From Candidatus Latescibacterota bacterium (lineage in GTDB: Bacteria > Latescibacterota > UBA2968): a DNA stretch of 64,000 bases. Below, in pieces: positions 1 to 64,000 of this stretch (positions within the stretch are counted from its first letter, which is position 1; each line of letters begins with the position of its first letter). The notes under the pieces are model-generated. The model saw nothing but the letters and a program-made list of their open reading frames with translations, was not told the DNA's origin and searched no databases. The position numbers and the translations under genes were made by a program. Location: NCBI GenBank assembly GCA_965198115.1, contig OZ240241.1, positions 4,512,001 through 4,576,000 on the forward strand, written 5' to 3'.

Positions 1-222
1 CGCAACCCGGATCCCTCGGTCCGACGAAAACACCAGCTCACCGCCGATTTCGATCTCCCCTTCATCCGGATCATCCAGACCGGCCAGCAGGTTCAGCAAC
101 GTCGACTTTCCCGCACCCGAAGGTCCGAACAGCGCTGTGACGGGGTAAGCGCAGCGCACATCCACGTCCAGCGTGAACGACGCGAAGCGCTTGACGGCCC
201 TGACGCGAAGAACATCACCCAC
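1..222 (-). CDS. modC: Molybdate ABC transporter ATP-binding subunit, N-terminal part (runs off window edge)
   Basis: Manual translation [22 protein letters not shown]...[21 protein letters not shown] (Walker A). GTG start overlaps the modB stop. Confidence 0.85.
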
Positions 223-886
223 GCCGATACCGCCGCGTCAGGACCTCACTCGCCGCCAGAGCACCGAGCGAGAGCACCACCGAAAGCACGACCAGCTGAA
301 ACGCACCGGCATCCCCACCAGGCTGATTGATCATCGTGTAGATCGCCAGCGGGAGGGTGCGTGTTTCCCCGGGGATGTTCGACACGAACGTGATCGTGGC
401 GCCGAATTCCCCCAGACTCCGTGCAAAACTCAACAGGCCGCCCACCAGGACACCCGGAAACGCGATGCGGAGCGTGACCGTCAGGAAGGCTCGGATCCGA
501 CCGGCTCCCAGGGTCCGAGCAGCCGATTCCAGACGCGGGTCGACCGTCTCGATCGCCGACCGAATCGACCTCAGCATCAACGGAAACGCGACGACCGCCG
601 ACGCCAGCACCGCCCCTTTCCAGTCGAACGCGACCCGGATGCCGACCTCCTGTAAAAGCATCCCTATGGGCCCGCGACGTCCGAGCAACAGCAGCAGCAG
701 GTAGCCCGTCACGACGGGCGGCAGCACGAGCGGCAGATGCAGCAACCCGTCCACTAAAACCTTTCCACGGAAATCCACGCGTGCGAGCAGCCAGCCCAGA
801 ACGATGCCGGCGGGGAGGCTGATCGCCACGCACGCCAGAGCAACGCGCAGAGACAGGCCCAGGATTTCGAACGCTTCGTGAGTCAC
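215..886 (-). CDS. modB: Molybdate ABC transporter permease
   Basis: [21 protein letters not shown] (EAA loop), [11 protein letters not shown] and TRTLPLAIY motifs. Start is GTG 886 or TTG 904. Confidence 0.92.
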
Positions 887-1173
887 GACGAAACCGCGCT
901 GCAATGTTCGAAGCCGGCAAGGTTCGTCGAAACCGCTCGACCCGAGGAAGGAATTTCTTCCGAAAGGAGGTCGCGACGGACACGCGAACGAAACCGAGAG
1001 TGGGCCATAACCTGCTCTTTAACAGCCAATTATACACCTATTTGAGACTCGGAGAGGTGGATCCCAGGAAGCGGTACAGGCTTTTGCTCACCCGAAGGTC
1101 GGAATGGGACTCATCACGGGTCCCGAGTCATAGACCGAAGTGTCCCAAGGGGCATTTTCGACAGGGAGCTTCT

Positions 1174-1596
1174 ATGCTCGTTCGAAACCTGCTCTTCGAC
1201 AAAACATCCGTCCCTCTGCTCAATAAAGTACTCAACGTGTCGTCCGTGCGACACCGTGCGATTTCGAACAACATCGCGAACGCCAACACCGTGAATTACG
1301 TCCGAAAGGACGTCGACTTCGCGGACTACCTGCGAGCCCAGGTTAACAAACCACCCGTCGTCGGTCGGAAGACGAATGCGCGCCACATGCCCGTCGGTTT
1401 TCCGGACCCTCTCGCGGGTCCACGCGTTTTCGAACCCGACCCAGGACCGAACACGTCGGGAATCAACAACGTCGACATCGACCAGGAGATGTCCGACCTG
1501 GCCGAGAACCATCTCCTCTACAACATCGGAAGTCACCTGGTGAGCCAGAAGTTCCGCGGACTGCGGAAAGCCATCTCGGGTCAGGTCAGAGGCTGA
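1174..1596 (+). CDS. flgB: Flagellar basal-body rod protein FlgB
   Basis: ISNNIANANTVNY and NNVDIDQEMSDLAEN motifs. ATG 1174 follows GGGAG; the longer ORF start at 904 is rejected. Confidence 0.93.
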   Translation: MLVRNLLFDKTSVPLLNKVLNVSSVRHRAISNNIANANTVNYVRKDVDFADYLRAQVNKPPVVGRKTNARHMPVGFPDPLAGPRVFEPDPGPNTSGINNVDIDQEMSDLAENHLLYNIGSHLVSQKFRGLRKAISGQVRG

Positions 1597-1625
1597 TCCG
1601 CCACCCCATCTGATCGGAACACGAC

Positions 1626-1901
1626 ATGTACACGGGCGCACTGTCCGCATCGACCGCGTTGACGCGGGCCCCATCCGTCGGCGGAAGAATCGACTTCAAA
1701 ATCGACCAGCCCGCCACGCCGGACCCGCAGCCGCAGCAACCGAACGCGGTCGCTTCGCTGTCCAGCTTCGACATCGTAACGTCGGAAGAGAACGCCGCAC
1801 TCCTCCACGCATTCGGACGCGCCGAGGGCGGCTATCGACCCGACGGACGCACGACGGCCACCCCACACCCCATCGGAACGCGTCTTGACCTGAGCGCTTG
1901 A
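1626..1901 (+). CDS. Hypothetical 91-aa protein in flagellar operon
   Basis: Tightly packed ORF; C-terminus IGTRLDLSA resembles the G-x-x-LD-x-x-A tails of small motility-associated proteins. Confidence 0.6.
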   Translation: MYTGALSASTALTRAPSVGGRIDFKIDQPATPDPQPQQPNAVASLSSFDIVTSEENAALLHAFGRAEGGYRPDGRTTATPHPIGTRLDLSA

Positions 1902-1910
1902 GGAATCCCG

Positions 1911-2630
1911 ATGCTTCTACGTCTTCTTGCCATCCCAATCGTCATCCTCGTCCTGAATCCGTTTTCCGCGAACGCGGACACCCACGACGACCTGCCCTAC
2001 TCCGTTCATCGCCTGCTCGCTCGCAGCATCGCCCCGTCCGTGGCCAAGCGCATCTTCTACCTCAGCACAGGGCGTCGCGACGAACCCGCTGCCCTCGCAC
2101 CGAATATCACCGTTTCCGCGCCACACGCGCTCAGACAGCCCGATCCACTGGCCCGGCCCACCTTCCGACCCACGCCGGCCCTGTCGCCGATTCCTCTTTT
2201 CAATCAGACCCATACCGAAGGTCTCAGCCAGAGCGTGCTTCGCCGAATCGAGGGCTTCGATCCTCTCATCGAGCGATACAGCCAGGTCCACGCGCTCGAC
2301 GCCAACCTCATCCGTGCGGTGATCTACGTCGAATCCGCCGGAAAGACCGACGCGCGATCGCCCAAGGGAGCCCAGGGCCTGATGCAACTCATGCCGGCCA
2401 CCGCTCAGGACATGGGGGTCAGTAACCCGTTCGACCCCGCCCAGAACATCTACGGAGGAACGCGCTACCTCGCAAAACTGCTCAACGAGTTCAGACGACC
2501 CGAGCTCGCCCTGTGGGGATACAACGCAGGGCCCGAGTCGGTCAAGCGCCGCCGTCTCCCGTTAGAAACCAAACGCTACATACCGGAAGTCATGCGTGTT
2601 AAGACCATTCTCGATCAGCGAGGAACCTGA
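1911..2630 (+). CDS. Lytic transglycosylase (SLT domain) with N-terminal signal/TM
   Basis: AVIYVES (catalytic E), GAQGLMQLMP and YNAG motifs. Confidence 0.9.
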   Translation: MLLRLLAIPIVILVLNPFSANADTHDDLPYSVHRLLARSIAPSVAKRIFYLSTGRRDEPAALAPNITVSAPHALRQPDPLARPTFRPTPALSPIPLFNQTHTEGLSQSVLRRIEGFDPLIERYSQVHALDANLIRAVIYVESAGKTDARSPKGAQGLMQLMPATAQDMGVSNPFDPAQNIYGGTRYLAKLLNEFRRPELALWGYNAGPESVKRRRLPLETKRYIPEVMRVKTILDQRGT

Positions 2631-2632
2631 CG

Positions 2633-3001
2633 GTGCCCCTTCGTAGCCTCCTTAGCGCCACCTCCGAGGGCCCGACCGGGTCCTCGTCGATGGTCCAACG
2701 GTCCTTTCGCCAGCTCGAACAGGGCGGTCGAACGCTCGGGCCGACCGAAGCCAGCGCGGCCGAACAGGGACGCACGGTCGACGGCGACTTCTACGCCCTC
2801 GTCAAGGATTTCCTCGGAGACGTCAACCATCTCCAGAGCCAGTCCGGAGAGGCCCTGAAGGCCTCCGTCGCCGGCGAAGTCACGGATCTTCATCAGGTTA
2901 TGGTGGCCGGACAGGAGGCCGCCATCGCCATGGATTTGCTCATCGAAGTCAGAAATCGCGTCGTTGAATCATTCCAGGAGATCATGCGCATTCAGGTATA
3001 A
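2633..3001 (+). CDS. fliE: Flagellar hook-basal body complex protein FliE
   Basis: DLHQVMVAGQEA...EVRNRVVESFQEIMRIQV C-terminus; lies directly upstream of fliF. Confidence 0.92.
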   Translation: MPLRSLLSATSEGPTGSSSMVQRSFRQLEQGGRTLGPTEASAAEQGRTVDGDFYALVKDFLGDVNHLQSQSGEALKASVAGEVTDLHQVMVAGQEAAIAMDLLIEVRNRVVESFQEIMRIQV

Positions 3002-3078
3002 CCGGCCTGGATGACCACCTCGCGCAGGTTCTTGCAGATCAGCTCCTGCCCAGCCCTATACGAATCGACGAAAGCCAA

Positions 3079-4596
3079 ATGGACTCACTCAAGGAATTTC
3101 TCGACAAACTCAGGGAACAGTTCGAAGGCATGGACCGTACCCACAAAATCGCGGTCGGCGCGGGCGGCGGCGCTCTCATCCTCGTCATGATGTTCCTCAC
3201 CATGTCGGGGAGCGAGCCCGAAGTCGAGCTTCTCCCGCTCTACACCGACATGAAAGAGGCGGGAGAGTTGACCAACCGGCTTCGCGAAATGAACCAGCCC
3301 TTCCAGCTCTCGGGTGACGGTTCGGTCATTCTCGTTCCAACCGAGGACAGACTCACGCTGCGAAACGCGCTCGCGGCCGAAGGGTTTCCCAAAACCGGGT
3401 TCATCGGCTACGAGGTCTTCGACGAAATTCCTCTGGGCATGACCGAGTTTCTTCAAAACGTCAAACTCAAACAGGCACTCGAGGGCGAACTTCAAAGGAC
3501 GATCATCCAGCTCGAGCAGGTCGAGGAGGTCAGACTCCACGTCGTGATTCCGGAGGCGAGTCTCTTCACCGACGAGCAACGGCCGGCAACGGCATCCATC
3601 ATGCTCCGGCTCCGGCAAAACATGACCCTCGATGCCAAGCAGATACAGGGCATCCAGCGGCTCGTTGGAAGCAGCGTGGAGGGTCTCGATCCGAACATGA
3701 TCACCGTCGTCGACGCGTTCGGCAACGTCCTGTCCGAAGAAATGGACCCGCTGGCTCGCGCAACGGCAAAACAGCTTGAAATGCAACGCGATGTCGAGTC
3801 ATATTTAGAGAAGCGGACCCAATCCATCATGGATCGTGTGCTGGGTCCCGACCAGGCCTTCATTCGGGTCTCCGTCGAACTCGACTTCGACCAGCGCGAA
3901 GAAACGATCGAGACCTACGACCCCAACCAGACCGTTCTCAGGAGCGAGCAGCGAAGAACAGTCGGCCGAGGCGGGAACCAAAGAAAATTCCGTCGCAAAC
4001 TATGAAGTGAACACCGCTGTTCGTAGAATTACAGGGACGGTCGGTTCCATCAAACGCATCACGGACTCGCTGATGATCAACTCCATCAAGGCGGCGGTGG
4101 GAATCGATCCCGACGCGCCGACGACGTTCGAGAATCGGACACCGGAGGACCTCGACAACGTCACGAGGATCGTTCGTGGTGCGCTCGGCATAGACGACAC
4201 CCGTAACGACGTTCTGGAGACCAGCAGTTTCCCCTTCGCGACGCAGGACATCAAGCGCCAGGCAGAACAGAAACAGGCCGACGAAGAGACGAGGAGCCGA
4301 TCATGTCGGTCGTCCTCAACGTCGCCAAGGGCATCGCGATCGTCGTCGCACTCCTCATCCTGCGTGCCATCATCGGCGCAATCGGTCGCGGAGTCGCACG
4401 CGAGGAAGAGATCGCAATGGAGGCGCAGCGCGAGCTCGAAGAGGACGATGCCTCCGAAGAGCTCCCCGAGACGCCGCACGAAATCATCCTCGGTCGTATC
4501 GCCTCGCTGATCTCCGATCGTCCCGAGGACGCAGCAAAACTGATCCGAACCATGCTCATCGAAGAGACGCAGCGGGCTCGCCAGGCCGGCGGGTAA
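3079..4596 (+). CDS. fliF: Flagellar MS-ring protein FliF (two apparent frameshifts, ~3950 and ~4295)
   Basis: GYEVFD, ALEGELQRTI, SLFTDEQRPATASIML and LRSEQ, then NYEVNT in the next frame, then TM2 and the C-terminal PEDAAKLIRTML helix in 4303..4596. Confidence 0.9.
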
Positions 4597-4602
4597 ACCT
4601 GA

Positions 4603-5391
4603 ATGAATCGAGTATTGCGCTCGGTCCCCATTTCCGACGAGAGCGTTACGATCTCCGTCCGAAGCGAAGCCGAGGAGGACGAAGCCCTCGAAGTCGCCGA
4701 GAACGCCGAGGAACAAGAGGCCTTCGAAGGCGACCAGATGATCGGTCTGGAAGAGGTGGCCGATCGCATCGCAGAAGAAGAATCCGAACCCGAGGAACCT
4801 CCGCCCTCGGCCATGGACATCGAAAAACGCGTCGAGGCCCGTCTGGAGGAATTCGAAGCGCGCTTCCAGCAGGAAAAGGAGGACGCCTACCACGCCGGAT
4901 TCGAAGACGGTACGAACGAGGGAACGAAGCAGGGGCTGGCGCAAAGCGCCGATGAAATCGAGCGTTTCAGCGCCCTCGTCGAATCGTTGCCCGTTCAGTG
5001 GAAGGACGCCGTCAAGAACTACGACGCGGCGATCCTCGACCTGGCGGTTCGACTCGCCCAGCGAATCGTGGGTGCGGCCGCGGAGGCCAGCGAGGAAGTC
5101 ATTCTCTAGGCCGTTCACGACTGTCTTGGCTACGTGGAAGACAAAACGAAAGTCATCATCCGCGTCAACCCAGATGACCTCGAGGCCGTTCGCCGTCACC
5201 GGAACGACTGGCTCGAATCGCTCGAAAGCATCGATCACCTGCTTATCGAATCCGAGCCGACGGTCACGAAGGGCGGATGCATCGTCGAAACACCGATCGG
5301 TGATGTCGACGCACAGATCGAGGAGCGACTCGAGCGCGTCCGCTCCGCCCTCCTCGAAGACCTCAGAAAGGATTCGGGCGAAGAGGATTGA
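4603..5391 (+). CDS. fliH: Flagellar assembly protein FliH (in-frame TAG at 5107-5109)
   Basis: AxxxGxxxG repeat (AYHAGFEDGTNEGTKQG). The same frame continues after the TAG to IIRVNPDD...GGCIVETPIGDVDA. Confidence 0.88.
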
Positions 5392-6695
5392 ATTTCAACA
5401 CATTCCAGCGAACCATCGAGACGACCGAGTCTATCCGGGTTCGCGGCAAAGTCAGCCAGATGCTGGGCCTGGTCATCGAATCGAACGGGCCGCCCGTCTC
5501 GATCGGCGAGTTCTGTCAGATCAGTCCGGCACCCGGCGTCTCGCCGGTGCACGCCGAAGTCGTCGGCTTCAAGCAAAACAAGGTCCTCCTGATGCCGCTC
5601 GGCCCCATGGAGGGAATCGCCCCGGGTAGTCGAGTCACCGCGAGCGACAAGCCTTTCTCGGTCGCTGCCGGAGACGCCCTGCTCGGCCGGATTCTGAACG
5701 GTCTGGGGGAACCGATCGACGGAAAGGGACCGATCTGGACCGAGTCGCGACGTCCGGTCAGCGCCCTGCCGCCCGATCCGCTTCAGCGTCAACGCATCAC
5801 CGAGCCTCTAGGGACTGGAATCCGGGCGATCGACAGTCTAATTACGTGTGGAAAGGGCCAACGCACGGGGATCTTCGCGGGTAGCGGCGTCGGCAAGAGC
5901 GTGCTCCTCGGCATGATCGCCCGGAATGCCGAATCCGACGTCAACGTCATCGCCCTGATCGGCGAGCGGGGTCGCGAGGTGCGCGATTTCATCGAGCGCG
6001 ACCTGGGGCCCGAAGGACTCGCCCGTTCCGTCGTGATCGTCGCCACGTCCGACCAGCCCGCCCTCGTTCGAATCAAGGGTGCACAGGTCGCGACGGCCAT
6101 CGCCGAATACTTCCGCGACGAAGGCCAAGACGTAATGCTCATGATGGACTCGGTCACGCGTGTAGCCATGGCTCAGCGTGAGGTCGGTCTGGCCATCGGC
6201 GAACCGCCCACGACCCGGGGCTATACGCCCTCCACTTTCGCTTTTCTCCCGCGGTTGCTCGAGCGGGCCGGCATGGGAGAGAAGGGGAGCGTCACCGGAT
6301 TGTATACCGTACTCGTCGAGGGCGACGACCTGGATGAACCCGTGGCGGACGCGGTCCGCTCGATCCTGGACGGACACATCGTCCTGTCCCGGCGTCTGCA
6401 GTCCCAGGGCCACTACCCGGCGATCGATGTGCTCGACAGTGTCAGCCGTGTCATGGTCGACGTGGTCACGCCCGACCACTTCGAGAAATCGAACAGGATC
6501 AAAGAGGTACTCATCAACTACCGAGAAGCCGAGGATCTCATCAACGTCGGCGCGTATCAGCAGGGCAACAACGAACAGATCGATATGGCCATACGGAACA
6601 TCGACGAGATCAACGAATTTTTAAGACAGGGCATCGAGGACCACATCGACTTCGAGAGCGCGAACCAGCAGATGATGGCTTTGCTCGGCGCCTGA
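5388..6695 (+). CDS. fliI: Flagellar type III export ATPase FliI
   Basis: GIFAGSGVGKS (Walker A), GERGREV, MDSVTR, GEPPTTRGY and ILDGHIVLSR. Confidence 0.96.
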   Translation: MNFNTFQRTIETTESIRVRGKVSQMLGLVIESNGPPVSIGEFCQISPAPGVSPVHAEVVGFKQNKVLLMPLGPMEGIAPGSRVTASDKPFSVAAGDALLGRILNGLGEPIDGKGPIWTESRRPVSALPPDPLQRQRITEPLGTGIRAIDSLITCGKGQRTGIFAGSGVGKSVLLGMIARNAESDVNVIALIGERGREVRDFIERDLGPEGLARSVVIVATSDQPALVRIKGAQVATAIAEYFRDEGQDVMLMMDSVTRVAMAQREVGLAIGEPPTTRGYTPSTFAFLPRLLERAGMGEKGSVTGLYTVLVEGDDLDEPVADAVRSILDGHIVLSRRLQSQGHYPAIDVLDSVSRVMVDVVTPDHFEKSNRIKEVLINYREAEDLINVGAYQQGNNEQIDMAIRNIDEINEFLRQGIEDHIDFESANQQMMALLGA

Positions 6696-6729
6696 GCAAC
6701 ACAGAATCCGACACGGATCGGCGGACACA

Positions 6730-7194
6730 GTGGCCAAACGGTTCGAGTGGCGCCTGGACACCGTCAAGCGAGTAAAGGAGCGGGAAGCCGACTCGCGACG
6801 GGAGGCCCTTGCCCTCGCCCAGAGGAAACTGCGCGAAGAACAGGACGAGCGCGACCGGCTGCTGGTCGAGCGCGATCGTCAACACGAACGGCTGCGTGAA
6901 GTCGGATCCGGTTGGCTGGATCCGAGCGATCTGCAGGCCACGCACACGTTTTTGCAAAACCTGGTCGAGCGGATTACCGCCCAGGACGAAAAAATCGAGG
7001 AGGCGTCGCAGCTCGTCGAACAGGCACGGCTCGCCCTCGTCGAAGCGTCCAAAGAGACCAAAATTCTGGAGAACCTGCGCGACAGGGATCACCAGACCTT
7101 CAAGCGAGAAGTGCGCAAGCGCGATCAGGCCCAGCTGGACGAAACGGCCGGTCGTCGTGCACTCGATCAGAAACGGGAAAACCCTGAATCGTGA
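6730..7194 (+). CDS. fliJ: Flagellar export protein FliJ
   Basis: KRFEWRLDTV N-terminus, coiled coil, KILENLRDR...DQAQLDE; follows fliI. Confidence 0.88.
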   Translation: MAKRFEWRLDTVKRVKEREADSRREALALAQRKLREEQDERDRLLVERDRQHERLREVGSGWLDPSDLQATHTFLQNLVERITAQDEKIEEASQLVEQARLALVEASKETKILENLRDRDHQTFKREVRKRDQAQLDETAGRRALDQKRENPES

Positions 7195-7754
7195 AAAAAC
7201 TGGCCCTCATCCTTCTGCTGTTCCTCGGCATGTCCCTATCGTTCGTCGCGATCGGGCTCGTCATCCTTTTCGCCACGGGTGCGGTCACGAGCATGGATGA
7301 AGCCCAGGCGCTGTTGAGCGGACAGCTGCCCGGAGGAGAATCCGCCTTCCTTCAGAGCGACGAAGTCGCCGAAGTCGAAGACGGTTTGCTCCTCTTGCAG
7401 CAGCAGAAACAGGAGCTGGAACAGCAGATCCTGACGTTACAAGAGGATAGAACAACCCTGGAAGCGCAGAAGACAGAGCTCTCCGAGAGCGTAGGGTCGC
7501 TGGAGCAACAGAGCCTGGCGGGGTCTGAAGGCCAGGCCGAGGAACGAGCCAAAAGGCTCGAGCAGCTTCGCGTACTTTACGGCGCCATGCGTCCGGCTGA
7601 TGCCGCCGCTGTCTTCGATCAGATGCCCGACGAAATGGTTCTCGAAATCCTGCCGCTCCTGAAGGAACGTCAGGCAGCACGCATTCTCAACGGTCTGGGC
7701 AATGATGCCCGAAAGGCCACACTATCGCAGAAACTTTTGGAAGGAACGATGTAA
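7191..7754 (+). CDS. MotE/FlbB-like flagellar protein (TM, coiled coil, MgtE-N-like domain)
   Basis: N-terminal TM; LYGAMRPADAAAVF...LKERQAARIL motif; usual position after fliJ. Confidence 0.75.
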   Translation: MKKLALILLLFLGMSLSFVAIGLVILFATGAVTSMDEAQALLSGQLPGGESAFLQSDEVAEVEDGLLLLQQQKQELEQQILTLQEDRTTLEAQKTELSESVGSLEQQSLAGSEGQAEERAKRLEQLRVLYGAMRPADAAAVFDQMPDEMVLEILPLLKERQAARILNGLGNDARKATLSQKLLEGTM

Positions 7755-7857
7755 CGCGAAGATCCCGAAACCATCCCTTCACCATCCCGCTCGATGCTCA
7801 CCATCGTGTGAGATCGGGCAAAGTAGGTCCAATAGATCCCAATTGGAGACCCATCCC

Positions 7858-8150
7858 ATGCTCCTGACCCACCTATTCGGATCGCTCGGCGAACAGCCGA
7901 CTCCGAACGGGCTTTTGGCCGGCAGCCCCCCTGCCGCCGAGGGTTCGGCTTTCCTGGAGATCATGCAAGGCTTTCAGTTCGTCGAAGATCAGGGCGGGCG
8001 CCAGATGACCGGCCCCTACCCGTCTTTGGCCGACCTGATCGCTCAGGACGGCGAGGCAGTGGCATCGGGCCCACGGCGGATGCCATCGGACTTCCCTCTA
8101 CAGGGTGAACCGGCCCCCCACACGGATGCCGGACCAATCACGTCCGAAGC
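7858..8150 (+). pseudogene. Probable N-terminal remnant of hook-length control protein FliK
   Basis: ATG after GGAG; low-complexity Pro/Ala/Gly sequence with SAFLEIMQ; occupies the fliK position; no FliK C-terminal domain follows. Confidence 0.45.
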
Positions 8151-8279
8151 ACAATGGCGGTTGAATCGGGCGTCCCGATGTCGTATATCACCAACAGCCG
8201 CGTGGTGCCCGGCGACCTCCACCTTGCACGCCCCGCGCTCCTGTCCACCGCCCTTTTCCTCAATGGCCTCCTCAAGTGA
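8151..8279 (+). pseudogene. flhF: C-terminal remnant of SRP-family GTPase FlhF
   Basis: A frame not in the ORF track reads TMAVESGVPMSYITNSRVVPGDLHLARPALLSTALFLNGLLK*, matching the FlhF P-x-SYIT-x-x-x-x-VP-x-D tail. It overlaps the flhG start. Confidence 0.7.
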
Positions 8280-9111
8280 GCCCGAAGCACCTCGCGCCAT
8301 CACGTGGGCGATCACGAGCGGCAAGGGAGGCGTGGGTAAGAGCACGATTGCCGTCAACCTCGCTCTGGCCCTCTCGGGACTGGGCAAGCGCGTCCTTCTC
8401 GTCGACGCCGACCTAGGACTGGCGAACGTCGATATCCTCCTCGGGCTGTCGCCCGAGCACAACCTCCAGGATCTGCTGCGAGGGAGCGTGAGCGCCTTCG
8501 ATGTCGTCGTCGAAGGACCCGAAGGTCTCTCGATACTGCCGTCGGCTTCGGGCATCAGCGAATCGGAGGCCTGGCAGCCCGAGGACCGCGAACGACTGTC
8601 CGAAGAGCTGGGGCGTCTCGAGCGGGCCTACGACCTGATCTTGCTCGACACGGGCGCCGGCATTTCATCCAAGGTCACGGACTTCGTGCTGTCGTCCGAC
8701 CGCGCCTTCGTAGTCGCCGTACCCGAGCCGACATCGATCGCCGACGCCTACGCCATGGTGAAGGTGTGCCAGACCATCCGCGAGGACCTCCCGATCGGTC
8801 TGATCGTCAACCGAACCCGCTCCAGCCGGGAGGCGCACGAGCTGCACGAGAAATTCAACCAGATCGTCGATCGCTTTTTAGGAATTTCGATCGCGCGCGC
8901 TGGGCACGTCGTCGAAGATCCTGCCGTCGAACGATCGACCCGTGTCCAGCAGCCTCTCGTGTTGGCCGACCCGGGCTCCGACGCCGCGAAGACCATCGCC
9001 CGACTGGCCGACGCACTCCTACCGGTTCTCGATGGCGAACCTCGATCGGGCCCCGGCCTGTTCGACCGCCTCGTCGAACGCGTGGGCGATCCCGTTCAGG
9101 AAGCGGTCTGA
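8263..9111 (+). CDS. flhG: MinD/ParA-family flagellar number regulator FlhG/FleN
   Basis: SGKGGVGKS, DADLGLANVD, DTGAG and PEPTSIADAY; directly precedes fliA. Confidence 0.92.
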   Translation: MASSSEPEAPRAITWAITSGKGGVGKSTIAVNLALALSGLGKRVLLVDADLGLANVDILLGLSPEHNLQDLLRGSVSAFDVVVEGPEGLSILPSASGISESEAWQPEDRERLSEELGRLERAYDLILLDTGAGISSKVTDFVLSSDRAFVVAVPEPTSIADAYAMVKVCQTIREDLPIGLIVNRTRSSREAHELHEKFNQIVDRFLGISIARAGHVVEDPAVERSTRVQQPLVLADPGSDAAKTIARLADALLPVLDGEPRSGPGLFDRLVERVGDPVQEAV

Positions 9112-9141
9112 CCGAAGACCAACGACCGAGAGTTGACGTCT

Positions 9142-9914
9142 ATGCAAAGGAAACAGACACGATCCGCCGAGTCCGCCAAGGCCTACCAGGCACAGAACAC
9201 CGATTCCGCACGCGAGCAAAAGCTGATGGAATACCTCCCGCTCGTGAAGTACATCGCGGGCAGGATCGCCATCGGTCTGCCCAAGTCGGTGGAGCTCGAT
9301 GACCTCATCAACGCCGGTGTCGTCGGCCTGATCGAGGCTCACGCGAACTTCGACGCGAGCAAGGGCGTCAAGTTCGAAAGCTACGCCTCCATGCGAATTC
9401 GGGGCTCGATCCTCGACGAGCTGAGGGCCATCGATTGGGCGCCCCGCTCCACTCGGGCGAAGTCCCGCGAAATGGAGCGTTCGATTTCCGATCTTCAAAA
9501 CACGCTCGGACGTTCCCCCAGCGAGCAGGAAATCGCCGAAAACCTCGATGTCTCGATCGACGACCTCTACAAGCTGCTCGATGACCTCTCTTCCACGACC
9601 CTGCTGTCGCTCGACGAGCTGACCTACGGATCCGACGACGACAAACCGGTTGCCCTCGTCGACACGCTCAAGTCCCAGGAGAACTCGGACGGCTGACCGA
9701 CCTCGAGCGGGAGGAAATGCGCAATCTGCTCGTTGACTCGATCGGTTTGCTGACCGACCAGGAGCGTCTCGTCATCGCGCTCTACTACTACGAAGAACTC
9801 ACACTCAAAGAAATCGGACAGGTGATGGAATTGTCCGAATCACGCGTCTCGCAAATCCACACCAAAGCAGTTCTGAGCCTCCGCGGCAAGCTGCGGATGC
9901 GCCTGCTGCCCTGA
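9142..9914 (+). CDS. fliA: Flagellar sigma factor FliA/WhiG (one-base frameshift ~9690)
   Basis: YLPLVKYIAGRI and RIRGSILDELRAIDW, then LYYYEELTLKEIG...SESRVSQIH in the next frame. Confidence 0.92.
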
Positions 9915-9918
9915 TATC

Positions 9919-10908
9919 GTGCCGAAGCAGAGACAACAGACACGGGCAGAGATCGATCTCCTGCAGGAACAGCGCCAACGTCTGCGTCGGGTTACCGAGC
10001 GGATCATCGGTCTTCCTTCCCTGCCCACCGTCGTCACGCAGCTCCTGTCGATCGTCGGCGATCCGGCGTCTTCGGCGCGCGACGTGTCCCAGCTCATTTC
10101 CACCGATCAGGCCCTGACCGCGAAGATTCTCAAAGTCGCCAACTCGGCGTTCTACGGGTTCCCGCGAAAGATCGCCACCGTCCAGCTCGCCATCGTTGTC
10201 CTCGGATTCGAGACCGTCAAAAACCTCGGTCTGAGCGTGGCTGTCCTCAAGCGCTTCCACCAGGGCAACGATCATCCCCTGTTCGATCGTCAGCAGTTCT
10301 GGGAGCACGCGATCGGCTGTGGTGTGGCCGGGCGGATGCTGGCACGACAACGCGATCGAAAGCTCGAAGGCGAGGCGTTCGTGGCCGGTGTGCTCCACGA
10401 CATCGGAAAGCTCATTTTGATCGAATACTTCCCCGACGAGTTCGGCGAAGCGCTGGAGCGGTCCAGGGAAGACCTCCTCTCCATCGCCGAGGCCGAGGAG
10501 CAGGTCATCGGCGTCACACACGCCGAGATCGGCGGTTGGCTGGCGGAGAAGTGGAAATTACCCGAGTCTCTCGTCAACGCGATCGCCCACCATCACTCGC
10601 CGTTCGATCTGGATGAACCCGACGAGATTCTCCTCGTAACCCACATGGCCAACGCCCTGACCCGTCACAACCGGATCGGGAGTGGTGGCGACAGACTCGG
10701 CGCATCGCTCAACCCGAAAGTGGCCGACGTCTTCAAAAATGGCCGCGACATCAGCGACGACGTCCTGCTGTCGGAATTGAGCGAAGGCTACCGTGAGGAA
10801 ATCGAAACGGCTCGTGTTTTCACCGATCTCGAGGGGGAGCTCTTCCAGTCGCCTGGCGAAACGCAGACGTCAGAAGACAACGAGGGAGGTGCGCCAGTCG
10901 GCGCCTAG
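9919..10908 (+). CDS. HDOD domain-containing protein
   Basis: LPSLP, DQALTAKILKVANS, FWEHA, LHDIGK, HAEIG..LAEKWKLP and HH motifs. Confidence 0.92.
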   Translation: MPKQRQQTRAEIDLLQEQRQRLRRVTERIIGLPSLPTVVTQLLSIVGDPASSARDVSQLISTDQALTAKILKVANSAFYGFPRKIATVQLAIVVLGFETVKNLGLSVAVLKRFHQGNDHPLFDRQQFWEHAIGCGVAGRMLARQRDRKLEGEAFVAGVLHDIGKLILIEYFPDEFGEALERSREDLLSIAEAEEQVIGVTHAEIGGWLAEKWKLPESLVNAIAHHHSPFDLDEPDEILLVTHMANALTRHNRIGSGGDRLGASLNPKVADVFKNGRDISDDVLLSELSEGYREEIETARVFTDLEGELFQSPGETQTSEDNEGGAPVGA

Positions 10909-10911
10909 AAC

Positions 10912-11811
10912 GTGGCACAATCGACCGAACAGATCACCGACCTTTTGCAAGAAGCCCGTGCCCTCCTTCGATCGGACGATCCCGATGCCACCGAGGGCAT
11001 GACCGAGCTTTTTCGGGACCTCGTTCGCGAGCTCGGGGCCCTCAAAAAGGACCGGGATCTAACACGCAAGCAACTCGAAGCTTCGCAGGACCAACTCGTC
11101 CAATCCGGGAAGATGGCAGCGGTCGGGCAGCTCGCAGCGGGCGTCGCCCACGAGGTGAACAACCCCCTCCAGATCATTCTGAGCCGCGTTCAGCTGCTGA
11201 TGATGCGCCACAAAGAGGACGTGGGGCTCGTCAAAGACCTGCGCCTCGTCGAATCGAACGTCAAACGAATCTCGAGGATCATACGCAGCCTCCTCGATTT
11301 TGCTCGACACAACAGTGGTGATGAGGAATCCAGAGAAATCGACCTCGTCTACCTGGTCAATCAGACCATCAACTTGATGCACCACCTGCTCGAAAAGGGC
11401 AATGTCACCACACGCGTTCACGCATCCGACGAGCGCCCCATTCGGATCGTGGGCAACGTCGGCGAAATCGAGCAGGTCTTCCTGAACCTGTTGATCAACG
11501 CGCTCCAGGCGATGGAAGGCGGAGGCACGATCGACCTCGATCTCGAAAGCGATGGGGACACGGTGCGAGTCCGGTTCCGGGATACGGGTGAAGGCATACC
11601 CGAAGAAAACCTGCCGCGGGTGTTCGAGCCATTTTTCACGACACGCGAGGCTCAGGGTGGCACGGGGCTCGGTCTCTCCATCATCTTTGGCATCATCGAA
11701 AAGCATGGAGCGCACATCGAAGTCGACAGTGAACTCGGTCAGGGCACCACTTTTTCCATGCGCTTCAAGGCAATCGACGATCTGATCGGAGGCACCCTTG
11801 CAGGGCATTGA
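10912..11811 (+). CDS. Cytoplasmic NtrB-type histidine kinase
   Basis: H-box AHEVNNP, N-box QVFLNLLINA, DTGEGI, FEPFFTT and GTGLGL; no TM or sensor domain. Confidence 0.93.
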   Translation: MAQSTEQITDLLQEARALLRSDDPDATEGMTELFRDLVRELGALKKDRDLTRKQLEASQDQLVQSGKMAAVGQLAAGVAHEVNNPLQIILSRVQLLMMRHKEDVGLVKDLRLVESNVKRISRIIRSLLDFARHNSGDEESREIDLVYLVNQTINLMHHLLEKGNVTTRVHASDERPIRIVGNVGEIEQVFLNLLINALQAMEGGGTIDLDLESDGDTVRVRFRDTGEGIPEENLPRVFEPFFTTREAQGGTGLGLSIIFGIIEKHGAHIEVDSELGQGTTFSMRFKAIDDLIGGTLAGH

Positions 11812-12266
11812 GATCCTCGTCATCACCCTGGCCGCCTTCTTCGGTCTCGGCATCTTCTTCGCCATTCTGCTCTGGTGTCGGAGCTGGCAACGGGACCAGC
11901 GGGATCTGACCGATCGACAGATACAGACGCTGCAGGTCCAGGTCGAACGCCTCCGGGACGCCATCGAGATGCTCGATCCATCGACTCCGAGGCGTGCCCA
12001 AGGAGGCGACCGACGAATCGGCGCAGACACCGTCCAAAAAGACGACGCCATCGAAACAGAAGACGATCGACGACGCCACATCCCATTCCCAGTCACCACC
12101 GGCTGAGTCGGTGCCTTCCACAGGCGACAGATACCGGGACGTCCATTCCCTCCTCAAAAAGGGACAGTCGACGGTCGAAATCGCCCACGAACTCGACATC
12201 GGTGTCGCCGAAGTCCGCATGATCGCTCGAATGGAGGCGATCAAATCGCCCGACCCCGGCACGTGA
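11798..12266 (+). CDS. Membrane-anchored protein with C-terminal HTH-like domain (DUF6115/SwrB-like); frameshift ~11990
   Basis: N-terminal TM and coiled coil (11798..) joined to RYRDVHSLLKKGQSTVEIAHELDIGVAEVRMI (11994..12266). Confidence 0.6.
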
Positions 12267-12294
12267 CCGCTGTTTCGTGCCAGAGGAAAACACC

Positions 12295-12870
12295 ATGTGC
12301 TCACACCCCCACCCCCGTCTCTCACTCCTTCTCTGCAGCCTTTTCGCAATCGCAGCCTCGTGCGGGAGCGAAGCCCCGACCGGTATCAGCACGTCCGACA
12401 TGCAGGGTACCTGGAGCGGCACGTTCGCGCAGACCAACCTGATGGGACGCACCTTGAGTGGAGACGTCGACTGGACATTCGACCGAGACACGTTTCGGAT
12501 CGTCTTCTTCAACGCACCCGAGGACCAGGCGGAAAGAATCGAAGGTGACTGGAAATTCAGCGAGGGGAAGGTCGTCGTCACCCTCAAGTCCAGCTTCCCG
12601 ATCGAGACGGACATCGGCGAAGTGGATACCCTTTTCGTCTCGATCCTGCGTGACGAAATGTCCATCAATTCGGCCAACCTGACCGAAGCCGTCCTCCTCC
12701 AGAAAACCAGACTCGGCCGTGGCGGTCTCGGGATAGCGCCCTGGATGATCGCCTCCAGGGAATCCGCCAACGTCGTAGCGGGATTGAACCGCGCCGCCTG
12801 CTCGACCGCACCGACCCCCTTCCGAAAACACCGTGCAATCCACGTCGATCACACCCACCCTCCGGTTTAA
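12295..12870 (+). CDS. Hypothetical lipoprotein
   Basis: Hydrophobic signal with lipobox-like IAASCG; beta-rich GTW/GDW lipocalin-like segments. Confidence 0.6.
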   Translation: MCSHPHPRLSLLLCSLFAIAASCGSEAPTGISTSDMQGTWSGTFAQTNLMGRTLSGDVDWTFDRDTFRIVFFNAPEDQAERIEGDWKFSEGKVVVTLKSSFPIETDIGEVDTLFVSILRDEMSINSANLTEAVLLQKTRLGRGGLGIAPWMIASRESANVVAGLNRAACSTAPTPFRKHRAIHVDHTHPPV

Positions 12871-14092
12871 TTTCATCGGCGAGGGTGAGCGCAACACCCT
12901 CCTGTCGCGTCTCACCGAAGGCCAAACCCTCCAGGCCCGCGTTGTCGAAGATCTCTCCGACGGACGCTGGGCCATTCGTTTTCTGGGTCACACGCTCGTC
13001 GCCGAAAGCCGACTGAACCTGGCCAAGGGCCAACTCGTCGAAGCGCGTGTTCAGGACCTCGGCCCACCCCTCGTGCTCTCGATCGCCGGAAGACCGGGGT
13101 CCGAAGGCGAAGCGGTGACGAACGCGCTACAGCGGTTCGGGCTGCCCGCCGACACGACCCACCGCGCCATACTGACGGCGCTCATTCGCGAAGGCGTCGC
13201 CATCACGCGCGGGTCCGTCCTGGAGCTGGCGGCCACACTCCAACAATTGGCCGATCAGGGGTTCGATGGGATCCAGCTCGACGACCTGGTGGGCCGCATT
13301 CTCCTGTTGCGATCGAAAGGCGTGCCCGTCACACCCGATGCCTTGGCGGCATTCTACGGATCTGCGCCCTCGGCCGTGCTGGGGGGTCTCATCGCGCAGC
13401 TGGGTGATCTGCTCAAAGCCGAAGCCAGACGTCTCAAAATCGATTCGGCTCTCGTCGATGCCATCGAACGCCTGAGATCCGACCTCCCCAACGCACGGAA
13501 TCTCGATGGCCCGAACCTCCAGCGTTGGATCGCCAGAATGGGGTTCGACATCGAACGGCAGATGACCGGGGGGATCGAAACGAATCAGACGGATCTCCGG
13601 GATACCCTCAGGGCCCTCCTCGGGCGGCTGGGGGCGCTGGACGAACAGAGCGATGCCGGAAACACGATCGAACGCGCCCTCAAATTACTCGACACGCTCC
13701 GCCTCGACGCGCTGCCCGGACGTGACGGGAGCGACCTCAGGCTCCAGGTCCCGCTCGTCTTCGGCAACGAATCGACAACCGTCGATCTGCACCTGTCGAG
13801 ACAGGGCGGCAACGCGCAGGCGACCGTCGACCCGACCCACTACACGCTCACCCTCCGCGTCACGCTCAGCCGGTTGGGCGAGGTCCAGGCCACCCTGACG
13901 AGGCACGAATCACGCACGACGTGTCATCTGACCGTCGCGGATCCAGAGCGGGCTGCCTGGCTTGAGAAGGCCTGCGCCGAGCTCGTCGAAGGGTTGGAGC
14001 AATCGGGGGTCGAGGTCGGATCGATTGCCGTCAGATCCCGCCCTTCACGGTCTGAGGAGCCCGCTCGAGTCGGGATCGACCTAAAAATCTGA
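12833..14092 (+). CDS. Flagellar hook-length control FliK-like protein
   Basis: LQVPL...LRVTLSRLGEVQATL...LVEGLEQSG C-terminal domain ending GIDLKI; last gene of the flagellar operon. Confidence 0.7.
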   Translation: MQSTSITPTLRFNFIGEGERNTLLSRLTEGQTLQARVVEDLSDGRWAIRFLGHTLVAESRLNLAKGQLVEARVQDLGPPLVLSIAGRPGSEGEAVTNALQRFGLPADTTHRAILTALIREGVAITRGSVLELAATLQQLADQGFDGIQLDDLVGRILLLRSKGVPVTPDALAAFYGSAPSAVLGGLIAQLGDLLKAEARRLKIDSALVDAIERLRSDLPNARNLDGPNLQRWIARMGFDIERQMTGGIETNQTDLRDTLRALLGRLGALDEQSDAGNTIERALKLLDTLRLDALPGRDGSDLRLQVPLVFGNESTTVDLHLSRQGGNAQATVDPTHYTLTLRVTLSRLGEVQATLTRHESRTTCHLTVADPERAAWLEKACAELVEGLEQSGVEVGSIAVRSRPSRSEEPARVGIDLKI

Positions 14093-14110
14093 AGGTCCCC
14101 CCAAAACAAG

Positions 14111-14151
14111 GGCGCCCGATCCCCACCGGGGACCGGGCGCCGTTTTTTCTT
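14111..14151 (+). terminator. Intrinsic terminator between convergent genes
   Basis: GGCGCCCG-ATCCCC/GGGGAC-CGGGCGCC hairpin followed by TTTTTTCTT. Confidence 0.75.
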
Positions 14152-14162
14152 TGATGTCGAGT

Positions 14163-14966
14163 CTATGGATTGAAACTGTTCGCCAAAACGAGAAAGTCCT
14201 CGAACCCGATCTGACCATTGCCATCGATATCGAACCGGCCCTCGAAGTCGACGTCCGTCGACTGTTCACCAAAATGACCGGCAAACTGAAGGAAATCCGT
14301 AAAGTCGACTTGCCCGTCCGTGTTGAAATCACCGGGCGTGGAGGAGCGCACGATCAGAAGCCCGTTCAGCGCCACCGCCTGTGGCGAGCGATCGTTCAGG
14401 ATCGCCGAATCGAACGTGATCGGGCTGGACTCGCCGAGCGTTCCTTCCGAAACCGTCATTTCCAGATACACGAACGTCCCCGATCCGACCGCGGGATCTT
14501 CGACCGTGAACACCCCGATGCTCATCAATCCGACGGTATCCTGCGCGCTCAGGGTCAGACTGCGCTCGGCGTGATTCCACCCCTCGGTCAGCGTGCCCTG
14601 ATACAGGACGCGGGCCGAGCTCACGACGCGGGGGTCGTATCCGATCACCAGGTTGCTCGACAGAACGCCCAGACCTGTCAGATCGGAGATCGTCACAGGT
14701 ACGAGAACCGTCTCTCCCGGTTCGGCCGTCACCTCGGGCAGACGGATCTCCACCGGGACCTGACCCGAAACCTGGGCGATCGCGGAGCGCGCACCGAGCA
14801 CGCCCACGACAGCCAGAATCCCGCAGAGCGTCCTACCTGAGCAGCAGAACTTTCTGAGTCGACGTGAAGGGACCCGCCTGGAGTTGCAGCAGGTAAACAC
14901 CCGTGGCAACTGCGGCTCCACCCGTGTCGCGTCCATCCCAAACAACCGTATGGATTCCTGGTTCAT
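14163..14966 (-). CDS. Secreted cohesin plus dockerin/EF-hand protein (true start uncertain, probably near 14830)
   Basis: Cohesin-like PGETVLVPVTISDL..IGYDP; paired Ca-loops GDFNTDGQVDFTDF and FDIDGNGQIGFEDF. Confidence 0.75.
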   Translation of the reverse strand: MNQESIRLFGMDATRVEPQLPRVFTCCNSRRVPSRRLRKFCCSGRTLCGILAVVGVLGARSAIAQVSGQVPVEIRLPEVTAEPGETVLVPVTISDLTGLGVLSSNLVIGYDPRVVSSARVLYQGTLTEGWNHAERSLTLSAQDTVGLMSIGVFTVEDPAVGSGTFVYLEMTVSEGTLGESSPITFDSAILNDRSPQAVALNGLLIVRSSTPGDFNTDGQVDFTDFLQFAGHFGEQSTDVDFEGRFDIDGNGQIGFEDFLVLANSFNP

Positions 14967-17900
14967 AGTGGCGATCGAGGAGCGTTCGGATCAGCTGACC
15001 CAAAACGTTGTAGACGTGGATCCGTACCTGGTTGGCGACCGGCAGGTCGAACCCGACCGTCGTCTCGGGATTGAACGGATTCGGAAAGTTGGGGCGGAAA
15101 GCGTAGTGCAGAGGTAGGTCGTGCAAAATGTCCGATTCGGCGAGTTGGGACGCCAGAACGAGACTGCCATTCAACGACAGATGGCGCAAGACCAGATGCG
15201 GCGAGCTCTCTGGCTGATCCAATTCAACCACCAATCGAACAACGACTCCTTCGCCTTCTTCTGTTGATTCCAGACCGGCCAGAGCGAAGACATACCCCTC
15301 TTCATGAGCCTTGCCAGCCCTCATGTAGGAAGCGTAGGAGTCGGCGGCGAGCACCCCTGTGATTCTCCCGCCCTCTATCATGATATCGGCAACAATCGAC
15401 ACCACTTGAGAGCGATCGGACAGAATCAGCGGGAATTCCACGTTCTGATCGGTCCCGGGTGCCGGAGGCCCGAACCGAACCGGCGGGCCTCCGAGCTTCA
15501 GGAACGGGTGATTCTTCACATCTTCAGGTGGCGTCATCGACAAATCTGTTTGAACAGGAAACTCCTCGATCAGCCCGACCACGAATCGCGCCGTCAGGGC
15601 GGCATCGAAGCCCGTGATCGTGCTGCTCCCATCCACGTCGGCGATCAAGAAATCCGAAAGAGGCCGCGCCGGGGCCTCGGGAAGCGCCTCATCGACGGAG
15701 AACTCCAGGATGAGAGACGCGTCGAAAGCCTGGATGCTTCCGTTCAGGTCGATATCCCCGAACTGCTCGATGACGAACGTCGTGGCGAACACCGAATCGG
15801 GCGCACCCGTCGAGGTCAGGCTGTCGAAGAAGGCCACGTTCAGGGAATCGTCGGCCGAGATCGACAGCACCCCATCGTCATCGGTTCCCATCGTATCCTG
15901 GACGGTATCCAGACGCAGCCTGAACTGACCTGAGTTGGCGGATGATTCGATGAGGTCGAGGGTCTCGACCTCTCCGCTCACGCGGTTGACGAGCCGAGCG
16001 CGCACCGTATCGATCATCTCGGCACGGACGTTTTCGTCATCGTCCACCACCTGCACACGCACCGCATCCTTGACCGTGTTTCCAGACGAGGCCTGGACCA
16101 CGACGCTGACGGAAAGATCCGCATCGCGCCACGGCACGATCTGAGCCGCTCCGACGACCCGCGTCGTATCCCCCGATCCGGCCAGGGAGTCCAGATACTC
16201 CATTTCCAGGCTGTCCCGCAAGGCAACTGTCAGGAATCCGTCCCCGTTCAGACTGGTCGTGCCCACTCCATTCGAATCCCACAGGGTCGGGAACGTCCGC
16301 TCGAAGATCCCGCTCGAGCGATCGGTCTCCCTCAGGAAAACCGTTCGGTGTCGGCATTCGTCGCTGCGAACACCCGCACGAAAAGACTGTCGCGTTGTGA
16401 AGTCTCACGGTTCCGATCCTGATCGATGACCAGCACCTGGATCGAATCCGTAGGGCTGATCGTATCGGGCTGCGCGAGGATGATGCCGTCGATACCCCCC
16501 GTCATCGGCACTTGAACCGTCACCGTCTGTACAGCGCCCAGGTCCGTCAACAGATCATCCCACGCGATCTGCAACGTGTCACCCGCCACGCCGGTGATGA
16601 CCCCGTCACCGATCGTGACATCCGTCCCGTGATCCGTCGGCAGGACGGCCACGAATCGTCCCGATGTTGGGGCCGTCTCCCTCAGCGTAACCTGCACCGT
16701 GTCGGCTCGGCTCGGGTTCGTCGCCACGACCACGGCAGAATCGTTCGCCGCGTCGCTCAGGTTGGCATCGGTATCGACCAGGGTGATCGTCAGGTCTCCG
16801 CGCGGCCCGACCGGATTGGGTAGGACACTCAAAACCGCGTTTTGACCCTGGCTCCGGACCGTACCACTCGAGAGCAGACCAACCGTGGGTGTTCCGTCGT
16901 TGAAAAGCACGCTCACGAGGTCGAGTTCGGCTGGCGATGCCAGCAGTTCGAACGTCAACCTGAGAAGCGTCCCATCCCCTGTCACGGCCAGCGCATCCAT
17001 AAACGTCGCCACTCTGAGCGTGTCGACATCGTTCGTTCCATCGATCACGTTGGTCACAAAGTTCCACGCATCCGTCTTCGTCAGAGTAGACGCGACTTCC
17101 TCGAATCGAAGCTGTGAGCCGTCGAACGACACGGTGATCTCCGCAGAGCGAATCGAGTCCGCACTCAGAAACTGGGAAATCTCGATCGGGATCTGAACCA
17201 GGTTCGAGGTCGCGAAGACATTCGGAACTTCCACGCGCACATCCGGTGAAACCGCACGCTGCGAGAGCGCGAGAACCTGGTTCGTGGAAACCTGGGCGAA
17301 CGTCTGCGTGTCACCCGATGGCCACGCCAGAATGAGCGTGTCGACCACAACCGCCGTGCCCGCTCCGAACATCGCGTCGATCGCGTGGTGCGATGCGGTC
17401 CCGACCTGCGGGCTGATGTATCGAAGCTGGCGCAACCCACCCACATCGATCGTCACCCGTGCGCCAATGCTGCCCGCTTGTCCTCCCGTATCCGTCAGGC
17501 GTAGCGACAGCCACCGGTTGGCGACCTCCGAGTCGTTCCGGTAAAGCGCGCTGGACGTGGAATCGTCACCCGCGAAGAAGAGATCGAGATCCCCGTCACC
17601 ATCGTAGTCTCCCCACGCCATCGCCGCGATCTCGCGCGTTTGGAGGAGCCCCTCCAGAGTCGCCACCTGGCCAAAAGTCCCCGACCCAAGGTTGCGATAC
17701 AGAAGGGGTTCATCCGGCGTCGCCACGAAGAGATCGATCGATCCGTCGTTGTCGTAGTCCGCCCAGCCGTGAGCAACGCTCGAGGCAGTCGACCCGACGC
17801 CGGCCGCATCGGTCACATCCGTGAACGTCCCGCTCCCGTTGTTCGTGAAGAGGCGATCGGCGGCGGGTGCCTCGTGCGCAAGGAAAAGATCGAGGTCGCC

Positions 17901-18656
17901 GTCACCGTCCACGTCCGCCCAGCTGGACCCCGTCTGCAGGCTGTCGGCGAAAGCCAGATTGGACGTCCCCGCGTTGTCGACCAGCAGACCGGCGGTGTTG
18001 CGGTAGAGACGGTTGGCCTGCGCCTGGGCGAACCCGGAAAGAAACAGGTCCAAGTCCCCGTCGTTGTCGACATCGGCCCACGAGGGACTCGCGAAGTCCC
18101 CCGTCGTGATTCCGATCGCCGAAGCCGTATCCGAAAAACTTCCCGCGCCGTCGTTGATGTAGAGCGAAACGACGCCAGCCGAATCGACCAGGGTCAGGTC
18201 GAGATCGAGATCCCCGTCGTAATCGACCCACTGTGCATCGCCCCTCCAGCCGGCAGCCGGGATTCCGCTGCCGCCGATCACGTTCGTGAACGACCCGCCC
18301 CCGTCGTTCCGAAACAGCCCGGCCGCCGTCGAATCCGCCGAGAACAGGTCGAGCCTCCCATCCGAGTTGAAATCACCCCAGGCCACACCGGTCTGACCCA
18401 CGGCGAGCGGTCCCAATCCGGTTCGGGTGAAGACGATCCCGTTGTTCTGGAACAACACATCTGGACGTCCCCGAACCCCGAGGTAGAGATCGAGGTCGCC
18501 ATCCGCGTCCACGTCGACCCAAGAAACCCGCTCGACATCCCCGGGAACGGCCAGATTCAGGCTGAACGTCACATCGGTGAAAAATCGACCGTGGCTCGAG
18601 CCAGAGAGAGCGAAAAAGCCCAAGAAAGCCAGAATGAGCAGAGAAATCCGGTCCAT
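14833..18656 (-). CDS. Large secreted protein: 7 FG-GAP/VCBS repeats, ASPIC/UnbV, cohesin, three Ig-like repeats, dockerin, FlgD-Ig/CTD sorting domain (frameshift ~16345)
   Basis: Signal peptide; DxDxDGDLDL repeats; SIGARV...FGAG...WPSG; restoring one A joins the two ORFs; GDIDLNGSIQAFDA/ADVDGSSTITGFDA; NFPNPFNPET...WDGRD..G..VATGVYL. Confidence 0.85.
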
Positions 18657-18687
18657 GACCCCTTCAGCAGCTGAATCCTGCGCGCAC

Positions 18688-18771
18688 AAACAAAAAGGCA
18701 CCCCTATCTGCCGGTTTTCCCGACAGATAGAGGTGCCCTCCTTGGACACCAGAATGTCCTCCTTGGACACC
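18688..18771 (-). ncRNA. Candidate CsrA/RsmA-binding small RNA or leader with terminator
   Basis: Two GGTGTCC-AAGGA-GG(A/G)CA(T/C)(T/C) hairpins, then an 18-bp hairpin and a U-tract, directly downstream of a sigma70-like promoter. Confidence 0.55.
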
Positions 18772-18774
18772 GAA

Positions 18775-18803
18775 AAAGTATTGCATCGACCGATGAAAGT
18801 CAA
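18775..18803 (-). promoter_or_regulatory. Sigma70-type promoter
   Basis: TTGACT-17 nt-TACTTT. Confidence 0.6.
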
Positions 18804-18819
18804 TCGGCTATTCGTACCC

Positions 18820-20358
18820 CTACCGATCGACCACGACCCCTCGCGCCTCCAAAGCGGGGATCTGAGCCGTCAAAGCGACGTCGCTCAGAGGATTCGCCCG
18901 CACGTCGACGATGTCTCCCATCCCGATACCCTCGTTTTCGACGAGCGCCGATAGATCGCCGATCGCGTTATCTTCCAGCAGTACGTGCTCGAGATGGACC
19001 AAATCGGCGAGCGGTGACAGATCGGATATCTGGTTCTGTTGCAGCGCCAGGACCTCGAGCGACGGCATCGTGGACAACACGGAAAGGTCATCTACCGCGT
19101 TGCCGATCAGCGCGAGAGTCTCGAGGTGCTGGAAACCCGTGAGCGCAGAGAGGGTCGTCAGCTCGTTGTGGCGCAGGTCCAGATGCACCAGAGAGGTGAG
19201 CCCCGACAGAGGCGAGATGTCGTCGATCTCGTTGCTATTCAAACTGAGAAAAGTTAGCCCTGTCAGGGTCCCAAGGACGGAGACATCCGCAATCTGACAT
19301 CCTTCCAGCACGAGCTCCTCCAACGCGATGAGCCCCGCCAGCGACGTGAAATCGGTCACAGGGTTCGAGCTCAGATCCAGAGAGACGAGATCCGTCAGCG
19401 ACGCCAGATCGCTGATGTCCTCAACCTCGTTCATCACCAGACGAAGGGACGTCAGGGACATCCCCCGGAGTGGCGAGATATCCCGGATCCCGTTCGCATC
19501 GAGGTTGAGCGTCTTGAGCGCTCGGAGACGCGGCAGGACCGACAGATCGTCAACCTGATTGAAGGCAAGGTCCAAAAATGTGAGCACCCTGAGCCGACGC
19601 AGCGGAAACACTCGCTCTACTTCGTTGTGGTCGAGATCCAGGTGCCGGAGCGTCGTCAATTCCAACAGCGGAGAAAGATTCCCCACCCGGTTCTCCGTCA
19701 GAATCAGCGTGTCAAGCGACGCGAAGTGCTCCAAACCGTCGATCGAGACGAGATTTCGTCGCGGCAGGTCCAGCGTTGTCAGATCCGCCACATCCGAGGT
19801 CATCAGCTCTGAGCTCGAAACGCCGGCCAGTTCCCGCACGGTCAACGACAGCCCGTCATCATCCATAACAACGGGCACGTTCTCCCGTGCTCTCCCCCCG
19901 ACCCGCAGATAGAGCGCCTCCGTCGGCGTATTGAGCGGAATACTCCCCCACCGCCCCATCGCGCCGGTTACCGGATCGGTGGCCCGAAACTGGTAGTAAC
20001 CCGAAATACCGACCCGACGAAACGGTCCGTTCAGATCGTTCTCGATCACGACCGAAGCCAGGCCCTGTTCATTCGTCGTGGCCGACCACCCTTCGTCCGC
20101 GGACGTGCCCGAGACCGACCGCTCGACGACCACGACCCACCCCTGCGCAGGGAGACCCGCGTCCTTGACAGTCATCGTGAGCACTGCGCGTTGGGCGACC
20201 GCTGCGATTTTTCTGGCCGGCCCGGATAGCTTCTCTGTCTGTCCGGACGCATCTCCGTCCAACTGTGATCGCAACGGATTTACTTCGCCACAACCAATCA
20301 GAAGACCAGCAATGATGGCCGACAACCAGATGATCGATGCATGTATGTTGTGTTTCAC
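18820..20358 (-). CDS. Leucine-rich repeat (internalin-like) lipoprotein
   Basis: Lipobox LLIGC; tandem 22-aa LxxLxLxxNxIxDLxPL repeats. Confidence 0.9.
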   Translation of the reverse strand: MKHNIHASIIWLSAIIAGLLIGCGEVNPLRSQLDGDASGQTEKLSGPARKIAAVAQRAVLTMTVKDAGLPAQGWVVVVERSVSGTSADEGWSATTNEQGLASVVIENDLNGPFRRVGISGYYQFRATDPVTGAMGRWGSIPLNTPTEALYLRVGGRARENVPVVMDDDGLSLTVRELAGVSSSELMTSDVADLTTLDLPRRNLVSIDGLEHFASLDTLILTENRVGNLSPLLELTTLRHLDLDHNEVERVFPLRRLRVLTFLDLAFNQVDDLSVLPRLRALKTLNLDANGIRDISPLRGMSLTSLRLVMNEVEDISDLASLTDLVSLDLSSNPVTDFTSLAGLIALEELVLEGCQIADVSVLGTLTGLTFLSLNSNEIDDISPLSGLTSLVHLDLRHNELTTLSALTGFQHLETLALIGNAVDDLSVLSTMPSLEVLALQQNQISDLSPLADLVHLEHVLLEDNAIGDLSALVENEGIGMGDIVDVRANPLSDVALTAQIPALEARGVVVDR

Positions 20359-20413
20359 GGTGCGGGTCTTTGGATGCTATAGGTGTTCGGGGTTCGACTG
20401 CCAGGCTGACGAC

Positions 20414-20447
20414 AAAATGAAAGCGCCCGAACAGATGCCCGGGCGCC
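20414..20447 (-). terminator. Intrinsic terminator after smc
   Basis: GCGCCCGG...TTCGGGCGC hairpin followed by TTTCATTTT. Confidence 0.6.
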
Positions 20448-20475
20448 CCAGTGTCACAGTTACCGAACGGCTCGA

Positions 20476-23400
20476 TCAATCGTCCGCCGCGAGCTCTCCC
20501 GCTGTCATCGATCCCGGTCGCGCATCGTCCTGCTGCTCACTCAGTCGAACCGTCACGAGCTTCGACACACCCGGCTCTTCCATCGTCACGCCGTGAAGAC
20601 AGTCCGCAGCCTCCATGGTGACCTTGTTGTGGGTGACGATCAGGAACTGCGTATCCTTCGAAAATTCTCTGATGACACGCACGAACCGGGTTACGTTGGC
20701 GTCGTCGAGCGGTGCGTCTACCTCGTCGAGGATACAATAAGGACTGGGCTTGACGAGATAGATAGCAAACAGCAAGGCAATGGCGGTTAGCGCACGCTCT
20801 CCACCCGAGAGTAGATTGATGCTTTGAAGACGCTTGCCTCTCGGCCGGGCCGTGATCTGAATCGCCGCCTCGAGGGGATCCTCGTCGGGTGTCATAGTGA
20901 GATCGGCCTCTCCCCCTTCAAAGAACTTCGCGTACGTAATCTGGAAATTTTCCCGAATCTTGCCATAGGTTTCCAGAAACCGGGCGCGCGCTGTCCTGTC
21001 GATTTTCTGGATCGTTCGTCTCAACGTGTCTTCGGCTTCGAGAAGATCGTCCCGCTGCTTCGCCAGGAATTCATAGCGTTCCTTCTGAACCTCGTACTCC
21101 TCGAGCGCGGCCAGGTTGACCGCTCCCATGCGCCTGAGACGCTCCTGAATCTCGACGACCTTCTTGGATGAGATGTCGGCATTGAACTCTGGATCCTCCA
21201 GCCGGCCCATCTCCTTCAAGTCCAGGTCTCGCTCGGTCAACATTCGCGTATGAAGCTCCTCCGCGCGCGTCTTCAGCTCCGCCAGTCCGACCTCCAACTC
21301 GTGAAGCCGTTCACGACTTTTGGTCACCTTCCGCCTCTTTTCGCGCAGGTCCTCCTCCACGCCGCGGGACATCATCATCAATTCTTGCTGACTCTCGGCT
21401 TGCCGGTCCCGTTTCTCCTCGGCCTCTTTCTGCTTCGTGTGCAGCTGCTCGAGCTCTCCGCTCGCCGCCGCCACGTTGGCCTCGAGCTGCCCGCGTCGAT
21501 CTCGACTTTCCTCCGATTCCTGTGCCAGTCCGGATTTCTCCAGGTCGAGTGTTTCTGCCTCCTTCGACAGACGCAGGGCCTCCTGGCTCAATCGTTCGGA
21601 CCGCTCTTTCAGCGAAGCGACCTCGACGCGGTGGGCCGAAACGCGTTCGTGGACTTCGGCTCGGGTCCGCTCCGCGTTCGAAACGATCAGTGCGATCGCA
21701 CGTTCCGTCTCTTCCCGCACGAGTCGTCGGGCTTCAAGCGCGCGCAGTAGAACTCGTCCCTCCGCCAAACGCCGCTCGAACTCGGAGACGCGGTCATCCA
21801 GCCGAGCGTGTTCGTCGGCCAGCTCTTCAGCCGCCCGATCCTGGCGATCGGCCTCGACGCTGGCGTTCTGGTGATCCCTCTGCCTCACGGCGAGACGGTG
21901 TTTGAGGTCAGCGAGAACGTCATCGGCCGTCTCCAGACGCTCCGTGTAGGCTGCGAGTCGTTCGACGGCCATACGAATCTGCTGCTCCAGGTCATTCAGT
22001 TCCGCCCCTGCCGTCTCGACGGAGCCCGTGAGCGCTTCAATCTGCTGGTGACGTCCGATCAGACTCGTTTCCTCGCTACCCGAGGCACCCCCGAAAATCG
22101 TGCCGTCAGCCGCGAAAACCTCACCCTCGAGCGTGACACAGCCACAGCCACGGGCGCGAAACTCCGGGTACCAGACGAGAGCCGTGGCGGCATCGACTAC
22201 GACGAACGTGTTCCGCAGCAGACCGACGGCGGCGCCCAGATCGTCACCCTGTTGCTGAACCAGGTCGCTGGCTCGGCCGATGATCCCGTCCCCGATCGGG
22301 GGAGACCACGGTGTTCCCGACGCGTGCGTGATCCGGTCGGACGGCAGGAAGCCCGCAGCCCCGTGGTTGCCGTCCCGCAAGTAGGCCATGGCTTCGACCG
22401 CATCGTCCGTCGAATCGATCACCAGACAGTCGAGAGAACGACCGAGCGCCGCTTCGATCGCCCGAGCATACCTCGGTTCGACGCCCACCAGGTCTGCCAG
22501 GATTGCCCGGATGCGGCCCGCGAACGGGGAAGCATCCACGGCGAGCGCCTGAACACCGGCCGAATAGCCCTCGAACTGTTCTTCCAGCTTTCTGAGCAAA
22601 GCGAGGCGGGCCCGGTCGGCCTCCAGACGGCCTCGAAGTGCGACACGAGATTCGACGAGGGCGTCGCCCCGGATCTGACTGTCCTGCCGATCACGCGCCA
22701 GCGCGTCCCGATCGGCCTGCGCCTGGCTGATTCGAGTCTCCAGCGCCGCGATTTCGACTCCGGCTTCTTCGAGCACCGCCCGCGCCTCGACCCGACGTCC
22801 CTCCACACGGTCGACATCTTCGACGAGCCGTGATCGGCGTTCCCGCAATCCCTCGACTTCGGCCTTGCCACGCTCGAGAGAGGAAGATTGGCTATTGATC
22901 TCCTGCATGAGGGCGCGCGATCTCGACTGCTCGTCCTCCGACCGCGACCGATGGTCGTTCACCCGCTCGTTCAGATCCTCGAGCTCGGTGCCCTTGCGCT
23001 CGACCTCGGCCGTCACTTCGGACAGGCGACGCGCCGCATCCGTTGCTTCGGCGCTCGCGCCTTCGCTGTCCGTCAGCGCCGTCGACCTTCGTTCCGCTAG
23101 CTCACCACCTCGACGATCAGCGCGTGTGAGAAACCCGTCGATTCCACGGATCTCCTCGCGAGCCACGAGGATTGCCCGGTCTTTTTCGTGCACATATCCG
23201 ACCTGGCGACTCACGTCTGCATTCGCCGCTGCCAGCGCCTGGTCCTGCTCTGATAGCTCGGCTCGGATTTCCTCCAGACGCGCCTCCAGACGCGCCGAAT
23301 CGGTCGTGCCGACCTCGACCTCCTCCTTAAGGAAGGACATCTCGTCCAGCATGGGTCTTGATCGGTCCGACATTTCAAAATAGCGGTGCCGGGCAACCTG

Positions 23401-24081
23401 GACTTCGAGGGCTTGAAGCTCGTCCGTCAGCTGTTTGTAGAGACGCGCCTTCCGCTCCTGGCGCGCCAGCGACGTGACCTGTCTCTCCACCTCGCCGATG
23501 ATGTCGTCGATTCGGGTCAAATCTTGCTGGATGGATTGCAGCTTGTTCCACGCCGACCGTCGACGAACCTTGTATCGTGTCACCCCTGCTGCTTCTTCAA
23601 ACACGCGTCGTCGTTCTTCGGTCTTGTCGCTGATGATCTCATCGACCATGCCCTGCTCGATCACCGAGTAGGAATGGGCGCCCATCCCAGTGTCCATCAG
23701 CAAATTCTGAATGTCCCTCAGGAGGCACGGGATCTTGTTGATCAGGTATTCGCTCTCGCCCGATCGATACAAACGCCGCGCCACGGTCACCTCCGTGAAC
23801 TCGACCGGCAGGAGACGTTGCGAGTTGTCGATCGTCACCGAGACCTCGGCCAACCCCAGGGGCTTTCTGGACCGAGAACCCTGGAAGATAACGTCTTCCA
23901 TGTGACTGCTTCGCAGGGCCCGCGCTCGCTGCTCGCCCAGACACCAGCGAATCGCGTCGACCACGTTCGATTTGCCGCACCCGTTCGGTCCGACCACCGC
24001 AGTGATACCGTTTTCCAGCTTCAGGTCGAGCTTCTGCGCGAACGATTTGAACCCGAAGGCATTCAGTCGGGACAGATACAA
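20476..24081 (-). CDS. smc: Chromosome segregation protein SMC
   Basis: FKSFA, GPNGCGKSN, EEAAG, hinge, LSGGE and LDEVDAPLD; TTG start after GGAGG. Confidence 0.97.
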   Translation of the reverse strand: MYLSRLNAFGFKSFAQKLDLKLENGITAVVGPNGCGKSNVVDAIRWCLGEQRARALRSSHMEDVIFQGSRSRKPLGLAEVSVTIDNSQRLLPVEFTEVTVARRLYRSGESEYLINKIPCLLRDIQNLLMDTGMGAHSYSVIEQGMVDEIISDKTEERRRVFEEAAGVTRYKVRRRSAWNKLQSIQQDLTRIDDIIGEVERQVTSLARQERKARLYKQLTDELQALEVQVARHRYFEMSDRSRPMLDEMSFLKEEVEVGTTDSARLEARLEEIRAELSEQDQALAAANADVSRQVGYVHEKDRAILVAREEIRGIDGFLTRADRRGGELAERRSTALTDSEGASAEATDAARRLSEVTAEVERKGTELEDLNERVNDHRSRSEDEQSRSRALMQEINSQSSSLERGKAEVEGLRERRSRLVEDVDRVEGRRVEARAVLEEAGVEIAALETRISQAQADRDALARDRQDSQIRGDALVESRVALRGRLEADRARLALLRKLEEQFEGYSAGVQALAVDASPFAGRIRAILADLVGVEPRYARAIEAALGRSLDCLVIDSTDDAVEAMAYLRDGNHGAAGFLPSDRITHASGTPWSPPIGDGIIGRASDLVQQQGDDLGAAVGLLRNTFVVVDAATALVWYPEFRARGCGCVTLEGEVFAADGTIFGGASGSEETSLIGRHQQIEALTGSVETAGAELNDLEQQIRMAVERLAAYTERLETADDVLADLKHRLAVRQRDHQNASVEADRQDRAAEELADEHARLDDRVSEFERRLAEGRVLLRALEARRLVREETERAIALIVSNAERTRAEVHERVSAHRVEVASLKERSERLSQEALRLSKEAETLDLEKSGLAQESEESRDRRGQLEANVAAASGELEQLHTKQKEAEEKRDRQAESQQELMMMSRGVEEDLREKRRKVTKSRERLHELEVGLAELKTRAEELHTRMLTERDLDLKEMGRLEDPEFNADISSKKVVEIQERLRRMGAVNLAALEEYEVQKERYEFLAKQRDDLLEAEDTLRRTIQKIDRTARARFLETYGKIRENFQITYAKFFEGGEADLTMTPDEDPLEAAIQITARPRGKRLQSINLLSGGERALTAIALLFAIYLVKPSPYCILDEVDAPLDDANVTRFVRVIREFSKDTQFLIVTHNKVTMEAADCLHGVTMEEPGVSKLVTVRLSEQQDDARPGSMTAGELAADD

Positions 24082-24289
24082 CGCGTATCCTCCAGATACA
24101 TCCGGTGGCAGTGGGTGCGAGACACCGGCCTGCAAAACGCAGGCTTCGGACCCAGGGGCCAATGTGGAAAGCTGGACAGAGGAACTTAAAGGGGTTGGGG
24201 GGTGGTCGCCACGCTGGAATTGCCCGTGGGGTTAGGCATTCCGGCAGTGGGTACTACAAAGAGTATAAGAAAACCGATCAAGCTGTGAC

Positions 24290-24318
24290 ATAATACCCTA
24301 CCTGGTAGGTACGGTCAA
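24290..24318 (-). promoter_or_regulatory. Sigma70-type promoter for smc with a palindrome in the spacer
   Basis: TTGACC-17 nt-TATTAT; CCTACC-T-GGTAGG at 24297-24309. Confidence 0.6.
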
Positions 24319-24488
24319 GCCTCTTCTCGCAAACGAGAGCGGTCGGAGAGTCTACTTAAATTTCTAATTATCAAATGCTTGCTTCTATCTCTGTGCCCCG
24401 GAATAGCGCATTGCGTGTCCGAAGTCTGGTTGACTTCGGGGGCGGTCGTGTTTTAGCTTGGGAGGCTCGGATTCCAGGGGAGATCGTG

Positions 24489-25610
24489 ATGGACTTGACC
24501 GGAAAGATCGACCGAATCGAGAAAATCGTCCTCCGGTTCAAACGGCCCCGCCTCATAGGCAGGAACGCCCGCATCGGAGTCCACGGAGACACCGTCACGG
24601 ACCCGATCGTTCGAGTCCGCAGCTCGACGGGTGCCACGGGCGTGGGTTGGTCTCGCATCGAACAGGAAGATGCCCAGGACCTCGTGGGGCGTGAGGTGGC
24701 GAGCCTGATCGACGAGGAGGGCACGTCGGAGTCGGGAAAGCCGATCGACCTCCCTCTCTGGGACCTGGTGGCTCGGCAGTCCAACCAGCCGCTCTACGAG
24801 CTCCTCGGAGCGCGCGGAAACCGAGAAGTCGAGCTTTACGACGGATCGATCTACATCGACGATCTCGACGCGAACGACGAGGAAGCGGACGCCATCTTCC
24901 GCGAAGAAGTGGCAACGGGGCACCGCTACGGCTACCATAACTTCAAAATCAAGATCGGCAGAGGTGCACGCTGGATGCCCATCGTCGAAGGCACCGACCG
25001 TGACGTCCGCGTCATCCACACAATCAGGGAGGCGGCACGTCCCGACGCGAAGATTCTCATCGACGCCAACAACGGAACCACACTCAACATAGCGAAGGAC
25101 ATCCTCCTCCGATGTCGCGATGTCGACATCTACTGGTTCGAGGAGGCGTTTCCCGAAGATCGCTCCTTCAACGAGGCGTTCAAAGAATTCATCCAGGACG
25201 AAGGCTTCGACACGCTCGTCGCCGATGGCGAGTCGGGTCCCCCGCCGCCGTATTTCTTCGACATGGTCGAAGCGGGATGGATCGACATCGTCCAGCACGA
25301 CTTTCGAGCGGTCGGCCTGAGTTGGTGGCGCAAGACCGCCGACCGGATCGAACCGTGGGGGGCTCAATGCGCTCCGCATTGCTGGGGAAGTCTGCTCGAA
25401 CGCTATTCTCACGCGCATTTTGCGGCCTCGATTCCAAACTTTTCCCTGCTCGAGGCCGCACCCGCCGATACACCCGGCATCGTCCTCGACGGATGGGAGA
25501 TTCGCGAGGGCAGAATGATCGTACCCGACACGCCGGGCACCGGGTTCGATCTCGAACCGGAAGTGATCGAAAAAGGGGTGCGCGAGGAAGGCGGGTTCGC
25601 TCTATCCTGA
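24489..25610 (+). CDS. Mandelate racemase/muconate lactonizing enzyme family (enolase superfamily)
   Basis: LWDL..PLYELLG, KIKIG, IDAN, FEE, DGE and PH motifs. Confidence 0.88.
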   Translation: MDLTGKIDRIEKIVLRFKRPRLIGRNARIGVHGDTVTDPIVRVRSSTGATGVGWSRIEQEDAQDLVGREVASLIDEEGTSESGKPIDLPLWDLVARQSNQPLYELLGARGNREVELYDGSIYIDDLDANDEEADAIFREEVATGHRYGYHNFKIKIGRGARWMPIVEGTDRDVRVIHTIREAARPDAKILIDANNGTTLNIAKDILLRCRDVDIYWFEEAFPEDRSFNEAFKEFIQDEGFDTLVADGESGPPPPYFFDMVEAGWIDIVQHDFRAVGLSWWRKTADRIEPWGAQCAPHCWGSLLERYSHAHFAASIPNFSLLEAAPADTPGIVLDGWEIREGRMIVPDTPGTGFDLEPEVIEKGVREEGGFALS

Positions 25611-25743
25611 GACCAGGCCACCCACGGCAAGCCACAGAGTGATTCGTCTCTCGCCACTGTGTTGACGTCGTCTGCCCCGGTGGCACCGGTCGATGACCCC
25701 GTGCCCACATCCATCACCGTCACCGGCATCGCGACTGTCTGAC

Positions 25744-26898
25744 GTGCAGACCCTGCTCATCAAAAACGCCCACGTCTACGCCCCCGAAGATCTGGGTATC
25801 TGCGACGTGCTGTGTTTCGGACCGCACATACTCGACGTCGGGAAGGACGTGTGGCCCGTCGGAGATCCCGTCGTCGTGCAAGCCGAGGAGCGATCGCTCC
25901 TTCCCGGCCTCGTCGACAGCCACATCCACGTGATGGGAGCGAGCGGCGGCGCAGGCCCGACGCATCGATCACCCGAAATGCCGCTGTCGTGGATGACCCT
26001 GGCGGGGATCACGACCGTCGTCTCGCCCCTCGGCACCGACAGTCTCAGCCGGACGTTACCCGGCTTGTTGAGCCGAGCGGCCGCACTGACCGACGAAGGC
26101 ATCAGCGCCTACGCCTACACGGGTGGCTGGCGAAATCCAGTGCCCACGCTGACCGGCGACGTGCAGGCCGATCTTGCCTACATCGATCGATTCCTGGGCG
26201 TCAAGGTCGCGATTTCCGAAGCTTCGGCTCCTTCCTTGCCTCACGCCAGCCTGTGTGAATTGGCGCACGCCGCGGTCGTCGGTGGCGGCATCGGTGGCAA
26301 GCGGGCCGTGCTGCACGCCCATATTGGAGACCTCGATGCTGGCCTGTCACCCCTCCAGAGAGTCGCGGAAACCACGGGATTGCCCCCCGATCGGTTTGTG
26401 GCCACACACGTCAACCGCAACCCCGGGCTTTGGGAACAGGCAGCGGTTTTCGTGCGGGAGGGCGGAAGTATCGATCTGACTTCCCAGATTCAGAAGGATC
26501 GCGGGTATGCGAACGCCATCGAGCCAGATCGCGCGCTCCTGGAACTGTTAGACACCGACCTTCCCCGCGACCGAATCTCCGTGTCGAGCGACAGCGGGGG
26601 CGCGTATCCCCGCCCCGCCGACGCACGGCGTGGCCGATACGCCATGGCGGAGCCGATGACCCTCTTCGACAGCGTGCGTGCTGTCGTCCGACAGGGTGTT
26701 GGGTGGCCGACCGTCCTGCCTCTTGTCACGCAAAACCCCGCCAACCGCCTGGGTCTGGCGACGAAGGGACGAATCGAAGCCGGACGGGATGCCGATCTCG
26801 TTCTCCTCACGGACGAGGACGAAATCGAGCTGGTGTGGAGTCGTGGAAAGACCATGGTCGCCGACGGTGAAGCCGTCGTCCGGAGCGACTACGAATAA
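25744..26898 (+). CDS. Isoaspartyl dipeptidase (IadA)-like amidohydrolase
   Basis: IKNAHVYAPEDLG, DSHIH, LGTD, GVKVAIS, THVNR and SSD motifs. Confidence 0.8.
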   Translation: MQTLLIKNAHVYAPEDLGICDVLCFGPHILDVGKDVWPVGDPVVVQAEERSLLPGLVDSHIHVMGASGGAGPTHRSPEMPLSWMTLAGITTVVSPLGTDSLSRTLPGLLSRAAALTDEGISAYAYTGGWRNPVPTLTGDVQADLAYIDRFLGVKVAISEASAPSLPHASLCELAHAAVVGGGIGGKRAVLHAHIGDLDAGLSPLQRVAETTGLPPDRFVATHVNRNPGLWEQAAVFVREGGSIDLTSQIQKDRGYANAIEPDRALLELLDTDLPRDRISVSSDSGGAYPRPADARRGRYAMAEPMTLFDSVRAVVRQGVGWPTVLPLVTQNPANRLGLATKGRIEAGRDADLVLLTDEDEIELVWSRGKTMVADGEAVVRSDYE

Positions 26899-26917
26899 CT
26901 GCCTCGTAGGAGACTGA

Positions 26918-28124
26918 ATGGGAACATACAACGTCGCGGTCCTGCCCGGCGATGGCGTCGGCCCCGAGGTCGTCGCCGAATCGGTCAAGGTCCTGCTCGC
27001 TCTGGAGAAGCCTTTCCCGACCTCCGGTTCATCCTGAACGAACACCCCGTTGGCGCCGCGTGTTATCAGCGTACTGGATCGGACCTCCCTGCCGAGACAC
27101 TCGAGGCGTGTGATGTGGGTCGAGAAGATCACGCTCTTCCCGGCCTCCCTGCATCGGCGGATCATGTCGACGATCGTCCGTGAGGTGCCCACCGTCCACC
27201 GTGCACCGTCCACCGTCCACAGCTATAGCGCGCAGCTCCCGCAGCGCCGACGCCATCCTGTTCGGGTCGGCCGGCGATCCCAACATCCGCTTCGAGGACG
27301 GGACCGAAATCGCACCGCAACTCACCCTCCGATTCGTCCTCGACCTCTACGCCGGAATCCGCCCGATCAAACAATACGCCGGGGTCGCGCCGCTTCTCGC
27401 GGAAGACCCCCCGATCGACTACGTCATCATGCGCGAAAACACCGAAGGTCTCTACGCTTCGCGAGGGGCGGGTGTTCGCGTCGGCAACGACGTGGCCGTC
27501 GACAGCATGGTCATCACAAAGCGCGGAACGGAGCGCATCGCGAAGTACGCGTTCGACATCGCCGTGGAACGGACTGGCGCTCCCCGCGACGGTGTCAGCC
27601 GAGTCACGTGCGTCGACAAGGCAAACGTTCTCAAGAGCCAGGCATACTTTCGCGAAATCTACGATGGCGTAGCCGAAGGCTATCCCGATATCGAGCGCGA
27701 CTACGCCTACGTCGACGCGTTTACCGTACACCAGGTCCGGCGACCCGACTTCTACGACGTCGTCGCCGCCGAAAACATGTTCGGCGATATCATCTCGGAC
27801 CTGGGTGCGGGCACGATCGGTGGCATGGGTATGGCTCCGTCGGCGGACGTCGGCGATCGCTACGGCGTCTTCCAGCCCTCTCACGGAACCGCTCCCGATA
27901 TCGCGGGAGAAGGTATCGCCAATCCCGTCGCTCAGATCCTCTCCGCCTCGATGATGCTCACGTGGCTCGGCATGAAGAAAGATGACGAAGTAGCCCGGCA
28001 GGCGGCCAGACACATCGACGAAACGGTTGGACGGGTCCTCGAAAGCAAGACGTCCCATACCGCCGACGTGGGTGGCCAGGCCAGGACCGAACAGGTAGGC
28101 GACGCAGTGGCCTCAGAAATCTAA
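26918..28124 (+). CDS. Isocitrate/isopropylmalate/tartrate dehydrogenase family protein, interrupted by a frameshift (~27015) and a 128-nt insertion (27112-27239)
   Basis: VLPGDGVGPEV, ETLEAC|RSADAILFG, RENTEG, DKANV, NMFGDIISD and HGTAPDIAG. Confidence 0.85.
27189..27223 (+). repeat. Heptamer tandem repeat (CCACCGT), about 5 copies
   Basis: CCACCGT CCACCGT GCACCGT CCACCGT CCACAGC. Confidence 0.8.
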
Positions 28125-28135
28125 CGGAGGATGCG

Positions 28136-29458
28136 ATGAATCGGACGACGAAGAAGAACCGTGTCGACGAAGCGGTCAGATCCGAAGCGCACACCGCGCG
28201 CAAGCTGTCACGCACCATTCACGGTTTCGCGGAGCGACCCTTCCGCGAAACGGAGTCGGCCAAAGTGCTGGCCGAATACCTCGACGACCGTGGGTTCAAA
28301 ATCGAGTTTCCCTTCAAGAACATTCCTACGGCGTTCCGGGCGACGTATGGAAGCGGGAAGCCGGCCATCGGCCTGCTCGGCGAGTACGACGCACTGCCCA
28401 ACTGTGGTGCCGCCGACGGCAGCTGGGGTCACGGCTGAGGACATAACCTCCTGGGCGTTGCCCCGGCCGCAGGTGCGGTCGCCGCTGCCAAGATCCTCCA
28501 GAAATCCGGTCGCAAGGGTCGAATCATCTACTACGGTTGTCCCGCCGAAGAAACACTCGCCGGCAAGGTCTACATGGCCCGGGACGGTGCCTTCCGCGAC
28601 CTCGACGCCGTGCTGGCCTGGCATCCCGGAACGGCCACGGGTGTGAGCAACTTCGGCGGGTCGTCCCTCGACTCGCTCGTCTTCGAATTCCACGGCCGGA
28701 CCGCCCACGGCGCCAGCGCACACAATGGTCGTAGCGCCCTCGACGGCGTCATGCTCACGGACATCGCCGCGAACTACCTTCGCGAGCACATACCCGAAAA
28801 TTGTCGCATTCACAGCGTCATCAGAGACGGTGGAGACGCTCCCAACGTGGTGCCCGCCTACGCGAAGGTCTGGTATTTCGTACGGGGCAAGGACCGCGCC
28901 CAGGTCGACGAGCTCCGCGGGCGTCTGATCGCGTGCGCACGGGCGGCCGCCATCGCCACCGATACCGAAATGAAGTGGCATCGCATCACCGCCGTCTACC
29001 CGCGCCTGCCGAACGATCCCATGTGTAACCTCGTGGCCGACAATGTCGGGCTCTTCGGTCCTCCCCGCGCGACCAAAGCAGACCGAACTGTGGTGACGAA
29101 ACTCGGCTACAAAGAGGGGTTCGACACCTCGGTCACGAAGGGATACGGCACGCAGGGGCGTGGATCGTCGGACGAGGACAACGTGTCGTGGCTCGCCCCG
29201 ATGGGTCGATTTACGGTCGTTTGCTACGCGAAGGGGACGCCCGGGCATCACAGGGACCTGGCAGCGCAGGCCATCCTGCCGTTCGCCGACCGGGCGATCA
29301 TTCAAGCCGCAAAGATCTTCGCGGGCTCCGCGCTCGACCTCGTCACCAAACCGGACCTCCTCCGGAAGGCAAGATCCGAGTTCCAGAGGAAAACCCGTGG
29401 TTTCACTTACGACCCGTTGATCCCCAAACGTCAAAAAGTGCCGGCCGATCCTCCGTAG
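28136..29458 (+). CDS. M20 amidohydrolase (AbgB/p-aminobenzoyl-glutamate hydrolase B-like) with in-frame TGA at 28436-28438, candidate selenoprotein
   Basis: PTAF, GEYDAL, GHG*GHNLLG, GCPAEE, WHP, GRSALD, PNVVP and GSSD all lie in one frame. Confidence 0.85.
28446..28474 (+). promoter_or_regulatory. Candidate bacterial SECIS element
   Basis: 17-nt hairpin CCTGGGC-GTT-GCCCCGG begins 11 nt after the TGA; lower stem ACCT/AGGT. Confidence 0.5.
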
Positions 29459-29467
29459 GGGAAGACG

Positions 29468-30457
29468 ATGGAGCCCAAAAGACTGATCTGCCCCGATGTG
29501 CGAAAGATCGAGGTCGAATCATTCGATCTCGACCCGCTTCCTCCTGACGGAATCCTCGTGGAAAACCACTACACGGCCGTATCCGTCGGCACGGAGGTCT
29601 ACAACTGGCTCCACGGTGGCGAGCCGGGAGGAAATCGCCGCTTCCCACGGACGACCGGTTACTGCAACGTCGGCCGCGTACTCGAAGTGGGAGCCGACGC
29701 CGATGGTGTCAAGATCGGAGACATCGTCGCCGGGCAGAGCAACCACGCCAGCCACGCCGTACTCCGGGCCAACTTCAACCTCGTACCGAGCGATGTCGAT
29801 CCGAGGGAGGCCGCTTTTACCGTCATGTGCGCGATCGCGCTCCACGGCGTTCGGGTCGCGCGTGTTGGCCTCGGCGAGTCGGTCGTCGTCTACGGGTTGG
29901 GTCTTGTCGGACAGATCGCTGCCAAGCTGGCTCGTCTGTCGGGCGCGATGCCCGTCATCGGCATAGACCTCGACACGTTCAGGATCGAGAAGGCCATCCA
30001 CAATGGTTGTGACATCGCCCTCAATCCGAATCAGATCGAAGATCTGGAGGGCGAGATCCGGCGCCTTTCCACGGAGGACGGCGTCAACATCGTCCTCAAG
30101 TCGACCGGCAAGCCCGAAGTGTATCCGACCGCGGTCGAACTGGCCTGCCTCGGAGGTCGTGTCGTTGCCCTCGGCTCACCGCGCGGCACCGTGACGATGG
30201 ACTTCCTCAAAGACGTCCACTTGCGTGAAGTCTCGATCCTCGGCGCACACCAGCCCAAGACCCCGGACGACGACCACATCTACTATCGGTTCTACAAGAA
30301 GCGAGAGCGGGATTTGGTCCTCCAACTCATGGCCACCGACCGGCTCGACATCGAAAGCCTCATTACCCACACGCATCGACCCGAAGCCTGCCAGGACGTC
30401 TACACATCGCTGGCAGATCGACCGGAAAACACGCTCGGTGTCCTGTTCGAGTGGTGA
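29468..30457 (+). CDS. Medium-chain (zinc-binding) alcohol dehydrogenase family protein
   Basis: SVGTE, GYCNVG, GLGLVG Rossmann motif and LITH. Confidence 0.88.
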   Translation: MEPKRLICPDVRKIEVESFDLDPLPPDGILVENHYTAVSVGTEVYNWLHGGEPGGNRRFPRTTGYCNVGRVLEVGADADGVKIGDIVAGQSNHASHAVLRANFNLVPSDVDPREAAFTVMCAIALHGVRVARVGLGESVVVYGLGLVGQIAAKLARLSGAMPVIGIDLDTFRIEKAIHNGCDIALNPNQIEDLEGEIRRLSTEDGVNIVLKSTGKPEVYPTAVELACLGGRVVALGSPRGTVTMDFLKDVHLREVSILGAHQPKTPDDDHIYYRFYKKRERDLVLQLMATDRLDIESLITHTHRPEACQDVYTSLADRPENTLGVLFEW

Positions 30458-30470
30458 GCGGATCCTCCCC

Positions 30471-32874
30471 ATGCCACCGAAGGCACCTTCCCTGCCAACA
30501 TCACGCAAGGTCCCGACTGACGCCCTGACCATCGTCCTCGTCGCTTGCCTCATTCTCCTCACGCAACAATGGGTATCGGTTCCCAAACTATGGCCTTCTA
30601 TCCCCCAGACGCTTCGGTTCAACAGCGTCCCGGACTACGTAACCGCCCTTGCCTCCCTCCCATGGTCATCACTGGACCGGTCACTCACGTTGGCGTTGTT
30701 CGGTCTCTTTGTCGCCCTCCTGATCCGTCAACAGCAACAGAATAGTGCGACTCGCCTGATCGCCGCTGTCGTGTCGTCCGAAACCCGCACGCGCTGGGCG
30801 GTGATTCTGGGCGGCTTCATCGTCGCTCGCTACTACTTCGCGTTCGGTGACCTGACCTGGACCGCGGACGCAGCCTATCACACGCTCTACGCGTGGATCA
30901 CCGGCGAGGCAATGGCTACTGGTACCCTGCCGGTCTGGACGCCTCTCGTCGCCGCCGGAACACCCTTCTTGCAGTTTTATGGGTTCGTCTTCTTCTACCT
31001 CTCCGGTGTCGTCTACTTTCCCCTCCGCGACATCGACACCACCCTCAAGCTCGTATTGGGCGGGGCGCACATCGCCTCCGGCATCACGCTCTACCTGCTG
31101 TGCCGGGAGTGGACACAGAGCCGCAGAGCCGGCATCCTGGCCGCGGCCGTCTACGTGCTGACCTTCTGGCACACACAACAGATCATCGTCATGGGGCGTT
31201 ACCCCGTCAGTCTGGTCTACGCCCTGCTGCCGTTGCCCTTCTGGGCACTCTCGCTCGCGGCTAGACGTCGTTCCTGGCTCAAGCACGCGTTCTGCAGCGG
31301 GACGTGTCTGGCGCTCATCGTCCTGACACACCCGGGGTATGGCATCTGGACCGGATTTTTCCTGGTCTTGTTCGCGAGCACGCTCTTGATCCTGCACGTC
31401 GCCCGAAGATCGAGAGTGGCTAAAGCGAGCACGGTCGCCGTGATCGTCTCGCTCGTCCTGTCGTCGGTTCTGACGGTGCCGCTTCTGCTCGAGGGCGATG
31501 AGACGTATCTGCAATCGGGCTTCTCTCTGTCCGCACTCCCCGACCCCACACTCTCCCAGATTCTTCTCTGGTCCAACTACAACGCAAGCCTCTCAGGCGG
31601 TGATGACGCGACACACAACTGGTACGGAGGATACGTCGGCCTGTCTGCCGTCCTTCTATCCCTCGCTGGACTCGGGACCATCATCCGTGGTCGCGCAGGC
31701 CGGTATCCGGCAGTGGCAACCTGGTTCACGACGGGGGAGCGGGACTCTCGCTGATTCTGATGTTCGGGTATCGCTGGCCGATCGTGGAAAGCCTTCCGTT
31801 CGTTCAGCTGCAGAACGCTGGGAGATACGAGCTCTTCCTCGTCTTTTTCCTCGCGCTGTTGGCTGGGCTGGCCGTAAAACCGCTCGCGCGGTTAGCCAGT
31901 TGCCGCCCCACGACCGCCCTTGCTCTGGGCCTCCTGATCGTCACGGTCGACCTCCTCCCGACCACGTTCCGCCAACCGTATCATTTCACGACTCCACAGA
32001 CCATGGCGCGGGTTTCCGACGGGCTCTACGGTCGACTCTACGGACAGGCGAACCGCCTGATCCGATCAGACGCGTTTCCGCCCGAGCGACTGATTCATGT
32101 CGAGCCCCCTCGGAATGGCATCCTGGTCGCCAATACGCGGACCCCGACTATTGCGTGCGTCTACGTAGAACACACACGCGCCGCGGACCAGTTCCTCAGA
32201 CCCCTGATTCCGTTGGTCAGACGCGTGGTCCTGCAGCACGCCCACCATCTCAACGCGTGGCTCGCCACGGACCCCGCCCAGACGCTCCTCGACGCGCTCT
32301 ACCTGACCGGCACACGCTACCATCTCACGCCCATCACACAGAACGAAACCCACAGGGGCACGGTCGAGCTGACCCTGAGTGACTATAGCCCAATCGTGCT
32401 CGCCACCGAACTTCGACCGACACCGCCTCTTCCCGTGGGTGATGAAACAGCCCTGCTCGAACTCGTCGAACGGATGAAAATCGACCGAACCACGCATACG
32501 GCCGAGTATATCCCCACAGTCGCCATAGAAACCACGCTTCCTGGTTCCGATGAATCTCTGACGTTAGACCTCCGTGAGAACACCGTCTATCTCGACCGTG
32601 TCATCTGACGGCATCCGTCTCCCTGACCTGCTTTGCTCGCCTCGCCTTCGGCTACTACTCAGGACTCACCATTCGCATTAACGGTAAGCTTACCGAAGCG
32701 ATCCCCACGGCCGATGGGTTCGTCGCAATCCGGCTCGATCGGGGTGAAAACATCATCGAGATCTCGGGTAGCCTGTCAACATTGCGGAAATCTCTTTGGA
32801 CCGGTGTAGCCGTCTTTTTAGCCGCGCTTGCCACGTGGTTTTACCGTATGCGTCCGCCTGCAGCTTCACGTTGA
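30471..32874 (+). CDS. Polytopic membrane protein, GT-C/YfhO (PTPS-related)-like; frameshifts ~31730 and ~32605
   Basis: PVWTP..AGTPFLQFYG and YVG motifs with many TMs; C-terminal beta domain (INGK...RGENIIEI) plus a final TM in a third frame. Confidence 0.65.
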
Positions 32875-32900
32875 GTCAAGCCATCGAAAGGAGTCGTTCC

Positions 32901-34399
32901 TTGTCCACGCACCCCAACGTTCTGTTCATCCATAGCGACGAGCACTCTTTCCGATATCTCTCCGCCCGTTCCCGGGATCGGGGTGGCGAGCCCTGTCACA
33001 CACCCACGCTCGATGGCCTGATCGCTCGGGGAACGCATTTCGACGCGGCCTACTGTCAGATGCCCCTGTGCACACCCAGTCGAATCGCCATGTTGACTGG
33101 TCGTCATTCCCATCGGTGTGGCGCCTGGAGCAATGCATCGGTGTTGCCCCCGGAGCTTCCGACCTTCGGGTCTCATTTTCGGGAGAACGGGTTCGCCACG
33201 GCGACCGTCGGCAAAATGCATCTCGGGGGCTGCCTTCAAACAGCCGGGTTTGGCGATCGTCCCTACTGTGACTTCGGAGGACCGTGCGCTCACCAGCCCG
33301 ATCCCCTGTCGGCCGACGGCGGAATGCGCTCTCGAACGCTCGACGTTGGAGTCAGCGACGTTCCGGAGGCTCTGTTACAGGAGAACGTTGTCGCCCGAAC
33401 GGCAGTATCCTGGGCACGAGAGCAGAGACATCGCGATCCAGATCAGCCCTGGCTGCTCTACACGTCCTTCAGCCGGTCGCACTTTCCCCTCACGGCTCCT
33501 CGGCGTTTTTTTGACCGCTACTATCCCGAGGGCGTCACGCCACCCCGCGTCGGACGCACGGGTGACAGCGCGGATCATCCGATGACACTCGGTGCCGTCG
33601 CGGGATTCCAGACCGAAGCGATCGAGCCAGCGGAAGGACGAAGGGCACGCGCCGCTTACTTTGCCGCGGTCGATTGCCTGGACGAGATTCTGGGTGACTT
33701 CCTCGCAGTGATGGAGCGAGACGAGCTGCTCGAAAACACCATCGTCGTCTACACCTCAGACCACGGCGAACTCGCCGGCGAGCACGGGTTGTGGTGGAAA
33801 AACACGTGGCACGAAGGTGCCTCACGCGTTCCCCTCATCGTATCCCTGCCCGAGCACCGAAGGGGCGAACGCACCGCCCACGAGGTCACGGATCCGTCCA
33901 GTCTGGAGATCTCTTTCCAACCCTCTGCGGTCTTGCTTCGATCTCTCGGCCCGAAGGTCTCGACGGCATCGACCTTGTGCCGCGCTCGATGCACGTCCTG
34001 GCGTGATCACGGAGGCTCTGGCGCCCCGGTGGGGGGAAGGCACCGAATTCAGGATGCTGAGGACCCGGACCCACAAATACGTGGCGTTCAGAGGAAGCCA
34101 CGACCTCTGTTTCGACCTCGAGACGGATCCGGATGAGCAAAGAAGACGGGCGATGAAATGGCCGACTTACGGGACCACCTGCTGGGAGGATTCAGCTTCG
34201 ACGAGGCTGATCTGAGGAGGCAACAGGAGACAAAGGAGAGAAAGACCCGATACGCTGCCCGCTTCCAGGCTCGAACGCCCAATCAGATCGTGCTCGGAGA
34301 TGGCCGTCTCGTCGAGGCCGACTCGCCGCTCTCCACCCAGAAGTTCTGAGCGACGACCTGGACCGTGACCTGGATGACTGGCGCGGATCGGCGTCTTAA
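32901..34399 (+). CDS. Sulfatase (choline-sulfatase-like); several indels after ~33900
   Basis: PNVLFIHSDEH, CTPSR, GKMH, SDHGE, WWK and RVPLI. Confidence 0.85.
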
Positions 34400-34559
34400 C
34401 AAACAGTTCCCTCGTGCAGTCCTGAGCGGAGTCGAAGGGACGAGGGCGAGCGGGCGCGTATTGTGTTTCGTAAAGAACAAGACGTTGCGCTCGTGCCTCG
34501 CACAGGCAGGTGACGCCAGCATCCGGATGCCCACGATTTTCCAGCTGGCCACCGCAGTA

Positions 34560-34940
34560 TCAAAAATCGGGCTGGGCAAATACCTTGTCAAGCTCTTCAG
34601 TCAGGCGGTCGACGCGGATGGGTTTGGCCAGCACCGACCAAACGTCCAGACCCTTCACCTGGTTCAAGACGTCCTGCTGGACATACCCGGATACGATGAT
34701 CACCGGTGTCAGAATGCCGCGGTCGCGGATGAACTTCAGGAACTGATGGCCGCGCGCCCCAGGCATGTGGATGTCGAGGAGGATGAGATCGACCTCATTT
34801 CCCTGGAGCGCCTCGATAGCCTCTCGGGCGTTGCCGGCCTGGAGACATTGATGGCCGAGGGATTCCACAATCTCGACGATCATCTCCCGGATGGGCAGGT
34901 CATTCTCTACGGATAGTATCGTATGGCCAGTGCTCGCCAT
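34560..34940 (-). CDS. Single-domain response regulator
   Basis: VEND, LLDIHMP, SGY and KP motifs. Confidence 0.9.
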   Translation of the reverse strand: MASTGHTILSVENDLPIREMIVEIVESLGHQCLQAGNAREAIEALQGNEVDLILLDIHMPGARGHQFLKFIRDRGILTPVIIVSGYVQQDVLNQVKGLDVWSVLAKPIRVDRLTEELDKVFAQPDF

Positions 34941-35191
34941 GGGTTCCTCGTGGTTCGGACGCTAGTGAAAATAGGACGAAGCGTCTCTATCGACAAGATG
35001 CCCCCTACGCCGGTCGCACGAACCCGGTTCATTTCGTGAGCGTTCTAGACCCGCGTAATCGTCGATTCCGACACGGTGCCTCCTTCTCGTGGGTTTTCGC
35101 CCGAAACCGCAAGAACGGCACGTTTCAGGACAAAGAAAATACCCCCGAGAACCGACCTCGAAGGTAAAATCATCCAGCGACTGACGTCGAC

Positions 35192-36106
35192 CTAAGCTTG
35201 CTTGATCACGACGAAACTGACATCATCCTCGGGTCGTGCGAAGGCCGTAAGATCCCTGCGAATCGCATCGAAAATCTCCTGCGCCGACCCGTCCTTAGTT
35301 GCCCGAAGTACGTCTTCGAGATGCGTCGGAAAGTAACCTTCTTCTCCACGGGCGTGCTCGTATAGGCCGTCGGTGTAGAGCAGCATCGTGTCACCCGACC
35401 CGATCAGATCGAGCTCGTTCACCCGATAGGGATCCTTGTAGCCGAGCACGCTGCTGTTCGTTCGTCTGTCGATGTCGTCGCCCGAGGGAAGCGTGCCGAT
35501 CGGCGGGAAGGTCCGCTGCTCAGGCACATCGACAATCCTGTCGAACCGTCTCGAAAAAATGACAGGCATGGGATGAGCGGCCGAGATGAAGCGGAAGGTC
35601 CCGTCGTCGTCGATCTCGCCATACAGCATCGTCAGGAACTTGCTCACACTGGAGGAATTGTAGAAGCGCGTGTTGAGGTTCTCGAACAGCTGCTCCGTAA
35701 CCGTCCCGTGATAATCCAGCTCGTATATCACCCCGAGCAAAAACGCCTGGTGAAGCATGGCGGCAAGGAGCGCATCCGTAATCTGGTGTCCGGACACGTC
35801 GGCGATGGCGATCCCCGCTTTGTGGCGACACCGTTCCAGCCGCCGAGCCACTTTGTCGCGACCCTCCTCCTTCGCTTGCCGGATTCTGGCATCGAGATCG
35901 TAGCGCCTGCTGAAGTCCACATACAGGATGTGATCTCCCCCTACGATCCCGTTCAGCGGTATCGTTTCGCCATAGATGTCGAGCCCAGGCAGCTTCGGGA
36001 GCTCTCCAGCCATAGGCTTGATATATTGGGCGATCTCCTGAAAATTCTCGAGCTCGCCCGTGAGTTGTCTGACGGAAGTTCGGATGTCGCCGAGGATGTC
36101 TTCCAT
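35192..36106 (-). CDS. PP2C/SpoIIE-family serine phosphatase
   Basis: GGD, ADVSGH, YTDGL and EDD motifs. Confidence 0.9.
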   Translation of the reverse strand: MEDILGDIRTSVRQLTGELENFQEIAQYIKPMAGELPKLPGLDIYGETIPLNGIVGGDHILYVDFSRRYDLDARIRQAKEEGRDKVARRLERCRHKAGIAIADVSGHQITDALLAAMLHQAFLLGVIYELDYHGTVTEQLFENLNTRFYNSSSVSKFLTMLYGEIDDDGTFRFISAAHPMPVIFSRRFDRIVDVPEQRTFPPIGTLPSGDDIDRRTNSSVLGYKDPYRVNELDLIGSGDTMLLYTDGLYEHARGEEGYFPTHLEDVLRATKDGSAQEIFDAIRRDLTAFARPEDDVSFVVIKQA

Positions 36107-36216
36107 AACCCTAATTTGTTAGAAATCCTGATTGTGAACCAGAATGTATTTAAGATACGATAATATACATCGCTCCGGTAGATCGTGGATGTGAATCAGG
36201 TCACACCCCGAAAAAC

Positions 36217-37688
36217 CTACTCTCGATAAGTCGTTGCCCAATGCTCCATCCGCTGGTCTTCGTGAGCCATTCGCCATCTCAGCAACCGCTGACAGCACTC
36301 GGTCACGACCGCGTCGTGCCCCGGATCCTGAGCCAGGTTCACTATCTCATTCGGATCAGCCTGCAGATCGTAGAGGAGCGGCCGCATCGTCGAGTCCGCA
36401 AACTGGACATACTTGTGGTGTTCGTCTCGGATCACCCAGAGCAAGCACCGATCGGGATCGATCCCGTCGACCGGCCTGAAGTCTTTCTCGTAGTGAATCT
36501 CACGCCTTCCTTCCGTCGTCGCCCCCGTCAACTGCGGCCATAGACTGGCTCCCTGGACTCTATCCGGAATCTCCACGTCCAACGCATCGAGAACCGTCGG
36601 CGCGATATCGATCGACTCCACGAAAGAGGAAATCGTAACGCCACGCGTCACATCCGCCTCGGGCGCCGGGTCCCTCACGATCAGGGGCACGCGCATCGCG
36701 CCATCGTAAAAGTGCCCTTTCCCCGTCAGGTAGTGATCGCCCAGGTATTCGCCGTGGTCCGAGCTGAACACGATCGTCGTGTGCTCCCCTCCCACTGGCC
36801 GGTCTTCTTCAGCGCCTCGAACAACAGCCCGAGCGAGGTGTCCACCTCCGTAACCATCCCGTAGTAGTTCGCCTGGGTCTCACGAAGATCGCGATCCTCG
36901 ACGAGCTCAGGGCGTGCGTGAATACCTTTCAAGTACGGATGGTCGTCCGACAGTTCTCCCGAGTCTCGTGAGGGGGGCGGCATATCTCGGGGATCGTACA
37001 TATCGTGGAACGGAGCTGGACAGATTCTCGGCGGATGCGGTTTGATGTAGTTCACGTTGAGCATCCACGGCGCATCGATGTGGTCTTGGACGAAATCCAC
37101 CGCCTTGTTCGTCAAAAACCGACACTCCGAATCTTCGGCCGTATAGTGTGCCGGATACCGAAGAGGCAGGTGGTCGCCCGGACCTTCGTCGGGTACGTTC
37201 GGCGCGTGGATGGCACCGTGGCTGAGCAGCCGCTCCGCGTAGCCCCGCTCGCGCAGGAACTCGAAATACTCGGGGCTGTCGAACTCGTGGTAGACAATCG
37301 TGTCGAACCCCGGCAAGACATTGTCGTAGCTGAGGCTCCGTCTACGTGGATCGTCGTGCGGCAACGTCCGCGGATCGACGGCGTAGTCGTTGTAGCCAAG
37401 CAGGTGGGGTGCATAGCCCGCTTCACGCAGCCAGGTGGGTAGACTGTCCTCCGCATCGACCAGGGGTGTCTTGTTGTTCACGGCCCGATGCGAACACAGA
37501 TAACGCCCTGTGTAAATGCACATCCGGCTCGGGCCGCAAGGCGCCGTCTGAACGAAGCAGCGGTCGAATCGCGTACCTTCCGCTGCCAGTGCATCGAGGT
37601 TGGGGGTTCGCACGACCGGGTGGCCGGCGCAACCGAGTGCGTCCGCACGCCACTGATCCGCGATCAGAAACAGGAAATTCTTCCGCAC
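36217..37688 (-). CDS. Sulfatase/phosphonate monoester hydrolase-like protein (frameshift ~36790)
   Basis: DQWRAD, CGPSR and PHPP, then SDHGEYLGDH..GK in the next frame. Confidence 0.88.
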
Positions 37689-37698
37689 GACCGTCTCC

Positions 37699-40600
37699 CT
37701 ACCGTTTGCCCCTCAAACGCTCACAGAGTTCGTGGATGATCTTGCGCAGCACTTCCGGATGGTCGGCCATCAGCTCGTAGAGGGCCTCTCGATCAAGTCC
37801 CAACAGGCGGAGGGATTCCGCCGTCACCGAGGCCGAGTGAGGGGCCGGATCCAGAGTCGTCAGCTCACCGAAGAAGTCGCGTTCGCCCAGTTCTATGAAT
37901 GTCCGGTCACCGTCGTGCACCTTGACGCTGCCCTCGACGATGATGAACATCGATCGGCCTGTCGCACCCTTCTCGTAGACGGGATCGTCGGCGTGGTACT
38001 CTTGCTCCTCCATCACCTCGGCCAACGCCGCCAGAACTTCCTCGGGCACGCCTGAAAAGAGATCGACCGACTTCAGGACGAGCACACGCTCGATGGCCAG
38101 CAACATAGGTCTACCCTCGCTCGTTTCTTCGAGATGGTCCGTTTTGTCGGCCACCCACAACGCCGTCGCCCGGACCAGCTGTTCGGGGTGGTTGAAAAAG
38201 GCCTGAGCAACCGCCGCACTGGCAGGACCACTCACGTCCTTCAAGGCGTGGAGCGCGCACGCACGCATCCACGGACTGATCCAGCGTTCTTCCTCGCTGA
38301 GGATTTCTGAAATCCGATCTTCGGCGGTGGCTTCTTCCTGTGGAAACGCGTCGCCCAGGGCTACACGGCGATCCTGCAGCCGGTCCCATTCGAGTAGGGG
38401 GAACACGAGACGACGCAAATCGCGAGAGACCGTCGTCTCGAGAACCTCGAGCGCGTAAGCCCGCTGTTGAGAAGAGCGACTCAGATTCTCCTCGGCCCTG
38501 AGGATCGTCCTGGGATCGTAGATGAACGACAAAAGAAGAAAAATCCGTCGCCGTGTCTCGTCGACTTCGTAGGCGATCGCACGAACGAGCAGCTGGCACG
38601 CCTCGAGTTCCTCGAGATCCGCGTGAACGGCAAGACGCCACGCGACATCCGCGACCTCTTGACGCAGCAGACGTCGAACGTCGACTAGGTCCGCTCCCGT
38701 CGCCTTGTAATCGCACTGATGGAGCGACGTGAGGATGGACATCCGTACGCTTCGGTCGGAGAACGCCAGGTGTTCGACCAACAGCGCCTGCGAGGCCTCC
38801 CCACCGATCCGACCGCAGATCGACGCGGATCGCATCTTGACTTGCCGACCGAACTCATCGGACGACAGCACCTCCCCGATGGGTTCGAGCGCTCGATCGC
38901 CCGCCCGAACGAGCGCCTTGGCGGCATACGGGTGGAACCGCGTCGTCTCAAGATGCTGGAGTACCTGGGGCCAGAGACGCGGACTTCGAACATCGCCCGC
39001 CGCGGCGAGCGCGGCCATACGAACATCCGAATCGCCGTCGCGCATCAGCCGAATCAGAGGGCGATAGAAAGACGTGATCCCCACATCCCCAAGCACCTGT
39101 GCCGTAAAAACACGATCGCCAGCGTCGGCCGAATTCTCCAGCTCGACCAGATGCTGACCGGCGAGGAGTACCCCGTCGATCCCCCCATACCGGAGCATGC
39201 CTGAAATCACGCCTCTGCGCACGATAGGGTCTGGATGCTCGATGTAAGGCAACACCTCGTCCAGCACATCCGACTCGCCGAGCGCACACAGTGCCCTCAA
39301 AGCAGATGCGATTACCTCATCATCGTCGTCATCTAGGATCACCTCGCGCACTTCTTCCATGAGATTGCTGAGTTGCTCGCGGCCGATCCGGTGAAGAACT
39401 TCCTTTCGCACTTCCGCGTCCGGATGCAGGAGCAGTTCGCCGTAATGATCCGCCGAACTCTCATCCTCGACCTTGTCCAGAAGATCCAGAGCGTAGATGA
39501 CTTCTCCAGGGTGCGGACTGTCAAGACGCTGCTTCAGAATCTCGATCATCGAGTCGTCGTAGATCGAAGACCCACCCTCCAGCACACGCCTGACGAGAGC
39601 CTCCGACAAAGACCCGCGATACTCGCTGTAGACCTTCTTTCCGGCGAAGATCCAGGCGACGATAACCACCACCATCAGACCGCTCAGGAAGCCCAACTCG
39701 ATGGCCTGGAAGTGAGCCAAGAGCAGCAGCACGCATCCGACCACTCCCCCGGCGATCGGCCCGACGCTCGTGTTGTTGATCAGCTGGACGGCGAGTTTCC
39801 GACGCGCGGGAAGTGGCTGATAGAGAACGAGGAATGACGGGCCGCTGAACGAGCGCAGAATCACGTGATCGAGGAACTTCGTCGCCGTCGCAGCCACGAA
39901 GTAAGTCGTCATCTCACTGTCGCGTGCCCACACGATCGTCAGAACGACCCCGCAAATAAACATCGTGATCGGTCGGACCCGCATACCGACCTTGATCCCG
40001 AAGCGGCTGATGAACCGTCCCGTCACGATGGTAATGACAAGGAAGGTCGCAGCCTGGGACACGCCTTGGTAGAGTCCGAAGAAATTCGCCAGTGCGTTCT
40101 GGTCCGCGTAACGTGATCGGGCCTGGTCGTAGAAAATGAAATCCACGAGATGATAGACCGTCATCATCAGCAACGAGAGGGCAAAGATGGAGGTCACGTA
40201 GCGGGATCGGAACAGGTCAAGAACGCGATCCGTGGTCGACTCACCCTCGTGCTCAGACGGTGTTTCCCCGCCGAACCGCTCGGCGTGGCGCCGAACGATC
40301 AGGAACGTGAGGGTCAGGTTGATCCCTAGGGCGGCGACCGACAGGAACAGGAGGTTGGGCGTGCCCAATGCGGCTACCAGAATCGGTGTAGAAACCCCGC
40401 CAAGAACGGTAGCCAGCTGCTCACCCGCCCCAATCAGGCCGAACAGACGCTTGCCCTGGCGCACATCGAACAGCCGTCCGGCCAGGTCCCAGAGCAGAAC
40501 AGCCAGCATCGCCTGGAGCAGCGGGTAGCAGGCACGCAACAGCAGGCTCGGCCAGATTCCCTGGGACGTGTCCAGGCTGATCCGGAGTCCCAAGATCATG

Positions 40601-40889
40601 ATCAGCATGGCGATGGAGGTACCGATCAAGGTGGCCGACGGTGTCCTCCGCTTGAGAAAGCGGGCGTAGGCGAGTCCGAACAGCGTCGAGACTACGGCCG
40701 CCGTGATATACATATGGGGAAGCTTGTCCGACCCGTAGGCGCTAAGAAAAGAGCGCTACTCGCCGCGTAGAACGAAACCAGGGCGATGCCCATCACGAAA
40801 GACTGGGCCCACAGCATCGCCAGACGCGGTCCCTCTACCTGTTCGATGTTCAGAGCAAGCGCCAGACGATTGGGTTCGGATTCAGGCAC
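37699..40889 (-). CDS. NTT/Npt (TLC/MFS) nucleotide transporter fused to HEAT repeats and a cNMP-binding domain (frameshift ~40740)
   Basis: FDVRQGKRLFGLIGAG in a multi-TM domain; HEAT repeats; ERVLVLKSVDLF...FFGE..PHSASV. Confidence 0.85.
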
Positions 40890-41143
40890 TGTATGACCTA
40901 TCACGCATCGGGAACGTGCGAATGGGGCTTTCTTCCTACCAGAACGTCGGGGCAGACTGAAATGGGTTGAAGATCCGTAACAACACGTAACATTTTGATT
41001 TTCAATCATAAGCGTGAATCTGAAGAGGGTCAACGCCACGCCCCGACGCGGAGATTTCCCTTGACTTGATGGCTGCGTAACGCAACTTTTGCTCCCTGCA
41101 TTCAACCACGAAGCCGGGGTTGCCAACCCTCAAGGAGGCCCCA

Positions 41144-41776
41144 ATGCCACTCAAGCTGGGCGACGAAATTCCGAACCTGACGGTCGAAACGACCCAGGGC
41201 ACCGTCACGCTCCACGACTACGTTGGAGACGGCTGGTGCATTCTCTTTTCCCATCCCGCCGACTACACGCCCGTCTGCACGACCGAACTCGGCACGGTCG
41301 CTAAGCTGAAATCCGAGTTCGAGAAGCGAAACGTCAAGGTCATCGGCGTGAGTGTCGATCCGCTCGAAGATCACGAAGGCTGGATTAGCGACATCAACGA
41401 AACGCAAAACACGACGATGAACTACCCCCTCATCGCCGACTCCGAGCGCAAGGTCGCCGAGGCATTCGACATGATTCATCCCAACGTCGACGACAAGGCC
41501 ACCGTCCGTTCGGTCTTCGTGATCGCGCCCGACAAGACGATCAAGCTGACCCTCACGTATCCAGCCTCCACCGGTCGCAACTTTGACGAAATCCTGCGTG
41601 TGATCGATTCACTGCAACTGACGGCAGAGCGAAAGCTCGCCACGCCTGCGAACTGGAACCCCGGTGACGATTGCATCATCGTGCCAGCCGTGTCCGACGA
41701 AGAAGCGGAAACGATGTTTCCGGGCTACAACACCGTAAGACCCTATCTTCGTTACACGCCTGATCCGACCAAGTAG
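41144..41776 (+). CDS. 1-Cys peroxiredoxin (Prx6)
   Basis: FSHPADYTPVCTTE, YPASTGRNFDE and TPANW; AAGGAGG SD. Confidence 0.95.
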   Translation: MPLKLGDEIPNLTVETTQGTVTLHDYVGDGWCILFSHPADYTPVCTTELGTVAKLKSEFEKRNVKVIGVSVDPLEDHEGWISDINETQNTTMNYPLIADSERKVAEAFDMIHPNVDDKATVRSVFVIAPDKTIKLTLTYPASTGRNFDEILRVIDSLQLTAERKLATPANWNPGDDCIIVPAVSDEEAETMFPGYNTVRPYLRYTPDPTK

Positions 41777-41794
41777 CTATACCGACCGAATATG

Positions 41795-41833
41795 AAACAG
41801 CCTGCGGGTCCTCGACTCGCAGGCTGTTTATTT
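41795..41833 (+). terminator. Intrinsic terminator
   Basis: AAACAGCCTGCGGGTC-CTC-GACTCGCAGGCTGTTT followed by ATTT. Confidence 0.7.
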
Positions 41834-41857
41834 GTCACCTTCCGTATGGAGACACCC

Positions 41858-42856
41858 ATGGCAAAACTCGTGATCCTCTGGCCAAGTACAGAAATGACGA
41901 GTCAGAGAACGACTATGGATCCACGTGTTCCAGGGCTTCGAGAGAAAACCGTCGAACAGCTTCGCGCGTTGAGCGTCGAAGTTCGCATCGCAGAGGATGA
42001 TGACGAAGTCGTCGCCCACATCGCTGACGCGGACATCTACTACAGTCGCATCATCTCTCCCCAAGCGCTCGCGAAGGCTGGCAAGTTGAAGTGGTTCCAA
42101 TCCAGTGTGGCTGGCATGGACGGCTTCTGGTTCCCCGAGCTTCGCCAAAGTTCGATCACGATCACGAACGGGCGCGGCATCTACAGCGACGTCATTTCTG
42201 ACCACCTGTTCGGGTTCATTCTCTGCTTCGCCCGTGGCCTTCACCTGTTCGCCCGTCAGCGCAAGTGGGAGAAAAACGGGGCGCCGTTCATCCATCTCGG
42301 AGGAACCACCCTCGGGGTGGTCGGCCTCGGGGGCATCGGTCTTGCCGTGGCCGCCCGGGGTCATACATCCGACATGCGTATCGTCGGTCTCGATCCGGCG
42401 CCGAAGGGCAAACCCAACTACATCGAAAAGATCTATCCGCCCGAAGAGCTACACACCATGCTGGCCGAATGCGACTTCGTGGCGATGTGTGTTCCCCATA
42501 CGTCGGAAACAGAGCACCTGATCGATGCAGCGGCGTTTGACGCGATGAAAGACACCGCCATCATCCTCAACGTCGGACGGGGCAAGGTCATTTCGCTCGA
42601 CGCGCTCACGGCCGCTCTCGAGGCGGGTACGCTTGGCGGCGCTGGGCTCGACGTGTTCGAACAGGAACCCCTGCCCGAAGATCATCCCCTGTGGCAGATG
42701 GACAATGTCATCCTCACGCCCCACGTTGCCGGACGTTCGTCTTATCCCTACCAGGAAGCGCGACGACTCGAGCTGCTCGTCGAAAACACCAAACGGTATC
42801 TGGCCGGCGAGGATCTGGCGAACGTCGTGGACAAAGAGAAGGGCTACGTGGTGTAG
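41858..42856 (+). CDS. D-2-hydroxyacid dehydrogenase
   Basis: GLGGIG, NVGRG, LDVFEQEPLP and TPHVAG. Confidence 0.92.
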   Translation: MAKLVILWPSTEMTSQRTTMDPRVPGLREKTVEQLRALSVEVRIAEDDDEVVAHIADADIYYSRIISPQALAKAGKLKWFQSSVAGMDGFWFPELRQSSITITNGRGIYSDVISDHLFGFILCFARGLHLFARQRKWEKNGAPFIHLGGTTLGVVGLGGIGLAVAARGHTSDMRIVGLDPAPKGKPNYIEKIYPPEELHTMLAECDFVAMCVPHTSETEHLIDAAAFDAMKDTAIILNVGRGKVISLDALTAALEAGTLGGAGLDVFEQEPLPEDHPLWQMDNVILTPHVAGRSSYPYQEARRLELLVENTKRYLAGEDLANVVDKEKGYVV

Positions 42857-42925
42857 TGGCCTGGCGGCCGAATGGCGGTGTTCAGTGTTCAGGGAAACCG
42901 GTGGCCAAACCTCCGGTTCACAGCC

Positions 42926-43744
42926 TCATCTGTGGTTGCTTCTGGCGTGCTCGGGTGGCAGCAAGGGAGGTTTTGGCTGGATGATCATGCGCCGTTCATC
43001 CGTAAGACGCTCGATCAGTTCGGTCGAATGCTCGTACCCGTAGCGATTGTTCGCCCAACCCGAGCCGTAGCGGTAGAGCATCATTCTACGTTCGCCGTCG
43101 TTCGTTCGGAAACCAGCGCCGTGAGCGACGCAATCGACGAACAACGCTGCATCGCCTGCCTTCAGGGGCACTTCGATTGCCCCCTCCACCGATTCCAGTG
43201 ACCCCGGTCTGTCCGCGAAGGCCGGATGGATGATGTTCGACTTGTGAGACCCCGGAATCAGCATCGTCGGTCCATCCCCCGGTCCGATATCCGTCAGTGC
43301 CAGCAGGACATTGATTTGACCACACCGGAATTCTTCGTCGTGATAGCGATATTGTGTCCGGATACGCCGCTTGTGTGCACCCGAGTGCAGCGCCAGCCCC
43401 GTCTTAGACTGTCGGACGTTGACAAACGCCTCGTCGATGAACAGCCCGTCCGTTCTCCCTACGAACCGCCGCATAAAGTCGATCCTGGATGGATGGTCGA
43501 TCATCTTTTCGAAGACGTTGCCAGCCTCGAAGATGTTTTCGATCACCAGGTTGTCGCCGGCGCTGGGTAGCGTATGCAGCGGGCCTTTCCACTCGTCTGG
43601 CCCCATCGGTAGAATGTCGTCGACAATCTCGTTCATCGCGATCAGATCGTCCTCGTCAACCGCCCCTGCGAGCACGATGTAACCCCGCAGATCGAACAGA
43701 TACTTTTCCATCTCCGATGGCACATTCGCTTCGATCGCTTTCAC
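42926..43744 (-). CDS. Phytanoyl-CoA dioxygenase (PhyH) family protein, HxG type
   Basis: YLFDLRGY, LHSGAH, IPGSHK and AHG...RR. Confidence 0.85.
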   Translation of the reverse strand: MKAIEANVPSEMEKYLFDLRGYIVLAGAVDEDDLIAMNEIVDDILPMGPDEWKGPLHTLPSAGDNLVIENIFEAGNVFEKMIDHPSRIDFMRRFVGRTDGLFIDEAFVNVRQSKTGLALHSGAHKRRIRTQYRYHDEEFRCGQINVLLALTDIGPGDGPTMLIPGSHKSNIIHPAFADRPGSLESVEGAIEVPLKAGDAALFVDCVAHGAGFRTNDGERRMMLYRYGSGWANNRYGYEHSTELIERLTDERRMIIQPKPPLLPPEHARSNHR

Positions 43745-43755
43745 ACGTGCCTCGT

Positions 43756-44593
43756 TCAGCCCTGCTTGTCGTAGTCGAAAGCTTCGGCTTCTTCGTAGAT
43801 CGACGGCTGACCCGGCGGTGTCTTGGGCGGCAACGGCTGCACGATCTTTCGCCGCTCGGGTGTCAATCTCGCGATCAGCTCCGGTGATGGCTGATAACCG
43901 TATCGATCCCACCCCCAATGTGGTCCGTATCGGATAATGGCGATCCGTCGCTCGCCATCGTTGATTCGCTCCGCCGATCCGTGGGCACAGCAATCGACGA
44001 AACACAGCGCGTCACCCGCTTTGTAGTGCACTTCGACCGCGCCCGTCACATCTTCCAGCGACTTGTTGCCTTCGTCACTGTGAAAAGCGGGATGGATCAG
44101 GTTGGACTTGTGGCTGTTGGGTAAAATCATCGTCCCGCCATCGCCGGGACCCACATCCGTCAGCGCGAGCAGGATATTAATCTGCCCGCAACGAAACTGG
44201 TCGTTGTGAAAGCGATACTGGGTCCGGATCCTTCGCTTGTGCGCTCCCGAATGTAAACGCGTTGCGGCTCCCTTATCACGCACATCCACGAACGACTCGT
44301 CGATGAACAGTCCGTCGTCTCCACCCACGAACCGATTGATGTGGTCGATCCACGACGGGTTGTCGATGAGCCGCTCAAACGGCTCTCCCATCTCGAACAC
44401 CTGGTGAATGAATGTGTTTGGCGTTCGTAACCTTCGGCGACCGACGAACCCAACCCCGCCACTCGCCCGGGTCCATATCCGTATAGTCGTCGACGAGGGC
44501 GTTCAGCTCCACCAGATGATCCGCATCGACCGCCTCCTCGAGCATCAGATAGCCACGAAGGTCGAACAGGTATTCTTGCAATTCAGTCGGCAA
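43756..44593 (-). CDS. PhyH family protein, HxG type (frameshift ~44405)
   Basis: TTG after AGGAG; YLFDLRGY, LHSGAH, PNSHK and AHG; tandem paralogue of the neighbouring gene. Confidence 0.83.
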
Positions 44594-44617
44594 TGTTTCT
44601 CCTAATGAAAAACCCAG

Positions 44618-44916
44618 GGAACCACGGATGAACACGGATAGACACAGATGTCTAAGAACTAAGCTTTAGGCGGTGAAAGCAAGGGTGCGGTACCTGATCC
44701 CGAGCCTAAACAACACGTCTTTTGATCCCTAGCCTCGGTTCACCGAAATTGAGTATCAGTCCGACACCCACTCCAGAGGCTCGGAGGTAGTTGATGAGCT
44801 GTGCTTCGTGGATGTTGGTTATTTCCTTGGCGACCTTGAAGTGGCTGCTGCACGCGGAAGCCCCTTCGGACTCTTCGCCGAGAGATCCGTGTTCATCCGT
44901 GTTCATCTGTGGTTCC
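44618..44916. mobile_element. GxxExxY-type mini-element bounded by 32-bp inverted repeats
   Basis: GGAACCACGGATGAACACGGATAGACACAGAT (44618-44649) matches the reverse complement of 44885-44916 at 28/32. Confidence 0.7.
44706..44906 (-). pseudogene. Internally deleted GxxExxY protein
   Basis: MNTDEHG start inside the repeat; C-terminal HEAQLINYLRASG..VGLILNFG; the central GxxExxY part is missing. Confidence 0.75.
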
Positions 44917-45594
44917 GCTCGTTATTGCAGAGAGATCTTGAAGAGACCCAATGATGAAGTCGGGATCGGGAATCCCTTCTTTACGCGCCACACCATCTCG
45001 ATTGAGCCAGGCTATGCGTAGTCCTGCGCGTTTGGAGCTGACGATATCATCCTCCTGCGAGTCGCCAACGTAGAGAATGCGTTCGGGTGCGAGACCGAGA
45101 GACACGAGGGCTGGATCGAAGATTCCGGGGTTGGGCTTGTAGCACCGGGCCGATTCGGAGCTGACGACAAGCTGGAAGGAGAGGTCGTTCCTGGCGAGCG
45201 CTGCGTAGAGGTGGTCGTTATCTGCGTTGGATACCACGCCGTGAGGGAGGGACAGACGATTCAACACCGGCTGCACGTCATCGTATACGGAGACCTTGCC
45301 GAGCAGATCGAAGATCCGATCGATGTATCCTTCCGTCCGACTATCGAGCCCCAACTGCTGAAAAACTCTGCCTAGGCTGACGTTGTTCACTGTTCTGAAA
45401 TTCTCAAACGCCCCTTCACGAAGCATCGGGAAGAAATAGCGGTCCCAAACCTTCAGAAGACCTTTCCCGTCCAGATCGAGGCCATGATCGTTCGCGATCT
45501 CGTCACAGACGTCGTAGAGGCAATCCATCCCACCCGCGAACAGCGTCCCGTACCCATCGAACAGCACCGCCTCGATTCTCAAATCGCTCCCCAC
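44893..45594 (-). CDS. HAD-superfamily hydrolase
   Basis: FDGYGTL, SNAD, YKP and VGDS..DD motifs. Confidence 0.9.
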   Translation of the reverse strand: MGSDLRIEAVLFDGYGTLFAGGMDCLYDVCDEIANDHGLDLDGKGLLKVWDRYFFPMLREGAFENFRTVNNVSLGRVFQQLGLDSRTEGYIDRIFDLLGKVSVYDDVQPVLNRLSLPHGVVSNADNDHLYAALARNDLSFQLVVSSESARCYKPNPGIFDPALVSLGLAPERILYVGDSQEDDIVSSKRAGLRIAWLNRDGVARKEGIPDPDFIIGSLQDLSAITSGTTDEHG

Positions 45595-45690
45595 GGCTTC
45601 CTTCGCGTCGCCCGGCCTTCGTGTTAGTTCTTCCTGAGCTCGTGAAAGCTTTGATCGCTCGTCACGGGCACGGGTCGCCCTTCCAAAAAT

Positions 45691-47110
45691 GGCTCTATCC
45701 GGGTTTCTCAACGGTGAAACTATAGAATGACAAGGTCATAGATCGTTCCCTACGCTTGGTTGTGTGTGTAGGACAATCAAAGCGAAGGGGGTGCGACCTA
45801 TGACCGGGAGCAGATTACTATCGAAACTGCTGAGATTCAAGGGGTTCCGTGTTGTCAGCTGGTGGTTTGAGGGGAGAAGCTGCTTCGTCATCGCCGTAAA
45901 GCCACATAAGAATGGTTGTTGTTGTCCGGAGTGCGGCCGTCGAGGTAAAATCGTCCGCACAATGCCCCATCCGCGTCGGTGGCGTGACATTCCGGTGTGC
46001 GGGTGGAGGGTCTGGCTTCTCTACCATCCTCGGGAGATTCGGTGTCCTACCCACGGTCGTGTGGTCGAGGAGATTCCGTGGGCGGAGCGGTTCTCTCGGG
46101 TGACGTATCGCTTCGAGTATGCCATGCTGCGCTACTGCCAGACCATGACGCAGAAGGCGGCGTCCGAGTTGCTGCGCATCTCTGCCTCGACGCTGTCGGA
46201 TCTCCTTCACCGATCCATCACGCGGCTTCGTGAAGGTCATCGTATCCGAGGGCTCAAAACCATCGGGATCGACGAGATCTCCTACGCCAAGCGTCACAGG
46301 TACGCCACGCTCGTTTACGATCTGGACCGCTCCTGCGTGGTGTGGGTTGGCCGCGGCAGGGCGCGTAAAACGATCGATCGGTTCTTCACAGAGGCTCTCA
46401 GTCCCTACCGGAGATCCAAGATCGAGTGGGCCTGCTGCGACATGAGCGAAGCTTACATCGGAGCCATCCAGGAACACTGTCCGAATGCCAAGCTGGTCCT
46501 CGATCGCTTTCACATCGTCAAGGCTCTCAATGCCGCCGTTGACGAGGTCCGTAAGGACCAGTGGCGTAAAGCTGCCCCGGATGAGCGCAAAGCCATGAAG
46601 GGCCTCCGATGGCTCCTCTACCGGCACTCAGCGACACGCTCCAGAGGGGATACTCGGACACTCAAAGCACTGGAGAAGGCGAACTACCGAATCTATAGAG
46701 CCTGGAGACTCAAGGACGAGTTCGAGCAGTTCTGGGAATACAAAGCGCCCTGGGCTGCCGAACGCTTCCTGAAATGCTGGACGACGTCCGCACTCAGAAG
46801 TCGACTTGAACCCCTGCGAAAGTTCGTCAGGACCCTGCGACAGCACTTCTTCGGCGTCCTCGCATTCGTGAACACGCGTCTTACCAACGCCATCGCCGAA
46901 GGCCTCAACCGAATCGTCCAAATCGTCAAGAACCGAGCCAGCGGATTCCGCACACTCGACGCATTCAACGATATGATCTTCCTTACCGTCGGAGACATAA
47001 ACATCCCTGAGCAGATTCCGAAGAGGTTCCGCACACGCTAACCGCGCCCCCATGCCAGGAACCACGGCACCTTCACCCACTTCAGCTCGTTGAGAGATCC
47101 GGATATAGCC
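45691..47110 (+). mobile_element. ISL3-family insertion sequence
   Basis: TIRs GGCTCTATCCGGGTTTCTCAACG and GGCTATATCCGGATCTCTCAACG (20/23); flanks CCAAAAAT and ACAAAAAT. Confidence 0.92.
45800..47041 (+). CDS. ISL3-family transposase
   Basis: CPECG zinc finger, IGIDE, CDM, DRFH and TNAIAEGLN..GFR. Confidence 0.95.
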   Translation: MTGSRLLSKLLRFKGFRVVSWWFEGRSCFVIAVKPHKNGCCCPECGRRGKIVRTMPHPRRWRDIPVCGWRVWLLYHPREIRCPTHGRVVEEIPWAERFSRVTYRFEYAMLRYCQTMTQKAASELLRISASTLSDLLHRSITRLREGHRIRGLKTIGIDEISYAKRHRYATLVYDLDRSCVVWVGRGRARKTIDRFFTEALSPYRRSKIEWACCDMSEAYIGAIQEHCPNAKLVLDRFHIVKALNAAVDEVRKDQWRKAAPDERKAMKGLRWLLYRHSATRSRGDTRTLKALEKANYRIYRAWRLKDEFEQFWEYKAPWAAERFLKCWTTSALRSRLEPLRKFVRTLRQHFFGVLAFVNTRLTNAIAEGLNRIVQIVKNRASGFRTLDAFNDMIFLTVGDINIPEQIPKRFRTR

Positions 47111-47897
47111 ACAAAAATGCCCACTTCCCCACGTCACACGTCGATGCTCTCACGAACCCATTGATGTAGGACCGGCGCAGCCGATCGGTCGTGTTGGGCT
47201 TCGATCCGTGCACCGAATACGAAGTGAACATCACTACGTCTCCGGGGGCACCTTCCATCGGGACAGCCTTCGCAACGTCGACGTGGTCTTCGATCTGTCC
47301 CTTCGCGTAGCGTTTGACCTTCAGATTCCCCAGCTTGTGGCTCTCTGGCACGATATGCAGGCAGCCGTTCGCCACTGTCGCCTCATCGACCACGATGATC
47401 GTCTGTACGTAGTTGTTTACCTGGTCTCGAAACGCCGGCTGTCGGACGGATGTCTTGGTGCCACGGGAATGAGATGTCGCCACCGGGCATTTTAAAGTTG
47501 ATCTGATTGATGTATTGCTTCAGCGATCGGCCGATCAGTGGCTCCAGCAGAACAGGAAATTTCGTGCTGTTCCGAATCTCTTCGAACGCAGGATGAAGGA
47601 GCGCTGGCCACTGCACTTTCCGCAGATATTTGACCGCCTCCGGCCCGAACATCGGTTCAGGAGTCTGAAGATGGACGTGCACTTCGGACCCCTTGCCGTG
47701 AAGCACGTTCTCCGGCAGGTCCGTTCGGGCGGCGAGTTCGAGAATGTAGGCATAGCCTTCTCGGAGGCGGTCGATCTCCCCTTCATCGAACACATTGCGT
47801 GCGATGAAATACCCGCGTTCTCGGAAGGATGCCACATCCGTTTCAGATAGCGTCACCAATCGACCATATCCTCTTCGTGTCTTCGCGTCTTCGTGTC

Positions 47898-48797
47898 CTA
47901 ACCTCGGATCCCGAACTCAGCTTCGAACGCCGCCCACACTTCCTTCGACACAGGCATCGTCGCAGCCTCGATGACTTCCTCAACCTGCTCTACGGTGGCC
48001 GGACCCGCCATGACCATCCCACCGATGTCCGCGGCCAGGCAGAAGTGCAGCGCCAGCTGACGAATGTTGACGTCGTGGTCTCGCGCCCACGTCCACATCC
48101 GATGGGCTACCGGCTCCTTTCCAGGATAACGACTTCGTTCCGATTCATCGTCCGGTTCCGGCCCAGCCAACAGCCCCATGCCCTGTGCGCTTGCCAGAAT
48201 CAGTCCCACGTCGTGTGAGCGCGCCAGCGGAAGCGTCGTCTTGCCCGCAGTCTGACTCAGGAGCGTATAATCCAGAAACGTCAGCACGATATCGATGTGA
48301 CCTGTCTCGATCGCCCGTTTGTGGAAGTCGTGCTCTCTCACACCGATCCCGATGTGATCGAGGATGCCCTCCTCTTTCATCTTCAGCAACTCATCCAGAC
48401 ACGCCCCCTTCGCGAACGGCTCCTCGATATCACGTGGATCGTGGATCAACACTGAATCGAAGCGATCCGTTTTCAGCACCGACAGACTGTTCTCCACGCT
48501 CCATCGAGTTGCCTCGGCGGAATAATCGTGACGACGATCCGGGTGCGTGCCCGTCTTCGTCTGGAGGTAAACTCGATCCCGATATCCATCGGTCAGGGCG
48601 AGTCCCACGCGGCGCTCGCTCTCGCCATAAAGGGGTGACGTATCGACAAAGTTCAATCCCAGATCGATCGCCCGGCGAACACCGTCGTGCGCATCCTGAT
48701 CCGTCACGTTCTGCGATCCAAAGAACGCGCAGCCCAATCCGAGAGCTTTCACGCTCATTTTAGTACGGCCCAGCCGTCGCCAGCCCAGTTCCGCCAC
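47898..48797 (-). CDS. Aldo/keto reductase
   Basis: RRLGRT, DTSPLYG..SE, TK, SL..L..D and IHD motifs. Confidence 0.92.
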   Translation of the reverse strand: MAELGWRRLGRTKMSVKALGLGCAFFGSQNVTDQDAHDGVRRAIDLGLNFVDTSPLYGESERRVGLALTDGYRDRVYLQTKTGTHPDRRHDYSAEATRWSVENSLSVLKTDRFDSVLIHDPRDIEEPFAKGACLDELLKMKEEGILDHIGIGVREHDFHKRAIETGHIDIVLTFLDYTLLSQTAGKTTLPLARSHDVGLILASAQGMGLLAGPEPDDESERSRYPGKEPVAHRMWTWARDHDVNIRQLALHFCLAADIGGMVMAGPATVEQVEEVIEAATMPVSKEVWAAFEAEFGIRG

Positions 48798-49038
48798 GGT
48801 TCGATCCTTTCGCTTGAACCTGACCACCCCTATTTAGCCTCGAGAGGTGGTCGAAACCCGTTCCAGCTCGCTCAGCCATTAGATCTGACCACTGGAATGC
48901 TCCGTCACACGTTCACGTTGGCAGAGGATCACAGGGGAAGTCACGTGTGTGGAGAATCAGATCGGCAAGCGCCAGAAGCATACTGGATTGACATTGTCGA
49001 ATCAATCGCTTTGAGGTCTACGGAGTGATCTCCATATT

Positions 49039-51000
49039 GTGATCCCCCTTCCGCCCGTTGTGATGGTGTCGATAGAGAGACCGCGAGTCGCTCCCTCATC
49101 ACAGCCCTCCCTACTCGCAGTTTGCGTGAACGTATGGCCTGTTTACGCCAGTATGGTCGTACGGTCGTCTCGAGCAGACTTTGCTCATCTATCCGTCGCT
49201 TTTCTCGCTCCGTTCCTCCTGCTGCTCGGCCTCAACCCACTCGCTGGTAAACGACGATTCACACCCCGCGAGCTACTCGTCATCGCCTGCATCGGGATGG
49301 TCGCTGCGAACATTCAGGGGGAGTGGCTGTCGGGTTATTTTCTCGGCGTCATATCGGCTCCCACCTATTTCGCCACGCCCCAGAACAGATGGATGGAGCT
49401 CCTCCTACCCCATCTCCCGACGTGGAGCGTGGTTCACGATTCCTACGCCGCGCGCGTATTCTATGAAGGGCTCGCCCCGGGTGCGACCATTCCCTGGGAT
49501 GCGTGGATCCGACCCCTGATGGCGTGGGCGCCGTTCTTCCTGGCCGTCCTGCTGTTCAACTTTTCACTGAGTGTGATCATTCGGAAGCAGTGGGTCGATC
49601 ACGAGCGTCTGTCGTTCCCCGTTGCGATTGTGCTGGCCGACCTCGTTGGCGCATCGAAACAGGGGACCCTCCGGGAGTATGCGGGCAACGGTCTCTTCTG
49701 GCTTGCCTTCGTGGGGATCGTTCTTGTCTACTGCTGGAACTTCCTCACCTGGTTCAACACGGGCCTGCCGCCCCTCCACGTCATGGCTGCGTACAACGTC
49801 CCGATTGCGCGCGACTTTCCAACCCTCACGATCCTGAACCAGCCGATGACCATCGCCCTCGGCTACTTCACGAAGTCGGAAGTGTTGTTCAGCATCTGGT
49901 TCTTCCACATTCTCGCCCTCATCCAGGTCGGCATCTTCAACCGGCTTGGAATCACGGTGGACGGGACCGATCTCTGGTGCTCGATGAACCCGACCATTGG
50001 ATGGCAGAGCTTTGGAGGGATGATCGTCTTCGTGCTGTGGGGAATCTGGATTGCGAAGACCCACCTTGTCGCCGTCTTCAGGCAGGCGTGGACAGGCGAG
50101 AAAGTCCTCGACGAAACCGAGGAACTCACATCTTACCGAACGGCCGTCTTTCTGATGACCGGTTCGGGTCTTTTCGCCATCCTCTTCCTCGGCCGATTGG
50201 GCCTCGGAGCCTTGCCGCTTCTGTTCTTCTGGTTCGCCACGCTCATCTGCTACGTGGGTCTTGGACGCATTATGGCCGAAAGCGGACTCGTGTTCCTTCG
50301 GGGCCCCTTGACCGCCCAGGCTTTCACGTGGCACACGCTCGGTACGGTCGGTCTTGGCCACACGGGCGCCGCCGTCCTCGCCCTGACCTACGCCTTTTTC
50401 GCAGACGGTAAGACGCTGGCCATGACGACGATGGCCCACGTGCCCCATCTGAGCACATTGCTCGGAAACCGCGAGCGGCGAAAGCTCGGACCCGTCTTAT
50501 TCCTCGCACTGACGCTGGGTGCAGTGATCACGGTCGGCTACACAATCGTACTCGCGAATGAATCGATCGGCAGCTACAACTTCGGAATCAACAGCTTCGA
50601 CGGCACGCCGGACGGCCCACCCGGCATCTACGACGCTTCAGCCGGGCGCATCAATCGCAGCGTCTGGGGAACAGACTGGCAACGCGTGCAATATCTTGGC
50701 ATCGGGTCAGCGGTCACCGCGCTCATCATTCTTCTGCGATACCGATTTCCTGGCCTCAAGCTTCACCCGATCGGGTTCACGATCTCATCATCCGTTCCAA
50801 TGCGTAGCAGCTTCTTTTCGATTTTCATCATCTGGGCGATAAAGAGCATTCTCCTCAGGTTTGGAGGACTCGATCTCTACCGAAAGGCAACCCCCCTGTT
50901 CATCGGATTGCTCCTGGGACAGCTGACGGGCATCATGCTCGGTGTGGTGGTCGATACCATCTGGTTCAACGGCAATGGACATTTCCTGAACCGCTGGTAG
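49039..51000 (+). CDS. DUF6785/DUF6784-like polytopic membrane protein (putative transporter)
   Basis: IPWDAWIRPL..W, RKQWVDHERLSFP, LHPIG and LRFGG..YRK..PLFIGL. Confidence 0.75.
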   Translation: MIPLPPVVMVSIERPRVAPSSQPSLLAVCVNVWPVYASMVVRSSRADFAHLSVAFLAPFLLLLGLNPLAGKRRFTPRELLVIACIGMVAANIQGEWLSGYFLGVISAPTYFATPQNRWMELLLPHLPTWSVVHDSYAARVFYEGLAPGATIPWDAWIRPLMAWAPFFLAVLLFNFSLSVIIRKQWVDHERLSFPVAIVLADLVGASKQGTLREYAGNGLFWLAFVGIVLVYCWNFLTWFNTGLPPLHVMAAYNVPIARDFPTLTILNQPMTIALGYFTKSEVLFSIWFFHILALIQVGIFNRLGITVDGTDLWCSMNPTIGWQSFGGMIVFVLWGIWIAKTHLVAVFRQAWTGEKVLDETEELTSYRTAVFLMTGSGLFAILFLGRLGLGALPLLFFWFATLICYVGLGRIMAESGLVFLRGPLTAQAFTWHTLGTVGLGHTGAAVLALTYAFFADGKTLAMTTMAHVPHLSTLLGNRERRKLGPVLFLALTLGAVITVGYTIVLANESIGSYNFGINSFDGTPDGPPGIYDASAGRINRSVWGTDWQRVQYLGIGSAVTALIILLRYRFPGLKLHPIGFTISSSVPMRSSFFSIFIIWAIKSILLRFGGLDLYRKATPLFIGLLLGQLTGIMLGVVVDTIWFNGNGHFLNRW

Positions 51001-51214
51001 GAGCCTGGCACCGCCCAGTCGTGAGCTGTCGGGTGCCAGCAGACTTCGTTTCCCCGAACGGGATCGAGCGGCCCCGCCCTTGCGTATGGATCGTGATGAC
51101 GTATCAGGCTCCCAAGCCGGGCCGAATCCATCGCTTTGAGATGGAAACCGGTGTTCAGATATTGCACGACACGATCGCTGTAAGCACCCTCGAGAAAGGG
51201 ACCGAAGAATAGTG

Positions 51215-51997
51215 ATGCCAACAGAAATGGAAGACTACCTGTTCGATTTAAACGGGTATCTGGTTCTCAGAAACGCAGTTACGCGGGAACACGTGGCCGA
51301 GATGAACGCAGCGGCCGAAGCGATGCTTCCCCTCGAAAACGACGAGTGGTGTGGCCACGTACACTGCCGTGGGAATCCGCCTGACCACGTGGGCCTTTCT
51401 CAGATTGTTGAAGCGGGTGAACCGTTCGAGCGGTTGATCGATCATCCCTCGTGGATCGATCACATCAACCGTTATGTCGGCGGTGACGACGGACTCTTCA
51501 TCGATCAGAACTGGTGGAACAAGCGTGGGCCGGGCCGCGGCCTGACCCTCCACTCAGGTGCTCACAAGCGAAGAATCCGCACCCAGTTCAGGTATCACGA
51601 CGGACAGTTCCGTTGCGGGCAGGTAGTCATCATCCTTGCGCTGAACGACATCGGACCGGACGACGGACCGACGATGGTCGTGCCGGGAAGCCACAAGTCC
51701 AACTTGCTTCACCCGGCATTCAACGGAGACGACCTTTCGATGGAGCCCGTCGAAGGAGTGATCAAAGTGCCGCTCGACTGCGGCGATGCGGTGGTGTTCG
51801 TCGATTGCCTGGCCCACGGTTCCGCCAAGCGCACGACTCCGGGACACCGCCTGTCGCTTCTTTACCGGTACGGCCCGCATTGGGGTCACGACCGTTTCGG
51901 GTTCGAGCCGTCGGAAGCCCTCCTCGAGCGCCTGACGCCGGAGCGTCGCAAGATCATCCAGCCGATCCCACCCAAGAGACCACCCGTATTCGCATAG
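51215..51997 (+). CDS. PhyH family protein, HxG type
   Basis: YLFDLNGY, LHSGAH, VPGSHK and AHG. Confidence 0.87.
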   Translation: MPTEMEDYLFDLNGYLVLRNAVTREHVAEMNAAAEAMLPLENDEWCGHVHCRGNPPDHVGLSQIVEAGEPFERLIDHPSWIDHINRYVGGDDGLFIDQNWWNKRGPGRGLTLHSGAHKRRIRTQFRYHDGQFRCGQVVIILALNDIGPDDGPTMVVPGSHKSNLLHPAFNGDDLSMEPVEGVIKVPLDCGDAVVFVDCLAHGSAKRTTPGHRLSLLYRYGPHWGHDRFGFEPSEALLERLTPERRKIIQPIPPKRPPVFA

Positions 51998-52049
51998 CCG
52001 AGCGTGCCTGTCCGTGAGCCGGCAGCTTCCCTGAACACGACTCTGGACG

Positions 52050-53441
52050 ATGTCAACCAACCAACCGAACGTGATCTTCATCCTCACCGACGACCAGGGC
52101 CCGTGGGCGGCCGGGTGCTACGGTAACGGGGAGATCCGTACACCCAACATCGATCGACTCGCGACGACGGGGATGCGATTCGATCGGTTCTTCTGCGCGT
52201 CACCGGTCTGCTCGCCCAGCCGCGCTTCGTTTCTCACGGGCACCGTTCCATCACGCCACGGGGTCCACGACTGGATTCGTGGAGGAAACTACGGGGATGA
52301 TGCGGCTACCTATCTCGAAGGTCAGACGGGTTACACCTCGATCCTCGCAAAAAATGGTTGGACGTGCGGCATCAGTGGCAAGTGGCATCTGGGAAACAGC
52401 GTCCTGCCACAGCAGGGATTCAGCCACTGGTTCGTTCACGAGAAGGGCGGCGGACCCTACAACGACGCCCCGATGATCCGTGACGGCCAGTTATTCAACG
52501 AACCCGGCTACGTCACCAACGTCATCACCGACGACGCCCTCGATTTCATCGACGCACACGCCAACGACGAAACGCCATTTTACCTCAGTGTGCACTATAC
52601 CGCCCCTCACAGCCCGTGGACGGGTCATCCAAAACACATCGTCGACAGCTACGACGACTGCGCTTTTGATACCTGCCCGCAGGAGCCGATTCACCCCTGG
52701 GCGGGAGGCCTCACGCGTAGCTCACACGGCAATCGCGAGATGCTCAAGGGCTACTTCGCGGCGGTGACCGCGATGGATCTCGATGTCGGGAGAATCCTCG
52801 ACAAGCTGGAGACCAAGAACATTCGTGAAGACACGCTTGTCGTCTTCACGAGCGACAACGGCTTCAGCTGCGGCCACCACGGGTTTTGGGGGAAGGGAAA
52901 CGGCACCTACCCCATCAACATGTATGACAATTCCGTCCTGGTCCCCTTCGTCGCGAGCCATCCCGGCAGCATCCCTCAAGGGTCGACCACGGACGCAATG
53001 ATCAGCGCCATCGATTTCATGCCGACCCTGCTGGATTACGTCGGACTCGAAATCCCCGATGACCTGGACCTGCCCGGTCGATCTTTCGCGCCGAACCTTA
53101 CGGGCGAGAGGGAGGGACTACGCGACGCAGTCGTCATCTACGACGAATATGGTCCCACCCGAATGGCACGTACAAGAGAGTGGAAGTACGTCCATCGCTA
53201 CGGAGAAGGACCGAACGAGCTGTTCGATCTCGTCAACGACCCGGACGAACGGGAAAACCGGGTGAACGACGGCTCGCTTGCATCCCGCATTGATGAGCTC
53301 AGAGGCGTACTGGAAGACTGGTACTCGACCGTGTCGACGGCGGAGAAGAACGGAAGGGAGCTGCCTGTGACGGGCGGCGGTCAGCTACGACCGGTGGGTG
53401 GGGCGTGGGAGAATGGATCCGATTCGTTTACGGGGCACTAG
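52050..53441 (+). CDS. Sulfatase
   Basis: PNVIFILTDD, CSPSR, GKWHLG, PHSP, SDNG and WGKG. Confidence 0.93.
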   Translation: MSTNQPNVIFILTDDQGPWAAGCYGNGEIRTPNIDRLATTGMRFDRFFCASPVCSPSRASFLTGTVPSRHGVHDWIRGGNYGDDAATYLEGQTGYTSILAKNGWTCGISGKWHLGNSVLPQQGFSHWFVHEKGGGPYNDAPMIRDGQLFNEPGYVTNVITDDALDFIDAHANDETPFYLSVHYTAPHSPWTGHPKHIVDSYDDCAFDTCPQEPIHPWAGGLTRSSHGNREMLKGYFAAVTAMDLDVGRILDKLETKNIREDTLVVFTSDNGFSCGHHGFWGKGNGTYPINMYDNSVLVPFVASHPGSIPQGSTTDAMISAIDFMPTLLDYVGLEIPDDLDLPGRSFAPNLTGEREGLRDAVVIYDEYGPTRMARTREWKYVHRYGEGPNELFDLVNDPDERENRVNDGSLASRIDELRGVLEDWYSTVSTAEKNGRELPVTGGGQLRPVGGAWENGSDSFTGH

Positions 53442-54607
53442 TGTGACGTCCCAGGAATAACTAGAAAAACATTCGATTCTGTCGTATGGTTCCTCAAGCA
53501 CTCATTCTTGGGAGGAACCGATGGCTAGAGGTCGTCCGTTACAGCCACTGAACATCAGTGATGAGGTCCACGATCAACTCGAGTCATTGTCTCGTTCGCG
53601 TAGCATGTCTCACGCTTTGGTGCGTCGCGCGAAGATCGTCTTGATGAGCGATTGCGGTCTGACCAATCAGGAGATCGCGGAACGAGTCGGGTTGTCCGGA
53701 GCGTCTGTCGGCAAGTGGCGTCGTCGCTTCTGCGAGCAAGGCTTGATGGGACTGTATGACGAATTGCGTCCTGGAGGGCCACGGTCGGTCAGCGACGAAG
53801 AGATCTCCTCCCTCATCTACAAGACGCTCAAGAAGCAACCGAAGGGTGCCACCCACTGGGACCTGTCGTTCGATGGCCGACGAGACGGGGCTCTCCAAGT
53901 CCTCGGTTCAACGTGTATGGAAAGCTTTTGGACTGCAACCGCATCGACAGAAGCACTTCAAACTGTCGAACGATCCCTTCTTCGTCGAGAAAGTCAGGGA
54001 TATCGTCGGTCTATACCTGAACCCACCGGACAACGCGATGGTGCTCTGTGTAGACGAGAAGAGCCAGATTCAAGCACTCGAACGGACACAACCGATTCTT
54101 CCTTTGGGTCTCGGATACGTCGAGGGCGTCACTCACAGCTATATCCGGAACGGCACGACCACCCTCTTTGCAGCGCTCAACATCGCATCCGGCAAAGTTC
54201 TGACTCAGTGCAAGCCCAGACACCGCAACAAAGAGTTCCTTCAGTTCCTCAAGCACATCGACAAGAACGTCCCAAAGGATCTCGACATCCATCTGGTCGT
54301 CGATAATTACGGCACGCACAAGCACCCGAACGTCAAGCGTTGGCTCGCCTCACGGAAACGATATCACGTGCACTACACACCAACATATGCCTCCTGGCTG
54401 AACCAGGTAGAGATCTGGTTCGGTATCATCACCCAAAGAGCCATTCGACGAGGCACCTTCAGAAGCGTCAAGGACCTGATCGCCTGCATCAAGAAATTCA
54501 CTGATCACTACAACGAGAATTCTACACCCTTCGTCTGGACCGCCACGGCAGATTCAATCCTCGAGAAAGTCCATAAACTTTTGAAGCTTATACGCGGGAC
54601 GTGACAC
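53441..54607 (+). mobile_element. IS630-family insertion sequence
   Basis: TIRs GTGTGACGTCCCAGGAATAA and GTGTCACGTCCCGCGTATAA (16/20), each flanked by TA in a CTAG context. Confidence 0.9.
53521..54604 (+). CDS. IS630-family transposase (+1 frameshift ~53860)
   Basis: HTH, THW|TCRSMA, CVDEKSQIQAL, DNYGTH and WLNQVE. Confidence 0.92.
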
Positions 54608-55793
54608 TAGCTCCAGCGTCCGAATCGAAGGATTCGGCTCTCAGTCCTGTGGCGACCATCGCTCCCACAAGGTAGAGACTCGCTCCCATGAACAGGATGA
54701 CGTCGGATGACACCACGGCCTGCTGCGACGACCACCCCAGAATCGGCCCGACTGCCGAGCCGAAGTCCGAAGCCGTGGAATAGGAAGCAACGCTCCTCGG
54801 TCCTCGCGATCCCGCTTCGGCCGTGAGAGCAACGGTCGCACCGACACCGCAAACGAACAGGACGAGGACGGCCCCGATCAGCGCACCAGGGTGGCCTACC
54901 CATCCCCCGGTCGCCAGCCCACATCCCCCGATCGAGAAAAACAGAATCGCACTCGCACGGCGCCCTACCCGATCACTCAGATGACCCATCGCCGGAGCAC
55001 CCAACAATTCCGCGACCCATCGTCCCGCGAGCAGAAACCCAGTGAGGGAAGCCACGCCCACCCCCACCCCGAAGAGGTGGACCTCGCGACCGAGTTCGGA
55101 CGCGAGCAGCAGCCCCAGCGTCGACATCATCAACCCGGGCCCGGCGCACCCGACGACAAATCCGCACCCCAGGAGACCCCAGGATGATCGGTCGAGGACA
55201 ACTCTCCTGGGTTTGTCTGTCTCGCGATGTCGCAACGATCGCCTCGACGCCACACCGAGGGGGACGGCCAGGAGGGATGCGACGCCGAAGATCAGTAGTG
55301 CGGTCGCAAACCCCAGCAGGTCGTGTCCGACTGCACCGGCCAAGTTTCCTACCACCGAACCAGTCCTGGACAGGCCGCTGTAAACGCCCATCATCCTCCC
55401 CAGGCGCCCCTCTTCTGCGCTGTCGACGACCGTCATCACCCCGACCTGCCGAATGAAGGACCAGGACAGCCCCCAAAGCATTCTGGCTGCGAGAAGCAGG
55501 CTGAAGACGCGAACATAGGCATAGGCGAACGTCAGCGACGCGCCGAGAGTGAACGCCAGCGTGATCAGCAGCATCAGCGAGAGTCGCCGACACAGAACCT
55601 CGGCCAGCCGATTGGTCACCAATCGTATCCATCGGTTGGCCGACAGGATGATCCCCACCTGAATCGGCTCCAGCCCGAGCTCCGTATAGTAGGTCGGAAG
55701 CACCGAATAGAGCAGCTGATCGCCCAGGAGCGAAAATGCCGTCGCGGCCCCGATCAGGTAAACAGGTTTGGGCGATTTGCGGAGTTCTGACAC
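54588..55793 (-). CDS. MFS transporter
   Basis: About 12 hydrophobic segments; motif A GHLSDRVGRR. Confidence 0.88.
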   Translation of the reverse strand: MSELRKSPKPVYLIGAATAFSLLGDQLLYSVLPTYYTELGLEPIQVGIILSANRWIRLVTNRLAEVLCRRLSLMLLITLAFTLGASLTFAYAYVRVFSLLLAARMLWGLSWSFIRQVGVMTVVDSAEEGRLGRMMGVYSGLSRTGSVVGNLAGAVGHDLLGFATALLIFGVASLLAVPLGVASRRSLRHRETDKPRRVVLDRSSWGLLGCGFVVGCAGPGLMMSTLGLLLASELGREVHLFGVGVGVASLTGFLLAGRWVAELLGAPAMGHLSDRVGRRASAILFFSIGGCGLATGGWVGHPGALIGAVLVLFVCGVGATVALTAEAGSRGPRSVASYSTASDFGSAVGPILGWSSQQAVVSSDVILFMGASLYLVGAMVATGLRAESFDSDAGASVTSRV

Positions 55794-55803
55794 ACATCCT
55801 CAC

Positions 55804-55832
55804 AAAAGGAAAGGCGACCCGAAGGTCGCCTC
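55804..55832 (-). terminator. Intrinsic terminator after the creatininase gene
   Basis: AGGCGACC-TTCG-GGTCGCCT followed by TTCCTTTT. Confidence 0.7.
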
Positions 55833-55892
55833 CTCCACGAATCGAGTAGCAACCGCGAACGGGCTGACCACTCGAACTTCATTGCCGACGCT

Positions 55893-56621
55893 CTACGGGA
55901 AGTGGCTCAAGCCCTCATCCTGTCGATTCCCGTCGATCATCCCCTTTGTGTAGGCAGCCACTTGCGAGATCGCCTCGTCGACGAACGCTTTCCCCGCTTC
56001 GGCCGTCGCCTCGAGGGGCGCTTTGTCATCCTGGTCCTGCATCGCGTCGTGGCGGACGCTGTCGGGGAACAGGTGCAAAGCGGTTGCCGTCTCGAATTCC
56101 TGCGCGTGTCCGGGATATCGTTTCGTCTTCAGATGGGGTTCAGCGAAATCCTTCGAAATCAGGTCCCAGTAGGAAACGAAGTGAAGGTTCGTCCCCGGAT
56201 CCCGCATCTTGAAGTAGAGCTGCCACTGGCCAATGTTGTTCTTCACCGGCGCGACGTTGCCCCCGTGACCGTTCAGAATCAGGACGTTCTCCACGCCGTG
56301 CCGGATCACACTCTCCACCGCATCGAAGAGGACGGCCAACCAACTGCCCGGCTTTGCCGTCATCGAGCCCTTGTGGCTCATATGGTGTTCCGAAATCCCG
56401 ATGTTCATGGGCACCGTCACGACTACGTTCGGATGCAGCGTCTTCGCCGCTTCCCGTGAGATATGGACGGAGTGGCGGATGTCGTGACCCGTCGTCAAAT
56501 GCTCGAGGTGTTGTTCGTTGCTGCCTGTGGGGATGATCGCTGTCTTGTATTGTCCCGACTCGATGCTCTCCCGGAACTCCCGGCGCGTCATCCGCGCCAG
56601 CATGACTTCCTGGTCTGCCAT
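55893..56621 (-). CDS. Creatininase family protein
   Basis: PTGSNEQH..HL...D, SEHH, NGHGGN and HAQEFET. Confidence 0.92.
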   Translation of the reverse strand: MADQEVMLARMTRREFRESIESGQYKTAIIPTGSNEQHLEHLTTGHDIRHSVHISREAAKTLHPNVVVTVPMNIGISEHHMSHKGSMTAKPGSWLAVLFDAVESVIRHGVENVLILNGHGGNVAPVKNNIGQWQLYFKMRDPGTNLHFVSYWDLISKDFAEPHLKTKRYPGHAQEFETATALHLFPDSVRHDAMQDQDDKAPLEATAEAGKAFVDEAISQVAAYTKGMIDGNRQDEGLSHFP

Positions 56622-56773
56622 ATCGCCCTCCTCGTGACCTGGTCTCTTGACGCGCCAATATGGGGTTTCGGCGGAGCGAACGGCAAGCGCGATCACATTG
56701 CGGTCGGGTTAACGAGAGGAAATGCGGTGGACGCTTCCTGTAGGCAGTGGTTGTGAGGTGAACGTTGCGGGTT

Positions 56774-56801
56774 TTCAATGTTCTATCTTCAATCTTCAAT
56801 G
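56774..56801. repeat. Heptamer tandem repeat (TTCAAT(C/G)), 4 copies
   Basis: TTCAATG TTCTATC TTCAATC TTCAATG. Confidence 0.65.
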
Positions 56802-56802
56802 A

Positions 56803-58523
56803 CTAAGCTCGTCTCGCCAGGGTCAGACCTTCCTGTTCCTGCCACAGTCTGAGAATGCGTCGCGATTGCTTGAGGTAGTATCGATACGTTCCTGCGAGCG
56901 CCTTTTTGGGCCGTTGGGCGTCTTGCCGCTCGGGAGCGCATTGTGCTTTCCACGGGCCTGGTTAATCCGGCGCGACCCGTTCTGCACGGACACGGTCATC
57001 ACTCGATAGGGTCTCGCATCGCCGGTCGTGACCTGCATCGACCAGACGGAGATCTTACCCTTTCGACAGTTGTTCGAGTAGGATCCGACACAGTGGCTCA
57101 TAGCCTTTCCTTCGGCCATCAGCTCTTTGGTGCTCAATAGCTCACGAATCGCCCATCTGTGAGACTCGCCCCCCGGGGTCTCTCTATCCTCGAGCTCGAA
57201 CGTCCCCAGGCCCGAGGGGCCCCAGGCGCGATCGGGGATACGTGTCTCTCGCGCCAGCTGCCGGTGCCAGATCTCCACCTCCCGCAACAGCTTGTCGATG
57301 CTCCTTCCCTTGACGGAGAAGTTGGGTTGTGGTGCTGGCCCGGTCGTTCGCTCCCCGCCGGGTTCTATGATCTCTTCGGGTTCGAATTTGCGGTGTTGGA
57401 TGTAGTCGACGAGCGGGCCGACCTGGTCGGGATCGAGCATCGGGTTGTTGACGAAGAAGTGAATCACCTTGGACCAGAAGGTCTCGTGTTCGAACGACCC
57501 TCCCAGCTGAGTCGCGTTAATGGCTTCGACCAGCGAGGCGTCGCCACCCAGACCCAGAACCTGTCCCCAGCGAAGCGCCTCCTCGATCGTGTAGCCATCC
57601 GGCGCCTGGAGGAAGAGGTGGGCCATCCGCTTCGTCAGATCGACCGGCGTGCCGGCCTTTCGAATGTTCCCGCCGTTCCCGACGTGGAGAAACCAGTCCT
57701 GGTGATCGCGAACCGCGCTCCCCTGAAGCCAAACCGCGTCCATAAAAGCCGGAACATCATACCGGCAGACCAGATGCCGAACCAGAGATCCGAACTGCCG
57801 ACGAGAGTTGCGAACGTCGGGACGCCAGGAACCGGGTTCCTCCAGCCAGCGGTCCTGACGGCGCGAAAGCTCGCACAACCCCTCGACGAACGTATTGCCC
57901 GGGACGGTACCCAGATTGGAAAGCGCCGGCTTCAGACCGAGCAGATCGCCCACAGATTCCGCCTGCAGCAGCGACCGTCTGAACGCATCACGCGCGCCGG
58001 CATCCGGAAGCGAAGACGCCTCGTCCTGAACAAGACGATAAAGAGGGCGCTCGAGTGCGCGATCGTCGACCGTGCCGTCGAAGATGGCCTGGATGACGTC
58101 AGCCGGTCGCCGCGAATGTCGCTTGGCCGACTTGAGTGCTGAATCTCCTCGAAACCGTTCAGCAAGCGCGATTTCCTTCTTCCGTTGCGCGTCGCTCTTG
58201 TGGAGTGCATCACCCAGCCCGTGTGTGACGCACCAGCTTCTGTAGGCGTCCCGGTCGGGCAAGCCGAGCTTTTCAACGTGGCGATCCAGGGCGGCCTCAT
58301 CCCGCGATCCATCCAGCTGTTGCTGTGCGAGGGAGCGCTCGTGACGCCGCTCCTGCCAGGTCTTGTTCAACGCACCGCTCAAACCGCGATCGTGGCACCA
58401 CGATTTGTAGGCCGACACGCCGTCCAGCCCGAGGGAGGCCAGATGCGCAGTCAGATCCGCATTCGCCCTCGCCGAAGCACCTCGATGTCGGCCTTTCCGC
58501 CGTCTGTTCGTTGACTTCGCCAC
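56803..58523 (-). CDS. PcfJ domain-containing protein (probable frameshift ~56885)
   Basis: YDVPAFMD..W, LTKRMAHLF, FSVKGRS, EL....L..EG..MSHCVGSY and QARGKHN; an alternative frame ends ILRLWQEQEGL. Confidence 0.8.
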
Positions 58524-58649
58524 ACGTTCTCCATTCGATTCCAATCGGCCACTCGGTCATCATTATCATGCAGCCTTCCGACCGAGGAGGCAATGCAGGG
58601 AGAGGCACCCGTTTGACACGGTGCCGGATGGAGCCCTCCGATCACACAC

Positions 58650-58682
58650 AAGAAACAGCCGGAGCATCTTTCGACGCCCCGG
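58650..58682 (-). terminator. Probable intrinsic terminator downstream of the ECF sigma gene
   Basis: CCGGGGCGTC-GAAA-GATGCTCCGG followed by CTGTTTCTT. Confidence 0.55.
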
Positions 58683-58806
58683 ATGTTATGTTCGTGGTTT
58701 CACCGGCTCCCCGGGTGAGGCGCCCCTCCTCCCCCTAGATACGGTGGCTCGGCAAGACGATGTCGGCCCGACCAGGCCGGCCCACCACAGCTTCCAAGGA
58801 AGTGGG

Positions 58807-59388
58807 TCACATCGCCGCCACACCTCGTTCGCCCAATCGATCCTTCAGCTGCTGTCTAGCCCGGAAGAGCCACGTTTTGACCGTGCCGACCGGGACATTC
58901 AGTTCCTCGACGATCTCCAGATACGTGCGATCCTTGAGATACCGCAACTCCGTCACGTTTCGGTAAGGGTCCGGCAGGCCGCGTATCTCATCCTCCACCG
59001 TCGTCCGGCGCTCCTCCTGCAGGGTGAAGGCCTCGGGGTCGGGGACCCCCGATGGCTCCCACAGCTCTCGAAGGAAGGCGTCCTCCTTACCCACGACGTC
59101 AGCCCGCGCCCGTCTGGACTGCTCCGCCCGATGATAGGTGGTACATACATTCATCGCGATCTGCATCAACCAGGTCGAGAAAGCCGATTCACCTCGGAAT
59201 CCCGCCAGGCCGAGATAGGCACGCATGAATGTGGTCTGCAACAGGTCCTCCGCGTCCTCGCGACTGCGTGTACGATACAGGAGAGCCGAATAGATCCTCG
59301 ATTGATGCGCACGGTAGAGTTTGGTGAAAGCGTTCAGGTCACCCTCGAGTGTGCGCTGCACTAGTTCCGTTTCTCCAAGCGTCTCCAT
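58807..59388 (-). CDS. ECF RNA polymerase sigma factor
   Basis: GD..AF..L, DAEDLLQ, FSTWL..IA and GTVKTWLFRAR. Confidence 0.93.
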   Translation of the reverse strand: METLGETELVQRTLEGDLNAFTKLYRAHQSRIYSALLYRTRSREDAEDLLQTTFMRAYLGLAGFRGESAFSTWLMQIAMNVCTTYHRAEQSRRARADVVGKEDAFLRELWEPSGVPDPEAFTLQEERRTTVEDEIRGLPDPYRNVTELRYLKDRTYLEIVEELNVPVGTVKTWLFRARQQLKDRLGERGVAAM

Positions 59389-59460
59389 GACGATCTCTTC
59401 TTTCTTTGACGGTTCATTGCGTGATAGGCGCCCTGGGGGCGCGATCTGAACTCTATGCCC

Positions 59461-59658
59461 CTACTCAGGGGTTTCCGTCGTCGACTCGATCATAGCCAGC
59501 CCGTCCCTCAGGTCGGGGCCATCGGTGAACATCCATTTCACCGCGTGGAACCCGAAAAAGGTCGAGACGAGGACAACGACGACCGTCAAACTGAAGAGAA
59601 AGTTTTTGAGGTTTTCCCTCTCATCTTTCCGGCTCAAGACTTCCTTGAACGTTCGCAT
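59461..59658 (-). CDS. Small single-TM protein (65 aa)
   Basis: GGAGGAG SD; hydrophobic segment FLFSLTVVVVLVSTFFGF. Confidence 0.65.
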   Translation of the reverse strand: MRTFKEVLSRKDERENLKNFLFSLTVVVVLVSTFFGFHAVKWMFTDGPDLRDGLAMIESTTETPE

Positions 59659-59682
59659 ACACTCCTCCAAACAGGTTGGTAC

Positions 59683-59850
59683 CTAAGTTCCAATTCCAGG
59701 GTCGATCTCTGCTCTGTCGAAGCCGTCGAATGTCTCGATGGCGATCTGTTCGCCAATACCTCGGGTTGTTTCGTCCGCGACGTTGGTAGACATTCGCAGG
59801 GCAACGTCGTAGCCCGCTGCGACGGTGTTCAGAGCACTGTGATAAGACAT
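59683..59850 (-). CDS. Small hypothetical protein (55 aa)
   Basis: GGAGG SD; MSYHSALNTVAAGYDVALRMSTNVADETTRGIGEQIAIETFDGFDRAEIDPGIGT*. Confidence 0.5.
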   Translation of the reverse strand: MSYHSALNTVAAGYDVALRMSTNVADETTRGIGEQIAIETFDGFDRAEIDPGIGT

Positions 59851-59866
59851 GATTCCTCCAACCCGG

Positions 59867-60031
59867 TCACGGCTGACCGGGATTGCTGTTGCGATGATGT
59901 GATAGATGACCTAAATTGTTGAGAACGCGCCGGTTGTACCGAACGGCGTCGTTAGCTGACTGGGCCCTCGCGTCGTCCCGCCAAAGACTCGCGTGAGGGC
60001 CTGCTTTTATTTCGGTTCTACGTGGTGTCAC
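59867..60031 (-). CDS. Small hypothetical protein (54 aa)
   Basis: AAGGGAGG SD 6 nt before a GTG; open frame to TGA at 59867. Confidence 0.35.
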   Translation of the reverse strand: MTPRRTEIKAGPHASLWRDDARAQSANDAVRYNRRVLNNLGHLSHHRNSNPGQP

Positions 60032-60199
60032 GTGAGACCTCCCTTCGTTCGGGTTGATTCCGCTCCACCTGGTGCCGATCCGCGGGCGATAGACCTCCGA
60101 TCCTCCTTTCTTTGACCGTCCTACTGTATAGACCCGGAAAAGTGCGGATCATTATAAAAAAAGGCCACAGCGTCGATTTTTTCTCGCGCGGCGGCCATT

Positions 60200-60517
60200 A
60201 AAAAAGCCGTCCTGAAGGGGACGGCGGCAAAGGGGTGGGTTGGATACCCGATTTTGCCTGCAAATCCCCGCACGAGAGGAACCGAAGAAGCTTCGGCTTC
60301 GCCCCGGAGAGGACTCGCAGAGTCCAGAAACGCTCTAAAATGAGGGCGTTACTGAACGATGACTCTCCAGGACTCTACCTGGCTTCCGTGTTCAGCGGCT
60401 TACGAGTGCCGCACACGGACATGATTGCATTTACTCGATGCATCGTGCTCGTTCGATTGAAGGGTGAATGATATGGGTCTCGAATTTGTCATTATAATGG
60501 GCTTTCTCCACTGATAG
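60200..60517 (-). ncRNA. Candidate structured ncRNA (~320 nt)
   Basis: Lies between a canonical promoter and a hairpin+U6 terminator (60200-60225); at least six further hairpins; no long ORF on this strand. Confidence 0.5.
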
Positions 60518-60523
60518 CACCAT

Positions 60524-60552
60524 AAGTTAACCCTGTAGGATTTGTCTGTCAA
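60524..60552 (-). promoter_or_regulatory. Sigma70-type promoter
   Basis: TTGACA-17 nt-TAACTT. Confidence 0.7.
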
Positions 60553-60614
60553 CACGATAATTCAATATTCTGAACTTTTTTTCTGTAAGCGAACGTTGGG
60601 ATCAGCCCACACCC

Positions 60615-61832
60615 CTATTCAGATACGGATGCACCCGGTGCACCGATGGACATTCGGCCCCCCAGCAGCCTTTCGATCGAGGGATCCGCGCCCCAAAAGT
60701 TTCGAAGTGACGTGTAGTGTGCTACGGCCTCGTTCCGCCCACGCTCACCGGTGTTTACTGCCCGAATCAGTAGATTCTTCGATGTCACGTCGTGGGTCGC
60801 AAACTCGACCACGTCGGTCCTGTAGCCGGCCACTTCCAAAGCCGCCGCCCTGAGAGCATCGGTCAGCACATCTGCCGTTCTCTGCTTCAGGATTCCGTGC
60901 TTCAGCAGTGAATGATGTCCGTCTGCCCGGATCTGACCGCTCAACTCCTGCTGGCAGCAGGGGGCGGCGAGCAGCAGTTGCGCATCCCAAAGCACCCCGA
61001 GGGCGAGGGCTTCGTTCGTCGCCGTATCGCACGCGTGCAGACTCAGCACGACATCCGGGTTCACGTCCGGCTCGTAGTCGGCAATCGTGGACTGGACAAA
61101 GTGAACTGCTTTCAGACCGAGTTCGTCGGCGAGCGCGGTCCCTTTCTCGACCCGCTCCGAGTCTCTGTCCACACCCGTGACAACGACTGCCTGCTCTCTG
61201 ACATTCGTGAGATACACAATGACGGCAAAAGTCAGATACGCGCTCCCGCACCCACAGTCTACGATCTGAAGCGCCGCCCCGTCTTTCGCTGCCGGGATCC
61301 TTCGATCGATCAGCCGGAGGAAAGCATTGATCTGGCGATACTTCGCCTGCATCGTCGGCTTCACGCGCCCCGTCTCGTCTGCGATCCCGATGGCCTTGAG
61401 GTAGGGAGCGGCGTCATCAGCTGGAAGCATCGACGATTTGACCCGGTTATGCGCGAGGCGATCCCGCTCCACGCCAACCGATGGACGGCCTCGGGAGACG
61501 AGGGGTCGCCCCCGCTTGCTGATCTTCACGTGAATGTCGCCCGAGACCGACTGCAGGTGAAAGTGCGCGAACCCGGCATCCAGAACCTCCTGCGCCGTCG
61601 CTCGCCACGCTTCATCCTCCGCGTAGTTCTTCCGAATGTCCTGACGCCCGTCGAAGTAGACGAACTGGAGGTGCCGCGTATGCCTGATCTCGACCGGACG
61701 AACGGTGACCTTCTGCCAGGGCACATCTCTCCCACGTCGCTGGCCCGACGCCACAAATTGGATGAAAGTCTCGTCCTGCATCGCATCCAGTAGGGTTGTC
61801 TGATAGGTATGCCCCGTATCGGCGTCTTTCAC
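60615..61832 (-). CDS. SAM-dependent methyltransferase (Methyltransf_32-like)
   Basis: KYRQIN.F, VDCGCGSAYLTF, SLHACDTAT, APCC and KNLLIRA. Confidence 0.88.
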   Translation of the reverse strand: MKDADTGHTYQTTLLDAMQDETFIQFVASGQRRGRDVPWQKVTVRPVEIRHTRHLQFVYFDGRQDIRKNYAEDEAWRATAQEVLDAGFAHFHLQSVSGDIHVKISKRGRPLVSRGRPSVGVERDRLAHNRVKSSMLPADDAAPYLKAIGIADETGRVKPTMQAKYRQINAFLRLIDRRIPAAKDGAALQIVDCGCGSAYLTFAVIVYLTNVREQAVVVTGVDRDSERVEKGTALADELGLKAVHFVQSTIADYEPDVNPDVVLSLHACDTATNEALALGVLWDAQLLLAAPCCQQELSGQIRADGHHSLLKHGILKQRTADVLTDALRAAALEVAGYRTDVVEFATHDVTSKNLLIRAVNTGERGRNEAVAHYTSLRNFWGADPSIERLLGGRMSIGAPGASVSE

Positions 61833-61952
61833 GAATCAGGTCTCCTTAGGGGCAGGGCACCACACGCACATTCCGAAAAGGGGTTTTCTCTGACTCTCAA
61901 AAATGCCACATTGTGTAACGTACCTACACCCATAGAGATACGGAGCAGACGA

Positions 61953-62621
61953 GTGCAGGAATCGAAAACCACCCGATCGAGCAGCCTGGTCGAATTCATC
62001 AAGAGCGCGGTCCTCGTCATCGCCGTCTCGTTCTTCGTCCGTTCGACCGTGGTCCAGGCTTACCACGTCACATCCGGATCGATGGAAAACACGATCCTCA
62101 CGGGCGATTTCGTCATCGCCGACAAGCTCACCTACGGAACGCAGGTCCCCGATCGGCTTCCTTTCCTCGAAACGAAAGTGCCCTCGTTCCGTCTTCCCGG
62201 TTTCTCCAGTCCGACTTCGGGCGACCTGGTCATCATCGAATCACCCGAAGACAGCTCCAAGGACCTGTTCAAACGCTGTGTGGCAACCGCCGGACAGACC
62301 GTAGAAATCCGCGACAAACAACTCCTCGTCGACGGGAAGCCCTACCCGAACGCACCAGGCGTCAAATACACAGACTTGAGGACCTTCCCCTCGCGCTACA
62401 TCCCGCGTGACAACTTCGGTCCCGAACGTGTACCTGACGGACACATCTTCGTGATCGGCGACAACCGGGACAACAGCTATGATTCACGCTACTTCGGCCC
62501 CATCCCCATCCACAACATCAAGGCTCGTCCACTCGTCATCGCTTTCTCCCGCAATACCGAGCATCCTCTCTGGAGCCTCGCGAAGGCGATTCGCTGGGAC
62601 CGAATCGGCTCGATCGAGTAA
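61953..62621 (+). CDS. lepB: Signal peptidase I
   Basis: TM, SGSMENT, KRCVA and GDNRDNSYDSRYFG. Confidence 0.93.
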   Translation: MQESKTTRSSSLVEFIKSAVLVIAVSFFVRSTVVQAYHVTSGSMENTILTGDFVIADKLTYGTQVPDRLPFLETKVPSFRLPGFSSPTSGDLVIIESPEDSSKDLFKRCVATAGQTVEIRDKQLLVDGKPYPNAPGVKYTDLRTFPSRYIPRDNFGPERVPDGHIFVIGDNRDNSYDSRYFGPIPIHNIKARPLVIAFSRNTEHPLWSLAKAIRWDRIGSIE

Positions 62622-62675
62622 CGCACCCCGATGGGGCCTCTGTCCGCTAGCCCGCCGGGCGAGTTGAAAAGACAA

Positions 62676-62726
62676 AGACGTCCGCCGATCCCCTTCGGTG
62701 AAAGGGATGGGCGGACGTCTGTTTTT
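62676..62726. terminator. Long hairpin terminator between convergent genes
   Basis: AGACGTCCGCC...GGCGGACGTCT flanked by A-rich and T-rich tracts. Confidence 0.75.
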
Positions 62727-62779
62727 GCTCCCACTATGATCGGATCACTCCGCGCCGACGTCGGCCGGCCGATCTCAGA

Positions 62780-63316
62780 TCACTGAATGCGGCGCCACGT
62801 GTCCTTGAAGGTGTCGGTGTAGGTCGCCGTCATCACTCCATCGCCAAAGACTTCGGTGTAGCCGTCGTCGCCAGGAAGCGTACCCCCCGCGGCATCCTTC
62901 TTGGCGTGGTGATACGTGATTTTACCGTCTTCGATCGACGCTTTGCCTTTTTCCGTCTTGGCTCGGACGTAGTGGCTCAGCCCTTCGCGATCTCGATAAC
63001 CACGCTGAACGAGTGCGTGGCGTTTGCGCGTGATCGCCGACGTCGAAATCTCATACGTGCTCGCCGCGTAGTCGAAAATCTGCTTGTCCTCGCGGTTCTG
63101 GATCACCGTCACCGAAACGTGGGCCTTGCGGGCGTCGATCGGGTTCCAATGCATCAAGCCCTCGATGGCGGGTGGGCGAATCGTGCGCCCGTCTGCGAGC
63201 TCCCGCGAGTCGAGCGCCCACGTCCCCTTGCAGGCATCCTGCATCTGGCTCAACCGATCGCTGCAACCCGTTGCCATCAGCAAGGCGATAATAAACGTCA
63301 GCGTGGCTCTTCGCAT
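62780..63316 (-). CDS. Hypothetical lipoprotein (lipocalin-like)
   Basis: GGAGGAG SD; lipobox MATGC; GTW motif. Confidence 0.7.
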   Translation of the reverse strand: MRRATLTFIIALLMATGCSDRLSQMQDACKGTWALDSRELADGRTIRPPAIEGLMHWNPIDARKAHVSVTVIQNREDKQIFDYAASTYEISTSAITRKRHALVQRGYRDREGLSHYVRAKTEKGKASIEDGKITYHHAKKDAAGGTLPGDDGYTEVFGDGVMTATYTDTFKDTWRRIQ

Positions 63317-63493
63317 AGCTCCTCCAGGTCGAACCGTCCTGTCACTCTTCGATATCCACTCACCGAGCGGCGTCAAGATAGCCACACACGCGGACGAGGT
63401 CAACGATCTCGACCCGAATCACCACGCGTGCCTTTCCAACGGGCCAGATCCGCTTGAGGGGCGAACCGCAACCCGTCAGTCGAGTGACCGCGG

Positions 63494-64000
63494 TCAGCCC
63501 TTCGTGATGACGAACGTGTTGTCGCGCTCGTAACTGACGGACTCGAGCACGTCGGTTACGGTAACGCGAAGACGGTAGGTCCCCGGTTCGGTTCCGCTGA
63601 CATCGATCTGTACCGTTTCGTACTCGACCGACGCAGCACCGGTCCGTTCGTAGGAGATCTCGATGACCTTGCGCCCCCCGTCTGTGACGGCACGGGCGAT
63701 TTCACCGACGATCTTCGCGGCCAGGTTTCCGCCGTCCACAGGCTCCACCGTGTAGTCTACGCGGTATCGATTCTGATCGAATTCATCCCTCGAAAGACCG
63801 TAGATCTCGTAGTAGAGCGTGACCACTTCACCCGGCCCGTACGTGCGCCCGGGGCGTGGCACCACGCGCATACCGTCCTTGGTCGCCGCCCCTGCTTCAA
63901 GATCGACGCGAGAGGCGAATTCCAGGTCGCTCAGCCTCAGCGAGTCCGGTTCGTAAACGCTGACTGGAAGGGGTGTCTCAGTTCGTGGGAATGTCGAGCA
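63494..64000 (-). CDS. C-terminal part of a GWxTD-type domain protein (runs off window edge)
   Basis: LSDL..A, VPRPGRTY, LYYEIYGL..D....RYRVDY and PGTYRLRVTVTD resemble GWxTD protein C-termini; the GWxTD motif itself lies outside the window. Confidence 0.6.
   Translation of the reverse strand, partial: CSTFPRTETPLPVSVYEPDSLRLSDLEFASRVDLEAGAATKDGMRVVPRPGRTYGPGEVVTLYYEIYGLSRDEFDQNRYRVDYTVEPVDGGNLAAKIVGEIARAVTDGGRKVIEISYERTGAASVEYETVQIDVSGTEPGTYRLRVTVTDVLESVSYERDNTFVITKG

Follow-up and report, generated by a model that had tools for sequence, protein, structure and literature searches.

In a window of 64,000 nucleotides from a Candidatus Latescibacterota bacterium (the whole stretch of DNA analysed here), the gene at 28136-29458 on the + strand is an intact gene for a metal-dependent amidohydrolase of the M20D family. 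Its UGA at codon 101 very probably codes for selenocysteine (Sec), and it is very likely that this Sec occupies the metal-bridging position of the hydrolase. The gene would then represent, as we consider likely, a new Latescibacterota-wide family of hydrolases with a selenolate-bridged binuclear centre, natural cysteine (Cys) counterparts and a decoding signal of two hairpins.

The reading frame runs from the ATG at 28136 to the TAG at 29458, with a Shine-Dalgarno-like GGAGG (28126-28130, + strand) 5 nt ahead of the ATG, and comprises 440 codons, giving a product of 440 aa once the internal TGA is read through. The product scores 189.8 bits against TIGR01891 (curated cut-off 153.75), which places it in the M20D family, and also matches PF07687; of its 8 hits in NCBIfam none is a selenoprotein model. 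The best match in both sequence and fold is HmrA of Staphylococcus aureus (PDB 3RAM, E 2.4e-43), a carboxydipeptidase of M20D in MEROPS. An AlphaFold model with Cys placed at position 101 and no metal reached a pLDDT of 95.2, and Foldseek aligned this predicted structure with HmrA at TM 0.82/0.92 and an rmsd of 2.0 Å (E 3.2e-36), indicating, together with PF07687, the fold of an M20 catalytic domain with its dimerisation domain. We describe the gene as M20D amidohydrolase/carboxydipeptidase-like.

The TGA (28436-28438, + strand) sits in W-G-H-G-*-G-H-N and is the sole internal stop of the gene; the statement of the original prediction that it is the only disruption, with both halves in one frame, is borne out by the sequence. 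At 28438 the contigs show TGA, not TGC or TGT. Two runs of one sample, perhaps the one that the window comes from, yielded contigs with 0 differences from it over 27900-29700 and, in overlapping pieces that span 18000-37900 and include the frameshifted upstream neighbour, again 0 differences, at odds with the earlier caveat that the window is error-rich. Because the organism's own genome holds other nonsense-interrupted genes, a lone stop would prove nothing; what carries the case is conservation.

One TGA is present in 49 of the 50 matches at ≥68% identity that 61 relatives gave, and in 55 of 56 such matches from all 168 genomes of the phylum, while 20 weaker matches in the latter set (36-46% identity) have no stop. 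The search for homologues with TGA/Cys pairs at this column, proposed with the original prediction, thus returned both forms: TGA in the close orthologues and Cys elsewhere. Pattern scans widened the sample. The GTDB scan gave 84 hits, of which 30 are not in M20 genes and 54 are. Of these 54, 52 belong to the TGA clade; most are labelled Latescibacterota, a few Gemmatimonadota or unclassified bacteria, and a single one Planctomycetota. In metagenomes, 35 of 37 hits were in M20 genes, 32 of them in the TGA clade, and 2 were not M20. After removal of duplicates, of matches shorter than 380 residues and of one distant singleton (L174, described below), genomes and metagenomes together yielded 77 distinct TGA orthologues, which are kin and are not counted as independent. 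Codon 101 is TGA in 77/77 of them, with 0 other stops, and the 14 further columns scored in the active site and motifs (D85, C90, H99, H103, C135, E138, E139, H163, H191, D346-D348, H371 and H372) are invariant throughout. Mean protein identity to the gene is 68% before the TGA and 74% after it, and 63-67% of four-fold third bases differ. At the TGA column, Cys is found in all 99 full-length homologues among 120 protein-database hits and in 146 of 150 distant representatives. The gene thus shows the pattern by which bacterial selenoproteins are recognised: the UGA is in frame, it falls in a column where Cys is conserved, and more than one genome has the TGA.

The same data bear on a true stop, by which the gene would be a pseudogene, carry a sequencing error, or be split into a 100-aa peptide and a separate C-terminal protein. 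The other interrupted genes of the genome and the frameshift in the upstream neighbour are in keeping with such decay, and gene callers do give C-terminal pieces of 294-336 aa that start after the TGA column (21/120 database hits). Nevertheless, the TGA is never swapped for TAA or TAG across the orthologues, the contigs are identical, a split would remove the bridging ligand, and the synonymous freeze downstream of the TGA (see below) would be left unexplained, which makes a true stop extremely unlikely.

Few TGA forms lie outside the clade: the GTDB scan gave 2 (of its 54 M20 hits) and the metagenome scan 3 (of its 35). L074 has further stops and L153 one further stop, L163 lies at a contig end, and L141/L207 is full length; selA was not found for L074 or for L141/L207. 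These forms, L174 excepted, are probably single, nonsense events. L174 (L174:1105-2622) is a distant AbgB-like gene of 35% identity on a gut metagenome contig, with TGA at the same column, otherwise intact and full length. A hairpin with a G in its loop follows at spacing 20, and the TGA of L174 marks either an independent Sec form or a nonsense mutation. In a sample of 401 Planctomycetota genomes, 9 matches in 8 genomes contained no stop; for Chloroflexota, two samples of 401 genomes that overlap for the most part gave 27 and 5 pattern hits, 0 of them in M20 genes, and none of 19 further pattern hits in the organism's own phylum was an M20 gene.

The genome encodes the machinery that Sec insertion requires. 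The selA gene (3.8e-143), selB (above cut-off) and a tRNA-SeC are clustered near 3.585-3.590 Mb, and selD is present with a TGA of its own at its known Sec motif, so that selA, selB, selC and selD, which the original prediction had proposed to look for, were all found. FdhA likewise carries TGA at its known Sec motif. Decoding of the UGA as Cys, or as a mixture of Sec and Cys, by the Sec machinery or by a suppressor tRNA would make the product an ordinary Cys enzyme. Cys is indeed the family residue, full-length Cys proteins are nested among the TGA forms, and a few bacteria are known to insert Cys at UGA by means of a Sec-type machinery. Against this stand the tRNA set, in which ARAGORN found 74 tRNAs and only one with a UCA anticodon, called SeC, beside canonical selA and selB, and the TGA codons of selD and FdhA at known Sec motifs; we regard Cys decoding as very unlikely. 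The occurrence of in-frame TGA in several genes could also point to a variant code with UGA read as Trp or Gly. TGA, however, is the main stop of the genome (947 of 1692 long coding frames end with it), four Trp columns are TGG in 77/77 orthologues, and the column of codon 101 is Cys in homologues, leaving this reading a negligible probability. Taken together, the conserved TGA, its pairing with Cys, the Sec machinery and the use of TGG for Trp mean that the readings as error, pseudogene or recoded Trp fail.

Across genomes, selA was found in 48 of 49 that carry the TGA gene; in the remaining one, G020 (91% complete, 430 contigs), neither selA nor selB was found. Both were also not found in G059, the one close genome with TGC at the codon (86% complete). 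In a test of five among six further TGA genomes, selA was found in three and selB in two. Because selA occurs in 57 of the 61 relatives whether or not the gene is present, co-occurrence is a necessary condition rather than proof.

The organism's own genome looks rich in selenoproteins. An in-frame TGA was seen in 7 of 15 matches to AhpC/TSA (G000:C1 3251421, 6232016, 3586006, 4086278, 5943269, 121169 and 7692308); 6 of these genes have a SECIS-like hairpin at spacing 17-21, and one lies between selB and tRNA-Sec. For a genome-wide selenoproteome, a dicodon coding model was too blunt, missing both this gene and selD. Of 184 aligned stops, a scan of paralogues for Cys/stop pairs marked at least 8 as TGA/Cys and at least 3 as TAG/Cys candidates, most of which are noise; further TGA/Cys pairs from it, at G000:C1 221372, 834534, 817830 and 7295865, include what we take to be rhodanese-like and arsenate-reductase-like motifs. 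A single TAG flagged in EF-Tu is its normal stop. Separately, 20 tRNA genes were seen within 2 kb on one strand at G000:C1 2870558-2872531.

Downstream of the TGA, third codon positions hardly vary between +18 and +39. At every one of the 7 four-fold sites in codons 107-114 a single base accounts for 87-100% of the sequences, and at four of them for 100% (77 orthologues), while the 122 four-fold sites elsewhere in the gene have a median of 52%, with 4 at ≥85% and none reaching 98%. The TGA is followed by a constrained RNA element, which extends to about +47 and takes in two hairpins. As an observation apart, the contig of another organism from the same runs matches at ≥90%, among the pieces listed, only at 28423-28479, showing that the stretch with the TGA and the hairpins is an island of DNA-level conservation.

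Hairpin A, the likely SECIS (CCTGGGC-GTT-GCCCCGG, 28450-28466, + strand), begins 11 nt after the TGA; it is the 17-nt hairpin of the original prediction, present where it had been claimed. Its 4-bp core GGGC/GCCC spans 28453-28463 and its loop GUU lies 18 nt after the UGA. The SECIS minihelix of the E. coli fdhF type has a bulged U in its upper stem. The likeness to fdhF asserted in the original prediction holds for the position of hairpin A but not for this feature, as U(+14) faces C(+26) in a 1x1 mismatch with no bulge; hairpin A resembles the fdhF minihelix loosely, and its conservation is equalled or exceeded by that of a second hairpin. The core pairs of hairpin A are invariant in 46/46 distinct orthologous sequences, 9 of the 46 cannot form the outer pair +12/+28, and one orthologue has the loop ACA, without G. 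Its folding energy is -7.9 kcal/mol in this gene; across the 77 orthologues it is -7.5 kcal/mol or better in 26, weaker in 27 and not scored in 24. Hairpin B (28464-28481, + strand), the second conserved element, has a 7-bp stem with the loop AGGU 32 nt after the UGA, an energy of -13.5 kcal/mol and 99.7% of cells paired in the 46 sequences, and it passes -7.5 kcal/mol in 77/77 orthologues. Compared with shuffled sequence, the z-scores for hairpin A (-0.21 to -0.81 for three stretches and +0.84 for the longest) support no hairpin alone.

Under our own implementation (not bSECISearch) of the consensus bacterial SECIS rule, taken from PMC13188914, hairpins A and B both pass in this gene, and the RNAalifold consensus predicts both. 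A loop at spacing 17-21 is found in this gene and in 8 of the 9 other candidate Sec genes of the genome; among the controls, 600 Cys codons gave 23 and 600 TGA stops 12. This shared spacing favours hairpin A as the SECIS. Among Cys-coded genes, 2 of 26 have a passing hairpin at spacing 17-21. Because B-like hairpins occur in some Cys-coded, GC-rich homologues, hairpin B may partly follow from the peptide. Covariation is slight, with one double-change pair per structure in 3-4 sequences, and a third, long-hairpin alternative fold has 98.7% of its cells paired, so that covariation cannot choose between the structures. A search of Rfam over 27900-29700 with E up to 1 gave 0 matches. Within the element, hairpin A is the most likely target of SelB.

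The role of residue 101 can be predicted from the M20D enzyme N-AGA, in which Cys105 bridges both zinc ions, held also by His107, Glu141, His168 and His370, as described in PMC7209930; the Cys bridge is also stated in PMC11511702. With the mapping made by alignment and spacing, the TGA/Cys column fits Cys105 of N-AGA, in agreement with the metal-ligand role first proposed for it. Counted from codon 101, H103, E139, H163 and H371 lie at +2, +38, +62 and +270; the corresponding offsets from Cys105 are +2, +36, +63 and +265 (PMC7209930). The N-AGA ligands were mapped by motif and spacing, and residue-level alignments were made with HmrA, PM20D2, ILL2 and YxeP, not with 6SLF. The predicted metal ligands are thus His103 (28442-28444, N-AGA His107), Glu139 next to the predicted general base Glu138 in the M20D EE motif (28547-28552, Glu139 matching N-AGA Glu141), His163 (28622-28624, N-AGA His168) and His371 (29246-29248, N-AGA His370), all on the + strand. 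All five residues are kept in 77/77 orthologues, His371 also in 143 of 150 distant sequences, and they complete the M20D ligand set provided that the UGA is read as Sec or Cys. Sec101 is accordingly a predicted replacement of the zinc-bridging Cys.

Alternatively, simple metal bridging might not be the main role of Sec101, which could instead be a redox switch, a nucleophile or one partner of a selenenyl-sulfide, for example with Cys90. Cys90 (28403-28405, + strand) is invariant in the 77 orthologues and in the subfamily alignment and is replaced by L/M/V/I in the distant family; an SSDED motif stands in place of a GSTD(V)G-type motif; and most known selenoproteins are redox proteins. Yet Cys90 is just as invariant in 98 Cys-coded homologues, the remaining metal ligands are all present, and the modelled fold is HmrA-like. 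A mainly redox role is unlikely, and a metal bridge remains the preferred reading.

HmrA and the gene product have in common EYDALP, H-x-C-G-H, PAEE, the HP motif and the dimerisation domain, with HmrA Cys93 at the position of the TGA. HmrA is, however, only 28% identical, and the gene product differs from it by a 7-residue insert with Cys90, the SSDED motif and a C-terminal extension; its substrate is not transferable. HmrA-type M20D enzymes prefer Met-X dipeptides, according to PMC9486568. Human PM20D2, a beta-alanyl-lysine / Xaa-Arg dipeptidase (7YH4, 8XZC), shows the same motifs (E 1.5e-32, TM about 0.80/0.88) at 25-26% identity and has Cys at the TGA column. More distant is N-AGA/CsAga, an N-alpha-acyl-glutamine aminoacylase (6SLF) from another M20D branch, with a sulfur bridge, 18-20% identity, E 2.8e-9 to the family profile and TM 0.67/0.74. 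Homologues carry the automatic JGI label AbgB-like (p-aminobenzoyl-glutamate utilisation B), and such paralogues are 36-46% identical to the gene. AbgB, subunit B of p-aminobenzoyl-glutamate hydrolase, is encoded with abgA and abgT; both are absent among the annotated neighbours in the window and from the recurrent clusters of 38 loci (flanks of 1.5-3 kb).

Several neighbours recur in these 38 loci. Downstream lies a zinc-binding dehydrogenase gene (29468-30457, + strand, PF00107), whose cluster is a neighbour in 26 loci, and upstream a LeuB/tartrate-dehydrogenase-like gene (26904-28124, + strand, start approximate, PF00180), a neighbour in 24. The latter is in three frames here and in one frame in relatives; because the same letters stand in the contigs of the same sample, this split looks like strain decay, not error. 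An isoaspartyl dipeptidase (IadA)-like gene (25693-26898, + strand; TIGR01975 325.5 bits, just below the cut-off of 331.25) occurs in the window and in 4 further loci. An M19 membrane-dipeptidase gene (L035:393-1592 and homologues) follows the Sec gene in 14 of the 38 loci, and a beta-lactamase-fold hydrolase precedes it in 6. Our best guess is that the enzyme serves catabolism as a dipeptidase or an aminoacylase.

FastTree, run on 191 sequences, put the 77 TGA forms into a single group that also holds five nested Cys proteins, and left Cys forms outside it. This topology suggests a gain of Sec from Cys followed by some reversions, with the stem of the TGA clade lacking a support value and the number of gains and losses not fixed by the tree. 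Two database proteins of 294 aa, P0124 and P0128, are members of the 90%-identity clusters of the Cys-coded P0006 and P0008 and start at the same Met as the calls truncated by the TGA; this is a hint that Sec and Cys forms exist at 90% identity or closer, and contig edges could give rise to the same picture.

Taken together, the data suggest how the enzyme might be made and might work. SelB with Sec-tRNA would bind a hairpin just after the UGA, most likely A, perhaps with the assistance of B, and in the absence of selenium the product would end after 100 aa. In the full-length product, Sec101 would bridge two divalent ions, with His103, Glu139, His163 and His371 as their further ligands, and Glu138 would activate a water molecule for attack on an amide bond. 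The substrate may be a dipeptide or an N-acyl amino acid, the weakest step of this scheme, proposed because HmrA and PM20D2 are the closest structures and dipeptidase genes recur alongside. From general selenium chemistry, the benefit of selenium could be a bridge that resists irreversible oxidation or a tuning of the metal site; the five Cys proteins nested among the Sec forms indicate that selenium is not indispensable.

Our literature searches turned up no M20 enzyme with Sec; a listing in subscription papers or supplements is possible. Table 1 of a 2026 review (PMC13188914) has 119 prokaryotic selenoprotein families and no row for M20, a peptidase or an amidohydrolase; the words 'hydrolase', 'peptidase' and 'M20' are absent from the main text. 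The nine new families of the deep-Sep paper include no M20 enzyme, and the selenoprotein literature covered here does not describe Sec as the bridge in any binuclear hydrolytic centre. By the review, FdhA, [NiFeSe] hydrogenases, HgcA, SaoL, UshA-like and CTP-synthase-related proteins share decoding by UGA, SECIS and SelB and have Sec for a conserved, sometimes metal-binding Cys, none of them being an M20 peptidase. In FdhA and [NiFeSe] hydrogenases, the two for which the text describes ligation, Sec binds the metal of a redox centre, in contrast to the hydrolytic site here. The original prediction had called a Sec metal ligand in a hydrolase unusual; this stands in that the enzyme is unlisted among the 119 families of the table, and needs qualifying in that metal-binding and non-redox Sec is not unprecedented elsewhere.

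Databases hold such genes as fragments of 294-336 aa without the bridging ligand, an annotation that is corrected here, and the selenoprotein inventory would gain one family. The question of why selenium is used over sulfur is usually argued from redox enzymes. The predicted Sec at a two-metal hydrolytic bridge is a place without expected redox chemistry, and the natural Cys versions at 70-75% identity would allow a selenium and a sulfur bridge to be compared in one scaffold, a comparison that could cover rate, metal preference and resistance to oxidation.
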